Positions 1-50,886 of a stretch of DNA of 50,886 nt are shown here, piece after piece. Both the position numbers and the translations under genes were made by a program. This DNA comes from an uncultured Gammaproteobacteria bacterium (GTDB taxonomy: Bacteria > Patescibacteriota > Microgenomatia > UBA8517): the NCBI GenBank assembly GCA_964607795.1, contig CAZSLA010000002.1:1-50886 (forward strand), in the 5' to 3' direction. Positions within the stretch are counted from its first letter, which is position 1. The number at the start of each line of letters is the position of its first letter. A model generated the notes under the pieces. It saw nothing but the letters and a program-made list of their open reading frames with translations. It ran no database searches and had not been told where the DNA came from.

Positions 1-780
1 CAGCACTGTTGTCTGCCTTCTTGAGCGAATAAGCTTAACCTGTGTTTTTCGGGGGTCAGCCTCGCCGTTATGGCCGATTTTGGCAAGTGCATTGGTCATG
101 TCTTCCTGCATGCGGTCTATTTCCTCAGAGACTATCTGTAGGTTTTGCACGCTGGCCGAGGGCTTGGGGGCTTGCTGCGATTTGACTTTCATTCGTCGTG
201 AAAGCTCCTCAGCCCGTCGCACTGAGCCGTTTTCCTTTAGAATTATTTTATAAGCCTCCACCATTAAATTGGGATCATCAATTGAAGCAAGGGCGCGAGC
301 ATGTCCCTCTGTGATAAGTCCGGATAGAAGCCCGTCTTTTAAAGCATCCGGAAGCGCCAAAAGACGCATGGAATTACTTACATAAGCTACAGATTTGCCA
401 ATGCGCACGGCAATTTCGCTTGTCGTCAAGCCAAATTCATTCATCAACCTCTCAAAGCCCGCCGCCCGATCCAGGGCATTCAAGTCCACGCGCTGCACGT
501 TTTCCACCAGAGCCATCTCCAGCATTCCTTTAGGTGAGGTTTCGCGTATAATCGCAGGCACATGCGTAAGCCCAGCAAGCTTAGAAGCCCTCCAGCGACG
601 CTCGCCGGCAATGATCTGAAAGCCAGCGGGTGTTTTGGCTATTACAAGGGGTTCCAAGATACCGTGCTCTTTGATAGAGTCAACTAAATCAACGAGTGAA
701 TCTGGGGTAATGGCGCCACGGGGCTGCAGCGGGTTGGGTTGCAGTTCATTAACATCTATCTGGATTACTTCTTCAGCCAT
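1..780 (-). CDS. parB: Chromosome partitioning protein ParB/Spo0J (3' end runs off the window)
   Basis: My translation from ATG at 780: MAEEVIQIDVNELQPNPLQPRGAITPDSLVDLVDSIKEHGILEPLVIAKTPAGFQIIAGERRWRASKLAGL... It carries the ParB-box motifs LQPNPxQPR and GERRxRA. The frame stays open to position 1. It is absent from the ORF track because no stop falls inside the window. Confidence 0.88.
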   Translation of the reverse strand, partial: MAEEVIQIDVNELQPNPLQPRGAITPDSLVDLVDSIKEHGILEPLVIAKTPAGFQIIAGERRWRASKLAGLTHVPAIIRETSPKGMLEMALVENVQRVDLNALDRAAGFERLMNEFGLTTSEIAVRIGKSVAYVSNSMRLLALPDALKDGLLSGLITEGHARALASIDDPNLMVEAYKIILKENGSVRRAEELSRRMKVKSQQAPKPSASVQNLQIVSEEIDRMQEDMTNALAKIGHNGEADPRKTQVKLIRSRRQTTVL

Positions 781-784
781 ATAA

Positions 785-1033
785 TTAGACAGAAACGCTT
801 ACGTATTTACGCCCCAACTTGTTTTTAAAATTGACAACGCCGGTATTTATGGCGAAAAGCGTGTGATCGCGGCCGACCTTTACGTTGTTGCCGGCTTTAA
901 ACTGCGTCCCCCTTTGCCGTACAAGCACCATGCCAGGGGCAACTTTTTGCCCGTTACTTACTTTTACGCCCAGATATTTTGGGTTCGGCCTTTTGTGTTG
1001 TGTGGTTTTACCGCCTTGTTTTTTGTGTGCCAT
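785..1033 (-). CDS. rpmA: 50S ribosomal protein L27
   Basis: 82 aa with N-terminus [10 protein letters not shown] and [24 protein letters not shown], the canonical L27 signature. There is no N-terminal propeptide. Confidence 0.97.
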
Positions 1034-1104
1034 AGTTTCTTTATTAACTATAATTTATCTTTTCACAGTTGTCAATAATATATAAAGATATGTATTGATA
1101 TAAT

Positions 1105-1404
1105 TTAGACGATTTTTTCTACCAACAACCGGGTTAATTGCGGCCGAAATCCCATTTTCCTACGATAGCGGGACTTGGCTTTGTATTTTTTGACGTAAAG
1201 CTTTTCTCCTTTTTCCTCGCCCAGCTTTTTGAGGATGATTTTAGCACCCTTGACAATTGGGGTTCCCAGCTTGAATTTGCCCTCATTTACAAGCATTAAA
1301 ACCTCGTACTCAAGTTTATCGCCGTTTATTTTATCAACAATAATTTCACGGCCTTCTTCGATTTTATATTGCTTGCCTCCCAGGCGGATAATTGCATAAT
1401 TCAT
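1105..1404 (-). CDS. rplU: 50S ribosomal protein L21
   Basis: 99 aa starting MNYAIIRLGGKQYKIEEG, with a basic C-terminal KAKSRYRRKMGFRP. Typical L21, directly upstream of rpmA. Confidence 0.95.
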   Translation of the reverse strand: MNYAIIRLGGKQYKIEEGREIIVDKINGDKLEYEVLMLVNEGKFKLGTPIVKGAKIILKKLGEEKGEKLYVKKYKAKSRYRRKMGFRPQLTRLLVEKIV

Positions 1405-1439
1405 ATTTTTACTGACAAAAACTATTGTAGCGCAAAGGT

Positions 1440-2510
1440 TTAAAAAATGCCAGGGGTGTACTTATTTCTGGCACTTACCGTCATCCCCAGCATAATCGTG
1501 GTTGCCAAAAGCGAAGATCCCCCCAAAGAGATCAAAGGCAAGGGAAGGCCGGTGATAGGAAAGAGACCCATATTCATGCCTATGTGCACCATAATTTGTG
1601 CAAATAGAGTAAAAAAAACACCTGTCCCATAGGCCCGTGCCGTATAGTTTGTTGCTTTGATCACGACAGTAAGCACCTGCCATAACAAAAGGAACATCAG
1701 AACAATAACAAAAAATGCCCCCACAAAGCCCATTTCTTCAGAAATCGAGGCAAAAATAAAATCGGTATGGCGCTCAGGTAAAAAGTAAAGCTGAGTCTGT
1801 ACTCCCTCACCCAAGCCGCGGCCGGTCAAGCCCCCCGAGCCCACGGTTATCAAAGCCTGGATGTTATTGTAGCCGATGCCCTGCGGGTCGGTGGACGGAG
1901 ACAAAAGTGTAGTTATCCTTTCTCTTTGGTAATCCGCAAGCAAAAACCATGAAAAGGGCAAAAGCACGAGACCCAGAAGTGCTGCCGTGATCAATAGCCT
2001 TTTGTTAAAGCGCAAAGACAACACCACGCCCGCGAAGCTAATAGCTACAAGCACGGACACGCCCAGAGATGGAGCCATTAGGATTAAAAAAGTAGGCACC
2101 ATAAATAAAACCGTGGCCACGGCAAAGCGCCTTGCCGTCAACTCCCTGCTAGTCAAATATTGAGCAATGAAAAGAATAAGAAACGGCCGTGCAATTTCTG
2201 CTGGCTGAAGGGTAAATCCGCCGATCTGGATCCAGCGCGCAACCCCGCGGGTGACCTCACCAATTAAAATGGGCAGGGTTAAAAGTGCGGTATTTATGAC
2301 ATATAACAAAGTTGAAAAAGATTGAAGAATTTGAAAATCAATTAGCGAAAAAAAAATAAAGGCGCCTAAAGACAAGGCAATGTACAAAAAATAGGCTGGG
2401 AAGGCATAACCTGCAACCGAATGGAGGACTATGGTGGCAAAGGCAAGGGTAATTAAAATAATGCCTACAAGCCAAGGTTCATGTGTATATGAGCGAAGCA
2501 TTCTGATCAT
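1440..2510 (-). CDS. rodA: SEDS-family peptidoglycan glycosyltransferase (FtsW/RodA/SpoVE family), rodA-like by position
   Basis: 356 aa polytopic membrane protein with the SEDS motifs LPERHTDFIFA, GLxPxTGxPLPxxSxGGSS. A second SEDS gene sits in the dcw cluster, so this one is probably the elongation paralog. Confidence 0.8.
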   Translation of the reverse strand: MIRMLRSYTHEPWLVGIILITLAFATIVLHSVAGYAFPAYFLYIALSLGAFIFFSLIDFQILQSFSTLLYVINTALLTLPILIGEVTRGVARWIQIGGFTLQPAEIARPFLILFIAQYLTSRELTARRFAVATVLFMVPTFLILMAPSLGVSVLVAISFAGVVLSLRFNKRLLITAALLGLVLLPFSWFLLADYQRERITTLLSPSTDPQGIGYNNIQALITVGSGGLTGRGLGEGVQTQLYFLPERHTDFIFASISEEMGFVGAFFVIVLMFLLLWQVLTVVIKATNYTARAYGTGVFFTLFAQIMVHIGMNMGLFPITGLPLPLISLGGSSLLATTIMLGMTVSARNKYTPGIF

Positions 2511-5347
2511 ACTTTTTTAACTTCAAAGACTCCTTTGGTCAGACTTGTGGCTCCTGTTTTTAGCATCACCCGGTCAATAAGCTTTGGATCTTCGGGCAGC
2601 CAAGGGTTTTTAACTGACACTTTCTCAGCCAAATCTACGCTCATATTGCGCCTTTCTACCTGTATTTTTCTGATGAGTTCGCGCGTCTTGGCTTCTTCCT
2701 TGAGTACGGGCGTGATTTTTGTGTCGAACGCAAGCTTAAGTTCACTCCCCTTTTCCCAGACAATGGCTTTAACATTTAATTCACCTTTGATAATCTCCAA
2801 AATAGCCTCGTCCAGCTTTTCCTCAGGGGAAATCACGGTCAATTTTGCCAAAGGCTGGCGTACGGCTACAGCCTGTTCTTTTCTCAAAGCATGGGCTTTT
2901 TCGGTGATCAAGCGGGCATAAGCCATGTCATCTAGAAGCTTGTGGTCCACTGGCCCTGCTTGTGGCCAGTCCGTAAGATGCATAGATTGCTCTTTGGTCA
3001 GATTACGGTAAATCTCCTCGCTTACAAAGGGAATAATTGGCGCCATAAGCTTACACAAATTTGTTAAAACAAAATAGGCCGTGGCATAAAAACTTTGTTT
3101 ATCCGTGCTATCATTTACCCAAATTCCCAGCCGCTCACGGCTGCGTCTAACATACCAGTTTGAATAATCGTTAATAAAATCGATCAAAATATTTGTAGCC
3201 TTAAAAGTATCATAATTATCCATAGCTTCAGTAACTTCTCCTATGCTTTGATTAAGGCGCGACAAAATCCATTTTTCCAGGCCGTTTTGGGGCTTCGGGT
3301 CATAATTCTGCGGCTTCCAATTATCCAAATTGGCGTAGGTCACAAAAAAATTATATGAGTTCCAAAGCGGCAAGATGAAACTGCGCATGCTTTTACCTAT
3401 AGTTTCCAACGACACACGATATTGAGTGCCAATGGATACAGAAGAAAAGAAAAACCAGCGGGTAGCATCCGCGCCGTGACTTGAAAAGGCTTCCCAGGGA
3501 TCCAACACATTGCCTAAGTGTTTACTCATCTTTTTACCTTTAGGATCCAAAGCATGCTGAAAAACTACGGCATTTTTATAAGGAGTCTTGCCAAAAAGCA
3601 TGGTTGAAATGGCTTGCAAGGAAAAAAACCAGCCTCTGGTTTGATCAATGGCTTCCGAAATAAAATCAGCAGGAAATAGGATGCTGAACTTTTCTTGGTT
3701 CGAACTAGGATAATGCAACTGGGCAAAAGGCATGCTGCCGCTGTCATACCAGGCATCAATCACTTCAGGCACCCTTTTCATTTTTGCATGGCATTGATTG
3801 CAGGCAATTTCCACTTCATCCACCCAAGGGCGATGAAGATCAAAATCGCTCCATTTATGTTTGGTTACAGCCATATTTTTGAGTTCTTCCAGGCTTCCGA
3901 TAGCCAGCATGTGATCGCATTTATTGCAGCGCCAAATCGGCAAAGGCGTTCCCCAATAACGATTTCTGGAAAGAGACCAATCCACCAAAGTCTCATACCA
4001 ATTTTTCATTCTTCCCTTGCCTACGTATTCCGGAATCCAATTGACTTGTTGATTGTTTTTTAGAAGCTCGTTTTTAAACAAAGTGGTTTTGATAAACCAG
4101 CTTTCCAATGCGTAATAAATCAAAGGATTGTGACAACGCCAACAAAATGGGTATTGGTGACTGATATCTTCAGCTTTCCATAAAAGATCCTTATTTTTGA
4201 GATAATCAATTATTTTGGGGTTTGCGGTTTGAACGTCCATGCCAGAAAAATCCCCTACTTCTTTGGTAAATTCTCCGCGTTCGTTCACAAGATGGTACAT
4301 GGGAAGACCTTTTTCTTTACCTAATTCAAAGTCCTCCTGGCCGTACATCACTGCAGTGTGTACGATGCCGGAGCCATCTTCCGTGGTTACAAAATCGGCA
4401 TCCAAAACAGTATGCAAATTTTCATTTTCTTTAAATTTATCTGCTAAGTAAGTAAATGGCGGAGTATAGCTAAGTCCCAAAAGATCTTTACCTTTTAGTT
4501 TTTTGAGGATAGCATCTTCACTAAACCCAAGTTTTTTGATTACATCTTTGGCTAGAATCAAAGTTTCATCTTGATCATTAATAAAGACATAATCAATTTT
4601 CGGATTTACTGCCAAAGCTACATGCCCCGGCAATGTCCAGGGAGTAGTCGTCCAGACTATCAAACTTGTCTTTTTAGCATTCTTCAGCGGAAATCTCACA
4701 TACACCGAAGTATCAATAACTTTTTGATAATCCTGAGCCAGTTCATGACTGGAAAGAGGTGTCCCACACCTGATGCAATAAGGTACGACTTTATAGCCAG
4801 GATACAAGAGGTTCCTGTTGAAAAGCTCTTTAAGACTCCACCAAACCGATTCAATATATTCCCGTTTGTAAGTAACATATGGATCAGATAAATCTATAAA
4901 ATGCCCAACCCGACTGGACATCTTTTCCCACAAGTCAATATATTTCCAAACGTTTTCTTTACAAAGACCATTAAATTTTTTGATTGATGCTACTTTGTCC
5001 CCAGGAACTAAATTTTCAATTTCTTCCTTGGAGTTTATCCCCAGTTCTTTTTCAACTGACACCTCCACGGGAAGACCGTGTGTGTCCCAACCTGCTTTTC
5101 GCTCGACATAAAACCCCCTCATGGTTTTGTAGCGAGGGAAAACATCTTTAAAAGCCCGGGTAATCACATGACCGATGTGAGGCTTGCCGTTGGCCGTGGG
5201 AGGCCCATCATAAAATATATATTGTTTTTCCCCTTGATTGCGCACTAGATGTTTTTTTTCAATATTATTCTCAAGCCAATATTTTAAAATCTCTTTTTCC
5301 AACTGAGGAAAATTTTGTTTGCTGTTTATGCTGTCAAAATAAGCCAT
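2507..5347 (-). CDS. ileS: Isoleucine--tRNA ligase
   Basis: 946 aa class I synthetase: HIGH-type GPPTANGKPHIGH, KMSKS-type KMSKHLGN, CP1 editing segment TTTPWTLPGHVALAV, and DWSLSRNRYWGTPLPIW. Overlaps the rodA-like start by 4 nt. Confidence 0.92.
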   Translation of the reverse strand: MAYFDSINSKQNFPQLEKEILKYWLENNIEKKHLVRNQGEKQYIFYDGPPTANGKPHIGHVITRAFKDVFPRYKTMRGFYVERKAGWDTHGLPVEVSVEKELGINSKEEIENLVPGDKVASIKKFNGLCKENVWKYIDLWEKMSSRVGHFIDLSDPYVTYKREYIESVWWSLKELFNRNLLYPGYKVVPYCIRCGTPLSSHELAQDYQKVIDTSVYVRFPLKNAKKTSLIVWTTTPWTLPGHVALAVNPKIDYVFINDQDETLILAKDVIKKLGFSEDAILKKLKGKDLLGLSYTPPFTYLADKFKENENLHTVLDADFVTTEDGSGIVHTAVMYGQEDFELGKEKGLPMYHLVNERGEFTKEVGDFSGMDVQTANPKIIDYLKNKDLLWKAEDISHQYPFCWRCHNPLIYYALESWFIKTTLFKNELLKNNQQVNWIPEYVGKGRMKNWYETLVDWSLSRNRYWGTPLPIWRCNKCDHMLAIGSLEELKNMAVTKHKWSDFDLHRPWVDEVEIACNQCHAKMKRVPEVIDAWYDSGSMPFAQLHYPSSNQEKFSILFPADFISEAIDQTRGWFFSLQAISTMLFGKTPYKNAVVFQHALDPKGKKMSKHLGNVLDPWEAFSSHGADATRWFFFSSVSIGTQYRVSLETIGKSMRSFILPLWNSYNFFVTYANLDNWKPQNYDPKPQNGLEKWILSRLNQSIGEVTEAMDNYDTFKATNILIDFINDYSNWYVRRSRERLGIWVNDSTDKQSFYATAYFVLTNLCKLMAPIIPFVSEEIYRNLTKEQSMHLTDWPQAGPVDHKLLDDMAYARLITEKAHALRKEQAVAVRQPLAKLTVISPEEKLDEAILEIIKGELNVKAIVWEKGSELKLAFDTKITPVLKEEAKTRELIRKIQVERRNMSVDLAEKVSVKNPWLPEDPKLIDRVMLKTGATSLTKGVFEVKKV

Positions 5348-5612
5348 TGATGGGGTTAATTGTACTAAAAAATCAAGAAGTTTAAAAGAGAGTATTAAAG
5401 GACACCAGAAACATCTTTGTCAGATGCTTTCCGCACCTGGTGTCCTTGATATTAAATATTAGTGGCCGCGGAAGGCATAAGTAATATTTGCATTGCGAAA
5501 CCAGAAATCCGACGCTGGCATCTCTTTTCGACTGCTTTTTTACCCTTTACAAATGGGTAGTGATTTAACGGCACCGGCCATCACTGCAGTCTAGCCATCG
5601 ATTTAAGGTCTA
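5348..5612 (-). promoter_or_regulatory. Structured 5' leader of ileS (class unassigned; attenuator or riboswitch-like)
   Basis: A 293-nt gap with no ORF. On the minus strand GACUGC (5591-5586) pairs with GCAGUC (5535-5530). That stem encloses two hairpins, AGUGAU/AUCACU and ACCC/GGGU, forming a three-way junction. An 8-bp stem AAAUAUUA/UAAUAUUU spans 5454-5489. A 9-bp terminator-like hairpin lies near the start codon. Confidence 0.45.
5384..5445 (-). terminator. Terminator-like hairpin 37-98 nt upstream of the ileS ATG (candidate attenuator)
   Basis: GGACACCAG (5445-5437) pairs perfectly with CTGGTGTCC (5408-5400) and is followed by TTTAATACTCTCTTTT. The upstream UCUGGU could pair instead with the ACCAGG of the 5' arm. 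The U-tract is interrupted, so termination efficiency is uncertain. Confidence 0.4.
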
Positions 5613-5618
5613 TGGCAA

Positions 5619-5648
5619 ATTATATAATATATATCCTATATTAGTCAA
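5619..5648 (-). promoter_or_regulatory. Sigma-70-type promoter for the ileS leader
   Basis: Minus strand reads TTGACT (5648-5643), an 18-nt spacer, then TATAAT (5624-5619). The -35 overlaps the stop codon of the upstream ORF. Confidence 0.5.
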
Positions 5649-6048
5649 ACTCCAATAGAAATTCAGATATATTTTGACCAACCTTTTCAGTTTCAAGGTT
5701 TATATCACTTAACGCAGACACTCTTTGGTTTTCAAGACCTCCAAGCTCACTCGCTGCGGTTCTTCCAAAACGCTCACCCATCGCATCCCCAAGTGAACTT
5801 TCAAAAGCACTCCCCCCCGCCTCTTGAAGCCAAAAATGCTGCATTTCTTTGCTGAATATCATTAAGCATTTGTTTGATGCGGTTTCTTCTTGAGATCGGG
5901 CCGAACTTTCCAGCCCACCCAAAACCTGCTGCTCTTGGTTGTATGCTTCGTTAATCATGTCTATTTGAGAAGAGACGGTCTGTTCTCCACCACCGCCTGC
6001 GGGTTGAGGGGCGTAATTGGTTTTTTCTACTGCTTGTTTTTCGGTCAT
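5641..6048 (-). CDS. Hypothetical acidic, Gly/Ser/Glu-rich soluble protein, translationally coupled to the upstream HTH gene
   Basis: 135-aa ORF with no TM segment and no motif I recognise. Its ATG overlaps the stop of the 6045-6350 gene (ATGA). Confidence 0.55.
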   Translation of the reverse strand: MTEKQAVEKTNYAPQPAGGGGEQTVSSQIDMINEAYNQEQQVLGGLESSARSQEETASNKCLMIFSKEMQHFWLQEAGGSAFESSLGDAMGERFGRTAASELGGLENQRVSALSDINLETEKVGQNISEFLLEFD

Positions 6049-6350
6049 TTGTTAATCACCTCCTTTGTGGTATTTAATTCTCCGTTTTCAATTCTTTTTA
6101 AAGCTGCATTTACGTATCCTGAAACGTTTTCGGCTGGAATTTGGAGAAGTTTTTCAATGTCGCGGTATGTGTAGCCGTTTATATTCAAAATATAAGCTAG
6201 TAGATCGCGGTCATCTCCATAGAAGCGTGTCCAATCGCTAATAAGGTTTTGAAGTTCTTTTCGGGTTCTGTGTTCTTTTTTATAAAAACTTGTCCAAGCG
6301 CTTACAATCTGGTTGTATCTTATTTGTCTTAAGCTTTTTTTGTTTGACAT
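6045..6350 (-). CDS. Small HTH protein resembling sigma-70 region 4
   Basis: 101 aa. The segment GYTYRDIEKLLQIPAENVSGYVNAALKRI fits the region-4 / LuxR-type helix-turn-helix pattern. No sigma region 2 is present. Confidence 0.6.
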   Translation of the reverse strand: MSNKKSLRQIRYNQIVSAWTSFYKKEHRTRKELQNLISDWTRFYGDDRDLLAYILNINGYTYRDIEKLLQIPAENVSGYVNAALKRIENGELNTTKEVINK

Positions 6351-6351
6351 T

Positions 6352-6378
6352 TTGCTAATAATTCCTTATTATTAGCAA
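6352..6378 (-). promoter_or_regulatory. Perfect 11-bp inverted repeat enclosing the ribosome-binding site of the HTH gene
   Basis: Minus strand reads TTGCTAATAAT-AAGGA-ATTATTAGCAA, ending 1 nt before the ATG at 6350. The 5-nt centre is the AAGGA Shine-Dalgarno. This could be an operator or a translational hairpin. Confidence 0.55.
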
Positions 6379-6402
6379 CTTTCCCACCTACCCATTCTTG
6401 CC

Positions 6403-6431
6403 ATAAAAAAACCGCCTTGTTAAGAGCGGTT
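6403..6431 (-). terminator. Rho-independent terminator downstream of ftsZ
   Basis: Minus strand reads AACCGC-TCTTAACAAG-GCGGTT followed by TTTTTAT, starting 24 nt after the ftsZ stop. Confidence 0.7.
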
Positions 6432-6454
6432 ATTACTTACCTTTTTAATCTTTC

Positions 6455-7630
6455 TTAATGTATTTTCCTTAAGAAACTTGGTATCTCAAATTCCTTGCCG
6501 AATTCGTCTCGGGCTTTAATTTCTGGAATGTCTTCATCATTACTTTCTTTGTTTTCGTCTTCCTGTGGATTGCTTGGCCTGTCTGTATCTTCATCATTTA
6601 AAGGTTTATCCCCTACAATGCCTTCAAATTTGGGTGTGACCGCTGGCCTGGTCATTTTGGCAATTCTTGCCTGGGTTTCATCAAATCCCGTGGCAATCAC
6701 CGTGATGCGTACCTGGTCGGACATATCCGAGCGGATAACTGAACCAAAAATAATATTTGCATCCGCATCCGCAGCCATGGAAATAGTGCGTGCCGCCTCG
6801 TCCACCTCAAACATGGTCAGGTCCGGCCCGCCGCTAATATTGATGAGTACCCCGTGGGCGCCATCAATAGAAAGGTCCAAAAGGGGTGAACTGATGGCAG
6901 CCCTGGCTGCCATGGCGGCTCGATTGTCCCCCACCCCCGTGCCAATACCCAATAGGGCACTACCGGCATCTTTCATAATGGTCTTGACATCGGCAAAATC
7001 TACATTGACAAGTCCTGGCGTCGTGATAATTTCGGCAATGCCGCCTACCGCCTGGCTAAGGACACTATCCGCTACTTTAAAAGCCTCTACTAAAGTCATC
7101 TTACGGTCAATCACATCCATCAGCCTTTGGTTAGGAATAACTATCAAGGTGTCCACTTCTTCGCGCAAACGCTCAACCCCATCCTCGGCAATCATGTTTC
7201 TGCGATTGCCTTCAAAAGCAAATGGCTTGGTGACAATCCCTACGGTCAAAGCGCCGGTTTCTCGGGCCATTCTGGCAATGACCGGGCTTGCGCCTGTGCC
7301 TGTTCCCCCGCCCATACCGGCAGTGACAAAGACCATGTCAGAGTCCACCAAAAGTTCCTTGATTTTTTCCACTGATTCTTCGGCAGCCTGGGCACCAACT
7401 TCCGGATCACCACCCACTCCAAGACCTCGAGTAAGCTTTTCCCCGATTTGAAGCTTGGTGGGTACTGGATTATCCAAAAGCACCTGCGAGTCTGTATTGA
7501 CCGTGATAAATTCCACACCGCTAATTTCCTGGCCTTCGACCATTGAAGCCACCGCGTTTCCACCGCCTCCTCCCACACCAATCACTTTAATTTTGGCAAT
7601 CCTTGAAGAATCCGGTTTTACTAAAGCCAT
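6455..7630 (-). CDS. ftsZ: Cell division GTPase FtsZ
   Basis: 391 aa with [10 protein letters not shown], the tubulin signature GGGTGTGA, and a C-terminal peptide EIPSFLRK. Confidence 0.98.
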
Positions 7631-7693
7631 ATAAATTAATTTTCTACGGGCAGTTTATCAGACTTATGCTATTTGTCAAAGCATGGTTTTGTC

Positions 7694-8971
7694 TTAGGGC
7701 AGAAGCTCCTTGATGATATTAATAAGTTTAGAAAATATCGCCTTATTTGGCAACTGGATGTTTTTGGAAGCATTACCTGTCGGCTTGCCTATGTGCAAGT
7801 GGACGTTTTTAACCGCATATAAAATAAGCCCTATGGAGGTTGCAAACTGGGGCTCCAGAATGTCGTCCGTCAGCCCGCCCACACCCTCGGGCGAGGCCAA
7901 ACGCACCGGAAGCCCGAGCACCTTTTTGGCGGCGTCCGCCACTCCCACAGTTAGCGCCCCACCGCCCGTGATAATTGCGCCCGAGGGAATACGGTTTATG
8001 ATGCTGGCCCGCTCCAGATCCATTTTGACCATGGCAAAAATTTCGTTTAGGCGCGGTCGGATAATGCCTTCAATAAGCGTTCTTTTTTGTACCACTTTTG
8101 GCTCACCGCCATTTTCATCCGGAATCTCGACTTGTCTGTCTTTTTTATCCTGGTCTTTTAAGGGTTTTTCCTGCTCCAAACCAAGTTTAATTTTTTCAGC
8201 AGTATCCAAAGACACCCTAAGGCCAATGGCCAGATCGTTGGTCACGTTTCTGGCGCCGATGGGGATGGCCGATGAATAAGCCAAAGCGCCTTCCACAAAA
8301 GTGGCTATTGTCGTTGTGCCAGAGCCAATATCCAAAAGTACACAGCCAAGCTCTTTTTCAGTGTCTGTGACAGTGGCATAGCTTGAAGCCAGACCTGAAA
8401 AAACCGCTTCTTCTATTTCTACGCCCACCTCATTGACGGTCTTGGTTAGGTTTTTCAAGGCCGGGGAACTTGCAGTCACCAAGTGGGTATCCACCTCAAG
8501 GCGTACGCCCGTCATACCCACCGGGTCGCGCACTCCAGGCTCGCCGTCCACGATGTATTCGCGCGGAATGACGTGGATGATTTCTCTGGAAGAGGGCAAG
8601 GACACGGCGCGGGCAGCTTCGATGACGCGCTCCACATCCTCCTCATTAATTTCGCTATCGGGATTGGAAATGGCCACTACTCCGCTTGAATTTTGCGAAG
8701 CAATATGCCCGCCACCCACGGAAATAAAGGCTCGGTCCAGGTTAAACCCGGCCATACGTTCGGATGCTTCCACAGACTCGATTGTGGCTTCGACAGCTTC
8801 CTCAATGTCGACAATTTGGCCCTTCTTAATACCGCGCGACGGCATGCTTGCGACTCCTATAATGTTTACATTAGCATCGCCGGTTATTTGGTCGTAATTT
8901 ACTTGCGCTACCAAGGTGACTATCTTGGAAGACCCAACGTCTATAGCCGAAATGATGTTACTTTTAGCCAT
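7694..8971 (-). CDS. ftsA: Cell division protein FtsA
   Basis: 425 aa actin-like ATPase: N-terminal IISAIDVGSSKIV, DIGSGTTTIA, ITGGGA. Located immediately upstream of ftsZ. Confidence 0.95.
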   Translation of the reverse strand: MAKSNIISAIDVGSSKIVTLVAQVNYDQITGDANVNIIGVASMPSRGIKKGQIVDIEEAVEATIESVEASERMAGFNLDRAFISVGGGHIASQNSSGVVAISNPDSEINEEDVERVIEAARAVSLPSSREIIHVIPREYIVDGEPGVRDPVGMTGVRLEVDTHLVTASSPALKNLTKTVNEVGVEIEEAVFSGLASSYATVTDTEKELGCVLLDIGSGTTTIATFVEGALAYSSAIPIGARNVTNDLAIGLRVSLDTAEKIKLGLEQEKPLKDQDKKDRQVEIPDENGGEPKVVQKRTLIEGIIRPRLNEIFAMVKMDLERASIINRIPSGAIITGGGALTVGVADAAKKVLGLPVRLASPEGVGGLTDDILEPQFATSIGLILYAVKNVHLHIGKPTGNASKNIQLPNKAIFSKLINIIKELLP

Positions 8972-8975
8972 TTAA

Positions 8976-9650
8976 TTAAATGCGCATGACAGGATTTTTA
9001 TATCGCAAATCCACTTCACGCGCAGCATCTACCTTTTCTATTCTAGATTCTTCCTTCTCACTCTTCAACCATGAAAGAATCAAATTGTACGATCCCAAGA
9101 CTACATCCAAGTCGCCTTCAAGGGGCAGTAAAAAATTGACGTTGTCTTTGTTGACCAACAAGTGATCCTTTTTCATTATAGAAGAATTTACATTAAAATT
9201 GGTGAATAATTCGTATTGCAGATTTGCTGCGAAGGTAAGCTCCTCGGTAGAGTGGCCCACTTCCGAGATGATAATTATGGGGAGCAGAGTGGAACTATCC
9301 TCCTCCAAGACCACGCCTTCCCTGTCCACCAAAATATAGTCAGAGGCATTTTTACGCAAAATCGCCACCTGGGGCTTGCGCTCGAGAACCTTTACTTGCA
9401 GAGTTTTTGGGGGTGTATAATTGATCACAAACTCTTTGACCCTTTTATTTTTACCCAGAGTTATGTTTATTTTTTCTTTGCTGTCTTTCAGACTCCCCAG
9501 CTTAATGCCCCCAAGCTCATCTGTAATATTCAGGTTGCACTCCCCAAATTGACTGGAGCAGCTAATCCTATTTATTTTAATGAGCCTTGAGCTTAAAGCA
9601 ATTCCCCCCAATAAAATTATAAATGCCAAAGCTAATAAAAATTTCTTCAT
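8976..9650 (-). CDS. ftsQ: Cell division protein FtsQ/DivIB-like
   Basis: 224 aa with one N-terminal TM helix followed by a POTRA-like domain. It sits in the conserved murG / ftsQ / ftsA position. Confidence 0.72.
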   Translation of the reverse strand: MKKFLLALAFIILLGGIALSSRLIKINRISCSSQFGECNLNITDELGGIKLGSLKDSKEKINITLGKNKRVKEFVINYTPPKTLQVKVLERKPQVAILRKNASDYILVDREGVVLEEDSSTLLPIIIISEVGHSTEELTFAANLQYELFTNFNVNSSIMKKDHLLVNKDNVNFLLPLEGDLDVVLGSYNLILSWLKSEKEESRIEKVDAAREVDLRYKNPVMRI

Positions 9651-10774
9651 TGCAGAAAATCATCCAAAAGCTTTACCAGATTTTTATGGGCACGGGCATC
9701 AATATTTTTAAAAGCCCGTGCTTGATGAACCATCTTGTACCAGTTTTTTTTAATTTCATACAAGGTTTTCAAAAGAAACTCCGGATTTAAAGCATCCTGA
9801 CTGATAATCCTCGCAATGCCTGTTATTTCGGCCATTTTGGCATTTTTATATTGCTCGTTTTGCTGCACCCAGGGAATGGGAATCAAGATGCTTGGGAGCC
9901 TCAGATAAATTATTTCTGAAACCGTATTGGCTCCTGCGCGCCCGACCAGAATGTCCGCGCGATTAAAAACCCCGTTTATTTCAGCCTCAGGGTAAAATGG
10001 CTTCACCTCATAATAATTTTTATTTTTACCTAAAGCAGTTCTGATTTTTTTAAATTCCCTAAAGTCGACGTCGGAGCATTGGTGAATAATGGAAAAATCT
10101 TGGATTAATTTGCTGACAATTTCTTTGAGTGCATTATTAATCCACACAGACCCGCGCGAGCCACCGGTAACAAAAATGGTAGGGCGGGCGGGTAAATTAC
10201 TTTTTATTGGCACCGAGCGGATGCTCTGCCTTATAGGGTTTCCAACTAAAACAATTTTTTTAGCTGGGAAAAACTTGCAGCTTTCTTCCCTTGAGATCGC
10301 AATTTTGCTGGCGAAAGGGGCACTTAGTCTGTTTGCCATGCCCGCCGCTGTAGTCTGCTCATGGATAACAACCGGTATTTTTTTAAGCCAGGCAAACACA
10401 ACCAACGGGAAAGCAGCAAAGCCACCAAAAGAAAGGATAATCTCGGGTCTGAGTCCATTTATAACCCCCAACGCATCCCAAAAGCCAAGTGGCACTTTAA
10501 GTATAGCCCACAAGCTATAACGGGTCAGTTTTCTTTGCCATCTGCCTGCGCGCACGGGATGGCAGACAACACCTTTTTCAGGAAAAACTTTAAATTCAAA
10601 GGTCTGGGCTTTGGAGCCTTCTTTGGAATATTTAGGCCCTGCCCAATGGATGTTTTTAAAGCCCTGACAAACAAGCTCCTCAACAATGGCAAGAGCTGTG
10701 CTACCCGCATGGCCGCCGGTTAAAAGTAAGAGTTTACTTTCTTTTTCTGACTTTTGGGTTTTGGATTTCTGCAT
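9647..10774 (-). CDS. murG: Lipid II synthase MurG (undecaprenyldiphospho-muramoylpentapeptide beta-N-acetylglucosaminyltransferase)
   Basis: 375 aa GT28-like protein: N-terminal LLTGGHAGS loop, FVTGGSRGS, and C-terminal GRAGANTVSE. In dcw context. The extreme N-terminus overlaps the ftsW 3' end by 41 nt. Confidence 0.88.
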   Translation of the reverse strand: MQKSKTQKSEKESKLLLLTGGHAGSTALAIVEELVCQGFKNIHWAGPKYSKEGSKAQTFEFKVFPEKGVVCHPVRAGRWQRKLTRYSLWAILKVPLGFWDALGVINGLRPEIILSFGGFAAFPLVVFAWLKKIPVVIHEQTTAAGMANRLSAPFASKIAISREESCKFFPAKKIVLVGNPIRQSIRSVPIKSNLPARPTIFVTGGSRGSVWINNALKEIVSKLIQDFSIIHQCSDVDFREFKKIRTALGKNKNYYEVKPFYPEAEINGVFNRADILVGRAGANTVSEIIYLRLPSILIPIPWVQQNEQYKNAKMAEITGIARIISQDALNPEFLLKTLYEIKKNWYKMVHQARAFKNIDARAHKNLVKLLDDFLQ

Positions 10775-11906
10775 GCTTTGAGATACTTAATAGTATACCA
10801 ACAGCAATGAGCGTCGCGGTAAGATTGCTTCCGCCATAGCTAAAAAATGGCAAGGGGATGCCCGTGATGGGCGTAAGCGCCACCATGGAGGCAAGGTTTA
10901 AAAACATTTGGATCCCGATCCACACTCCCAGACCGGTTGCTAAAACGTATGAAAAAGTGTCCGGTGCCTGCTTGGCAATCCTAAAAATGCGCATTAAAAA
11001 TATGGTTAATAAAAATACAACCACAATTGAACCGACAAATCCAACTTCTTCTCCGATAACCGCAAACACAGAATCTGTGGCCGTTTCCGGCAAAAATAAA
11101 TGCTTTTGTCGCGAATTACCAAGGCCTATACCCAAAAGCCCGCCCGAGCCCAGAGCAATTAAAATCTGGCGGATGTGATACGAGCTTCCTAAAGGATCAG
11201 CAGATGTTTGCAGATAAGTCATCAGGCGCTCACGCCTGTAATCCGAAAAAACAACAACCAAAGTAGCCAAAAAGCCCCCAAACCCGCCCATACCAACAAA
11301 ATAGATCCAGGGGGAGTCAGCCACAAAAAGCTGGGCCATGACAATGGTGACGATTACCAATGTTGTGCCAAAATCCGGCTGAAGCATGATTAAAAACACA
11401 CCAACTCCCAAATATAAAATGGGGAGCCATAGGTTGGAGCTGCGCTCTGCCCAGCGGGCGACGACCACAGCGATGGCAATTTTCAAAAGCTCCGCAGGCT
11501 GGATACCGATGGGTCCAAATCTTAGCCAACGCCTGGCGCCCAAAACGCGCGAGCCAAACCCAGGCACCAGGACAAGCACCAAAAGGATCAAAACAGCAAA
11601 AAACACCAAACCTCCGTACTTGTACCAAAATCGATACGGCAAATTGGCAATAATTATAAGCGACACCAGGCCAATTCCGGCCCACATTAGTTGCTGCTTG
11701 GCAAAGAAATAAGCATCGGAATAGACGCTAAGCGCCTGGGGCGAGGAAGAATCAGCCACGGCAACTATCCCCAATGTAGTTAAAACCAAAGTCAAAAAAA
11801 ACAAGCCCTTGTCTAGCGAGCCTTTTTTTGCGTAATCAGCTTTATTTTTTTGTCTTCTTGTTTTTTGCACATTAGATCGTGGCAAGCCACAGGCCAAATA
11901 CTGCAA
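10734..11906 (-). CDS. ftsW: SEDS-family lipid II polymerase FtsW
   Basis: 390 aa polytopic protein with LPETATDSVFA and GIPLPFFSYGGS. The ATG at 11906 overlaps mraY by 35 nt. A GTG at 11869, directly after the mraY stop, is an alternative start. Confidence 0.88.
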   Translation of the reverse strand: MQYLACGLPRSNVQKTRRQKNKADYAKKGSLDKGLFFLTLVLTTLGIVAVADSSSPQALSVYSDAYFFAKQQLMWAGIGLVSLIIIANLPYRFWYKYGGLVFFAVLILLVLVLVPGFGSRVLGARRWLRFGPIGIQPAELLKIAIAVVVARWAERSSNLWLPILYLGVGVFLIMLQPDFGTTLVIVTIVMAQLFVADSPWIYFVGMGGFGGFLATLVVVFSDYRRERLMTYLQTSADPLGSSYHIRQILIALGSGGLLGIGLGNSRQKHLFLPETATDSVFAVIGEEVGFVGSIVVVFLLTIFLMRIFRIAKQAPDTFSYVLATGLGVWIGIQMFLNLASMVALTPITGIPLPFFSYGGSNLTATLIAVGILLSISKHAEIQNPKVRKRK

Positions 11907-12918
11907 ACACTATGCCCATGAGCCAAGCCCGCATGACGATTTTGGGTTCTTCCCAGCCCAGCGCCAAAAAGGTGTGGTGGATGGGCGCCAGAGGAAAAAT
12001 TGGCCGCTTTAAGTATTTCCAGCTAAGGATTTGGATAAGGGAAGATGCAGCCTCAATAACAAAAGGTGCACCGATAATAAACAAGGCCGCCACATTTCCC
12101 AGTAAAAGTCCGATGATCGCAATCATTGCCCCAAAGCTCAGGGCTCCGGCATCCCCCAGCCAGATGCGCGCTGGCCAGACATTAAAGTATAAAAATGCCA
12201 AAAGACTCCCCAGCCAAAGGCCGATAAAAATAAACAAGGGCGTATCCAGGGCAGTCGCAGCAATAAACACATAAGCCATTAAATAAATAAGAAGAAGTCC
12301 GGAAGCAAGCCCGTCCAGGCCATCGGTGAAATTAAAAGCATTGGCGAAAAAAATAATTACAAAAGCCGAAAAAGGAATATAAAATATTCCTAAATTAAGG
12401 ACAATATCTAAAATCGGAATATACAAAATATGAATGCCCAATAAAAAGTAAAGCATGCAGGCCGAAACAAGAGACAGGACAAACTGCAGGGCAAATTTTA
12501 CTTTTTTGCTTAAGCCAAAAACTGCCCCAAGATGACCCTTTTTCGGTTTACCGAAAGTCTTAACATAATCATCCAAAAGGCCGAGAAGTCCGAAAGAAAT
12601 AAAAGTAAAAAAGATAACGCTTAGTTCGTGTCGAAGGTTATACGAACTTTCTACAAACACTCCCATGTAATCAATCAAAGGGAAGACAAAACTAAAAAGC
12701 ACACTAATGATAATTATTAGCAGTATCCCTCCGCCGATAGGAGTGCCCGCTTTTTTGTCATGCAACCTGTCAAAGAGTGTTTTTTTGCCCTTTCCGCCCT
12801 CTATCCTACGCGTCAATTTAACTTTATAAAGAAAATTTATAAAGGGCACGGTGAAGATGCTACTTATAAAAAAGGAAAATAAAATCAGCCCCAAAGCCAA
12901 AGGTAGAATATTTTGCAT
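11872..12918 (-). CDS. mraY: Phospho-N-acetylmuramoyl-pentapeptide transferase MraY
   Basis: 348 aa with the motif NAFNFTDGLDGLASG and a polytopic membrane profile. Confidence 0.96.
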   Translation of the reverse strand: MQNILPLALGLILFSFFISSIFTVPFINFLYKVKLTRRIEGGKGKKTLFDRLHDKKAGTPIGGGILLIIIISVLFSFVFPLIDYMGVFVESSYNLRHELSVIFFTFISFGLLGLLDDYVKTFGKPKKGHLGAVFGLSKKVKFALQFVLSLVSACMLYFLLGIHILYIPILDIVLNLGIFYIPFSAFVIIFFANAFNFTDGLDGLASGLLLIYLMAYVFIAATALDTPLFIFIGLWLGSLLAFLYFNVWPARIWLGDAGALSFGAMIAIIGLLLGNVAALFIIGAPFVIEAASSLIQILSWKYLKRPIFPLAPIHHTFLALGWEEPKIVMRAWLMGIVFAVFGLWLATI

Positions 12919-12963
12919 ACTTTTAGACTACTATAATTATACACACAAGCAGATAAAATCAAA

Positions 12964-13980
12964 CTAAAGCCTTCTTACTTTTTTGCGGATTTGCTCAAAA
13001 GTATAAGTTAACCAATAGCAGTTTGATAGCTTAAGGTCATGAGCATGCATCCAGTCGATCCTTTCCCCGCCAAAACCTGTCTTAAAAACTGTTACCCCGT
13101 AAAATCTGTGCTTAGGATTATTGGTTGGAGCAATACCCCAAAAATTATAATAGGCAATTTTTCTCTGTTTTGCTTCTTTTATCGTAGCCCACTGCAAAAA
13201 ATAAGATGAGGGGATTTTGAGAAACTTTGTTGAGGAAGCGCTAAAATGGTAATAGGCGGTATCGCCATAAAAAACTATAATTGCGGTTGAAAGAATATTC
13301 CTGCCTTTTTTTACGACAAATTGCAAAGCCTGGCCGTCTTTGCCAAATGCCTGCATCTGGGCATAGAATAATTTTTTACTGAACGGGACAAATCCATGCC
13401 TTTTAGAGGTTTCCTTTTGTAATTTAGACAATAAATGCACAAATTTTATACCATCGGTTTTTTCTAGAGTCAAGCCCGCATTCAGACTGCGCTTGATAGA
13501 ATACCTGGTTTGTTTTCTCATTCCCAACAAAATTTTTTCTTCGGAAGGTGAAATATCCAAAACCCAGGTATTCTCGGCATGAAGGTGCATGGGAGAAGCT
13601 ATAAAGCCAAGTTTTCTAAACAGCTTTCTATGGCGCTCACTGGCAACAAGCTCTGGCCGTACTCTAATAAACCAGGCATTATCTTTTTTGCCATACTCCT
13701 TTAAAGTAGAAACAAATAGCCTGACAAGCGCTTTATCAGACCAGTCAATTAAAGGACCGGCCGGTACCTGGAGATACTTTCCCCTTTTTGCAGACTCGGA
13801 AATTATTAAGCACACACCAACGAGCTTCGTGTCTTTAAAAAATCCTATCCGGTAGATATTATGACCGATAAGTTTGTTGGTCTCTCCCCAGTTCCAAGAT
13901 TGTAAAAAAGAATGAGGCTTGTATTTTATAACAAAGCTTTCCCATTCAGTCTTATCTGATATTTCCCTTGCTTTATACAT
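12964..13980 (-). CDS. FemAB-family aminoacyl-tRNA-dependent peptidoglycan branch transferase (FemX-like)
   Basis: 338 aa with N-terminal HSFLQSWNWGE and C-terminal FWGIAP...GVTVFKTGFGG, typical of the FemAB/FemX family. Confidence 0.82.
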   Translation of the reverse strand: MYKAREISDKTEWESFVIKYKPHSFLQSWNWGETNKLIGHNIYRIGFFKDTKLVGVCLIISESAKRGKYLQVPAGPLIDWSDKALVRLFVSTLKEYGKKDNAWFIRVRPELVASERHRKLFRKLGFIASPMHLHAENTWVLDISPSEEKILLGMRKQTRYSIKRSLNAGLTLEKTDGIKFVHLLSKLQKETSKRHGFVPFSKKLFYAQMQAFGKDGQALQFVVKKGRNILSTAIIVFYGDTAYYHFSASSTKFLKIPSSYFLQWATIKEAKQRKIAYYNFWGIAPTNNPKHRFYGVTVFKTGFGGERIDWMHAHDLKLSNCYWLTYTFEQIRKKVRRL

Positions 13981-15202
13981 TTTCTTTTATAATTCTTGTA
14001 ACTTTATTTGCCTGCGATAAAGATAAGGTGGGGTAGGTGGGCAAATTAATAGTGGATCTGGCCAATTTTTCGGCATTAGGGCAAGATCCTGTTTTATATT
14101 TTAGTAACTTGAGGTCTTTTGCCGGGGTAACAATATGTGAATACCAATCTCCAAGCAAAACTCCTTTTTGTTTTGCCTTCTTAAAAACCAATTTACTTTT
14201 TGATAAAGAAACAGGAATTCTTAGCCACACAGGCTCACCCCTCACTTTAGGAAAAGTAATCGCATCCAAATTAATGTTATTTTTGTAATAAGCATATATT
14301 AGCTTGCGATGGTTGTTGTATTTATTTAGTTTCATTAGTTGGTGAGCCGCAAGTACCGCTAAGGCTGGAGACATTTTTTTAGGAAACGCAGCCGGTTGAC
14401 CACCGACTTTTTCTTCATCATATATCGCTTTTGTAAGTAATTTAACTTTTTGCAAAGATATCAATAGTACTTTTCCTAATCCTAAATTATAAAAAGGAAG
14501 AATTAAAAACAGAGCAATCGGATGCAATAATTGTTGGAATGTCCAATAGCGGCTTGGTTCTTCAACATTTTTTAATTCAAGTTTCACTTTTTCATAAATA
14601 GACTTTTTATTTGCTAGGATCATGCCACCAAACACTGAAGATATAATTTTGTCGCGGCCAAAACTAAAAAACGAAACATCCCCAAACGTACCCACTTTTC
14701 TATTATTCAGCTCAGCTCCAAGTGAATGGGCGCAGTCTTCAATCAGAAACAGCTTATGCTTATCTGCTATTTTTTTTATTTTTTCGATGTCCGCTGGAAT
14801 ACCAAATGTATGTTGTATTACGATTGCTTTGGTCTTTTTTGTTATCTTTTTTCCCAGGCCTTCGGGGTCCATGTTATATGAGTCGTCAATATCAATGTAT
14901 TTTGGTGTCGCGCCTAACCATAAAATGGAATTCGGAACAGACACACAAGTAAAGGCTTGCACAAGAACCTCATCCGCACATCCAATTCCCAGGGCCTTTA
15001 AAATTACATATAGAGCGCTACGTCCCGAATTCACTGAAAGCACAAAACTTTTTGTACCAAATATTTTTTTAAACTCGTGTTTGAAAGTTCGTATTTCTTT
15101 TTTATTTTTCCAGCGTCTTGGTGAAAATAGCATTCTCAAAGCAAGCCCTACATCGTCCATTTCCGTGTTGGGTGAGAGCGATATTGCTATTGGTCTAATC
15201 AT
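13973..15202 (-). CDS. DegT/DnrJ/EryC1/StrS-family PLP-dependent aminotransferase
   Basis: 409 aa with EVLVQAFTCVSVPNS, IEDCAHSLGA, and a candidate Schiff-base lysine in FSFGRDKIIS. Overlaps murF by 4 nt and femX by 8 nt. Confidence 0.82.
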   Translation of the reverse strand: MIRPIAISLSPNTEMDDVGLALRMLFSPRRWKNKKEIRTFKHEFKKIFGTKSFVLSVNSGRSALYVILKALGIGCADEVLVQAFTCVSVPNSILWLGATPKYIDIDDSYNMDPEGLGKKITKKTKAIVIQHTFGIPADIEKIKKIADKHKLFLIEDCAHSLGAELNNRKVGTFGDVSFFSFGRDKIISSVFGGMILANKKSIYEKVKLELKNVEEPSRYWTFQQLLHPIALFLILPFYNLGLGKVLLISLQKVKLLTKAIYDEEKVGGQPAAFPKKMSPALAVLAAHQLMKLNKYNNHRKLIYAYYKNNINLDAITFPKVRGEPVWLRIPVSLSKSKLVFKKAKQKGVLLGDWYSHIVTPAKDLKLLKYKTGSCPNAEKLARSTINLPTYPTLSLSQANKVTRIIKENV

Positions 15203-16767
15203 TTTAGAGTTTTTATGTAATTTATAACTTCCGAGGGTAGTCTGCCCTCCAAAAGAATAACATATTTCCCTTTTACCAAGTCATCGACCTTTGTGTTTAT
15301 TTTTTTACTGTCTTTAATTAAATAAATTTCAGCTCTCCCATTGACTCCCCTGGCAAAGGCTTTTAAGAAGGATTTATGGGTAATCACAATCTGTTCACAT
15401 ACGTCTCCGGCCAGTTTGCCTAGCTTTTTGTGAATATCAAATGCCTTGCTGCCAAGCTCAATTATACCGGTTGTAACGACTGCTCTTTTTGCACCCTTGT
15501 GACTGTAGAGATAATTTAAGGCAGATTCAAATCCCTGGGGCGTAGCATTATATGTGTCATCAATAATTACGGCACCGTTTTGAGTTTTTCTTATATTCAT
15601 GGTGTTTTCCGGTAAAGTGAGATTTTGAATGCCAGCACCAATCCTATTCCAACTCACTTTATAGTGCCGGCTAACAGCAATGGCAGCACACAAGTTCTCC
15701 AGGAAAAAATCCACTACAAATGGGGCAAAAAATTCAAACCAACCCTTACCCTCGCTAACTTTAAATTTAATACCCTCCATTGTTGTCGCTATTTTTTTCA
15801 TTTTTATGCCTGTAGAAGTTCCAGTGCCATACGTCTTGATAAGCAAATCTTTATTTAGATTTTTTGACCAAACCGCGAGTTCATGGGTGTACTTGTTGTT
15901 TGCATTCAAAAGTACCAGCGCCTTTTGTGGCAGCGATTCGATTAGCTCGAATTTTGTCTTTTTTATTTCTTCTATCCCACCAAAAAGATCAAGGTGTTGC
16001 GGTTCTATTCCTGTGATTACGGCTACTTCCGGATTGGCAATCTCTGTTATTGCACGGATTTCTCCTTTCTTATAAGCGCCCATCTCAACAACAAAGAAAT
16101 CAGCTTTTTTGTCAAACTCTTGACATATTTTTCTGATCACACCAAATACAGTGTTTTCATTTTTTCTCGTTTTTTCTACCCGATACGCCTGGCTTAACAA
16201 ATGTGCTGTAAATTCTTTAGTGGTTGTTTTGCCATAACTACCGGTAATTCCAATGACAACAGGTTTTACCTTGGATAAAATTTTTTTTGCCTCGGCGACT
16301 TCTTTGTTTTTTGCGGACAAAACCAACGGATGGGTGATCCATATTCCAATAATCGGAGCATAAACTAAAGATAATTCACCCAACAGTAACCCCAGTGTTC
16401 CGTATAAAATAAAAATTACAATTGAAAAAAATGAAAATAATAATCCTGTTGAAAGTATAATCTTTGATCTTTGAGTAAACTGCGGCCTTTTTAACTTTTT
16501 TCTATATATTCTCCAAAGAAATAATAGATCTAAATAAATAAATATAGCTGCCAAAAACGGCCAATATCCCAAAATAATTAAAAGCAGCTTAAGCAATAAA
16601 AAATGTATCCCCAGGCTTTCAAAAAGCCCATCACTCATTTTAAGAAGAACCTTAAATCTGTCAAATCTGTACTCCTTTACCTGCCACCAATAAATCCACG
16701 TCAAGCTGGAAAATAATATTTGCGGTAACCATAATAAAATAATTATGCTTTGCTGGATTTGTGCCAT
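15199..16767 (-). CDS. murF: MurF-like Mur ligase fused to an N-terminal polytopic membrane domain
   Basis: 522 aa. Residues ~1-150 form 4-5 hydrophobic helices. They are followed by the Mur ligase P-loop GITGSYGKTTTKE, EMGAYKKGEI, and ITGIEPQHLD. The usual soluble N-terminal UDP-binding domain appears absent. Confidence 0.8.
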   Translation of the reverse strand: MAQIQQSIIILLWLPQILFSSLTWIYWWQVKEYRFDRFKVLLKMSDGLFESLGIHFLLLKLLLIILGYWPFLAAIFIYLDLLFLWRIYRKKLKRPQFTQRSKIILSTGLLFSFFSIVIFILYGTLGLLLGELSLVYAPIIGIWITHPLVLSAKNKEVAEAKKILSKVKPVVIGITGSYGKTTTKEFTAHLLSQAYRVEKTRKNENTVFGVIRKICQEFDKKADFFVVEMGAYKKGEIRAITEIANPEVAVITGIEPQHLDLFGGIEEIKKTKFELIESLPQKALVLLNANNKYTHELAVWSKNLNKDLLIKTYGTGTSTGIKMKKIATTMEGIKFKVSEGKGWFEFFAPFVVDFFLENLCAAIAVSRHYKVSWNRIGAGIQNLTLPENTMNIRKTQNGAVIIDDTYNATPQGFESALNYLYSHKGAKRAVVTTGIIELGSKAFDIHKKLGKLAGDVCEQIVITHKSFLKAFARGVNGRAEIYLIKDSKKINTKVDDLVKGKYVILLEGRLPSEVINYIKTLK

Positions 16768-17471
16768 GCTTCAATTTTCCCGGCCACTTCTTTGGGTTTT
16801 TTATATGGCAATTTGTGATCTTCATTGAGAAAAATGTAAATTGTTGCTTGCTTGATATTTTCTTCTAAGTAAAGAGCATCTTTGAGAGGAGTTGCTTTAT
16901 CCAGTTTTCCCCACACAATCAATGTGGGCATTGCTATTTGTTTTACTACTTTTTTGAGATCCTGTTTGATAACTCTTCTCATAATAAGCCGCATTTTAGA
17001 ACTCGACTTTTCGTAATCAAGTTCTTTGGAGGCTTTGTAAAGAAACCTTTGCCATACCTTGGCCAGAGTGGGAGCTAAATTTAATACTTTTCCCACTTTT
17101 GCCAAAAGCAAAAAGAAAATTCGTTTTGAAAGCCTAGCGCGCGATATGCCCGCGGCAGCGCATAAAATAACCCCGGCTATTCTATCTTTATTAGTAGCCG
17201 CCAGTTTAATTGCCAGCCTGCCGCCAAACGAATGGCCAAAAACAAAGAACTTTTTTCCTTTAAATTTTTTGAGCGACCTAGAATAAATATATTCCGAATA
17301 TTCGTCCACTCCCCAAATACCAACCGGCTCAGGAGCTCCAAAGCCCGGGATTTCGGGTAAAAATACTTCCCAACCTAAATTGCCAAGTTCTTTGGCAAGT
17401 GGTTTTAGCTTATTAGTATCTGCCCCCCACCCATGCAAAAGAACAATAAACTTAGCTTCTTTAGAAATCAT
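16743..17471 (-). CDS. Alpha/beta-fold hydrolase
   Basis: 242 aa with LLHGWG and the nucleophile elbow GHSFGG. A late His lies in EDHKLPY. Confidence 0.8.
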   Translation of the reverse strand: MISKEAKFIVLLHGWGADTNKLKPLAKELGNLGWEVFLPEIPGFGAPEPVGIWGVDEYSEYIYSRSLKKFKGKKFFVFGHSFGGRLAIKLAATNKDRIAGVILCAAAGISRARLSKRIFFLLLAKVGKVLNLAPTLAKVWQRFLYKASKELDYEKSSSKMRLIMRRVIKQDLKKVVKQIAMPTLIVWGKLDKATPLKDALYLEENIKQATIYIFLNEDHKLPYKKPKEVAGKIEAWHKSSKA

Positions 17472-17516
17472 CTCTGTTTAAATTATAACCACTATATTTG
17501 GTCTAACAAACCCCAA

Positions 17517-17853
17517 GTGATATTATACAGTATAAAGAAATTCAAGGGCAGTTCCAGCGTTACCATAGCATTGAGCTACATGGGGGCAGTAATAGGCGCG
17601 GGCTTTATTTCTGGGCAAGAACTTGCACAATTTTTTTACGATTTGGTTTAAGTGGATTTCTGTCATGGATCGTAGTGGGTATATGTACTGTAGCAGGTGG
17701 GTATTATGGAATTGTAGCGATAGCAAAAAAAAGATACATTCATTTAACGAATTAACTAGACCAATTTTTGGCCCCAAACTATCTCCCTTTGTGAATATTG
17801 TCTCATTGGGCTATTTGATTGGAGGTTTAATAATAATGATATCCGGAAGCGGC
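17517..17853 (+). pseudogene. 5' fragment of a YkvI-like membrane protein gene, with two frameshifts, then truncated
   Basis: Three frames join into VILYSIKKFKGSSSVTIALSYMGAVIGAGFISGQELAQFF / LRFGLSGFLSWIVVGICTVAGGYYGIVAIAKK / IHSFNELTRPIFGPKLSPFVNIVSLGYLIGGLIIMISGSG. The GAGFxSGQExxQFF motif is characteristic of YkvI. The frame changes fall at a T7 run (~17634-17640) and an A8 run (~17724-17731). Only ~110 of the expected ~350 codons are present. Confidence 0.6.
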
Positions 17854-18590
17854 TGTTCAGTTGGTGAAGTTTCATATGGCCCATTTCCAATAAGGGAAAT
17901 GTTCACCTCTATAAAATCTTTTGCCGATTCTTCTATTAATACTTTCGTATCATAAAAATAAGCTAATTCCAAAGCTTCTTTGAGCTCTATCTTATTATTA
18001 GCCATTGATATTCCTATTGAAGAACCCAGTCTAGCCGGTTTTATGTAAACCGGATATTTAAAATTTATAGGCAACTTCTGCCCTTTATCTAAAATAATAT
18101 GTTTTAAAACAGGAATTCCGGCATATTGTGCTACACTTTTCGACAAGGCTTTATCCACACCTATCGCTGAAGAATCTACCCCACAACCTATATAGGGTAC
18201 ATTTGCCGATTCCAATACTCCTTGAATAGAACCGTCCTCCCCATTTCGGCCGTGCAAGCAAGGAAAGGCGATGTCAAAATTTAATTTTCGATGAGTCTTA
18301 ACAAAAGAAAAATTTTCAGGTATTTCTTGTAAATAGAAATTTTTTACTTGTCCGCTTGGTAAAAACATCTTTGGTTTATTGTAAATTGCTTTTTCTTGAT
18401 CGGAAAAGGTTTTGGTGTCTAGAAAACTATCGTCGCCCGAAAACCACTGTCCTTCTTTGTTTATATAAATAGGTAGTATTTCATGTCTTGCGCCTTTTAA
18501 GGCGTGCATAAGTTGTATTGCCGTTATGATCGATACTTCATGTTCTGGAGATTTACCGCCAAATAACACCGCCACGGATTTTGTATGCAT
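17811..18590 (-). pseudogene. ddl: D-alanine--D-alanine ligase, truncated at the 3' end
   Basis: The N-terminal and central domains are intact (VAVLFGGKSPEHEVS, HGRNGEDGSIQG, VYIKPARLGSSIG). Similarity stops at ...LIGNGPYETSPTEQP (~17850). The last ~12 codons are the reverse complement of the ykvI-like fragment. About 100 C-terminal residues, including the Mg/ATP-binding residues, are missing. Confidence 0.72.
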
Positions 18591-18704
18591 AAATATATTT
18601 TATAACAAACAGTTGATATAATACATCATATTAAGGAAATTAAAAAAATATTCGATATCACAAGAGAGGGCAGGCTTGGCAAAGAGATAAAGCGTCAAAT
18701 ACGT

Positions 18705-19706
18705 ATGAGCGTTGCTGCTCCAAAAGAAAAAAGGATCCATCTTGATCCAACCGAACTCACGGAAGTATCTAAAAAAATAATAGAAATCGAAACCCCCGCA
18801 CAACCAAAACAAGTAGCGTTCGATGGGAATACTGGACTTGCATATGTACCATGCATGAGAGGTTACACGCTTGCGATTTTCGGACTTTCAAACCACAAGC
18901 TTGAGAGAATCCGAGAAGTTAGGTTTCAAGATCAGTGTGTGGAGGTCGCAGTTGGAAAGGAGCACGTTTACGTCACAACTAGCAATTTTGACCGACCGCC
19001 CCATGAGCTGCTTAACAAACTTTGGATACTGAATAAGTCAGGTCAAAAGGTGGGTTGTGTTAACATCGAGGGTAATTGGAGCAAAGTCGTTGCACTAGAC
19101 CAAAACGAAGAACTAGCTGCTGTAAGTAATTGGTACAGTCATGATATCAGTTTTATAGACATATCAGATAAACGCAACCCCAGACTAATTCAGAGGGTTA
19201 AATTTGGCGAAGCTCCAAGAGGACTTCTTTTTTTACCAAATGGTGGTCTAATGGTTTCCGGATTCTATTCCGCGAATATCGGCATACTAAAAAGGAATAA
19301 TTCAGGCTGGGAAGTCACTTATATTAGCAATGAATTTGATAGAGCGAAATATCAAGGCAATATGAGGCATTTAGTTCTAGCCCCAGACCAAAAAAACGCA
19401 CTAGTTACAAATCTTGGAAGAAATATGGTTCATATTTGGTCAGTTCAGAAGCAAGACTTTGTTGATCAAATCCTGGTTGGACTTGAACCAAATACAGTTG
19501 ATTTTATAAATGGCAACATAGCTGCCATTTCTTGTCGCAAATCTAATCTTATTTATTATTTAGATTATCCCAACCGAAAGGTTGTTGGGGTTTCTGAACC
19601 TACTGGAAACTTGCCGACTGGACTTTGCTGGGCCGGAGAGAACAAATGCCTTGTTACGAGCTTTGAGAGTAACAAGCTAGAACTTTACCAATTAAATGAT
19701 GGGTAA
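18705..19706 (+). CDS. Cytoplasmic 7-bladed beta-propeller protein (YVTN / lactonase-type repeats)
   Basis: 333 aa with no signal peptide. There are about seven ~45-aa repeats ending in hydrophobic strands (LAYVPC, HVYVTTSN, LAAVSNW, LMVSGFY, ALVTNLG, IAAISC, CLVTSFE), with G..P.G turns as in YncE/Pgl-like propellers. Confidence 0.6.
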   Translation: MSVAAPKEKRIHLDPTELTEVSKKIIEIETPAQPKQVAFDGNTGLAYVPCMRGYTLAIFGLSNHKLERIREVRFQDQCVEVAVGKEHVYVTTSNFDRPPHELLNKLWILNKSGQKVGCVNIEGNWSKVVALDQNEELAAVSNWYSHDISFIDISDKRNPRLIQRVKFGEAPRGLLFLPNGGLMVSGFYSANIGILKRNNSGWEVTYISNEFDRAKYQGNMRHLVLAPDQKNALVTNLGRNMVHIWSVQKQDFVDQILVGLEPNTVDFINGNIAAISCRKSNLIYYLDYPNRKVVGVSEPTGNLPTGLCWAGENKCLVTSFESNKLELYQLNDG

Positions 19707-20350
19707 ATATTAATTCCTGTTAACTGCAACTTACCTTTTGTATCCATAAGTAATACACTTACAGAACCATTCGGTATCGAAAAATATCTTCGATTGTCAA
19801 ACGAGCTCTGTAGTGCCTCAAGAATAACCATTTTTATAATATCGACATGCGTAATTGCAAATACTAAACGATTATCCAAATTTTTAAATCGTTGCAGAAC
19901 GCTCAATACTCTTTGTCTAACCTCCTCATATGACTCTCCATCTGGAAACCTAAATTTGCTAGGATTATACATCCAATCATCTACCATTTCGCCGTACTTT
20001 CCCCTTAGTTCATTACCCCTTTTTCCGCTGAATTCACCCATATCAGTTTCGATTAATTGTGGTAGCTCCATAATTTGCGGCTTATTATATTTAAATTGTT
20101 GACTGATAAGTTCTGCTGTTTGTTTGCATCTTATTAACGGACTTGTAAACATAGCTATACCAGATTCTTCAGATTCTGAGAAAATGTCATGCATGGACGA
20201 TATTCTCTGTACGAAATCATCAACCTGCTGATCTCTAACTATTTCAGCGTCGATTACTCTTCCCATGATGACTCCGTTGCGATTATTTTCGGTTGCCAGA
20301 TGTCTTATGAAAACCAGCTTACGTTCAGTGCTCATCAAACACCCTTTCAA
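19685..20350 (-). CDS. Histidine phosphatase superfamily protein (phosphoglycerate-mutase-like branch)
   Basis: 221 aa with the RHG-type motif FIRHLATENN, TSPLIRCKQTA, PDGESYEEV, and a second catalytic His in AITHVDIIK. Confidence 0.85.
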   Translation of the reverse strand: MKGCLMSTERKLVFIRHLATENNRNGVIMGRVIDAEIVRDQQVDDFVQRISSMHDIFSESEESGIAMFTSPLIRCKQTAELISQQFKYNKPQIMELPQLIETDMGEFSGKRGNELRGKYGEMVDDWMYNPSKFRFPDGESYEEVRQRVLSVLQRFKNLDNRLVFAITHVDIIKMVILEALQSSFDNRRYFSIPNGSVSVLLMDTKGKLQLTGINIYPSFNW

Positions 20351-20957
20351 TGATCAATTGAGCGTTTATCTCCGGAGGTGTGTTTCCATCCATCTTAAGA
20401 TAATCCGCTCTATTAAAAGAACCGAAGCTTTCAAACCTGCCTATAAACTCTACAAAAGTAAATGGGCTTGGGCCATGCCCGCCATTTTCAATTCTACGGG
20501 AAACTCTAGCATAAGCAATCTGAGGATTAACACTCACTTCAACGATTGAAATAGCTAAACAAATCGAATTAGTTCGACCTATTTCTTCAATCTTGTTCAA
20601 AGTATGCTCTAATCCTTCAGTATTACTAAAAGGCTGGTTCCATATTACACACTTGCCATTGCGAATCGCTGTTTTAAACTGGTCTAACATAAACCGATAT
20701 GGGTAGAATTTAGAGTCGAGGTCAGTGCATTCAATCCTAGTTTTTTCAACAAAATCAGAATAATCTCTCCCCTCGTAATCTATGTCATCTGGGTCAATAA
20801 TTGCACACGAAGCTTGTCCAATCCTTTTCACGATTTCTCCAGAAACAGTGGATTTTCCAGAACCAGGTATTCCCCGTATTAATATTACCCTAACTGTTTC
20901 TTGCGGCTTTTCTCTAATTTCAAGTTTATTTAAGTCAAATCTTTCAGGGTTTGACAT
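20325..20957 (-). CDS. P-loop kinase-like NTPase (AAA_33 / Zeta / PNK / gluconokinase-type fold); substrate unknown
   Basis: 210 aa with Walker A GIPGSGKST, followed ~20 aa later by a hydrophobic strand ending in Asp (CAIIDPDD). Overlaps the downstream phosphatase gene by 26 nt. Confidence 0.72.
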   Translation of the reverse strand: MSNPERFDLNKLEIREKPQETVRVILIRGIPGSGKSTVSGEIVKRIGQASCAIIDPDDIDYEGRDYSDFVEKTRIECTDLDSKFYPYRFMLDQFKTAIRNGKCVIWNQPFSNTEGLEHTLNKIEEIGRTNSICLAISIVEVSVNPQIAYARVSRRIENGGHGPSPFTFVEFIGRFESFGSFNRADYLKMDGNTPPEINAQLIIERVFDEH

Positions 20958-20985
20958 TTGACGATATATACTTCGATGTTATAAT
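20958..20985 (+). promoter_or_regulatory. Sigma-70-type promoter that would give a leaderless or near-leaderless transcript for the small ORF
   Basis: TTGACG (20958-20963), a 16-nt spacer, then TATAAT (20980-20985). The ATG at 20993 lies 7 nt after the -10. The element abuts the kinase start codon (20957). Confidence 0.4.
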
Positions 20986-20992
20986 AACACAA

Positions 20993-21265
20993 ATGTCACC
21001 TGAAAATAAATCCGAACGGACTGAAGTGTTGAGTATCGGAAATTCAGAAAAAGTAATTTTAGATCCTTCAGGAGGCAGTATATTCACCCGCAAGTTAATA
21101 TTTGGAAGACCGGACCTGCTTGAACAGTGTCCACGCGAAGTTCAAGAAAGTATCAGACTTATGCATCATGCAATAACACTGCAATCCAAAGGTTGCCATG
21201 AGAAGGGTAGGGAATATCTACAAATGACTTTTGAATCACTTGATAGACCGAAAATATTAGATTGA
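20993..21265 (+). CDS. Small hypothetical protein (90 aa from the ATG at 20993)
   Basis: Open frame divergent from the kinase gene. The ORF track starts at a TTG (20951), but an ATG lies at 20993 just downstream of a promoter-like element. I recognise no motif. Confidence 0.4.
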   Translation: MSPENKSERTEVLSIGNSEKVILDPSGGSIFTRKLIFGRPDLLEQCPREVQESIRLMHHAITLQSKGCHEKGREYLQMTFESLDRPKILD

Positions 21266-22253
21266 TTTTCCAATTTTGTGCACTCTTCCTACAAGGGCTT
21301 CATTTACGGCTTTTTTATCGGACCATTCATGTTCAACTCCATCAATATTCATTCCCTCTTCATGGCCTTTTCCACAAATTAAAACAGTAGATCCCGTTTC
21401 TGCTAAATAATTAATTGCAAAGTAAACTGCCATTCCTCTGTCTGGAATATTATGGATCTTGTAGAAATGATTTGGATTTACTCCTTCCTTTACCACTATA
21501 TTACTTGCCTTAAAATGAGAATCCTGCTTCAACGAATAAGAAACTAATACATTATTAAGATTTGACCTGATCTTTTTCGTCTTTGTCCGCCACCGCAGTC
21601 TCTGCTTCATTCAAGAAAGACGTCTTTGCTTGGCGATATTGTTCAAAACTCTTATGATAATCGAGATGTTCGGGAGTAATATTGGTAATCGCAGAAACCT
21701 CAAAGCTTAAACCATACACCCGAGCCTGATCTATAGCCTGAGACGATATTTCAATAATACAATGAGAACAATTAGCTTAAACCATTGCATACAAAAGCAT
21801 CTGTAATTCTAAAGGTTCAGGGGCAGTTGTATGCAAACCAGTTTTAATTACTTTTTTATTTATTTTTGCAGAAGTAGTAGAAATTAGGCCAACCTTTACA
21901 CCTGATCTTATGAGCAAGTGATGAATCATATTAGAAACAGTTGTTTTCCCATCAGTCCCAGTTACTCCAATTAAACTCATTTTGTCAGCCGGATTATCAA
22001 ACCAGTTTGCTGCAATAAGCGAAAGAGCTTTTCTTGAATCTTTCACCTTAATATAAGTAACCTCCCTAAGCCAATTTGGTTGTGGATCTTTTTCGCCGAT
22101 AATTACGATTGCACCCTTGGAAATAACCTTGTCAACATAATCGTGGGCATCGCTTCTTAACCCCTGTATAGCCACAAACAATGAGTTCTTGTTAACCTTT
22201 CTTGAATCATCAATTACAGCACCAATATCAGGATTTGAAGAGCAAAACCTCAT
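21257..22253 (-). pseudogene. murE: Decayed UDP-N-acetylmuramoyl-tripeptide synthetase gene (murE)
   Basis: MurE similarity is split across the locus. The N-terminal part runs ...DDSRKV...GVTGTDGKTT...LHTTAPEPLELQ... to an in-frame TAA at 21777-21779. The same frame continues ANCSHCIIEISSQAIDQARV...ITNITPEHLDYHKSFEQYRQAK. A frameshift near 21566-21575 follows, then VLVSYSLKQDSHFKASNI. The sequence then jumps directly to the C-terminal IPDRGMAVYFAI...LICGKGHEE. About 170 codons are missing, including the DYAHTPD and DNPR regions. Confidence 0.8.
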
Positions 22254-22294
22254 ATGATCGACACTGTTAAGTAAATCACTGAGCTTTTAATTCA

Positions 22295-22441
22295 TATTTC
22301 TCTTATGACTGCGCCTAACTTTTCTAGGTTTTCTGCAAAGTGTGAGTGTCTGCGGTAAAGCGCATCTGCGTTATTGACAGTAGAATTACCCTCAGCAACC
22401 ACAGTATATATCATTATCGTCTCAACTTCAGCGTCAGTAAA
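22295..22441 (-). pseudogene. murA: Relic of the 3' end of a murA-like (enolpyruvyl transferase) gene
   Basis: 49 codons with no start: FTDAEVETIMIYTVVAEGNSTVNNADALYRRHSHFAENLEKLGAVIREI*. They align without gaps to the MurA C-terminus pattern TDLRA....L.LA.L.AEG.S.V.....L.RGY..F..KL..LGA.I.R. The relic begins directly after the ftsI stop, in the ftsI frame. Confidence 0.55.
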
Positions 22442-24166
22442 TTAATCAGGCTGGATCCCCAAGTATGTGAATAAATCACGGGCGATATTAAACCAAAGTG
22501 GCGCAGCGGTTTCGCTGGCCCAGGGGGAGCTTTGGGGCTCCCTCAGGGTCACAAGCATAATAAACTTGGGATTCTCAGGCGGGGCAAATCCCACAAAGCT
22601 GGCAATGGTTTTATCTGCATCATAGTGGCCGGCCACTGGTATTTGCGCTGTACCCGTTTTACCGGCAATTTTAAATCCTTTGGGTATGGCCCATTTAGCC
22701 TCACCCTGGGAGGCGGCGAGCACCATCATCTCGGTCATTTGGCGTGCGGCCTTCTGACTAATCACGCGCGTACCCTCGCTCGGGGGAATGTCTTCTTCCC
22801 AGCCATCGATTTTCAGCTTATCCACCACCTGAGGAGTAATCTTTACACCCCCGCGGGCAATGGTATTAATCATGGAAACCATCTGAATGGGTGTAACCGC
22901 AATCCCCTGGCCAAAAGTGGAAGTGACCACGTCTACATCGCCCCAGTCACGATCGGCTCGCAAAGGCGGCTTGGCCTCGCCCTGAAGGTCAATGCCCGTT
23001 GCCTCACCCAGGCCAAACTTTTTAAGGTATTCAATGACGCGCTCTTTGCCCAATTTCTGCCCCACGTATGACATACCCACATTATCCGAGTGCATAATAA
23101 CCTCGGCCATGGTTGTGTCCTCGTAATATTTATTGTCCCAGGTCCTGATCTGGTACCTGCCAATGGTCAAAGGTCCGGCGCACATATCGCACTTTGTGTC
23201 CGGCTCCACCGCCCCGGCATCAAGTGCCGAGGCCATGATAACGGGCTTAAACACCGAGCCCGGCTCAAAGGCATCGGAGATGACGGGATTTTTAAAAAGT
23301 TCGTTTGTAAAATCCGCATAATGCATCGGGTCAAAAGTAGGCTCGACCGCCATGGCCAGGACAGCACCGTCTTGGGGCCGCATAACCACGACTGAGCCTT
23401 GCGTCGCTTTATAAAGCTCTATGCCAGCCTTTAATTTTTGCTCGACCAAAATCTGAATAGTTTTGTCAATGTGGGTCACCAAATCAACGCCGCGGGAAGC
23501 TCCTTTTTCGCGCGAGAGTCCCCCGATCAACGGCACACCCAAGGCGTTGGACTCGCGCTCCAAAAATCCGGGCCGCCCTGCAAGCGTCAAATTATAATAA
23601 CCTTCCAGGCCAAAATAGCCTTTACTCTCACCCTGATCATCCTTGCCCACAAAGCCTAAAAGATGAGCACTTGAGCTTCCTTCCGGATAAACCCTACTTT
23701 CCTGAAGCTCAAAGCCTATGCCAGGAAGCTTCATAGCCTCAATGTTTTGCTTTTTATCTCGGGTTATTTCATTTTTCAAAGCCACCCAAGCGCCGTCGCG
23801 ACCCAAAAGTCCTTCTAAACGCATCGCCTCATCCAAAAGCAATTTGTATGGATCTTCTTCATTTTTAGGCTCATCCACAAGGACCGGTGCTAATTTATTA
23901 GCTAGGGTTTTGGGGTCGTATTTAATTTCCGGCAGGGACGCATACACCCGCCACGCATCCACGCTAGAAACCATCCAGGTGCCATCCGCAGCCAGGATGC
24001 TGCCCCTTTGAGCTTCTATTTTTTGGTTAGTTATCTGCTGGGCGCGGGCTTGCCTGGTTAGTTCGCCGGTTTTCATTATCTGCCAATAAAACAGCCGGCC
24101 AATAATCGAGGCCGAGGCAAGCAAAAAAAAGGTGCTGATTAAGCGCAGTCTGAGCCTTCTGGTCAT
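22442..24166 (-). CDS. ftsI: Class B penicillin-binding protein / peptidoglycan D,D-transpeptidase FtsI
   Basis: 574 aa with an N-terminal TM helix, SxxK (SVFKP), SxN (SDN) and KTG (KTGT) motifs. Sits in the dcw position after ftsL. Confidence 0.92.
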   Translation of the reverse strand: MTRRLRLRLISTFFLLASASIIGRLFYWQIMKTGELTRQARAQQITNQKIEAQRGSILAADGTWMVSSVDAWRVYASLPEIKYDPKTLANKLAPVLVDEPKNEEDPYKLLLDEAMRLEGLLGRDGAWVALKNEITRDKKQNIEAMKLPGIGFELQESRVYPEGSSSAHLLGFVGKDDQGESKGYFGLEGYYNLTLAGRPGFLERESNALGVPLIGGLSREKGASRGVDLVTHIDKTIQILVEQKLKAGIELYKATQGSVVVMRPQDGAVLAMAVEPTFDPMHYADFTNELFKNPVISDAFEPGSVFKPVIMASALDAGAVEPDTKCDMCAGPLTIGRYQIRTWDNKYYEDTTMAEVIMHSDNVGMSYVGQKLGKERVIEYLKKFGLGEATGIDLQGEAKPPLRADRDWGDVDVVTSTFGQGIAVTPIQMVSMINTIARGGVKITPQVVDKLKIDGWEEDIPPSEGTRVISQKAARQMTEMMVLAASQGEAKWAIPKGFKIAGKTGTAQIPVAGHYDADKTIASFVGFAPPENPKFIMLVTLREPQSSPWASETAAPLWFNIARDLFTYLGIQPD

Positions 24167-24469
24167 CTAAGGAAGTTGGGCAACGGATCTACTGAGCGTG
24201 CTGGCAATTTCTCCCAGATAATAAATTTCGCTTGGCTTTACCATGCCGAGTTTCTCGGCTTTTGCGTTGATGTGGTTGAGGGCGGTTTGCTCAATCATCT
24301 GGCTCATAATTTGTCTGTTTTCTGCCTCAACAAGGCTAATTTGTTTTTCAATTTGCATAAGCTTGCTGCCAAGTGACACTATCTGAATACTCACCATCAC
24401 GATTGCCATGACCATGAAAATAATTCCGGCTAAGGGGAATGTCAATTGTTTACTGATTCTGCTTTTCAT
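24167..24469 (-). CDS. ftsL: FtsL-like cell division protein
   Basis: 100 aa with a single TM helix followed by a heptad-like segment (LMQIEKQISLVEAENRQIMSQ). Conserved position between rsmH and ftsI. Confidence 0.7.
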   Translation of the reverse strand: MKSRISKQLTFPLAGIIFMVMAIVMVSIQIVSLGSKLMQIEKQISLVEAENRQIMSQMIEQTALNHINAKAEKLGMVKPSEIYYLGEIASTLSRSVAQLP

Positions 24470-24472
24470 TTA

Positions 24473-25369
24473 TTAGCTAAACTCCTTTTCAAAGATGCGC
24501 AGGCTTGCGCTTCTGGCGCGCGGATTAGCCGTGCGCTCATCCAAACCGGGTTTGATCGGGCCTTGAGTACGCCCCCAACCAAGCTTTTTCCAGGACTTAA
24601 ACTTATTTTTAACAACCCTGTCTTCACCTGAATGAAAACTTATAACCGCAAGCTTTCCCTTGGGCATTAAAAGCTCATATGCCCGCTCCAAAGCAAGAGT
24701 TAAATTCTCAAGCTCGCAATTGACGATTATACGCAGAGCCATCATGGCTCTGGTGGCCGGATGAATCTTGCCCGGCCTCCCTTTACCAAAAAGCGTAAGC
24801 AGGTCCCCCACCCGGAAAAATTTTTGCTCCTGCCTTTGGCTGATTACTTTTTCGGCCAGGATTTTGGCACTTTTATAGGGCATGCTAATCAAGAACATGT
24901 CCACAAGCTGCTCAAATCTTAAGATATTCAGAAGATCTGCTGCTTTGACTTCCTGCCTGCTCTGATCCAAGCGCATGTCCAAAGGCGCATCCGGGTCTTT
25001 GAAAGAAAAACCCCGCAAGTCCTGATCCAAGTGATAACTGGAAATACCTAAATCAAAAAGAATTCCCTTGACCGGCGAAAAGCTATGCTCTTGGGCAATT
25101 TTTTTTATGTCTACAAAATTAGCGTGCACCAGAATACTTTCTGTGCCAAAGCTGGGACTTTCTTGTTTAAGTCTTTCTTGGGCTAAAGCATACATTTTTG
25201 GATCCGTTTCCAAAGCAAGTACCGTCGCTCCTTGGCGCAAAAACTCCAGAGTGTGGCCGCCGGCGCCCAAAGTGGCGTCAATAATTTTAGCTTCAGGTGT
25301 AATGTGCAATGCCTCCAAAACCTCGCTCACAAGCACTGGCAGATGGCTACTAGTCAGATCTTTGTTCAC
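24473..25369 (-). CDS. rsmH: 16S rRNA (cytosine1402-N4)-methyltransferase RsmH/MraW
   Basis: 298 aa with HLPVLVSEVLEAL, DATLGAGGHT, DLGISSYHLD and SFHSGEDRVVK. Confidence 0.95.
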   Translation of the reverse strand: MNKDLTSSHLPVLVSEVLEALHITPEAKIIDATLGAGGHTLEFLRQGATVLALETDPKMYALAQERLKQESPSFGTESILVHANFVDIKKIAQEHSFSPVKGILFDLGISSYHLDQDLRGFSFKDPDAPLDMRLDQSRQEVKAADLLNILRFEQLVDMFLISMPYKSAKILAEKVISQRQEQKFFRVGDLLTLFGKGRPGKIHPATRAMMALRIIVNCELENLTLALERAYELLMPKGKLAVISFHSGEDRVVKNKFKSWKKLGWGRTQGPIKPGLDERTANPRARSASLRIFEKEFS

Positions 25370-25790
25370 TTGCTATTTTCTCCAGCATTTGGGCCGCATT
25401 TTGAGCTACGTAGGCTTCGCGTTTTTGCCAGGCTCCCTTATCCCATATTTCTATTCTGTCCCCGAGCCCTATAAACACCACCTCGTGGGTGAGCCCCGCA
25501 AACTCCACCAGACTTTCAGGCAAAAGCATGCGCCCTTGTGCATCCGTTTCCAGCTCATAAGCCGAGCCCAAAATAAACCGGTCCGTATCCCGAACTGGCG
25601 CGGTCAGGATGCTACTTTTCCCCGTTAGTCTACTCACAAGCTCATTCCATTTATCCTGACCTATAAGTACCAGACAGTTCTCATACCAACGAGCGACAAT
25701 AAATTTGTCTCCTATTTCGCGGCGAAAGGCTTTGGGAATAGCAATCCGCCTGTTTTCTGTTAGTTTGGATGCAAAGTTGCCAATTACCAT
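25350..25790 (-). CDS. mraZ: Transcriptional regulator MraZ
   Basis: 146 aa with duplicated SpoVT/AbrB-like halves. The first has a degenerate motif (ENRRIAIP) and the second the typical DxxGR motif (DAQGRMLLP). First gene of the dcw cluster. Confidence 0.94.
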   Translation of the reverse strand: MVIGNFASKLTENRRIAIPKAFRREIGDKFIVARWYENCLVLIGQDKWNELVSRLTGKSSILTAPVRDTDRFILGSAYELETDAQGRMLLPESLVEFAGLTHEVVFIGLGDRIEIWDKGAWQKREAYVAQNAAQMLEKIASEQRSD

Positions 25791-25794
25791 TATT

Positions 25795-25819
25795 CACCAT
25801 TTTTCACCAGATAACACCA
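25795..25819 (-). promoter_or_regulatory. Three phased TGGTG direct repeats (candidate MraZ operator)
   Basis: Minus strand reads caaaaTGGTGttatcTGGTGaaaaaTGGTGaataATG. On the plus strand the repeats are CACCA at 25795, 25805 and 25815, an exact 10-bp phasing, 4-28 nt upstream of the mraZ ATG. Confidence 0.55.
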
Positions 25820-25847
25820 TTTTGATCTATTTTCACGGCCATGTCAA
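25819..25847 (-). promoter_or_regulatory. Candidate dcw (mraZ) promoter
   Basis: Perfect -35 TTGACA (25847-25842), a 17-nt spacer, and a weak -10 CAAAAT (25824-25819) that overlaps the first TGGTG repeat. Confidence 0.4.
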
Positions 25848-25908
25848 GACTAAAAAAGGAAGGAAAATCCTAAAAATTAAAAAGACTTAGCTGAAGCTAA
25901 AGAGGCAC

Positions 25909-26619
25909 TTACTCACCTACAAAGATGCCTGTAGAAGTTTCCCCGTCCACAATTTGCCATTCGCCATCAAAGTGTTTGATGGTACCCGACATCTGGGGCA
26001 CACCTGTGATGCTTGTATCCGAGCTAAAAACGCCGTAAGGCCCATGCGCCGGCTCGCCAAGCAAGCCTTGGGGCGTGCCAAAGGTACTCATAGTAATAAA
26101 CCAAGCGTCGGACTCCTCACCAAGCTCAAAGCTAAACTTGCCATCATTACTTGTGAGTTTGTCAGTGTCGGTTTGCAAATGCCACTGGGTAGAAAGCTTG
26201 CCCACGAGCTTGCCCTTGCTATTTCGGAAGCGAAGCGTGATTGTCCCCTCACTAACGCCTTCATCGTAGCGGAATTTTCCGGAGGATTCCGAGCCCAAAA
26301 GAATATCGCGTTCGACTTCCGCACTGTTAAGTTCGCTTGTGCCGGGAACACCTTGAGTAATGCCGTCTGCCGTGTCATATAAAATCTCGTAGTCCAGTGT
26401 TGCGGCTTCAAGCCCCAGATCAGTCATTTTCATAATCAAATAATGGCCGTCTTCAGTAGGGGTCAAGCTCACCACCGGCCTTTGGTCAAAGGGAATTTCG
26501 ACAACAGACTCTTCGTCCCCCGGGGCGCTGTCGTCGTTTTTGCCCCGCAGGAGGAAAAACCCACCAACCAGAATAAATGCCCCTAAAACAAACAAACCAA
26601 GTGGTAAATATTTTTTCAT
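25909..26619 (-). CDS. Hypothetical membrane-anchored or secreted protein
   Basis: 236 aa with an N-terminal hydrophobic anchor (MKKYLPLGLFVLGAFILVGGFFLL) followed by an acidic, beta-rich domain. Abuts the glyQS stop. Confidence 0.6.
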   Translation of the reverse strand: MKKYLPLGLFVLGAFILVGGFFLLRGKNDDSAPGDEESVVEIPFDQRPVVSLTPTEDGHYLIMKMTDLGLEAATLDYEILYDTADGITQGVPGTSELNSAEVERDILLGSESSGKFRYDEGVSEGTITLRFRNSKGKLVGKLSTQWHLQTDTDKLTSNDGKFSFELGEESDAWFITMSTFGTPQGLLGEPAHGPYGVFSSDTSITGVPQMSGTIKHFDGEWQIVDGETSTGIFVGE

Positions 26620-27999
26620 TTAACTTTCTTTATTCTTCAGATAATCAAAGATTTTGTCAATAGCGACCCGCGTTTGGACCTTGCTGTCACGTTCGCGGAT
26701 GGTAACACTGTCGTCCACAAGCGTGTCAAAATCAATGGTTACGGAGTAGGGCGTGCCGATTTCGTCCTGCGAAGCATAACGCTTGCCAATATTGCCACGG
26801 CTATCCCAGGCAGTGGTGTAGCGGGTACGAAGTATATCAAACACACTTTGCGCCATGACCACAAGCTTGGGCTTATTGGCCAAAAGCGGAAATACGGCCA
26901 GGAAATAAGGCGCAAGCGCGGGCTTGATTTGCAAGGTCACTCTACCATCCCCCTCATGATATCCGTCCAGTAAAACTGCAAGCATACTTCTGTCCATGCC
27001 AAAAGTAGGCTCAATAACGTGGGGAATAAACTTTTTTCCGTCCGTAGGGTCGGTATAGCGCAGGTCCACCCCAGACTTTTCTATGTGATTTCTCAGATCA
27101 TAATCCCCGCGGTATGCCAAGCCATAAAGTTCTTTAAATCCAAAAGGAAAATTATATTCAATATCTTTGGTTAAGCTTGAATAATGCGAGCGCTCCTCGT
27201 CTGTGTGCGTGCGCCAGCGCAGATTCTCTGGCCGCAAACCCAGGACCTCGGTGCTCCACGCCCACATGGTTTTTTCCCACATTTGGTAAAGCTCCTGCCA
27301 ATTGCTTACCTCGGGATTAAAAAAATACTCAAACTCAGCCAAATTAAACTGTAAGGTTCTGTGGATAAATTTACCCGGGGTAATTTCGTTTCTAAAAGCC
27401 ACGCCGCTTTGAGCCAGGCCAAAAGGCAATTTAGGAGCAAGAGTATCAAGAACGTTTTTGAAATTGACAAACATGCCCTGGGCAATTTCGCCGCGCAAAT
27501 AAGTCAAGGACTTTTCGCCGGCAAGGATGCCGATGTGGGTTTCAAACAAGTTGTTGAATTTTCTAGGCTTGGTCCAGTTAAATTTGCCGCACTTGGGGCA
27601 AGGAATTTTATTTTTCTCAATTTTTTCCTCTAGATCACGCGTACATAAGCCCTCGACTTTTAGATCTTTTCCTTTGCTGGCAAAATAATCTTCAATCAAA
27701 TGATCCGCGCGTGTTCTGAATTGGCAATTTTTGCAATCAATCAAAACATCGGCAAAGTTTGCTACATGACCCGACGCCTCCCAAATAGCGGGGTTCATAA
27801 GGACGCTTGTATCCAGGCCGAACATGTCGGGGCGCTTGGTAACAAAAAAATTCCACCAGGCATTTTTGATGTTGCGCATTAGTTCCACTCCCATGGGACC
27901 GTAGTCATAAGTGTTGGCCAGCCCGCCATAAATCTCCGACCCGGGATAGACAAAGCCGCGTCTTTTAGCCAAACTGACCACTTTTTCCATCAAATCCAT
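26620..27999 (-). CDS. glyQS: Glycine--tRNA ligase (homodimeric alpha2 type)
   Basis: 459 aa starting with RRGFVYPGSEIYGGLANTYDYGPMGVELMRNIK, followed by FRNEITPG and FGMDR. Characteristic of GlyQS. Confidence 0.95.
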   Translation of the reverse strand: MDLMEKVVSLAKRRGFVYPGSEIYGGLANTYDYGPMGVELMRNIKNAWWNFFVTKRPDMFGLDTSVLMNPAIWEASGHVANFADVLIDCKNCQFRTRADHLIEDYFASKGKDLKVEGLCTRDLEEKIEKNKIPCPKCGKFNWTKPRKFNNLFETHIGILAGEKSLTYLRGEIAQGMFVNFKNVLDTLAPKLPFGLAQSGVAFRNEITPGKFIHRTLQFNLAEFEYFFNPEVSNWQELYQMWEKTMWAWSTEVLGLRPENLRWRTHTDEERSHYSSLTKDIEYNFPFGFKELYGLAYRGDYDLRNHIEKSGVDLRYTDPTDGKKFIPHVIEPTFGMDRSMLAVLLDGYHEGDGRVTLQIKPALAPYFLAVFPLLANKPKLVVMAQSVFDILRTRYTTAWDSRGNIGKRYASQDEIGTPYSVTIDFDTLVDDSVTIRERDSKVQTRVAIDKIFDYLKNKES

Positions 28000-28071
28000 A
28001 TATTTGATTATACGACAATTTTCTTTGAATTAAAAAGCTTTGTCATTTGCCTTTTCTCAAGCTAAATATAA

Positions 28072-28614
28072 TTAATTCAACAACTTTTTCCCTACCCGTA
28101 CGGAATTTAGCTTGCGCTCGAGGACCTCGGAAAGCTCATAGTCAGGGTCCAACATGGGCTTGTCTTTTGGCCAGAATCCTAGAAGAACCAAAAGCTCGTT
28201 GATAAAATTTGCTCTTAGATTTTTGAGCTTATCTGTCTTTTCCAGCCTCGAGAGATATGTACCCACCAGCCCAAAAAGATGCTCGTTGGCTTCCTCAGGC
28301 GGGCTGACCCGCCCAACAACTTCCATAAAATAATACGCGAGGGTCATTTTTTTTAGATCTTGCCTAAGTTTTGGGAAGCCACGGATGGTTTTTACTTCGG
28401 TCAAGTAGCCCAAGCTTCCGCCCCTTAGCTGAGCGGAAAAATCGATTAAATTAAATATTTCCAGATGCCCACGCTTTTTACTTTTCATGCGGCGCACGCC
28501 TTTGGCAATAAAGGTCATTTTACCTTTGTGTTTTGTAAGAAGAGTGATAATTTTGTCTGTTTCGGAATAATTGCTGCGCTTGAGGACCAGGCCTTGCGAT
28601 TTAATTTGCCACAT
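28072..28614 (-). CDS. recO: DNA repair protein RecO
   Basis: The OB-fold N-terminus (SQGLVLKRSNYSETDKIITLLTKHKGKMTFIAKG) and helical C-terminus fit RecO. I prefer the ATG at 28614 (MWQIKS...), 1 nt after the upstream stop. The track ORF begins at 28650. Confidence 0.78.
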   Translation of the reverse strand: MWQIKSQGLVLKRSNYSETDKIITLLTKHKGKMTFIAKGVRRMKSKKRGHLEIFNLIDFSAQLRGGSLGYLTEVKTIRGFPKLRQDLKKMTLAYYFMEVVGRVSPPEEANEHLFGLVGTYLSRLEKTDKLKNLRANFINELLVLLGFWPKDKPMLDPDYELSEVLERKLNSVRVGKKLLN

Positions 28615-28615
28615 A

Positions 28616-30673
28616 TCACAAATCAAACCTAAAATCCGAGTCAGTTGCAAGGAAAAACTCCTCTGTGGAGCCGCCTATATTTATCGTGTACAAAGGCTTG
28701 TCTTTGCCGGGCTGCTTTTGGATCAAAAGCTTGTATTCATCAGTCAGCTTAAACGGCAGTTTGTAGCTCACGATTATTTTTTTGACGCCTTGAGGCCGAA
28801 GCTCAAAGCCTCCAGAGATAACCGTTTTTTCATGCTCAACATAAGTTTCCCCCGGGTCTTCAAAGCCCTCCACCCCCAAAATTTCCGAACCTTCGGGAAT
28901 GTAAATCCTAGTCCAGTTGGGCAGCACCGAGTTGAGCCAACCATCATAATCCTGGGGATTTTTGTATGTTATAGTCAGGGTTTTACTTACTGAGCCATCC
29001 TCGGCTATTTCAATATCCTGGGCAACTTCCTCGGTCACATACAAGTTGGACTTGCGGCCGCCCAAATTGGCGTCATTGATATGCAAGTAATCACACTCGC
29101 TATTTTTTATTTTGCCGGCCAAATCAAAGGACTCCACGCCGGCTTGTGCCTTGTCATCAAAAACATACACCAAAACATGTTTTTCATTAACAGACCTTAA
29201 ACCAGCCATAAACAAGTCAGGCAATTTTTCTTTCTCCTGTCCCAGGGCATTACTGATAATTGAGTTCATGAGGGGCCCCACAATTTTCTTTCGGTTTTCA
29301 TAATTATCCGGGGCATAGATGATCTTGTCCGGCTCGTTTTCGCTCCAGACAATCGGACCTTCAACATCGGCAAAACTTTCAAGCTCATAGATCACCTGCG
29401 GACAATTGCAGCGCTCGTCAATCTCTGTGCTGAAATTGCCAAAACCGGGAACACCTATGGGGCCGATGACATTTAGTATATTCACCACCACATGCGTATC
29501 AACCGCTACAACGCCATCAATATCATCTATACCGGCGCGCCTAGCTTCCTCCAAGAAAAGCTCCATGCTGGCCCGAAAGTCCGGGTTCCAGTTCATGTCT
29601 CGCAGCCTGTAATTATCATTTATAAGATATGCTCCCTTCAGATAATCGACAATTGGCTTGGGCGCATCCACTCGCGGTGTGTAATTATCATCCAAGTTAT
29701 AAATATCACTTGAGGAGACTTGATTAAACTTGCCGTCGTTGACGGTCATAATTGAGTAGGCTGTGATGAAGCCCCCGGTCGGCCGTAGCTCTTTGTCGTT
29801 TTGAAACAGCACTAAATAGGTGCGTTCCTCATTTATGCCCAAAAGGTATGGGGCCGCCTCCATCAATGGTTTACTTTGCGCTATGATGCCGGCCATTTCC
29901 TCGGCCAGAGAAATCGCGTTTTTAAGCTTACTGCGCACTTCTCTTCCGCGGAAAGTTTTGGGGTAGCGCTTTGGGTCAATTTTGCTAATTTCGGCCTGGG
30001 TTTTGGCAGCATTTTGGGATATTTCATCCATCTTCGGGAGTACACCCTCAATGGTTTTGACAATAAAATCAATCCTATCATTGGCTGTTTCCTCACCGCT
30101 TTTAGCCTCCGCCCCTCCCGCAAAGCCGATCACATCCGCATATGGCTTAATAGTTTCAATTGAAAGCTGGGCCGTGTCCAGGCCATATTTGCCGGCAGCA
30201 ATTGCGGCTTCGCCATCGTGCCAATAAGTGCGAAGCACGGGGATGTATTTCAGATAGGCCGTACGCTTAAAAGCCTTTTCAAAGCCCATTAGCTCGTTTT
30301 CCAGTTTGGTGACTTCGCTCTCCACGATGTTTATATTCTGGGCCGCAACAGATGCTTGGAGAACCTGTGCCTGGGTATAGAGCCTGGTGCCGCTTTTATA
30401 CATGCCCCACGCGGGCCAAAGGACCAAAACCCCAAAAAGCAAGGTAAGAAAAAGAAGCACTCCCAAAGTCACAAAAACCATTTTTTTTCTCCGCCTTAAA
30501 CCATTGAAACTAAAGCCTTTTTTTTTGCCCACAGGTACCCCTTGAATTTTCTCCTCGGGCTCAATATCACAGTCCTCAGCCTGGGTATCCGGCTTAATTT
30601 TTCGCATCTCAAGCCCTTCAGGGTCCAAAATTGAGCGAGGTTTGATTTGTTTCATATCAAAAGTGTCATTCAT
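28616..30673 (-). CDS. DUF4012-family membrane-anchored extracytoplasmic protein
   Basis: 685 aa: a charged N-terminus, one TM helix, then a large domain containing LFQNDKELRPTGGFITAYS. I recall this as the hallmark of DUF4012 proteins found beside polysaccharide loci. Confidence 0.7.
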   Translation of the reverse strand: MNDTFDMKQIKPRSILDPEGLEMRKIKPDTQAEDCDIEPEEKIQGVPVGKKKGFSFNGLRRRKKMVFVTLGVLLFLTLLFGVLVLWPAWGMYKSGTRLYTQAQVLQASVAAQNINIVESEVTKLENELMGFEKAFKRTAYLKYIPVLRTYWHDGEAAIAAGKYGLDTAQLSIETIKPYADVIGFAGGAEAKSGEETANDRIDFIVKTIEGVLPKMDEISQNAAKTQAEISKIDPKRYPKTFRGREVRSKLKNAISLAEEMAGIIAQSKPLMEAAPYLLGINEERTYLVLFQNDKELRPTGGFITAYSIMTVNDGKFNQVSSSDIYNLDDNYTPRVDAPKPIVDYLKGAYLINDNYRLRDMNWNPDFRASMELFLEEARRAGIDDIDGVVAVDTHVVVNILNVIGPIGVPGFGNFSTEIDERCNCPQVIYELESFADVEGPIVWSENEPDKIIYAPDNYENRKKIVGPLMNSIISNALGQEKEKLPDLFMAGLRSVNEKHVLVYVFDDKAQAGVESFDLAGKIKNSECDYLHINDANLGGRKSNLYVTEEVAQDIEIAEDGSVSKTLTITYKNPQDYDGWLNSVLPNWTRIYIPEGSEILGVEGFEDPGETYVEHEKTVISGGFELRPQGVKKIIVSYKLPFKLTDEYKLLIQKQPGKDKPLYTINIGGSTEEFFLATDSDFRFDL

Positions 30674-30724
30674 CCCTTCATACTACTATAAATTGATAAA
30701 CTTGTCTTTATAAATTATATAAAA

Positions 30725-31366
30725 TTACAAGGCGCCCTTGCCGGATAGCATAACAATTGGAGTTTTAAGCAGAATTAAAAAGTCCAAAAAAAGCGATTTC
30801 TTTTGAGCATAATAAGCATCCATTTTGATCCTTTGATCAAAATTTACCTCGCTTCTGCCGGTCACTTGCCAGTAGCCGGTTATTCCGGGCTTGACTTTGA
30901 GCATTTGTTTAACGTATTTTTTCGTGCCAGGAAATTTTTTTTGCTGCAGCTCGAGCTCTTCGGCGTAATACGGCCTGGGACCCACAATGCTCATTTCGCC
31001 CCTTAAAACATTTACCAATTGCGGCACTTCATCGATAGAGTGGCGCCTTAGGACCTTGCCCACTTTGGTAATTCTGGGGTCATCTTTGATTTTGTAGTTG
31101 CCGGCTTCTTGCTGTTCCTTCAAGGCCTTTCTAAATTTAGGATTGGTTTTTAGAAGTTCATACGCATTTACGATCATCGAGCGGAATTTATAAGCGCAAA
31201 AAGGTTTGCCATTTTGCCCCACGCGCGGCGGAGTATCGGCAAAAATTGGACCCTGGGAGGTAAGCTTAATGACAATTGCAGAAATTAAAATCACGGGAGA
31301 AAAAACAATTAGAAGAATTATCGAGCCAACAATATCTATGCTTCTTTTGATAACAAAATACCACAT
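30725..31366 (-). CDS. Small monotopic phosphoglycosyl transferase (bacterial sugar transferase, PglC/WbaP C-terminal type)
   Basis: 213 aa with an N-terminal re-entrant helix and the motif DEVPQLVNVLRGEMSIVGPRP. Confidence 0.9.
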   Translation of the reverse strand: MWYFVIKRSIDIVGSIILLIVFSPVILISAIVIKLTSQGPIFADTPPRVGQNGKPFCAYKFRSMIVNAYELLKTNPKFRKALKEQQEAGNYKIKDDPRITKVGKVLRRHSIDEVPQLVNVLRGEMSIVGPRPYYAEELELQQKKFPGTKKYVKQMLKVKPGITGYWQVTGRSEVNFDQRIKMDAYYAQKKSLFLDFLILLKTPIVMLSGKGAL

Positions 31367-31372
31367 ACTTGG

Positions 31373-32491
31373 TTAGAGATATTCCTCTTTTTTTAATTCT
31401 TTTAATCTGGCCACTATTTGTTTGACATTTTGTGCCTTACTTTTACTACACACCAAAAGGGCTTCTTTTGTGTCAACCACCACGACATTATCTACATCAA
31501 TAACTGCGATCAGTCTGCCGTCTGTGTGAATGAGCGCCTCTGAAGTGTCCAAATTAATAATATGTCCTCCCGGCTCGCCACCATCAATTATTACATTGCC
31601 CATATGGTCTTTTTTCGAATTCTCCCAAACCTCCTTCCAGTCCCCGATATCAGTCCAGAAAAAATCGGCAACACAAACCATCATATTTTTCTCTTTTTCG
31701 GCAACGGCATAATCAATAGCTATTTTTGGCATTTTCTCGTACGAAGCTCTTATTTGCCTTACCTCGTCTTTCGTACCCAATGCTAGGACTATATCATCTA
31801 GGTGGCATTTAACATCCGGCGCATGCTTGGTAAGAGAAGCAAGAAGGCTATCTGCACGCCAGACAAACTGCCCGGCATTCCAATAATAATCACGTGAGGC
31901 CGTATACTTTTTGGCAAGATTCAAGGGTGGTTTTTCAACAAATTTCTCAAGCCTGTAAAAATTAATGCCATTTTCTTCTTTGACCTTTTTGCCCCGTTTA
32001 ATGTGCCCCAAGCCCGTGTGCGGGTATCTGGCCTCCACACCGATGGCAATTAGCACCCCATCTTCATAAGCCACTTTGGCGGCCGCCTTTAATGTTTTTA
32101 AGTATGTTGGAACCGGCCGCACAAGGCGGTCTGCAGCCTCAGTTACGATAACTGCATCCGGGTCTTTTTTGTGAATATAAGCCGCACCTAGTCCATGAGC
32201 CGGGCCGGTTTCGCGCCTAGCAGGTTCGACTAAAATATTTTTTGACAAAAATCCGGGAATCTCTTTTAATATTTCATTTTTGTAAGTATCAGATACAGTC
32301 ACACAAAATATTCTTTCTCTGGGGAGCGTCTTGCGAAAACGTTCATACGTTATTTGCATAAGTGTTCTACTTTCAAACATCTTCAAAAATTGCTTCGGCG
32401 TCTTATTGGTGGATTTTGGCCACAGACGCGTGCCACCACCGCCTGCAAGTATTAAGGCGTAAAGATGCTCTTTATATGCTTCACCGTTCAT
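31373..32491 (-). CDS. Mannose-1-phosphate guanylyltransferase-like sugar nucleotidyltransferase
   Basis: 372 aa with N-terminal LILAGGGGTRLWP, and IAIDYAVAE / DIGDW as in ManC/CpsB-type enzymes. No C-terminal cupin domain. Confidence 0.82.
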   Translation of the reverse strand: MNGEAYKEHLYALILAGGGGTRLWPKSTNKTPKQFLKMFESRTLMQITYERFRKTLPRERIFCVTVSDTYKNEILKEIPGFLSKNILVEPARRETGPAHGLGAAYIHKKDPDAVIVTEAADRLVRPVPTYLKTLKAAAKVAYEDGVLIAIGVEARYPHTGLGHIKRGKKVKEENGINFYRLEKFVEKPPLNLAKKYTASRDYYWNAGQFVWRADSLLASLTKHAPDVKCHLDDIVLALGTKDEVRQIRASYEKMPKIAIDYAVAEKEKNMMVCVADFFWTDIGDWKEVWENSKKDHMGNVIIDGGEPGGHIINLDTSEALIHTDGRLIAVIDVDNVVVVDTKEALLVCSKSKAQNVKQIVARLKELKKEEYL

Positions 32492-33554
32492 TTATTTCAG
32501 ATAATAATTTTTCTTTAAAATTCTCAAAGGAAAATTTTTTTACACTTTTTGCTATGTAATTGCTATCAAACTGCATTTTTTCAAACCTGTCAATAGCCTG
32601 ATTTAAGCTGTTGCTTGTTTGTTTTTCAAAAAAAATGCCGGTTTTCGTATTTTCTATTGTATCAAGACTGCCACCTTTTTTAAATGCAATCACGGGTATA
32701 CCCATGCTTTGGGCTTCAATGCCAACCAGGCCAAAATCCTCATGCTGCGGCATGATCAGAGCCTTTGCATTTTTATACAGATAGTTTAGCTCGCGCTCAG
32801 CGGCAAAACCATAAAAATAAATATTATGCTTCGCGAGTTTTTGTAATTTTTTTTGCTCATGGCCTACACCAACTATTATTAAATTTCTCCCGCTTTTATT
32901 AAATGAATCAACAGCGATATTCACTTTTTTATATGAAACTAATCTGGAAACCACCAGATAATAATTATCAAAGGGCAAATTCACTTTTTTAATTTTTCGA
33001 TTGCCCTTTAAGGGGGGGTGTATAACCACGGAATCAAGATGATAATACTTTTTAATTCTCTTTTGTACCTCGCATGAAATGGCAAGATATTTATCCGGCC
33101 TATTTGAGGCAATCAAATCCCAGTTGCGTAAATATCTGATGAATGGCTTTGATACAGTTTTATTAAATGAAGTAGAAAAATAATCACTGTAACCGCTCCA
33201 TAAGTATCTGGTGGGTGTAAGACAGTAACAGATGTGCTTAGTGTTTGGCTTGGTAATAATTCCCTTGGCAGCTTCACTGGTGACGCTTATCACCAAATCG
33301 TACTCGGAAAAATCAAAAGCCTCAAAAACCAAAGGCATTGCCAGAGCCAAAGCCTCGTGTTTGTTTCTCAAAAATTTTATTTTTTGCAAAAAGGATGTTT
33401 TAGTTTCGTGAAATACTTTTGCCCAGGAAGCTGTCCTTGGACTATACACCGAAGTGTACAAAACCGCCTCGGGAAATATTTTATGAAGCGTTAGCAAAAC
33501 ACGTTCTGCCCCGCCCCACTTGTTTACTCTGTCATAAACAATAGCTGTTTTCAC
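32481..33554 (-). CDS. Glycosyltransferase family 4 (GT-B)
   Basis: 357 aa with the EX7E region HEDFGLVGIEAQSMGIPVIA. Confidence 0.85.
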   Translation of the reverse strand: MKTAIVYDRVNKWGGAERVLLTLHKIFPEAVLYTSVYSPRTASWAKVFHETKTSFLQKIKFLRNKHEALALAMPLVFEAFDFSEYDLVISVTSEAAKGIITKPNTKHICYCLTPTRYLWSGYSDYFSTSFNKTVSKPFIRYLRNWDLIASNRPDKYLAISCEVQKRIKKYYHLDSVVIHPPLKGNRKIKKVNLPFDNYYLVVSRLVSYKKVNIAVDSFNKSGRNLIIVGVGHEQKKLQKLAKHNIYFYGFAAERELNYLYKNAKALIMPQHEDFGLVGIEAQSMGIPVIAFKKGGSLDTIENTKTGIFFEKQTSNSLNQAIDRFEKMQFDSNYIAKSVKKFSFENFKEKLLSEINER

Positions 33555-34204
33555 TATTCAAAATACCTGCCTTTTGTTTTGTAAATTAATATTATTAAGG
33601 CCACTAGCGAACCAAGTACGAGTATCGGATTGGCGCTGTAAATAGCAGCATTAAACAAAAAGTAGGCGGGTAAATTGTAAACAAGATGTGCCGTGATACT
33701 TGCCAATAGAAACGGCAAAAAGGGCATTTTCAAGATTCCGGCTCCATAAGTAATTACTTCTGAAAGTACTACTGTTCCAAGCACTCGATACAAAAAAACC
33801 ATTTCAAAACCTCGTTCTTTTTTAAACTTTAGGCTTTTTATTTTTTTCACTAAACTTTCGTCAAATAATTTTTTCAGGATTTTAAAGCCATATTTTCTGC
33901 CAATGTAGTATGTAACAATAGAACCTATGATATTTCCGATTAAGTCAGATAAATATGCCAGTTGCCAGCCCATAAAGGGGATAGATCCCCAGGACAAAAA
34001 ACCTCCTGGAATCGGTGGCCAGATAATGCCTATGATTTTAATAAGCACGATTATCGAAAACAAAAGAAACACGTTTTGCTTAGCCCAAACAAGAAACGTA
34101 TTATAGTGGGGGGAAGTTATAAAAACTAAATACAGGACGACTGTGACAAATAAGGATAGAATAAAAATAATGAGGTTAATATTTTTTTTAAGCAGCTTCT
34201 TCAT
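33554..34204 (-). CDS. DedA / TVP38-TMEM64 (VTT domain) family membrane protein
   Basis: 216 aa polytopic protein with PPIPGG and GxxxGxxxxYxxGR-like (GNIIGSIVTYYIGRKYG) motifs. Confidence 0.68.
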   Translation of the reverse strand: MKKLLKKNINLIIFILSLFVTVVLYLVFITSPHYNTFLVWAKQNVFLLFSIIVLIKIIGIIWPPIPGGFLSWGSIPFMGWQLAYLSDLIGNIIGSIVTYYIGRKYGFKILKKLFDESLVKKIKSLKFKKERGFEMVFLYRVLGTVVLSEVITYGAGILKMPFLPFLLASITAHLVYNLPAYFLFNAAIYSANPILVLGSLVALIILIYKTKGRYFE

Positions 34205-35324
34205 ATATTTTTATTGAATCTTCCGCCATTTTTTTCCAACTATATTTTGCCAAAAGCACCTTTGCCTTTTTAGCAAAATCAAGCCTTTTTCCATTTTTCA
34301 TGCAATAAACATCGAGCATGGCTTTTTCAATCGAAGTAAAATCAAAGGGATTAAAATAATAAGCCGAATCATTATATATTTCCTTAAAAATGGGAATGTC
34401 GGAAACCAAGGCCATGGAGCCCACGGACATAGCCTCGAGCCCGGGCAGCCCAAAGCCTTCGGATAAAGAAGGATATAAAAAGCCGATAGAACTCTGGTAA
34501 AGAGCCGAAAGCTCGGCATCATTCACAAAACCCAAAAGCTTAACATAATCTTGTGCATTTAGGTCATGTACCAGCTTACTAAGCCTAGTTACAAATACTT
34601 CTCTGGGCGTCACCAAGACCAGCGATATTTTTTGTTTTCCGCCCAAACGGGTATTAAGAGAAACGTTGGCTTCTATGGCGCGGTTTAAGTTCTTGTGTGG
34701 ATATGCGCTACCGGCATAGATAAAGTACGGGCTTTTAATTTTGTATTTACGCATAATGTTTTTAACTACTTGTGGCCTTTGCTTTTTGATATTTTCATCA
34801 AGGCCCTCATAGGTAACAAAAATTTTTTCCTTATTTACATCATATACTTGGGATAGTTCGTTTTTGACAAAATTACTGGGTACAATTATTTTTCTGCTTT
34901 TTAGGACCGCATGTTTAAAAACTTTGTAATAGCCAAGCCGCTTAATTTGATAAAACAAGGGGTTTAAGGTTGTTGCGTCCAGGCCTTTTTGCTTGTGCAT
35001 CAAAAGGTCATGGATAGTCACCACAAAAGGAATATTTGCACTGATTGGCACATTAAAGTGAGGAAAATGAATAAAATCGATATTATGTTTATTGATGGTA
35101 GACGGCAACAAGATCTGTTCTTTTAAGCTGTAATGTTTAAAATCAACTAAGATCTGCTTGTAATTACCAGGGATGTCCCTGCTTTTAAAATATTTTTTGC
35201 GAAGAAGAAGCAAATATTTATTTTTTTTATCGACCTTCGGAATGTATTTTACCAAATTGGTTACATAGCGCCCGATGCCCGCGTGCTCCAGTCCATATAA
35301 TCTTGCATCAATTAAAATATTCAT
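34188..35324 (-). CDS. Glycosyltransferase family 4 (GT-B)
   Basis: 378 aa with SEGFGLPGLEAMSVGSMALVSD. Confidence 0.85.
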   Translation of the reverse strand: MNILIDARLYGLEHAGIGRYVTNLVKYIPKVDKKNKYLLLLRKKYFKSRDIPGNYKQILVDFKHYSLKEQILLPSTINKHNIDFIHFPHFNVPISANIPFVVTIHDLLMHKQKGLDATTLNPLFYQIKRLGYYKVFKHAVLKSRKIIVPSNFVKNELSQVYDVNKEKIFVTYEGLDENIKKQRPQVVKNIMRKYKIKSPYFIYAGSAYPHKNLNRAIEANVSLNTRLGGKQKISLVLVTPREVFVTRLSKLVHDLNAQDYVKLLGFVNDAELSALYQSSIGFLYPSLSEGFGLPGLEAMSVGSMALVSDIPIFKEIYNDSAYYFNPFDFTSIEKAMLDVYCMKNGKRLDFAKKAKVLLAKYSWKKMAEDSIKIYEEAA

Positions 35325-36229
35325 CGAAATAAATAATTAAACTTCACTTTTATATATCGAAGTGTCCGTAATAGTTTTATTCCCAGGTAAACAAACAGAT
35401 TAACAATAGTGTTATAATTTTTTGACAGATATTTTTTATAAAAAATCTCCATGGAATTGACGCCTGCAAGCACATACTTTAGCCTTTCTTGTTTGTTGCC
35501 TTTAAGATTCTGTTTATTTTTACCCTTGGTAAAACCCTTTAAATGAGTAATTGACACCTTTGGATAATAAACCAATTTATAGCCTTTTTGTTTAATTTTC
35601 CAGCTAAGGTCAATGTCTTCTCCATCCAAAAAATAATCCTCGCTAAACCAGCCGACCTCATCCAAAACCTTTTTCCTGGTTAGAAAAAAGGCGCCCTGCA
35701 AAACGTCTACCTCGTGGATTTTGTCCGGAGAAACATAGCCATACCAATACCTTGCAAAAAGCTCTGACGCGGGAAACAACCTGTCGAGCCCAGAAAAATG
35801 GGTTAACGACACCCAGGGAGTTGGGAAGGAGCGCCTTGCGTCTTTGTCCAGTTCTCCATTTGCCATCACCAGCTTGCAAGTAAGGGCCCCGATTGCGTCA
35901 TCTTGTTTCATATATGAAACACAACTATCCAGGACGCCGCTTATAACAATGGTGTCGGTATTTAAAAAGAGGACGAATTTGTGCTTTATATATTTTCGGG
36001 CGATATTATTGCCCTTGGCAAAGCCCAAGTTTTCTTTATTTTCAAGACATGTCACTTGGGGAAAAAATTTTCTGACCATCTCAGAGGATCCATCAGAAGA
36101 CCCGTTATCCACAACAACAATTTCAAAACTGATTTTATCGCCTACTTCACTCAATGACTTTAAGCAATTAAAAAGTAAGTCTTTGGTGTTGAAATTTAAA
36201 ATTATGATTGCTAACTGGGCTGTTTTCAT
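35321..36229 (-). CDS. Glycosyltransferase family 2 (GT-A)
   Basis: 302 aa with IIILNFNT, VVVDNGSSDGS, and the DxD-like FLNTDT. Confidence 0.85.
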   Translation of the reverse strand: MKTAQLAIIILNFNTKDLLFNCLKSLSEVGDKISFEIVVVDNGSSDGSSEMVRKFFPQVTCLENKENLGFAKGNNIARKYIKHKFVLFLNTDTIVISGVLDSCVSYMKQDDAIGALTCKLVMANGELDKDARRSFPTPWVSLTHFSGLDRLFPASELFARYWYGYVSPDKIHEVDVLQGAFFLTRKKVLDEVGWFSEDYFLDGEDIDLSWKIKQKGYKLVYYPKVSITHLKGFTKGKNKQNLKGNKQERLKYVLAGVNSMEIFYKKYLSKNYNTIVNLFVYLGIKLLRTLRYIKVKFNYLFR

Positions 36230-37419
36230 TTTTTCAGGACTTTTTTGTATATTTCATCATGTAGCTTCACGACTTCTTTCCAATCATAATTTTCCTTGAC
36301 GAAGCTCTTGCCGGCTTTGCCTATTTTTTTCCTGAGCTTGTGATCTTGCAAAAGATTGATTGCCAAATTGGCCATGCCTTTGCCTGAATCACTAACCAGT
36401 GCGTGCACACCCGGCTTTAAACCAAGCCCAGCAATACCGTTTGTGGTAGAAACTATGGGAAGCCCTGCAGCCATGGCCTCCAGAACCTTCAGCCTGGTGC
36501 CACCAGAGCTTCTGATAGGCGTAACCATCAAACTGGCAGAACCATACGCATCACGAGCATCTTCGATTGACTCGGTTATTTCTATGTCACTGCGTCCGTA
36601 AGCTAACTCAACAAAGCGCTCGGGGATCATCCTGCCCACAAGCCAAAGCTTAGCATCCGGCACTTTGGTATGGATATGAGGCCAGACTTCTTTTAAAAGC
36701 ACATCCACCGCCTCTACATTTTGCAGCCACTCAAAGTTCGTTACGCCATACATCACTCGTGGCGGGCTTTTTTTCTTTACTTTTTTGGCAGCGTAATAAT
36801 CCGCATCCACGCCGTTGGGGATCACATCCGCACGAATACCTACCAGCTTTTCCATAATTTTACTGTCTTCATCTGACACAGCCACCAACTGATCAGCTTT
36901 TTTCCAAAAATGAAGCTCCCAAAAACGAAGTTTTAAAATATCAATCATTAAAAGCGGCCGTAAAAACGGATGAATTTCATTATCGACGAAATGTTTATAT
37001 ACCTGGTATTCGATAGTTTGTTCCACCATTACCGAAGGTAAGGATGTCGTCGGAATGTGAGGCATGACATAGAATGTTTCTGCGTGAATCAAATCATAGT
37101 CTCCATTTTCGAGCTCCTTTTTAATAGCCACTTTTTCAGCAAAAGAAAAATTGCGTACCACCAAAAGCGGATAAGGGGTCAGGGCGGTAAACAACAGATT
37201 ACGGATAGTCCAGGGGGACTTTGGCCGTTTAAAGACCTTAACTTTTTTGCAATATTTCTCAAGCTCGGGAAGATATTTTTTTTCAGCGTCGTCTTTGATT
37301 AAGGACAAAAGGGTTATTTCATGGCTTTGTGATAAGTACTTAATTATATTATACCAGCGGGTCTGCCCGCCAGATGTCTGCGTATTGGGTAAAAACGGAA
37401 CGATTAGTAAAATTTTCAT
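36226..37419 (-). CDS. Glycosyltransferase family 4 (GT-B)
   Basis: 397 aa with SGGTRLKVLEAMAAGLPIVST. Confidence 0.83.
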   Translation of the reverse strand: MKILLIVPFLPNTQTSGGQTRWYNIIKYLSQSHEITLLSLIKDDAEKKYLPELEKYCKKVKVFKRPKSPWTIRNLLFTALTPYPLLVVRNFSFAEKVAIKKELENGDYDLIHAETFYVMPHIPTTSLPSVMVEQTIEYQVYKHFVDNEIHPFLRPLLMIDILKLRFWELHFWKKADQLVAVSDEDSKIMEKLVGIRADVIPNGVDADYYAAKKVKKKSPPRVMYGVTNFEWLQNVEAVDVLLKEVWPHIHTKVPDAKLWLVGRMIPERFVELAYGRSDIEITESIEDARDAYGSASLMVTPIRSSGGTRLKVLEAMAAGLPIVSTTNGIAGLGLKPGVHALVSDSGKGMANLAINLLQDHKLRKKIGKAGKSFVKENYDWKEVVKLHDEIYKKVLKK

Positions 37420-38912
37420 AGGCTTCTTTTTTGACTTAAGTCTATTATTACATAGTCATCTCCTTCTTCCACAACTTCGTAGATATTTTTAAAGTTTAGC
37501 GTGTCTAAACTGGACTTATCAGAAGACACAAAATACTGAGCACCTTTGTCTATCATGCTTTCTATACCTTCATCCACAACCGGCCATCCGCGTCTACCAG
37601 TTTGATATAAGAAAGCAGTACTTCCGTTATATGGAGCGATCACGAAAGCGTCTTTAGGCAGTATCTCATTGGCTCTTTTTCCTGCCGTAATTATGGCATA
37701 ATCATTAATTGCATAATAATCTTTTGTTTGATAAAAACCTATCCCGTTCATCATAGTTAAGATAAATAAAATTACAGCACAAAACATTGGTTTATTTACC
37801 AGTTTAATAGACCAAAGTGATGTTATACCGCGTGCAAATAAAAGTGCCACGGGCGGGATTAGATACAGCTGATAATAATCGTGTTTTACATTGGCTGTGG
37901 CAACAATTAAAACATATAGTATGACCGCTAATAAAAAAGTTAAAATTAACCCATAGCCTTCTTTGTTTTCTTTTTTTGTTTTCTGGCTGATAACTCCTGC
38001 CAAAAACGGAAAAAGGCCCCACATTCCCAGCATCAATCGCCCCAGCCTTTCTCCGAATATCCAGCGCCAAAAAGCAGGCCGAAAGCGGATGCCATCCCCG
38101 TTAAATGCCCAACTTGTGGTGTGCGGGATGCCCACTAAATACTCACCCTGACTCATCCACGCCCGCCATAAAAATACGGGAATTAAGGAAATATCAAGCG
38201 CCAACAAAAGCGGTATGTTTGTTAAAAGTTTTCGCATACCGAATTTTTTATAAGCTAAGTATAAAATGGGAAGAAAATAAAAAATGCCAAAGGGCTTGGC
38301 AAGAAGCGCCAAAGCCATGAGGAGCGCACTTACAAACAATTGCCATTTTTTGCTGCTCAGAAAATACAAGTAAAATAGCCAAACAGACGAAACCCCTAAA
38401 GTGACTGCCAAAGGATCGGGCAAAATTACGCGCGTGTAATAAATAGTATAAGGGTTAAAAGTCACAAAAAATGCTGTCCAAAAGCCACCCCAAAATCCCC
38501 AGAGCTTTTGGCCAAATAAATACATAACCAGGATCAAGAGTATCCCTATAAACACAGACACCAGCCTGCCCGCGGCTTCAAAACTACCCGGATAAATATA
38601 ATCCATGCCCAGATGAAGCACGTTATACAAGGGAAACTCCACAAAGCGATAGCCTTGAGGGTTAAAATAGCCGGTTTGTATTCTGGAAATATCATGATAG
38701 CGCGGGCGAAGCAAATCCAGGCCTTCTTCTTTGTATATTTTTGTGACCGAGGCGGTATCTGCCTGGCGCCATGAGTGCCAATCTGTAAGCGGAATGTTGA
38801 TTTTATATAGCCGGAAAACAAGGGCCAAAACCAAAATTCCAGAAAACAGTCCGTATTTGACAATATCAGCATTTATAACAGACTTTGCTTTTTCAAACAA
38901 TTGTTTTTGCAT
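37416..38912 (-). CDS. GT-C fold membrane glycosyltransferase (ArnT / PMT, GT39/83-like)
   Basis: About 498 aa from the ATG at 38912 (TAATG overlap with the upstream stop). There are more than 10 TM helices and an early loop WHSWRQADTASV. The track ORF starts at 38975. Confidence 0.72.
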   Translation of the reverse strand: MQKQLFEKAKSVINADIVKYGLFSGILVLALVFRLYKINIPLTDWHSWRQADTASVTKIYKEEGLDLLRPRYHDISRIQTGYFNPQGYRFVEFPLYNVLHLGMDYIYPGSFEAAGRLVSVFIGILLILVMYLFGQKLWGFWGGFWTAFFVTFNPYTIYYTRVILPDPLAVTLGVSSVWLFYLYFLSSKKWQLFVSALLMALALLAKPFGIFYFLPILYLAYKKFGMRKLLTNIPLLLALDISLIPVFLWRAWMSQGEYLVGIPHTTSWAFNGDGIRFRPAFWRWIFGERLGRLMLGMWGLFPFLAGVISQKTKKENKEGYGLILTFLLAVILYVLIVATANVKHDYYQLYLIPPVALLFARGITSLWSIKLVNKPMFCAVILFILTMMNGIGFYQTKDYYAINDYAIITAGKRANEILPKDAFVIAPYNGSTAFLYQTGRRGWPVVDEGIESMIDKGAQYFVSSDKSSLDTLNFKNIYEVVEEGDDYVIIDLSQKRSL

Positions 38913-40270
38913 TATTTTTTGTTTTCTAAAAGATGCGTTACCGCAACAAACATGCCGGACAAAAACCAAAAGCAAGTGGCATATTTTGAAGCCTCAAGAA
39001 TGTCAATAAAAAGCATCAGCAAAAATATGCCAGGTATTGCGGCTAGATACGCCAAGACATAAATTTCCATAAGACCCTTTTTATGCAAGGGAAAATTTTT
39101 AAGCCCTTGAAAAATAATTTCCAGTAAAACAAAACACAAAGCTAAAAATCCCAAAATTCCGGTCTCCCCAAGCATGCGCAAAAAATCATTGTCTGTGGCC
39201 AGGGTAATCGAAGAATAGCCGGTGCCCACAAGCGGGTTTTTCTTCAGGGCGCGGATGGCCCGCGGCCATTCAACATTAAAGCGGATCGAAGATGATCTGT
39301 CCTCCACGACCTGAGCGGGCTGGGGCGTGGGAGTCTGGGTGTTGATCCTTTGACTTTCAGAGTCCTGGGCATAAATGCTTACAACCGGTACTTCAGTAAT
39401 TTTTTTACTTGCCACCTCAATCAGCTGCAGATACCTATCCATAAGCTTTGAGGACAGGGAAATAAAAATTAAGCTGGCAGCCAGCACCAAAAACAAGTAT
39501 TTGTATTTACGAAGGAGGACCAAAATAGCACTCACTCCCAGACCATAGGACACAATCGATATTCTCTGAGCTGCATTGATCAAAAGCCACAGCCCTGCAA
39601 TGAATAGGCCCAAAAATATGAGTCTAAAAGCAAATAGTTTTTTTATGCCCAGCTCTTTCAAGGCTCTCTTTGTGCCGAAGATTAAACCAGCAAGCATCGG
39701 CATGATGGTTACAAGAAAACTCGCCAGGTCATAATGGCCTGCAAAAGTGGAGGGAATGTGCGCTCCCGGCACCCAATAAAGTGCAATGCCCTTTGAATAT
39801 TCGTAATTTTGCGTGGTTATAATCGGCCAATTTAAATATCTTTGGCCCACGCCGACAACAAAGATGTAAAGCAAACAAAGAAAAAATAATTTAATAAAAA
39901 AGGCCAAATCCTTTGAGCCTTTAATAACAAAGAGCCCCACAAAAAACATACCCATATACTCAATACGGCGCAGAAAATGTAACAGGCCGATGGCCGGAAC
40001 TACAGTCTTCGTCACCAAAATAGCTGAAAGTAAACTAACAAATCCGACAAAAAAATAAATAAATACCGACTGGTTAATCCTGCTGATAAGAAACGGCCTT
40101 ATGTCACGGGCAACGACGGTCAACAAAACCAGATAGGTTAAAAACAAAACCAGATCTTCAAAGCGGATGGACACTTGGCTTCCCGGTATGGAAAAAAAGG
40201 GAAACTTTGGCACCAGAAGAAGCACAATCAAACAAAAAGCTGCCATATATTTTAAAATATTTTTACTCAT
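38912..40270 (-). CDS. O-antigen ligase / polymerase-like protein (Wzy_C domain)
   Basis: Polytopic membrane protein with an external loop containing TDNDFLRMLGETGILGF. The preferred start at 40270 gives an ATGA overlap. The track ORF starts at 40297. Confidence 0.72.
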   Translation of the reverse strand: MSKNILKYMAAFCLIVLLLVPKFPFFSIPGSQVSIRFEDLVLFLTYLVLLTVVARDIRPFLISRINQSVFIYFFVGFVSLLSAILVTKTVVPAIGLLHFLRRIEYMGMFFVGLFVIKGSKDLAFFIKLFFLCLLYIFVVGVGQRYLNWPIITTQNYEYSKGIALYWVPGAHIPSTFAGHYDLASFLVTIMPMLAGLIFGTKRALKELGIKKLFAFRLIFLGLFIAGLWLLINAAQRISIVSYGLGVSAILVLLRKYKYLFLVLAASLIFISLSSKLMDRYLQLIEVASKKITEVPVVSIYAQDSESQRINTQTPTPQPAQVVEDRSSSIRFNVEWPRAIRALKKNPLVGTGYSSITLATDNDFLRMLGETGILGFLALCFVLLEIIFQGLKNFPLHKKGLMEIYVLAYLAAIPGIFLLMLFIDILEASKYATCFWFLSGMFVAVTHLLENKK

Positions 40271-40815
40271 CGAAACTTTTTTAAAATTTTTCTCCAAGGA
40301 ATTACTTTAAATTCATCAATTACAAGGCTTAATTGCTTAAGTACCAGCCACAGGGAAAGTGTGATTAAAGCGAAAACAATAATTCGGTTAAGCCGGTAGC
40401 TCGGCACATAACGGATAATTATTTTCTGCTCGTATTTCTTACCTTCGCGCCAGATTTCATCGTTTTGCGCTTGCGGCACAAAGCCGTTTATAAACCAAGA
40501 TTCACGCATTGGGTGAACCAATTCTTCCAGGTAAGAACTTCGCGCCTGGTCGCGGATAAGGGTTTGTGCTTCTTCGGGCGGATAATTAAGCCTTAGGGTT
40601 GGCAGCCAATTAACCTGTCCGTAGTAATGAAGCATCACTTGCTCGCGGGTATAATCCGTATAATAGCCCCGTCTAAGGGGCGTTTCAATGTCGGCCGGCT
40701 CATAGCTAATGAAGGCATCAGGTGTGGGTGCCAAAAACGGCGGCGTCGGGTAAAGCATGTAGCGGATGCCAAATAAAAAGAATACAGCAACAACGAGGAG
40801 GCGGATTTTTTTCAT
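40267..40815 (-). CDS. Hypothetical bitopic membrane protein
   Basis: 182 aa with N- and C-terminal hydrophobic helices flanking a ~120-aa soluble domain. I recognise no motif. Confidence 0.5.
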   Translation of the reverse strand: MKKIRLLVVAVFFLFGIRYMLYPTPPFLAPTPDAFISYEPADIETPLRRGYYTDYTREQVMLHYYGQVNWLPTLRLNYPPEEAQTLIRDQARSSYLEELVHPMRESWFINGFVPQAQNDEIWREGKKYEQKIIIRYVPSYRLNRIIVFALITLSLWLVLKQLSLVIDEFKVIPWRKILKKFR

Positions 40816-40818
40816 AAA

Positions 40819-41460
40819 TTACTGGAACAACCGTGCCCTGCCTAACCGATAGTTTAGATCCTTGTTGGTTCTTTCGCCGATTACCTTTGCGGGTACACCG
40901 CCGACAATCGCATAATCGGTCACATCTTTGGTTACTACTGCTCCGGCAGCAACCACCGCGCCCTTGCCTATTGTCACCCCGGGCAAAATTATGGCTCGTG
41001 GGCCAATAAAAACATAATCGCCAATACTCACTTTTCCATATAATGCCTTGAAATCGGGATTATTCAGATCATGTTCGGAATTATAAAGCATCACATCGCT
41101 TGCTATATCCACATGGCTTCCGATTTCTAGGTTTGCCCTGCCATCCATAAAACAGTTTGCGCCCACGATGGTATCTTTCCCGATCTTCACTCCCTTTGGC
41201 TCAAAATATTTTGCCCCCATGTGGATGGTAGAACCCTTGCCTATTCGAACACCTACCAAGGAAAAGACGAATTTTCGGACAAACCACAAAGGCATATGCA
41301 AGCTAACCGCGTGAATCAAGTAAAGCTTAAAATCCAGCCACCAATTGTAGATACGGGTTAGGATTTTTCTGCCAGCCACCTCCATAGATAATTCCCGTCC
41401 GTGTTTATCGGTAAAAACCAAGCCCTTTTTGCTGATTTTTAAATTATCAGAATACAACAT
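40819..41460 (-). CDS. Left-handed beta-helix (hexapeptide repeat) O-acetyltransferase
   Basis: 213 aa with repeated [LIV]G-x4 hexapeptides ([36 protein letters not shown]). Confidence 0.85.
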
Positions 41461-41462
41461 GT

Positions 41463-42590
41463 TTATTTGGCTTTACGAAAAATATCCAAGGTTTTTCTGG
41501 CCGTGCCTTCCCAGGTAAATTTCTTTGCCCGGGATTTGCCAGCTGTTACCATCTTATTATACTTGCTTTTTGGCATATTTAATAACACGGCAATTTTCTC
41601 AGCAATATCATCTGTGTCATCCGGGTTAACCACCAGGGCAGTTCCACCCGCAACTTCAGGGAGACTGCCGCGATCAGAAACTATCACGGGTACACCAGCC
41701 GCCATGGCATTAACCACATCTATACCAAAGCCCTCCCAAAAAGACGGCAGGATAAAGCCATAAGCATTTACCATCAAGACATGCTTGTCTTCGTCTGGGA
41801 TAAAGTCCGTAAATACCACGCGTTTTGTTATTCCCAATCTTTTGGCTTTTTCAAATATCGATTCGTACAACCAGCCTTTTTTGCCGGCAATCACCAAATC
41901 ACAATCCGGATAATTTTTCTCAACCTTTGCCCAAGCCACAAGTAGCCCTTCTACATTTTTGCTTGGCTTGAGAGTGCTTATAAAAAGCAAATATTTTTTT
42001 TGCACGCCATATTTATTGATAACGCGTCGCACATTTTGAGCGTCAGTTTTATTAATAAAAGCTGACTTATTGTTACCCAGAAGCGTAATGTGTATTTTTT
42101 TTGAAGCAAATTTGTAATGTCGTACAATATCTTCCTTAGTAGTTGCAGATATTGCAATGATATATTTTGATACTATTATAGACCAAGCACTCCAAAGCCT
42201 TAACTGCCAATAATCAAAACGCGTAAATTGCTCCGAAAATTTGAGATAACCAAGATCCATTATAGAACACATTCTGGGCATCGGCGCAAAAGGCGGAATG
42301 TAATGGCTCGGTGAGAAAAAAAGATCGGGCTTGTTTTTGCCGAAAAATAAATTGGGCATGAGTGTCTTAATAATCCACAAATCCCTACCTGGCAAGATGC
42401 GGTATTTCCACCTGAGAGATTCAGGAGGTAATTTTTTGGGCTTATCTTTGAGATAAATCTCAAATTCAAATTCACCTCGCCACTCGGGCTCCAGTTTATA
42501 AATATGCCACAAAAGCTCATAAGCGTATTTATTCACGCCCACCTTATTTTTTATATTAGCCTCATTGCCATCAATTCCGATAAGTATCAT
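41463..42590 (-). CDS. Glycosyltransferase family 4 (GT-B)
   Basis: 375 aa with [22 protein letters not shown]. Confidence 0.85.
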
Positions 42591-42596
42591 CTTATT

Positions 42597-43691
42597 TTAC
42601 TTCTGGCTTTCTTCATATACCTTTAAAGTTTCGCGGGCGGACTTTTCCCAACTGAACTTTTTAAGTTGCTTACTGCCTTTTGCCACTAGCAGCTGCTTAT
42701 TATTTATAGCCTCAATTATTCCATTTGAAATAGCATCAATATTTGTCGGATCCACAAGGACCGCGGCATTTCCAGCAATCTCCGGCATGCTCGAAATATT
42801 TGAGGTCACAACCGGAATACCCGCGGCAAAAGCTTCCAAAATAGGCAGGCCAAAACCTTCATAAATCGAAGCATACACCAAAACGCTGGCGCCCATATAA
42901 AGTGCCACGAGTTCGGACTCTGAAATGTGACCGGTAAAACGCACTCCACGGCCACCATGAGCTTCCCCGGCACCCACTACCACATGCTGTCCAAGTTCTG
43001 TCCGGCCACTTGCCTTTTCAAAAGCAGCAATAATACGGCCAATATTTTTCCTTTTGACAGTGCCTACTGACAGTGAGTAATTGCCGTGCAGCTTAAATTT
43101 CTTTTTAGCGCGCTCTATCTGCTCTTGGGAAACATGGGAAAAATCAAGTGACAAGGCCTCAGGAATTACTCTGATTTTATTTTCACTCAAGCCAAATTTA
43201 ACTAAGTCCTTTTGGGTGGCTTGGGAGGGAACAATTACTCTATCTTCCTCGCGCAAAACCTTATGAAGCCTACGATTGTGCACTTCCACTATTTTGGGGT
43301 GAGTTTCTTTGGGAAACAAAATTGGCGCCAGATCGTGGACTGTCGTCACCTTAAAGGCGTGTGCCTTAAACTGTGCCCAGTCGCTACTATGGTAAACGTC
43401 CACCTTGCCCACCAGTTTTTCCACCGCCAATATATCCAACCGGTTTGAAAGAACATCTGCAAGCGATGGTGCAAGCAGCGAAAACTTGGTTTCAAACTTA
43501 CCATCAAGGCCTTTGGCAAAATCCTCAAGTTCCGTTTTTCTTCTCAAAGACCCGCCAAAAATAATATAGTCATTTTTGGCATCAATTTTCAGTAAACTTT
43601 GCACCAAGCGCCTGGTATAAACAGAGACGCCGGTTCCGTAGATTACTGCCGAAACATCAATTGCTATTTTCATTGGCGTATTCCCAGACAA
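42597..43691 (-). CDS. Glycosyltransferase family 4 (GT-B)
   Basis: 364 aa with YEGFGLPILEAFAAGIPVVTSN. An alternative start lies at 43673 (MKIAIDVS). Confidence 0.85.
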   Translation of the reverse strand: MSGNTPMKIAIDVSAVIYGTGVSVYTRRLVQSLLKIDAKNDYIIFGGSLRRKTELEDFAKGLDGKFETKFSLLAPSLADVLSNRLDILAVEKLVGKVDVYHSSDWAQFKAHAFKVTTVHDLAPILFPKETHPKIVEVHNRRLHKVLREEDRVIVPSQATQKDLVKFGLSENKIRVIPEALSLDFSHVSQEQIERAKKKFKLHGNYSLSVGTVKRKNIGRIIAAFEKASGRTELGQHVVVGAGEAHGGRGVRFTGHISESELVALYMGASVLVYASIYEGFGLPILEAFAAGIPVVTSNISSMPEIAGNAAVLVDPTNIDAISNGIIEAINNKQLLVAKGSKQLKKFSWEKSARETLKVYEESQK

Positions 43692-45042
43692 CTATACCAT
43701 TAAAATCATGTTCATTAATTTTTTGATAGCCCCGCTCTTCAACCATTTTTCTGGCCTTATCTTCAGGGTCAAATATATCTACCACATAACGCATAAGTAA
43801 AATTTTAGCCTTATCAAATTTTAGTGCAGGATAATAAGAAAGGCTTGCTTGGGAATTATAATAATACATGCCTTCCATCTGTGAATTGGCCACAAACACA
43901 ATCTCCGCATCCTGAGACTGGACATAATTTGCAAACTCGCGCCAATCTTCGCGATGAAAATGGGGATATGCAAAATAGCGGTAATTAAACATCAAAGCAA
44001 TTAATAAAAAGCCCAGCAAAAAGGGAAAAAAGAAATCAGTCGGCAGTTTTTGTACACCCGCCGCCAAAAGTAATACTAGTGCAGGCAAAACAAAAAGTAA
44101 ACGAAAATAGCTGACCACAGGAATAAAAAGCCCGACAGCAAGTGCTATTATTATCGGGATTAATAGCCAGAATACAAAAATTTTTGCTTTTTTGTCTTTA
44201 TTGATCGCGAGCATAATGGGTATTGCCCACAGGAGGGCACTCAGCGCTACCCAAAAAGCATAGACAAACTTATTTTCATAATTTATCCTTCCCAGCATAA
44301 ATTTTGTAGGGAGAAGAAAAATATTTTTCAAACTTGGTTGGCCTAAAATTGCCCACCAGGCGGAGGTTTGAGTTTTTACACCCAGGCCATGTGCAAACTG
44401 ACCCCCCAATATTGGCCAATATAAAACAAGCACCAATGCCAAGGGCAAATGAGCCAAAATAAACCTGAACCAAAAGCCTTGATCTTTTTTTCGTAAATAA
44501 CTAAGAAGCCAAAAAACCGGCACAATAAAGCTGCCCACATAATCAGTCATGACTACAAGCAGTAAAGAAATACCATAACCGAGCCACAAAAATAAGCTTT
44601 GTTTTTTGGTATAAATTAGTTTGCTAAAAAACCAAAATGCCAAAATTACCATAAAGCTAAGCATGCTGTACATCCTTGCCTCCGTTGAATAGTAAACATG
44701 GAGCGGATTAACGGCCAAAAATAACGCCGCCAAAAAAGCAGTGGATTTGTTTTTAAATAACTCATTCCCAAGCTTATACACAAGACAAATGGTGAACAAG
44801 GCAAAGAGCAATGACAGGCTTCTTAAAGTCGACTCACTATAACCAAAAGCCTCACTCCAGATTTTTAAGGCGAAATAATACAAAGGCGGATGAAAATCAT
44901 TGGCCAAGAATTGGTGCAAAATCCCGGACAAATCGAAATTGCGCACCACCAGTCCACTTGTGGCCTCATCCAGCCAGAAAGACTCATTGATGTTCACGAG
45001 GCGCAAAAAAGCTGCCAAAAACAGAATGAAAATTAAAGTCAT
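43657..45042 (-). CDS. GT-C fold membrane glycosyltransferase (family 39 / ArnT-like)
   Basis: 461 aa with the N-terminal motif ESFWLDEATS, HPPLYY, and more than 10 TM helices. Confidence 0.78.
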   Translation of the reverse strand: MTLIFILFLAAFLRLVNINESFWLDEATSGLVVRNFDLSGILHQFLANDFHPPLYYFALKIWSEAFGYSESTLRSLSLLFALFTICLVYKLGNELFKNKSTAFLAALFLAVNPLHVYYSTEARMYSMLSFMVILAFWFFSKLIYTKKQSLFLWLGYGISLLLVVMTDYVGSFIVPVFWLLSYLRKKDQGFWFRFILAHLPLALVLVLYWPILGGQFAHGLGVKTQTSAWWAILGQPSLKNIFLLPTKFMLGRINYENKFVYAFWVALSALLWAIPIMLAINKDKKAKIFVFWLLIPIIIALAVGLFIPVVSYFRLLFVLPALVLLLAAGVQKLPTDFFFPFLLGFLLIALMFNYRYFAYPHFHREDWREFANYVQSQDAEIVFVANSQMEGMYYYNSQASLSYYPALKFDKAKILLMRYVVDIFDPEDKARKMVEERGYQKINEHDFNGIVVWEYANENSN

Positions 45043-45884
45043 TATTTTGCTCCCTTGCCAAAAAAATTATATTCCAAAATACCGATTGTCATAGCCGTGT
45101 TATAAACCAGTTTGAAGAGAATAAACTTTGGTTCATGGAAGCGAATTGCCCCCCACAGGCCAAGTCCAAGGGTAAACGGCAGACTATAGCGAATTAAAAC
45201 CAGCCAGGCTCCAACTTTGCCCAGTTTATATTCCCGTTTGCCAGTCCAACGAGCTTGGCTAAAGACCTCTTGGAACGAGGCTGGATTTTTATGATAAAAC
45301 CTGGCACCTTTGACTACCATCGCTTGATACCCAAGCTTTTTGCCCAAGGTATAATCATCGGTATAGCCGCCCTTGGCAAAGCCGCTGACCCGCCTAAACT
45401 CGCTTGTTAAAACAGCCCGAAAAACCCGATCTTTTTTTTTAATCCTTTTGTGCAAACGGTCATCTGCAATACCATGGTTATAATTCCACATTCTGGCCCA
45501 GGCATTTTCCCAATTGGCAACAAATTCCTCATGGCTGGTAGTTCCTTTGGTTTTGGCATTGATAATCGGCTCGGTCAATTCCAGCAAAAAGCGTTTGTCA
45601 AAAGTCATGTCAGCATCCACAAAAACTAAAATCTCGCCGCCGGCCTTATTGGCTCCCAGATTGCGGGCCATTGCCGGGCCCTGATGATCCTGACTCGCAA
45701 GTAATAGCTTTTGCTTTGTAAAATATTTTTTGGCCACCAGGATTTTTGCTTTGCTTTGGTCTTTGGAGCCATCATCCACCACAATCATCTCAAAATCTTG
45801 ATAAGTTTGCTTGGACATGGAGATGAGACACGCCAAGATCACCTTGGCTTCGTTATAAACGGGGATGATGACACTGATTTTCAT
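45042..45884 (-). CDS. Glycosyltransferase family 2 with a C-terminal membrane anchor (polyprenyl-phosphate sugar synthase-like)
   Basis: 280 aa with SVIIPVYNE, VVDDGSKDQS, FVDADM, and two C-terminal hydrophobic helices. Confidence 0.8.
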   Translation of the reverse strand: MKISVIIPVYNEAKVILACLISMSKQTYQDFEMIVVDDGSKDQSKAKILVAKKYFTKQKLLLASQDHQGPAMARNLGANKAGGEILVFVDADMTFDKRFLLELTEPIINAKTKGTTSHEEFVANWENAWARMWNYNHGIADDRLHKRIKKKDRVFRAVLTSEFRRVSGFAKGGYTDDYTLGKKLGYQAMVVKGARFYHKNPASFQEVFSQARWTGKREYKLGKVGAWLVLIRYSLPFTLGLGLWGAIRFHEPKFILFKLVYNTAMTIGILEYNFFGKGAK

Positions 45885-46957
45885 TTTGTTATTCCTAAAA
45901 ATAAAGCCTCATATTTTTGGGCAATTTTATCCCAAGCATATTTTTCGGCTTGTTTTCTGGGCAAATTTTTCCAATCTTTGGCCAAGGCTTTTTTAAACGC
46001 TAAGGCAAAATTATCACTATCCTCGGGATGAACAAACAGCCCGGCATCCCCGACAATTTCCTGCCTTATGGGATCATCCGTGGCAACTACTGGCAAGCCG
46101 GAGGCCATGGCTTCCAAAAGCACGATACCAAAAGATTCCCAGGGGACAGTCGGAAACGCAAACAAATCACAAGCCCGATAAATAGCCGGCATCTGGTTGT
46201 AGGGCAGCGACAATATTTTATACCTTCCGGGGATAAGCTTCTGGCAAAGTGCCTCAAGGTGTTTTTTTTCCTCGCCGCTACCCACCAAGACCAGCGATCC
46301 CGCCTGCAGCCTAAAGACAGCTTTTACAATAAGATCCTGCCTTTTCCAATCAACCAGAGCAGACACGTTTAAAATAACAGGCTTTGGCAGATCCAAAGTA
46401 TAGGGCTTTCCTTGCATCGAAAATTTTTTAAGATCAATGCCGTTGGGAATTTTTTCCGTCCGCACTAACCTGTTTACTTTGCGGGCCCATTTTTTTTGAT
46501 AGTCGCTCAAAGCAATGAACCTGTGGGGAAAAATAAACAGGTTGATTTTGTCGTCCCTGCCCGGCCCGGATTGGCCTGAGATCACCATCTTTTTGCGTTT
46601 TTGCAAACACCAAAGCCTGGTTAAAACCGATTGCCACTGGCCGTTGGTGGGATAAACAATGTCCACATCAGGCTCCATCTCATTAAGCGCTCTTTTGGTA
46701 AAATCCTTAACCAACAAAGCATAGTAATTATTAAACGGCTTATAAGACTTTGCTGCCTTTGGCTCTGTTTGGTCCTTGATAATCACTGTTTTATACAAAG
46801 CCTCTGAAAACGCGCTGCCCGACTGGTAAACCAAAACCTGGTGCCCCAGGATGGTTAAAGCATTTGCAAGCTCATGGACAAAGGTCTCAACTCCGCGGCT
46901 AACCTTGCCGCTGTAATAGCTTAAAAATGCAAGCTTTAATTTTCTTTTTTCTGCCAT
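45881..46957 (-). CDS. Glycosyltransferase family 4 (GT-B)
   Basis: 358 aa with WESFGIVLLEAMASGLPVVATD. Confidence 0.85.
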   Translation of the reverse strand: MAEKRKLKLAFLSYYSGKVSRGVETFVHELANALTILGHQVLVYQSGSAFSEALYKTVIIKDQTEPKAAKSYKPFNNYYALLVKDFTKRALNEMEPDVDIVYPTNGQWQSVLTRLWCLQKRKKMVISGQSGPGRDDKINLFIFPHRFIALSDYQKKWARKVNRLVRTEKIPNGIDLKKFSMQGKPYTLDLPKPVILNVSALVDWKRQDLIVKAVFRLQAGSLVLVGSGEEKKHLEALCQKLIPGRYKILSLPYNQMPAIYRACDLFAFPTVPWESFGIVLLEAMASGLPVVATDDPIRQEIVGDAGLFVHPEDSDNFALAFKKALAKDWKNLPRKQAEKYAWDKIAQKYEALFLGITK

Positions 46958-48243
46958 ATGTTTATTTCACCCTCCAGGCTAGTACTATTATAGTTATTTC
47001 TGATCCAACGTGTAACTTCTTGAGGCTCATAGCCGCCGCTTTGCCAAACGACGATCTCGGGTGGGTTCAGGCTCCAGCGGTCAAGGACCGCTTGTTGAAA
47101 TCCAGGCACCTCCCAGTACCAGCCGTAATTATCCACCCAGGGCTTGGGCGGATAAGAGTTTGTTAAAATATAATAGTGCGAGGGCAAATTCAGGTAGTAT
47201 ACCCGACTACCTGAAACCACCTTTTTAAGTAAGGCCGCTTGCCCAGCTGTTTCGGGCTCATAAAACCTGGTATTTCCCTGCCAATCCCATTTAAGCTGCG
47301 CAGTCCTTAGCCATACAATTGCTAAAGTTGAGACAATAGCAAATAGACTAAAAAATCGATATTTGGCTGCCAGGTATGTCCACTGGATCACACTAAAGGC
47401 AATAAATACCTGCAAGTGGAAAAAAGAAAACCTGGGATAAAAAGCCAAAAACGACAAAACTAAAAAGCCCGGTAACATAATGTTTTGCTTGAAACTTTTT
47501 ATTTTTAAGAGGCTAGGCAAAAACAACAAAGCAACTATCAAAAACTCGTTTCTATGCATTGATAACTGGTAGTAGCCTGGGTAGTTTTTCCAGTAAAAAG
47601 TCGGGTAGATAAAATTCCAGTTTAAAAACCAAGTTAAATCACCACGCAACAAAAGGCAAATTACAAAGGCAAAAACAGGCATAAGCCCTAAAAATGAGCC
47701 CCTGAGTTTTGCTATATCAGACTTTGCCTGGTAAAGAAAATAAATATAGACGGGTGCAAAGATTAAGGCTGTTTGCTTTGTAAGAATGGCAATAGACCAA
47801 AACAAAAAAGCACCAAAGTAGTTTTTTCTCAAAATAAAAAGGGCGCTCAGAAGCATGGGGGTAAGCAAAAAAGTATCAAACCACAACATGTTGCCCTCAA
47901 GCGCAAACTGAAGCGGAATGTAAATGGCAAGCGCAAAAATGCCCCAGAGATGGCTTTTAGTTAGTTTTGTGACAAGCTGATAGATGACTGCGTCATTAAA
48001 CACAGTCACAAGCCAGAAAAATATTTTGAGTGTAAACACACCACCGCCAAACAACTTATAAATCCCAGCCAAAAAATAAGTCAAAAAAGGCGGATAAACA
48101 TGGACCATATCCTTATAAAGGTCAAAACCGTGTGTCCACAAATAAGGAAAACTTAGCATCTCGGGCCAGGCAGTAAAGCGAAATTGACTTAGTAAAAACA
48201 AATGAATTGCAAGAGGCAATATTATATGACAATATTTCTTCAT
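46936..48243 (-). CDS. Polytopic membrane protein, possibly a third GT-C-type transferase
   Basis: About 435 aa from the ATG at 48243 (ATGA overlap with the upstream stop). There are more than 10 hydrophobic helices and a soluble C-terminal ~100 aa. No diagnostic motif. Confidence 0.45.
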   Translation of the reverse strand: MKKYCHIILPLAIHLFLLSQFRFTAWPEMLSFPYLWTHGFDLYKDMVHVYPPFLTYFLAGIYKLFGGGVFTLKIFFWLVTVFNDAVIYQLVTKLTKSHLWGIFALAIYIPLQFALEGNMLWFDTFLLTPMLLSALFILRKNYFGAFLFWSIAILTKQTALIFAPVYIYFLYQAKSDIAKLRGSFLGLMPVFAFVICLLLRGDLTWFLNWNFIYPTFYWKNYPGYYQLSMHRNEFLIVALLFLPSLLKIKSFKQNIMLPGFLVLSFLAFYPRFSFFHLQVFIAFSVIQWTYLAAKYRFFSLFAIVSTLAIVWLRTAQLKWDWQGNTRFYEPETAGQAALLKKVVSGSRVYYLNLPSHYYILTNSYPPKPWVDNYGWYWEVPGFQQAVLDRWSLNPPEIVVWQSGGYEPQEVTRWIRNNYNSTSLEGEINIWQKKEN

Positions 48244-49058
48244 GCTTTTTTCCTTCCGATCACTGCCAAATTGGTTCCGCATTTGAAAATGGTTGTTATG
48301 ATATTACTCGGCAAATCCAAAATGTCCGCAATAAGGTGGATGTTTCGGCTTTTAATTTTTATTGTTTCACGCTTGATGGGGTTTGCCACATCAAAAATGC
48401 CGGACCAACTCCCCCACCAGACTGTGTCAAAATTAGCCTTGCGAAGCATTTTAGTCAGCGTTTCTTTGCTGAAGTGATGGACGTGCTCCCGGGGCAAAAG
48501 AGCTTTCCAATACTCTTTTTGCACTTTTTGTGCTAAGGACCCGAAATTCGGTACGTCAATGTAAACCAGTCCTTTTGGTTTCAAAATCACATTTACTTTT
48601 TTTAATGCAAAGAGCGGATCAGTCATGTGCTCCAAAGTATGATTTAAAATGGCCAGATCAAAACTGTTCATGCCCAGATCAACTTTTTCAAAGGGCAGAT
48701 CAATGATTTTAATGCTCTTTTTACGGGCAGCTTTTGCGCTTTCCGAGGGCTCAACACCGAGAGTTTCCCACCCATGTGCCTTGAATATGGAAAGAAGTAA
48801 ACCTGTGGAAGCCCCGATTTCTATGACCTTGCCCGGCTTTTCAAAGCGCTTTGATAAAAGTTCAAAGCGCTTAGCAAAAATATTTTCAAAGTCCTTATCA
48901 TATTTTAGATAATCAGGATCACGATGATATGCCCCGTACGAGGCAAAGCTTGTTTTATTAGTTCTCACCAAGCCACATTTCTGGCATTTTTCAATTGGCA
49001 CACCTTGTACTTGATAAATAGCTTTAAATTTGTTAGCACCGCAGAGTTTACACTTCAT
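48240..49058 (-). CDS. Class I SAM-dependent methyltransferase with an N-terminal zinc ribbon
   Basis: 272 aa with CKLCG...CQKCG and SAM motif I VIEIGASTG. Confidence 0.85.
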   Translation of the reverse strand: MKCKLCGANKFKAIYQVQGVPIEKCQKCGLVRTNKTSFASYGAYHRDPDYLKYDKDFENIFAKRFELLSKRFEKPGKVIEIGASTGLLLSIFKAHGWETLGVEPSESAKAARKKSIKIIDLPFEKVDLGMNSFDLAILNHTLEHMTDPLFALKKVNVILKPKGLVYIDVPNFGSLAQKVQKEYWKALLPREHVHHFSKETLTKMLRKANFDTVWWGSWSGIFDVANPIKRETIKIKSRNIHLIADILDLPSNIITTIFKCGTNLAVIGRKKA

Positions 49059-49062
49059 ATAA

Positions 49063-49902
49063 TTAATATCCGACTTTACTTGGGAATAACCTTCGCCTTA
49101 ATTTTCGAAGCGGAGTTTCGACCAGGGCACGTGTATAAAAACGCCTGTCCATGGGCTCCCATACGCTTTGCACAGTCTCAGGTTTTGGGCGAAAAAAACT
49201 TTCCGGATAGTAAAAATCAGAAGGGAATTTATAGCCCAATTCGTATTTGTATTTGTGTCTTCTTTTGGGGACCTTTGCATCGCCCTCCGGCGCGTTTGAA
49301 CGCTTTAAGAAAGTAGCATGTAAATAGGCTGCATTTAAAAACTTTATTTTTTGGGGATCCCGATCTTGGATCATTTTTCCCGACGCGTCTGCCCAGCCCC
49401 AGATACCGTGCGGTTTATCGGACTTAAGTCCAGGAATATACCGATTAATCGCGCGTAAATTATAGTGCCCGATCCTTCCCGCCAAACGGTAAAGCCCTGC
49501 TTTTTCTTCCTGATAATGGTACATATCTCCAAGTAGATTAATGGTTGGCACAACTACAGACTCATATTTGTCCCCGCTTTTATTAATAAAAGCGATTACT
49601 TTTTTAATCGATTTATCCCACCAAATTTCATCAGCATCAAGCATAATAAACCAATCCTCGCGGGTTTCATCAAGCATTTTTTGACGGACACCCTTGAAGC
49701 CGTAAATATCCACTTCATTCAAAAACCGAAGGTCTACTTTGTTCCCCAGATTTGCCTTTAGCGTTTTCAGGATTTGTATGCTTGCATCTGTGCTGCCTGT
49801 ATCCCAAAGATAGACTTTATCAACATGGGGAGCCACAGACATGACGCTGTACCACACAAATCTGTCTTCATTTTTTACCAAGGTGTGAGCAGCTATTTTC
49901 AT
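49063..49902 (-). CDS. Glycosyltransferase family 2-like
   Basis: 279 aa with HTLVKNEDRF, WDTGSTDAS, and the DxD motif LDADEIW. Confidence 0.72.
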   Translation of the reverse strand: MKIAAHTLVKNEDRFVWYSVMSVAPHVDKVYLWDTGSTDASIQILKTLKANLGNKVDLRFLNEVDIYGFKGVRQKMLDETREDWFIMLDADEIWWDKSIKKVIAFINKSGDKYESVVVPTINLLGDMYHYQEEKAGLYRLAGRIGHYNLRAINRYIPGLKSDKPHGIWGWADASGKMIQDRDPQKIKFLNAAYLHATFLKRSNAPEGDAKVPKRRHKYKYELGYKFPSDFYYPESFFRPKPETVQSVWEPMDRRFYTRALVETPLRKLRRRLFPSKVGY

Positions 49903-50886
49903 TTTTTAATTCTATAAATCACATAACTATATGCAGCTAAAAGCTGCACACTATTTGAAATACCCATAGCAACTGCTGTAACTAAAAGACCAAGGCTTGT
50001 AACCAACAGGCTATTTACTAATACTATTATTAACAACTGAATCAAACTAACAAATGCAATTAATTCCGGCTTTCCCATTGAATAAATAATCAAATTTACG
50101 GCTGGTGTAGACAAAATAAACGGTATATATGTAGCAAGAAGCAGCTGCAAAAATCGGGTTGATTCTTGATATTGGGGACCAAACAGATTCATTACCAAAG
50201 GTGAAACGATGATGCCAAAAACTAATCCTGCTACAAAAAATAATGACAGCTGTATTGTTTTAATAAAATAGGGAATGAGTTTTTGTTTTTCAAGAGTAGC
50301 GAAGCGTGGAGCAAGAACAGTTGCAAAGCTGCCAATAATTAAAGGTACACCAAGAGCTAGTTGTTTGGCTGCGGCATAAATCCCTGTTTCATAATTTGTA
50401 AGAAGGTGAAGGACAATAATAACATCTACCCTTCCTGATATTACTCCTAAGATTCGATTTATTCCCATAGCTCCTGAAAAAGGTACAAATGATTTTAGCC
50501 TGCTATCTAAACTGCGCGGAATAAAAAATGATAAAGGATTTACAAAGAATCTATAAAAAAATACCAGTAAAGGGCTTAAAGCATAAATGAGCAGTAAATT
50601 TGTTAAGGTAAGTGCTTTAAAATAATAAAAAACCAAAGTGACAACTAACCTTAGTAGGTTTGATAAAACCAACGTTGTTGCTGCTTTTTTAAAGTCCTTC
50701 TTTGTTTGCTCCCGATAAACTTGAAATTCATATAAATGGTATGTCGATATTGCAACCGCGGAAATTATCCAAAGTGTTGGTGAATCAATTGTAAAAACAA
50801 TCTTACTTACAAAGGGAGATCCTGAAAGAAGAACGACAAAAATAATAAATGTAGTTATTAGTCTAACTGAAAAGATATAATCAACC
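49899..50886 (-). CDS. Wzx-like polysaccharide / oligosaccharide flippase (MOP superfamily), 5' end outside the window
   Basis: The frame is open from the window edge (VDYIFSVRLITTFIIF...) through the track ORF. It is polytopic throughout, with YAAAKQLALG and APRFA as in the Polysacc_synt family. Confidence 0.7.
   Translation of the reverse strand, partial: VDYIFSVRLITTFIIFVVLLSGSPFVSKIVFTIDSPTLWIISAVAISTYHLYEFQVYREQTKKDFKKAATTLVLSNLLRLVVTLVFYYFKALTLTNLLLIYALSPLLVFFYRFFVNPLSFFIPRSLDSRLKSFVPFSGAMGINRILGVISGRVDVIIVLHLLTNYETGIYAAAKQLALGVPLIIGSFATVLAPRFATLEKQKLIPYFIKTIQLSLFFVAGLVFGIIVSPLVMNLFGPQYQESTRFLQLLLATYIPFILSTPAVNLIIYSMGKPELIAFVSLIQLLIIVLVNSLLVTSLGLLVTAVAMGISNSVQLLAAYSYVIYRIKK

Follow-up and report, generated by a model that had tools for sequence, protein, structure and literature searches.

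In obligate intracellular bacteria with reduced peptidoglycan (PG) gene sets, class A penicillin-binding proteins (PBPs) are lost whereas murA-murG and mraY are retained; the signature of such sets combines murA-murG and mraY with one or more SEDS proteins and one or more class B PBPs, in the absence of any class A PBP (Otten et al. 2018, PMC5814848). The locus described herein, from an uncultured Microgenomates/Woesebacteria-like Patescibacterium (ultra-small, CPR-type), resembles these intracellular sets in that a partial complement of PG genes includes SEDS proteins and a class B PBP. The window (i.e., the whole 50.9-kb stretch of DNA that was analysed) carries two SEDS genes, a class B PBP, mraY and murG, and no class A PBP was found in it. 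Its pattern would, however, be the reverse of theirs, with the early cytoplasmic steps broken and the late ones kept, and it is seen at one locus. A would-be precedent for lacking some cytoplasmic Mur steps while keeping later ones comes from nested insect symbioses such as the mealybug Moranella system, where host-encoded genes reportedly supply the missing PG enzymes inside the host cell; the window organism, in contrast, is a CPR bacterium from the environment. Ordinary bacterial pseudogenes arising by genome reduction or recombination share with this locus the types of lesion, the apparently relaxed constraint on murE and a strain-polymorphic deletion, but here the genes that were hit are normally essential and belong to a conserved operon in which the remaining members are constrained. 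Finally, the canonical Patescibacteria dcw cluster, as found in the closest relative that we retrieved (L004) and in the JGI relatives L141, L146 and L163, has the same backbone in the same order, whereas in the window the segment murA-murB-murE::murC-murD-ddl-murF has given way to stumps, to three genes unrelated to it and to a murF cassette of another kind.

Layout of the locus

Read along the minus strand, the locus runs from an intact ftsI (22442-24166; the class B PBP, with Pfam PBP_dimer and Transpeptidase domains) through the last 49 codons and stop of murA (22292-22441), a broken murE (21257-22253), three unrelated genes and a cut ddl (17811-18590) to junction DNA (17472-17810) and a four-gene cassette (12964-17471). 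The latter encodes an abhydrolase (16743-17471), a MurF-like ligase with a hydrophobic N-terminus (15199-16767), a DegT-type aminotransferase (13973-15202) and a FemAB-family transferase (FemX; 12964-13980). Beyond it, mraY (11872-12918), ftsW (10734-11906), murG (9647-10774) and ftsQ (8976-9650) are contiguous at 8976-12918, and are followed by ftsA (7694-8971), ftsZ (6455-7630) and, further along the same strand, the second SEDS gene (rodA-like, 1440-2510; Pfam FTSW_RODA_SPOVE, E 3.5e-76). From the cassette to ftsZ, every gene is intact, with matches in both Pfam and NCBIfam. An earlier note on this DNA had described murA as a relic, murE as decayed and ddl as truncated, had reported murB, murC and murD as missing from their usual slots, and had taken ftsI, mraY, ftsW, murG, ftsL/Q/A/Z, rodA, the murF-like gene and the FemAB-family gene to be intact. 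All of this was borne out: the three damaged genes lie on the minus strand where the note had placed them, the Pfam and NCBIfam matches of the ORFs included no murB, murC or murD anywhere in the 50.9-kb window, and the retained genes have full ORFs with family matches. The three lesion-bearing genes all belong to the cytoplasmic class (hypergeometric probability about 0.02-0.05, the value varying with the way FemX is counted), a figure confounded by their physical adjacency, as a regional rearrangement could have struck them together.

The three unrelated genes comprise a P-loop kinase (20325-20957, minus strand; AAA_33/Zeta_toxin-like), a histidine phosphatase (19685-20350, minus strand; Pfam His_Phos_1, E 5e-30) that overlaps the kinase gene by 26 nt, and a beta-propeller protein (18705-19706, plus strand) with only weak Pfam and NCBIfam beta-propeller matches. 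The kinase belongs to a rare family (167 representatives at E<=1e-3 among 1.84 billion), has no sequence match in the PDB and no counterpart at the same position in any relative examined, and its AF2 model (pLDDT 94) matched only generic small-molecule P-loop kinases in Foldseek (TM 0.5-0.6). A Zeta/PezT toxin (UDP-GlcNAc 3'-kinase) was considered for this ORF and rejected, given that Pfam supports Zeta_toxin (E 1e-8) no more strongly than the generic AAA_33, that zeta toxins rank 21st and 42nd in Foldseek behind generic kinases, and that the neighbouring gene is the histidine phosphatase and not an epsilon antitoxin. The NCBIfam matches of the phosphatase all fall below cut-off; a 30%-identical His_Phos_1 gene lies between ftsI and murE in the relative L006. 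No counterpart of the beta-propeller gene was found in the 38 relatives compared.

Lesions in murA, murE and ddl

The murA relic starts right at the ftsI stop codon, its 5' portion (about 385 codons) being deleted. Of its nine PDB phmmer matches, eight are to MurA, with the C-termini of the two proteins in register (best E 0.002). Compared with the murA that follows ftsI in seven relatives (L090, L145, L147, L141, L154, L103 and L163), it shows 50-61% identity over their final 36-44 residues (E 3e-12 to 4e-10 in a small database), the L090-type being a bona fide MurA (NF006873, 346 bits). This identity to orthologues is comparable to that of the adjacent intact FtsI.

In murE, the Pfam Mur_ligase and Mur_ligase_M fragments are spread over three ORFs. 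The gene carries a TAA nonsense codon at 21777-21779 and, from a three-frame reading, a frameshift at about 21560-21600. In addition, comparison with strain L005 revealed an in-frame internal deletion of ~435 bp (junction near 21486-21495), so that ~145 codons are missing, and with them the last part of the middle domain and the bulk of the C-terminal domain, although the C-terminal motif GKGHE is still present; tblastn covers only residues 2-240 and 351/382-455 of the MurE of L004/L006. The deletion is missing from L005, which is 99.87% identical and keeps the murE 3' half undeleted, and the decay is therefore recent and ongoing. Of 67 near-invariant residues, 62 are kept, and the five deviations compare with at most three in 86 homologues; judged from this alignment, constraint on murE appears to be relaxed, with an excess of changes at near-invariant sites. 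The best identity of the window murE to anything is 47-50%, as against 79% between the MurE of L004 and L006, and no full-length relative above 47% was found in a collection of 5.8 billion proteins.

The ddl product is 259 aa long, compared with 384-386 aa in relatives. Alignment with nine full-length relatives showed genuine Ddl sequence up to codon 246 only, followed by 13 junk codons and a TAG, such that residues 247-384, including the conserved C-terminal catalytic half, are absent; in Pfam terms, Dala_Dala_lig_N is complete and only positions 19-103 of the 204 in Dala_Dala_lig_C are covered. Nucleotide homology to L004 is limited to 18603-17847 (82.7%) and ends sharply on both sides, and relaxed tblastn found no significant remnant of the ddl 3' third downstream of the stump. 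Up to the break, the stump agrees with every invariant alignment column, and its dN/dS against L004 of 0.135 (dN 0.109, dS 0.81) is compatible with a very recent break. The ddl 3' junction may also hold, on the plus strand, part of a gene for an amino-acid transporter (17623-17955; Pfam Aa_trans at E 3.7e-4, which does not reach the gathering score).

Conserved backbone and patchwork interval

The earlier note had proposed a comparison with sister genomes, and L004 has intact genes where the window has debris, namely murA-murB-murE::murC-murD-ddl in the same interval. The two share the backbone mraZ-rsmH-ftsL-ftsI ... mraY-ftsW-murG-ftsQ-ftsA-ftsZ-ileS, their core proteins from mraY to ftsZ being 66-90% identical, and the distances of the MraY-to-FtsZ block to the outgroup L006 equal those of L004. 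FtsI, which has the SxxK, SxN and KTG motifs and is 80% identical to that of L004, deviates at 7 of 231 near-invariant columns (median of 8 in relatives), whilst MraY, FtsW and MurG show 0, 0 and 1 deviations, at or below the relatives' median. By this measure, MraY, FtsW, MurG and FtsI are shown to be without sign of relaxed constraint, and the lipid-II and polymerisation genes are still normally constrained. Among the relatives, L006 has a frameshifted murG and L094 a split ftsW.

The content of the ftsI-mraY interval varies widely. In 38 relatives (MraY 61-75% identical), many have the full set, three have only murA, two have only murE-murF-ddl and four have nothing, and the absence of murB, murC and murD from the interval is therefore weak evidence; in other Microgenomates-type (CPR) genomes, ddl, murF, murD and murC are sited away from mraY. 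In the window, GC3 is 0.29-0.39 from 22441 to 12964, compared with 0.44-0.56 in the flanking core genes, and the third-position identity of the ddl stump to L004 is 65%, versus 41-50% for core genes. The MurF-like ligase and the abhydrolase are only ~30% identical to their L004/L006 counterparts; all four cassette genes have counterparts, 36-56% identical, in the same four-gene arrangement that precedes mraY in L142 and L169, and L124 has the last three. The best NCBIfam match of the MurF-like ORF is TIGR01143 murF at 229 bits, which falls short of the 288.6 cut-off; the ORF has Mur_ligase_M and C, and a hydrophobic region stands in place of the canonical N-terminal domain, an architecture conserved in L142, L169 and L124. 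This N-terminus is probably a multi-pass membrane segment. Over 14351-18035 (3.7 kb), no SNP separates the window from L005, where about 7 would be expected. Taken as sequence, the 9.5 kb between ftsI and mraY thus reads as a low-GC3 patchwork of differently related pieces.

Fate of the precursor pathway

We tentatively favour, at close to an even chance, functional copies of the missing genes elsewhere in the genome over loss with scavenging or an incipient wall-less state. Under this reading, the dcw cytoplasmic segment from ftsI to mraY would have been recently rebuilt by several recombination and deletion events, which would have left the murA stump, a murE now gathering lesions, the three unrelated inserts, the ddl stump and the foreign-type abhydrolase-murF-DegT-FemX cassette. 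MurF joins UDP-MurNAc-tripeptide to D-Ala-D-Ala, and FemX requires the finished pentapeptide precursor. Since the intact MurF-like ligase and FemX act on products of the broken steps, these products are presumably still made and supplied to both enzymes, and, because the lipid-II and polymerisation genes are normally constrained, we infer that PG synthesis is still running. The MurA-E and Ddl activities would then most likely come from other genomic copies, as in relatives without dcw copies, and the broken genes would be debris of redundant or overwritten copies and not a sign of pathway loss. Against this, none of the six genes (murA-E, ddl) was seen a second time within the 50.9-kb window, CPR genomes are small and rarely have duplicate pathways, and selection seems to have acted on the remnants until recently, so that either the redundancy would also be recent or the remnants were imported already broken. 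Our Ddl search of the 5.8 billion proteins returned none at 58-82% identity and only the truncated form above 82%; this makes a closely related second ddl in the species unlikely and leaves, as a replacement if there is one, only a distant xenologue. If copies do exist elsewhere, the locus would be a population-verified example of a dcw cluster freely cut and re-pasted in Patescibacteria, where a gene missing from its slot, or a pseudogene within the cluster, would not imply loss of the pathway.

It is unlikely that de novo UDP-MurNAc-pentapeptide synthesis is truly lost, the hypothesis of the earlier note, i.e., that this Patescibacterium very recently lost MurA, MurE and Ddl (plus MurB/C/D) without other copies, while MurF, FemX, MraY, MurG, FtsW and FtsI stayed under selection. 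The wall would then be built from precursors or muropeptides that a host bacterium or the environment provides, or by way of some unrecognised pathway. The restriction of lesions to cytoplasmic steps with MraY, MurG, FtsW and FtsI fully conserved, the intact genes of L004 exactly at the debris site, and the lack of a closely related second ddl or murE in a protein collection that includes this population all fit such a loss, as does the epibiont lifestyle with minimal biosynthesis that is widely inferred for Patescibacteria. However, an imported finished pentapeptide would make the intact MurF-like ligase superfluous, and the Pfam and NCBIfam matches of the main ORFs in the 50.9-kb window included no salvage or recycling gene (mpl, amgK, murU or ampG-like). 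The inserted kinase, being of generic P-loop type, has no link to MurNAc salvage, and our view takes in 50.9 kb of the genome. To our knowledge, there is also no transporter for nucleotide-linked precursors. Were there no other copies, the locus would be a natural case of lipid-II assembly kept without making the nucleotide precursor, pointing to precursor transfer between epibiont and host and giving a datable snapshot of the loss; the reduction pattern of intracellular bacteria would be reversed, and caught while still polymorphic in natural populations.

Somewhat less probable again is a very recent collapse of the whole pathway in a lineage heading for a wall-less state, whose downstream genes would be intact merely for want of time. 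All lesions are young, the murE decay still segregates between strains 0.13% apart, and the murG and ftsW defects of L006 and L094 could be read in the same direction. Yet the truncated-ddl genotype persists across three accession series in strains 0.13-0.19% apart, and ~8.7 kb of downstream PG genes hold zero lesions compared with three in murE alone; moreover, the SNP-free stretch of the murF-like/FemX cassette resembles the trace of a recent sweep that took in cell-wall genes, an odd event in a lineage able to do without its wall.

That the fragments still function, either as a split MurE assembling from pieces or as a Ddl N-terminal two-thirds in a new role, is highly improbable: the well-conserved stump does keep an open frame, but everything in the C-terminal half of its ATP-grasp domain, conserved columns included, is gone, the missing murE codons tell against assembly, and five of the nine strain SNPs fall in the ddl stump. 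Least credible of all, and practically negligible, is the reading of the lesions as assembly or sequencing artefacts (chimeric joins, homopolymer errors), which are possible in single-contig metagenome data and might be suspected from the murG frameshift of one relative, situated in an A-run, but which do not account for joins, nonsense codon and frameshift recurring gap-free in independent assemblies; nor does recoding apply, since the nonsense codon is TAA and TGA is an ordinary stop.

The lesions in murA, murE and ddl are biological and present in natural populations. The earlier note had kept an assembly artefact as an alternative, which is refuted: seven sequencing runs, each assembled independently, reproduce the lesions at 99.9-100% identity (the check being made at assembly level). 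Its central claim of genuine lesions in cytoplasmic precursor genes, with the lipid-linked and periplasmic genes intact and conserved, stands. For example, L087 (SRR15734599) aligns gap-free to window positions 22702-20743 with a single SNP, L172 (SRR15734603) matches 22851-21371 with a single mismatch, and L088 and L089 (SRR15734601 and SRR15734598) are 100% identical to the window; all four carry the murE lesions. The ddl truncation recurs at 100% in L001, L002 and L003 (SRR15734603, SRR15734602 and SRR30949874), and at 99.87% in L005 (SRR22315506).

Broken genes between ftsI and mraY

Nearly all genes of the window lie on the minus strand and are listed here from high to low coordinates. 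hisS (26620-27999), mraZ (25350-25790), rsmH (24473-25369), ftsL (24167-24469) and ftsI (22442-24166) precede the region in question (17472-22441), which is followed by a cassette of an alpha/beta hydrolase (16743-17471), a MurF-like ligase with a hydrophobic N-terminus (15199-16767), a DegT-type aminotransferase (13973-15202) and a FemAB-family transferase (FemX, 12964-13980), and then by mraY (11872-12918), ftsW (10734-11906), murG (9647-10774), ftsQ (8976-9650), ftsA (7694-8971), ftsZ (6455-7630), ileS (2507-5347) and a rodA-like SEDS gene (1440-2510). The named homologues belong to Woesebacteria, Collierbacteria or “Patescibacteria group”, and the window is therefore that of a Microgenomates-type CPR bacterium. 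A DUF4012 protein (28616-30673) is encoded just upstream of a large glycosyltransferase locus (30725-50672), where ~20 kb of surface-glycan genes include a Bac_transf initiating transferase, a mannose-1-phosphate guanylyltransferase-like gene, at least ten glycosyltransferases (GT1/GT2/GT4), three PMT_2-type proteins, a Wzy_C ligase/polymerase, a hexapeptide acyltransferase and a methyltransferase.

Lesion mapping against relatives and Logan assemblies confirmed the earlier note's reading of murA, murE and ddl as broken at this locus. What is left of murA is a 49-codon open frame with its stop codon at 22292-22441, abutting the ftsI stop codon. MurA accounted for eight of its nine PDB matches (best E 0.002), the last ~40 residues of each pairing with the relic's end, and it shares 50-61% identity with the final 36-44 residues of the ftsI-adjoining murA in seven relatives (L090, L145, L147, L141, L154, L103 and L163), a similarity about equal to that between the intact FtsI and the FtsI of such relatives. 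Since only the 3' end of the gene remains, ~385 murA codons have been deleted. The ftsI-following murA genes of L090-type relatives are true MurA, and the relic is of this type and not of that found in L004, the closest relative found. The two MurA types of the clade (L090:8696-9970 and L004:3393-4691) both match the MurA model, with a mutual identity of only 28%.

In the murE pseudogene (21257-22253), a TAA nonsense codon stands at 21777-21779 in place of the Lys of L004, and the frame shifts at about 21560-21600. In addition, the pseudogene lacks ~145 codons kept by the near-identical strain L005, with a sharp breakpoint near 21486-21495; since L005 is open through the murE 3' half (a 223-codon frame running to the contig end), this 435-bp deletion is a strain polymorphism. 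An alternative genetic code was ruled out: the nonsense codon reads TAA, and 5 of 20 genes end in TGA, an ordinary stop here. A murE reconstructed from the 5' part of the window and the 3' part of L005 kept 62 of 67 near-invariant residues, the P-loop and GKGHE motif among them. Its five deviations exceed the maximum of three in 86 homologues, and thus some relaxation preceded the breaks. The gene is at most 47-50% identical to any of 5.8 billion proteins, while the MurE of L004 and of the outgroup relative L006 share 79%. Exact-sequence look-up returned no record for the 158-aa murE ORF, which carries a K42E SNP in other samples, or for FtsI.

The ddl stump (17811-18590) is genuine Ddl up to codon 246, followed by 13 unrelated codons and a TAG, and is without the C-terminal half of the ATP-grasp domain and many conserved columns. 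Before the break it fits all invariant alignment columns, and its DNA is 82.7% identical to L004 across exactly 18603-17847 (dN 0.109, dS 0.81, ratio 0.135), with a third-position identity of 65%, compared to 41-50% in the core genes, whose dS is saturated. A scan of GTDB genomes with the Ddl alignment listed at least 600 matches, the best of which was 43% identical, with no close relatives among those listed. No ddl 3' remnant and no remnants of a native murF or abhydrolase were found in 17400-17900. Opposite the 3' junction, a short plus-strand ORF (17623-17955) weakly resembles the N-terminus of amino-acid transporters (Aa_trans, E 3.7e-4, below the gathering score) and may be a further gene remnant left where the recombined pieces meet.

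The DNA separating murE from ddl holds genes for a P-loop kinase and a histidine phosphatase (19685-20957, overlapping by 26 nt), plus a beta-propeller gene on the other strand. The first two form the domain pair of 6-phosphofructo-2-kinase/fructose-2,6-bisphosphatase, and L006 also has a His_Phos_1 gene between ftsI and murE. The kinase is a member of a rare family (167 representatives at E<=1e-3 in a set of 1.84 billion proteins), and its predicted model (pLDDT 94) has a generic P-loop kinase fold, with TM 0.5-0.6 to gluconate kinase, deoxynucleoside kinases, PSTK, the PFK-2 kinase domain and zeta; a zeta toxin identity was dropped because this similarity is unspecific. Only chance-quality short repeats, and no transposon-like ones, flank the insert.

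Recurrence of the lesions and patchwork composition

The lesions were sought in Logan assemblies of other sequencing runs. Both L087 (SRR15734599, window 22702-20743; no gap and one SNP, at 22130) and L172 (SRR15734603, 22851-21371; no gap and one mismatch) span the end of ftsI, the murA relic and the lesions in murE, and L088 (SRR15734601, 21864-20154) and L089 (SRR15734598, 21662-20201) match at 100%. The ddl truncation recurs at 100% in L001 (SRR15734603), L002 (SRR15734602) and L003 (SRR30949874), as well as in L005 (SRR22315506; 99.87% over 7136 nt, no gaps, nine SNPs). These identical lesions refute the assembly artefact that the earlier note had kept as an alternative, and make it scarcely credible. 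The run accessions gave no literature match.

GC3 falls from 0.56 in ftsI to 0.29-0.39 from the murA relic to FemX and returns to 0.44-0.54 from mraY on, so that 12964-22441 is a sharp compositional island within dcw (division and cell wall) genes of GC3 0.44-0.56. Because GC3 is low throughout in the sister L004 (0.28-0.41), the core genes of the window lineage seem to have risen in GC3. The murF-like and abhydrolase genes are only ~30% identical to their L004 and L006 counterparts, and the cassette matches the version in more distant relatives. Compared with L005, the window has no SNPs in 14351-18035, where ~7 are expected from the flanking 19 per 9942 nt (P about 0.001), while five of the nine SNPs are bunched in 366 nt of the ddl stump (18036-18402). 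From the SNP-free stretch it seems that the cassette and the ddl break spread together very recently, and the SNP distribution over 14351-18402 points to a sweep or to recent recombination tracts; on its sequence, the whole ftsI-mraY interval is a patchwork. The damage is recent and clusters in a recombined segment of low GC3, and three cytoplasmic peptidoglycan genes are dead at this locus in a persisting natural population.

The retained genes and the steps broken at this locus

Since synonymous sites of the intact genes are saturated against L004, constraint was assessed from distances to L006 and from near-invariant columns. Deviations at these columns numbered 0 in MraY, 0 in FtsW, 1 in MurG and 7 in FtsI, all at or below the median of relatives, and the distances of the four proteins to L006 equal those of L004. 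FtsI retains SxxK, SxN and KTG, and of the strain SNPs in the flanking genes, 14 are synonymous and 5 non-synonymous. The intactness claimed earlier for mraY, murG, ftsW and ftsI was thus upheld, and the remaining pathway genes are, as far as sequence tells, healthy.

The conservation of the MurF-like ligase, FemX, MraY, MurG, FtsW and FtsI, together with a cassette that looks freshly swept, suggests that lipid II synthesis is probably active. MurF requires UDP-MurNAc-tripeptide and D-Ala-D-Ala, and MurA-E and Ddl activities would then have to exist. They could come from other copies in the genome, an explanation that we place first, at an even chance at best. No second murA, murE or ddl lies within the 50.9-kb window, and such copies would probably be distant xenologues because the 5.8-billion-protein collection held no closely related second ddl or murE.

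A true loss of the precursor pathway with dependence on external precursors, as the earlier note had proposed, ranks second and is unlikely. Among known systems, the closest parallel to a lack of cytoplasmic steps is the host complementation of nested insect symbioses. The window genes gave no pointer to MurNAc or muropeptide salvage. What reduced-peptidoglycan bacteria lose is class A PBPs, with murA-murG and mraY retained (PMC5814848), and the proposed pattern would be the reverse. With a 50.9-kb window as evidence, pathway loss from these lesions is unproven. An incipient wall-less state follows as rather improbable, and fragments that are still functional, ranked just ahead of the artefact, are very improbable. 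Other copies elsewhere in the genome remain our preferred reading.

Variability of the interval among relatives

The order in L004, whose core proteins are 66-90% identical to those of the window, is ftsI-murA-murB-murE::murC fusion-murD-ddl, opposite-strand murF and abhydrolase, then mraY; the fusion (L004:5754-8534) is a single 926-aa protein with two complete Mur ligase domain sets. L006 (Ddl 58% identical) has ftsI-His_Phos-murE-two unknowns-ddl-(murF, abhydrolase)-mraY; murA, murB, murC and murD are absent from its cluster. Searching JGI metagenomes with the window MraY retrieved 80 loci (61-75% identity), and what the interval upstream of mraY contains varies widely among the 38 long ones. 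Many hold a full set, typically murA-murE-murC-murB-murD-ddl-murF; others hold murA alone (L090, L145, L147), murE-murF-ddl (L106, L107) or murF alone (L092). In L118, L127, L132 and L155, mraY directly follows ftsI, and the cluster is devoid of cytoplasmic mur genes. Other CPR genomes group ddl, murF, abhydrolase, murD and murC far from mraY. The earlier note had also counted murB, murC and murD as missing from their slots: none lies within the 50.9-kb window, and this absence says little alone because it is common in the clade.

The cassette also occurs in L142 and L169, as its last three genes in L124 and partially in L150 (36-56% identity to the window). In CPR lineages as distant as Daviesbacteria, Doudnabacteria, Woesebacteria and the window's clade, the abhydrolase gene pairs with a MurF-like ligase, usually adjoining ddl (L004:11152-13250; L006:11158-13253; L040:7789-9958; L041:7862-9956; L042:11182-12887; L054:10485-12291; window 15199-17471), which looks like a conserved three-gene module; peptidoglycan synthesis has no step assigned to its hydrolase. 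Many Woesebacteria-type MurE are ~750 aa long with an extra NTP_transferase/MobA-like nucleotidyltransferase domain (for example P0127, P0132, P0136, P0154, P0157); they resemble a fusion to a sugar-1-phosphate nucleotidyltransferase, which might provide a MurU-like salvage step in those lineages. Finally, murG of L006 (15412-16538) is split by an A-run frameshift and ftsW of L094 is in two pieces, which would be sequencing errors or a sign that more cell-wall genes are decaying in the clade.

Follow-up and report, generated by a model that had tools for sequence, protein, structure and literature searches.

A Patescibacterial P-loop kinase paired with interchangeable phosphatases in peptidoglycan-precursor operons

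Why would a bacterium that has lost MurA-E keep, among the wreckage of its cell-wall genes, a small kinase whose gene runs directly into that of a phosphatase? This arrangement lies in the window analysed here, the whole stretch of 50,886 nucleotides of contig CAZSLA010000002.1, where remnants of a broken murE and murA and a truncated ddl flank the pair. The features of the locus are as follows.

18630 to 19706, plus strand: 7-bladed YVTN/Lp49-like beta-propeller, convergent, third conserved member of the trio
19685 to 20335, minus strand: branch-1 histidine phosphatase, 'RHL' subfamily, 216 aa from the likely ATG at 20335
20325 to 20335, minus strand: 11-nt overlap of kinase stop and phosphatase start, ATGAGCACTGA; translational coupling
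20325 to 20957, minus strand: P-loop kinase, 210 aa, Patescibacteria-specific family of the AAA_33/Zeta clan (Pfam matches)
20958 to 21256, no strand: 300-nt spacer preceding the kinase; no homologue recognised
21257 to 22253, minus strand: murE pseudogene in three fragments (Pfam Mur_ligase fragments)
22295 to 22441, minus strand: murA C-terminal relic of 49 codons (tblastn)

A preliminary description of this DNA had pointed to a Walker A motif and a following strand ending in Asp, and both are present in the 210-aa kinase ORF, as G29-IPGSGKST and C51-AIIDPDD. The key residues are K35 of Walker A, D55-P56-D57 after strand 2, R88, W106-N-Q108-P-F on strand 3, and a lid with R151...R155-x3-GGHGP. 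The protein scored 34.8 bits against Pfam Zeta_toxin (PF06414; cut-off 22.3) and 34.6 bits against AAA_33 (PF13671; cut-off 27), fitting the two models equally well. The preliminary description had named a clear housekeeping assignment as the result that would count against it, and the profile HMM searches it proposed gave no such assignment: the NCBIfam models for shikimate, adenylate, gluconate and uridine kinases scored far under their cut-offs and matched the P-loop alone. A search of 1.84 billion proteins recovered a kinase family of 167 clusters at E<=1e-3, nearly all from Patescibacteria, for which our literature search found no published description. Its signature is RG[LI]PGSGKS...DPD...PYR...IWNQPF...R-x3-R-x3-GGHGP, with K35 and D57 invariant and R151 and R155 conserved as an RxxxR lid. 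Among 56 family members, Pfam AAA_33 matched 56, Zeta_toxin matched 55 above cut-off, KTI12 matched 40, CPT two and 6PF2K one (E 4e-4); SKI did not appear in this tally, and no gluconokinase model matched. By fold and profile, the kinase belongs to the AAA_33/Zeta clan, and no family of that clan matched it specifically.

The downstream ORF (19685-20350, minus strand) matched His_Phos_1 (PF00300) at 105 bits (E 5e-30, cut-off 21.7). Its start is likely the ATG at 20335, which has AAAGGG just before it and is where homology to the L003 orthologue begins; a TTG at 20350, giving 221 aa, is the other possible start. From the ATG, the two genes overlap by 11 nt, as they do in L003, rather than by the 26 nt claimed previously. 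The protein had also been credited with complete RHG/His motifs. The catalytic residues R11, H12, R69, E96 and H163 are indeed present, and are invariant in our subfamily alignment (A3), but the motif itself is RHL, the Gly of RHG being replaced by Leu throughout the subfamily. The best sequence relatives, with the full catalytic set in common, are PspA (the Hydrogenobacter phosphoserine phosphatase) and CobC (alpha-ribazole phosphatase), with scores of 38 bits for PDB 4ij5, 35 bits for 3hjg and 91 bits for TIGR03162. All of these scores fall under equivalog cut-offs, however, and unlike PspA and CobC, the subfamily was found solely together with this kinase and the propeller; the three nearest homologues whose context was examined (P0175, P0180 and P0183) all lie in the same trio. 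Metatranscriptome contigs covered 20467-20779 of the kinase gene at 100% identity and 19755-20247 of the phosphatase gene.

The third member of the trio had been described as a lactonase-type propeller, next to a gluconokinase-like kinase in a possible sugar-acid module. We found instead a YVTN/Lp49-like 7-blade fold: its PDB profile matches were Lp49 (112.7 bits) and an archaeal S-layer YVTN protein (106 bits), and its AF2 model (pLDDT 91) had 3bws as top Foldseek match. The Lactonase model (PF10282) reached a marginal 22.9 bits over 85 residues, short of a full-length match, and YbhE 19.5 bits only. With the kinase matching neither SKI nor gluconokinase models, the sugar-acid reading is unsupported. 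The conserved N-terminus of the propeller starts at an ATT codon at 18630, the first ATG lying at 18705; mean column identity in its alignment (A2) is 53%, and of 65 residues that are invariant elsewhere, 7 are lost in this copy. Kinase loci of the His_Phos_1 type, the window included, always form this trio with a convergent YVTN-type propeller, and their kinase and phosphatase genes always overlap or abut (in ORF calls, the extremes are a gap of 2 nt and an overlap of 41 nt). Three database proteins (P0090, P0108 and P0111) are fusions of the two in the same order. Overlap or abutment at every such locus, together with these fusions, bears out the earlier proposal that kinase and phosphatase are a functional couple.

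The suggestion that the locus belongs to cell-wall synthesis proved correct, and general. A peptidoglycan gene (MraY, MurA, MurD/E, Ddl or MurG) adjoins the kinase in 51 of 70 loci and lies within 5 kb of it in 58. The Microgenomates-type layout runs MurE/MurD, kinase, histidine phosphatase, convergent propeller, and then Ddl, MraY or MurF; in Saccharibacteria, the kinase adjoins MraY and is followed by an IMPase or HAD gene, then MurA, SHMT and MurB. A phosphatase is adjacent or fused to the kinase in 31 of the 70 loci, and these partners represent four superfamilies unrelated to one another (IMPase/CysQ-like, 17; His_Phos_1, 8; HAD, 5; HD, 2), with the partner type switching within the kinase tree. 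Fusions to the kinase are known for three of the four: a kinase-HisPhos fusion sits between MurG and propeller/FtsW/MraY, an HD-kinase fusion adjoins Ddl, and a kinase-CysQ-like fusion, on which the CysQ model scored 222 bits, adjoins MurA. An abhydrolase-kinase fusion is located after MurD. Several partners resemble phosphatases of nucleotide phosphates, the HAD proteins being like pyrimidine-nucleotidases and the His_Phos_1 proteins like CobC. The proteins of the module are small and confidently modelled, with no evident signal peptide or membrane segment.

A kinase related to Zeta in this setting raises the possibility of a toxin. The substrates of known Zeta kinases are UDP-GlcNAc and UDP-MurNAc, and their catalytic Asp is D67 (PMC5923241). 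Zeta/PezT enzymes and our family are P-loop kinases of the same clan, both biologically tied to peptidoglycan precursors, and Zeta K46 is matched by the Walker A Lys and D67 by an Asp lying 22 residues after it; in the PDB profile alignment, the family DPD falls on the Zeta VIDND motif, D67 included. That alignment (1gvn) spans kinase residues 8-83 only, leaving the Zeta-type core and C-terminal half unmatched, so that just the N-terminal ~76 residues, a third of the kinase, align, and the kinase is ~200 aa long against ~270 aa for Zeta. Foldseek gave a TMq of 0.47 to Zeta over 161 aligned columns, and the IWNQPF strand and the RxxxR-GGHGP lid are the family's own, or AAA_33-like, rather than Zeta/PezT features. 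Zeta-like chemistry is plausible for this kinase, whereas a role as an addiction module is unlikely.

In such a module, as the preliminary description also proposed, the kinase would poison wall synthesis via a UDP-sugar and the phosphatase would be its enzymatic antitoxin, which we consider improbable; it is equally improbable that, as the same reading holds, the module is maintained as a selfish or region-stabilising element. The above-cut-off Zeta_toxin match and the register of the catalytic Asp support it, as do the patchy, accessory distribution and the horizontal acquisition of this copy. Any phosphatase fold could serve as antidote, which would account for the four partner types, and EzeT is reported as a toxin fused to its antitoxin (PMC4826407). 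Against this, besides the short alignment, 39 of the 70 kinases have no phosphatase within 300 nt (a partner further off is possible), at odds with the type II rule that a toxin is never without its antidote. The genes also occupy a fixed position in Mur/MraY operons rather than variable islands, with a phosphatase enzyme as partner where Zeta/PezT has the epsilon/PezA antitoxin; no epsilon/PezA-like small ORF lies upstream of the kinases, where the neighbours are MurD/MurE, MraY or Ddl. The gene order places the toxin-like gene first and the antidote second. PADLOC anti-phage-defence models gave no match, which also led us to set aside a role in phage defence. Finally, the classical target, MurA, is missing from this genome.

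With the AF2 model of the kinase (pLDDT 94), Foldseek returned generic P-loop kinases alone (TM 0.47-0.60), the Mucorales RNA 5'-OH kinase 9drz ranking first and Zeta low, and the top PDB profile matches were PSTK and Pnkp1, the Pnkp1 alignment spanning the whole domain. These matches, the AAA_33 and KTI12 tallies and the RxxxR form of the lid are consistent with a sequential two-site healing or salvage activity like that of T4 polynucleotide kinase. It is unlikely, though not a remote prospect, that the kinase acts on a nucleotide or RNA end carrying a 3'-phosphate and phosphorylates its 5'-OH, and likewise unlikely that its partner goes on to strip the 3' (or 2',3'-cyclic) phosphate, yielding 5'-NMPs or ligatable ends; such a pathway would allow scavenged uridine nucleotides to be recycled for UDP-linked wall precursors. 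T4 Pnk, Pnkp, HD-Pnk and the Trl1 kinase share the AAA_33 fold, the GxPGSGKS P-loop and the RxxxR lid with our family. Healing phosphoesterases are themselves interchangeable, HAD-type in T4 Pnk and HD in HD-Pnk, and our kinases are similarly fused to or paired with HAD, HD and CysQ-like 3'-nucleotidase-type phosphatases. The fusions suit a sequential two-site pathway better, because two fused enzymes working on one and the same phosphate would run a futile cycle if left unregulated.

The acceptor site argues the other way. In T4 Pnk and CthPnk, an Asp-x-x-Arg motif binds the 5' nucleoside and its 3' phosphate; our kinase has D55-P-D57-D-I-D at this place, and the family consensus has no Arg within 4 residues. 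His_Phos_1 and IMPase partners, both found in our family, are not known among end-healing enzymes. The identified neighbours are wall-synthesis genes, in the 51 loci given above, and with all TM values at ~0.5-0.6 the top Foldseek rank is not specific.

The order of kinase and histidine phosphatase had suggested a split version of 6-phosphofructo-2-kinase/fructose-2,6-bisphosphatase (PFK-2/FBPase-2), which likewise combines two opposing activities in one unit: a P-loop kinase at the N-terminus and a branch-1 histidine phosphatase at the C-terminus, either fused or coupled in translation. Of this suggestion, only the domain order stands: 6PF2K (PF01591) matched the single family member noted above and not this kinase (no match at E<=1), PspA and CobC are closer to the phosphatase than FBPase-2 is, and the module, unlike PFK-2/FBPase-2, is a prokaryotic one, confined to the candidate phyla radiation (CPR) and set in a cell-wall context. 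We regard as very improbable a sugar-phosphate regulator or enzyme, whether such a couple or a phosphomutase bypass feeding UDP-GlcNAc synthesis. PFKFB kinase domains are nevertheless among the Foldseek matches, the phosphatase scored 27 bits against FBPase-2 chains, sugar-bisphosphatases occur in the families of the IMPase-type and HAD partners, and one locus (L096) has a GlmU-like gene. The conserved Trp, Tyr and two Arg of the acceptor region appear more like a nucleotide site, and a phosphohexomutase occurs whether or not a genome has the kinase; there is no complementarity, and a GlmM bypass was rejected. A P-loop NAD kinase replacing NadK, to provide NADPH for MurB, was rejected on similar grounds: NadK was absent from all 18 CPR genomes tested, with or without the kinase.

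Two further readings draw on the surroundings of the kinase. The propeller is very highly conserved and of a WD40-like/YVTN type that is a typical interaction platform, and protein phosphatases are known among both His_Phos_1 and HAD enzymes, which would fit a protein kinase/phosphatase switch that regulates an enzyme of wall synthesis, the propeller being its scaffold or substrate. The prospect is slim, however: IMPase-family and HD partners are not known as protein phosphatases, the Saccharibacteria kinase loci have no propeller, and the kinase does not resemble HprK or PDRP-type P-loop protein kinases. Slimmer still is the chance that it confers resistance by inactivating a uridine-type inhibitor of MraY, or an inhibitor of MurA, made by neighbouring or host bacteria. 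The gene is accessory, patchy, horizontally transferred and beside the drug targets MraY, MurA and Ddl, and the tunicamycin-resistance protein TmrD is among its fold matches, but a dedicated phosphatase partner or fusion would reverse the resistance, and the CPT model matched just the two members counted above.

How, then, did the pair come to lie among decayed Mur genes? The damage reported nearby is real: murE is in three fragments, ddl is cut at 259 aa, and a 49-codon tail remains of murA. The murE pseudogene carries at least 3 lesions, its TIGR01085 match including an internal TAA, and one strain has a further 101-nt deletion. Beside it, the kinase retains 13 of 13 family-invariant columns and the phosphatase 30 of 31 subfamily-invariant columns, catalytic residues among them; this copy of the pair is intact. 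The locus was recovered at 99.8-100% identity in contigs of four independent metagenome studies, with three strain changes in the trio, all non-synonymous; polymorphism among strains, with 12 variable sites only (Fisher p = 0.08), did not serve to demonstrate purifying selection. The 300-nt spacer separates the kinase from the murE pseudogene. It contains a strong promoter-like site pointing away from the kinase, and we found in it no sigma-70-like promoter on the kinase strand and no MurD or HAD relic; MurD precedes the kinase in orthologous loci, and no trace of it is left here.

A genome of the same genus has an intact Mur cluster and no trio, suggesting that this copy of the trio was probably acquired horizontally. 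Low GC was discarded as a sign of transfer, since the Mur genes of the same genus are just as AT-rich. The murA relic shares 50-52% identity with the MurA tails of L089 and L093 and had no tblastn match to the same-genus MurA. The N-terminal murE fragment is 46-55% identical to all MurE compared (52% for the same genus), and the pseudogene was probably co-acquired with the trio. The kinase gene is rare in near relatives (one weak match among 40) and was found in 3 of 151 genomes of the class Saccharimonadia and 6 of 81 in one family. Rarity on this scale rules it out as a core peptidoglycan step.

Our best explanation, which we hold tentatively, is that an ATP-using hydroxyl kinase and a dedicated phosphatase form a Patescibacteria module of peptidoglycan-precursor operons, putatively acting on a UDP-linked precursor. 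The kinase would use ATP through K35 in the P-loop and R151 and R155 in the lid, with D57 as general base. Its acceptor may be a hydroxyl on a wall precursor linked to a uridine nucleotide, with UDP-GlcNAc or UDP-MurNAc(-peptide) the most likely candidates. The RHL-type histidine phosphatase, coupled to it in translation, would take the phosphate off via a phospho-His12 intermediate. The data show the family and its motifs, its coupling to phosphatases, its setting in peptidoglycan clusters, and that this copy is intact and of probably foreign origin, whereas the substrate and the action of the two enzymes on the same phosphate are what we infer from family and context; our literature search found no published phosphatase for phosphorylated UDP-GlcNAc. 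The two activities could together set precursor supply to MurA, MraY and MurG as a reversible brake or buffer, with the YVTN propeller as a putative conserved accessory partner. Against this explanation stand the short alignment to Zeta, the generic Foldseek matches, the 39 kinases with no adjacent phosphatase, the futile cycle that an unregulated fusion would run, the rarity of the gene, and the loss of MurA-E, which would leave a pure regulator of MurA with nothing to do in this genome.

Peptidoglycan precursor synthesis is considered a closed, fully listed pathway. A kinase-phosphatase couple that recurs in the Mur/MraY operons of several CPR lineages, in ultra-small, host-dependent bacteria, suggests that a phosphorylated intermediate, a regulator or a salvage step has gone unrecognised, and four non-homologous phosphatase partners with several fusions provide unusually clean comparative evidence for the pair. 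If the kinase acts on UDP-sugars, chemistry known solely from suicide toxins would here be put to constructive use. It is conceivable, if somewhat doubtful, that some CPR bacteria have domesticated a Zeta-like kinase and an interchangeable phosphatase as a reversible switch on a UDP-linked precursor, with products such as UDP-GlcNAc-P or UDP-MurNAc-P, which may control wall synthesis or be a salvage step. Such a switch, if real, would have no counterpart in model bacteria, and would be a module mobile enough to be transferred, and to be retained despite the loss of MurA-E.

The two genes of the pair, together with a convergent beta-propeller gene, form a trio:

20325–20957, minus strand: kinase, upstream member of the pair; intact ORF of 210 amino acids
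19685–20335, minus strand: phosphatase, downstream ORF, intact, probable start ATG 20335 (His_Phos_1, 105 bits)
18630–19706, plus strand: beta-propeller

The kinase carries the Walker A motif GIPGSGKST and, after strand 2, IIDPDD, and it matches two Pfam models, Zeta_toxin with 34.8 bits against a cut-off of 22.3 and AAA_33 with 34.6 bits against one of 27. When 1.84 billion representative proteins were scanned exhaustively with HMMER, only 167 clusters of this family emerged at E ≤ 1e-3. Alignment of 56 members yielded the signature RG[LI]PGSGKS, [LI]DPDxID, PYR[FY]L, [VI]IWNQPF, VE[VI]E and A..R..R...GGHGP, with 12 columns invariant across all 56 sequences and 13 when the window sequence is left out. 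AAA_33 matched 56/56 members, Zeta_toxin 55/56, KTI12 40/56, APS kinase 9, CPT 2 and 6PF2K 1. The profile models gave no sign of a housekeeping kinase: no NCBIfam kinase model came close to its cut-off with the window kinase, and none of the 56 members matched SKI or gluconokinase. Against PDB sequences, the family profile produced three weak matches, PSTK (36 bits), Zeta (30 bits) and Pnkp1 (26 bits). The Pnkp1 alignment spans the entire domain; that to Zeta covers only the N-terminal ~76 residues and places DPD in register with the DND motif of catalytic D67. A Foldseek search with the AF2 model (pLDDT 94) returned only generic P-loop kinases (TM 0.47–0.60), so the fold does not point to a substrate; the best match was the Mucorales RNA 5'-OH kinase 9drz, followed by adenylate and gluconate kinases, PSTK, PFKFB kinase domains, TmrD, PNKP and Zeta. 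Together, these profile and fold matches identify the kinase as a separate branch within the AAA_33/Zeta clan. Pfam, NCBIfam and PADLOC hold no model specific to the family, and a full-text literature search found no description of it.

The phosphatase has the complete catalytic set R11, H12, R69, E96 and H163, although its motif is RHL, invariant across the subfamily, and not the RHG of the preliminary description. The top NCBIfam models, CobC (91 bits) and PspA (78 bits), both fell under cut-off. AAAGGG precedes the ATG at 20335 and homology to orthologues begins there, making this probably the true start. The overlap of the two genes is therefore 11 nt rather than the 26 nt first described, identical to that in the orthologous locus L003. 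The RHL subfamily comprises 13 clusters, and the members whose context was looked up (3/3) all lie inside the trio.

We compiled kinase loci from a scan with one genome per species (80 loci) and from protein look-ups, called ORFs and named neighbours with reference proteins; 70 loci were analysed. Nearly all are from Patescibacteria, the majority Saccharibacteria, with a few Woesebacteria, Shapirobacteria, WWE3 and Parcubacteria. In 51/70 loci the kinase has a peptidoglycan gene next to it (≤300 nt), and in 58/70 there is one within 5 kb. In the Microgenomates-type layout, MurE/MurD leads into the kinase on the same strand, followed by an overlapping His_Phos_1 gene and a convergent beta-propeller, with Alr, Ddl, MurF or MraY further on; the window has exactly this trio of kinase, phosphatase and propeller. 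In Saccharibacteria, a genuine MraY (TIGR00445, 195 bits) is divergent from the kinase, usually with an IMPase-family or HAD gene next, then HTH-MurA, SHMT and MurB; this sub-cluster is conserved in L004 and L007–L064. The HTH-fused MurA is about 507 amino acids long with HTH_3 at its N-terminus, and the SHMT, constant between murA and murB, might be a source of D-Ala or Gly.

MurE and a second Mur-ligase module share single ORFs of about 880–930 amino acids in L006 (5220–7958; by Pfam, MurE then MurD-like_N), L017 (5278–7923) and C16 of the same-genus genome G001 (926 amino acids). In the trio locus L102 (1060–2427), MurL (UDP-MurNAc-L-Ala-L-Glu epimerase domains PF26299 and PF26298) adjoins a MurD-like ligase, which places the MurD2/MurL route to D-Glu within a wall cluster of the candidate phyla radiation. 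An S33-like alpha/beta hydrolase is a constant neighbour of MurF (window 15199–17471, L003, L006, L032, L100, G001) and is fused to the kinase in protein P0088, pointing to a shared functional neighbourhood.

A phosphatase is adjacent or fused to the kinase in 31/70 loci (IMPase family 17, His_Phos_1 8, HAD 5, HD 2), and this partner is interchangeable between loci. In a maximum-likelihood tree, His_Phos_1-type kinases form a basal grade and Saccharibacteria one clade (support 99/93), with IMPase partners on its earliest branches; on later ones the partner changes to HAD or HD, or is no longer adjacent. Three database fusions join the kinase to His_Phos_1; others join it to a CysQ-like IMPase domain (222 bits, cut-off 229), an HD domain or an alpha/beta hydrolase. 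Wherever the contig of a fusion extends to a neighbouring gene, the context is again one of wall genes:

Gene order around kinase fusions
Kinase–HisPhos (P0090): MurG / fusion / propeller-FtsW-MraY
Kinase–HisPhos (P0111): convergent propeller next
HD–kinase: Ddl / fusion
Abhydrolase–kinase: MurD, then fusion, then HisPhos
Kinase–CysQ-like: fusion / MurA

The genome of the window, G000, is an 813-kb MAG, 96% complete. As first described, a murA relic and other damaged Mur genes surround the pair, at 17.5–22.4 kb of the window: a 49-codon murA tail, murE broken into three pieces and interrupted by an internal stop, and ddl cut at 259 amino acids, among intact mraZ, rsmH, ftsI, mraY, ftsW, murG, ftsA and ftsZ. 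An assembly artefact is ruled out by contigs from four independent metagenome studies that match the locus at 99.8–100% identity. Searches of G000 (tblastn, MurE HMM) gave no hit for MurA, B, C, D or Alr; the Mur genes that they did recover are limited to the broken murE, the truncated ddl and a MurF-like gene. Even so, MraY, MurG, FtsW, FtsI and a FemAB gene remain intact. In G001 the order is undisturbed, FtsI-MurA-MurB-MurE-MurD-Ddl-MurF-abhydrolase-MraY-FtsW, and the trio is absent. In the same family, a MurE model found no match in G015, G017, G018 and G021 and a weak one in G016 (E 9e-6), two of these genomes being closed; with G001 carrying the full set, the cytoplasmic Mur pathway seems to have been lost repeatedly. 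Separately, the NAD kinase C-terminal domain model (PF20143) matched 0/18 candidate-phyla-radiation genomes (including G000, G001 and G041–G048) versus 12/14 controls.

Among 40 relatives, only G012 gave a kinase match, a weak one (E 9e-5), and the kinase occurs in just 3/151 sampled Saccharimonadia genomes and 6/81 genomes of one family. Of the native flanks, Ddl shares 82% and MraY 87% identity with G001, but the murE fragment reaches only 52% with G001 MurE and 46–55% with all others; G001 MurE is itself 63–67% identical to the Woesebacteria-type protein. The stretch from the murA relic through murE, kinase and phosphatase to the propeller is thus best read, from these identities, as xenologous DNA in place of the native murA–murD stretch. 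GC content was uninformative, since native Mur genes in this genus are equally AT-rich.

Since arrival, murE has acquired a stop codon, a frameshift and a large deletion; a landfill-metagenome strain (run X2) carries an additional 101-nt deletion (window 21536–21638), as expected for a neutrally decaying pseudogene. The kinase keeps 13/13 invariant columns and the phosphatase 30/31, no worse than their orthologues. The propeller, a very highly conserved protein (mean column identity 53%), has here lost 7/65 otherwise invariant residues and looks slightly worn. Its conserved N-terminus, MKE... in orthologues, reads IKE... from an ATT codon at 18630, and the earliest in-frame ATG/GTG/TTG lies 25 codons further (18705), past an otherwise invariant Arg; early decay or a non-canonical start codon may account for this. 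Metatranscriptome contigs (100% identity) cover kinase and phosphatase and none fell on the murE relic or propeller; their coverage is thin and may include DNA carry-over. Strain polymorphism is too sparse for a selection test. A near-consensus promoter-like site (20958–20985, plus strand; TTGACG, 16 nt, TATAAT; 11/12 with extended TG) adjoins the kinase start codon and faces away, into a 104-codon ORF matching no family. The kinase strand has no comparable site; transcription of the kinase therefore probably comes by read-through from the ftsI/murE-relic transcript.

We tentatively propose that the pair would reversibly phosphorylate a UDP-linked wall precursor. Among characterised kinases, the only ones to share the Pfam signal and the Asp register use UDP-GlcNAc or UDP-MurNAc as substrate (PMC5923241), the constant neighbours produce or use exactly those molecules, and the partner phosphatases come from nucleotide-phosphatase-like families. 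The invariant Trp, Tyr and two Arg point to a nucleotide bearing phosphates, and G000 has kept MurG, which still needs UDP-GlcNAc. The Zeta/PezT-like character first proposed holds for the Pfam match and Asp register, but a phosphatase antidote is hard to reconcile with 39 solitary kinases and a fixed position in Mur operons; a toxin–antidote module, although it shares its chemistry with the precursor reading, is improbable. Sequential 5'-kinase/3'-phosphatase logic, as in T4 Pnk, is the main, though less likely, rival: the fusions, the HAD, HD and CysQ-like partners and the top fold match all suit it, yet the wall-gene context and a missing DxxR motif weaken it. A split PFK-2/FBPase-2, disfavoured by the single 6PF2K match among 56 members, a protein kinase and an antibiotic kinase are each very improbable. 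The suggested sugar-acid module was rejected, as the seven-bladed propeller is YVTN/Lp49-like and not a lactonase, and gluconokinase matches are absent.

Whatever its substrate, our data firmly establish a conserved kinase-plus-phosphatase unit that is specific to the candidate phyla radiation, tied to peptidoglycan-precursor operons, accessory and patchily distributed, and, in G000, foreign and still intact. The kinase family should interest biologists who study cell walls or the candidate phyla radiation, and a small panel of substrates would allow a direct test of its activity.
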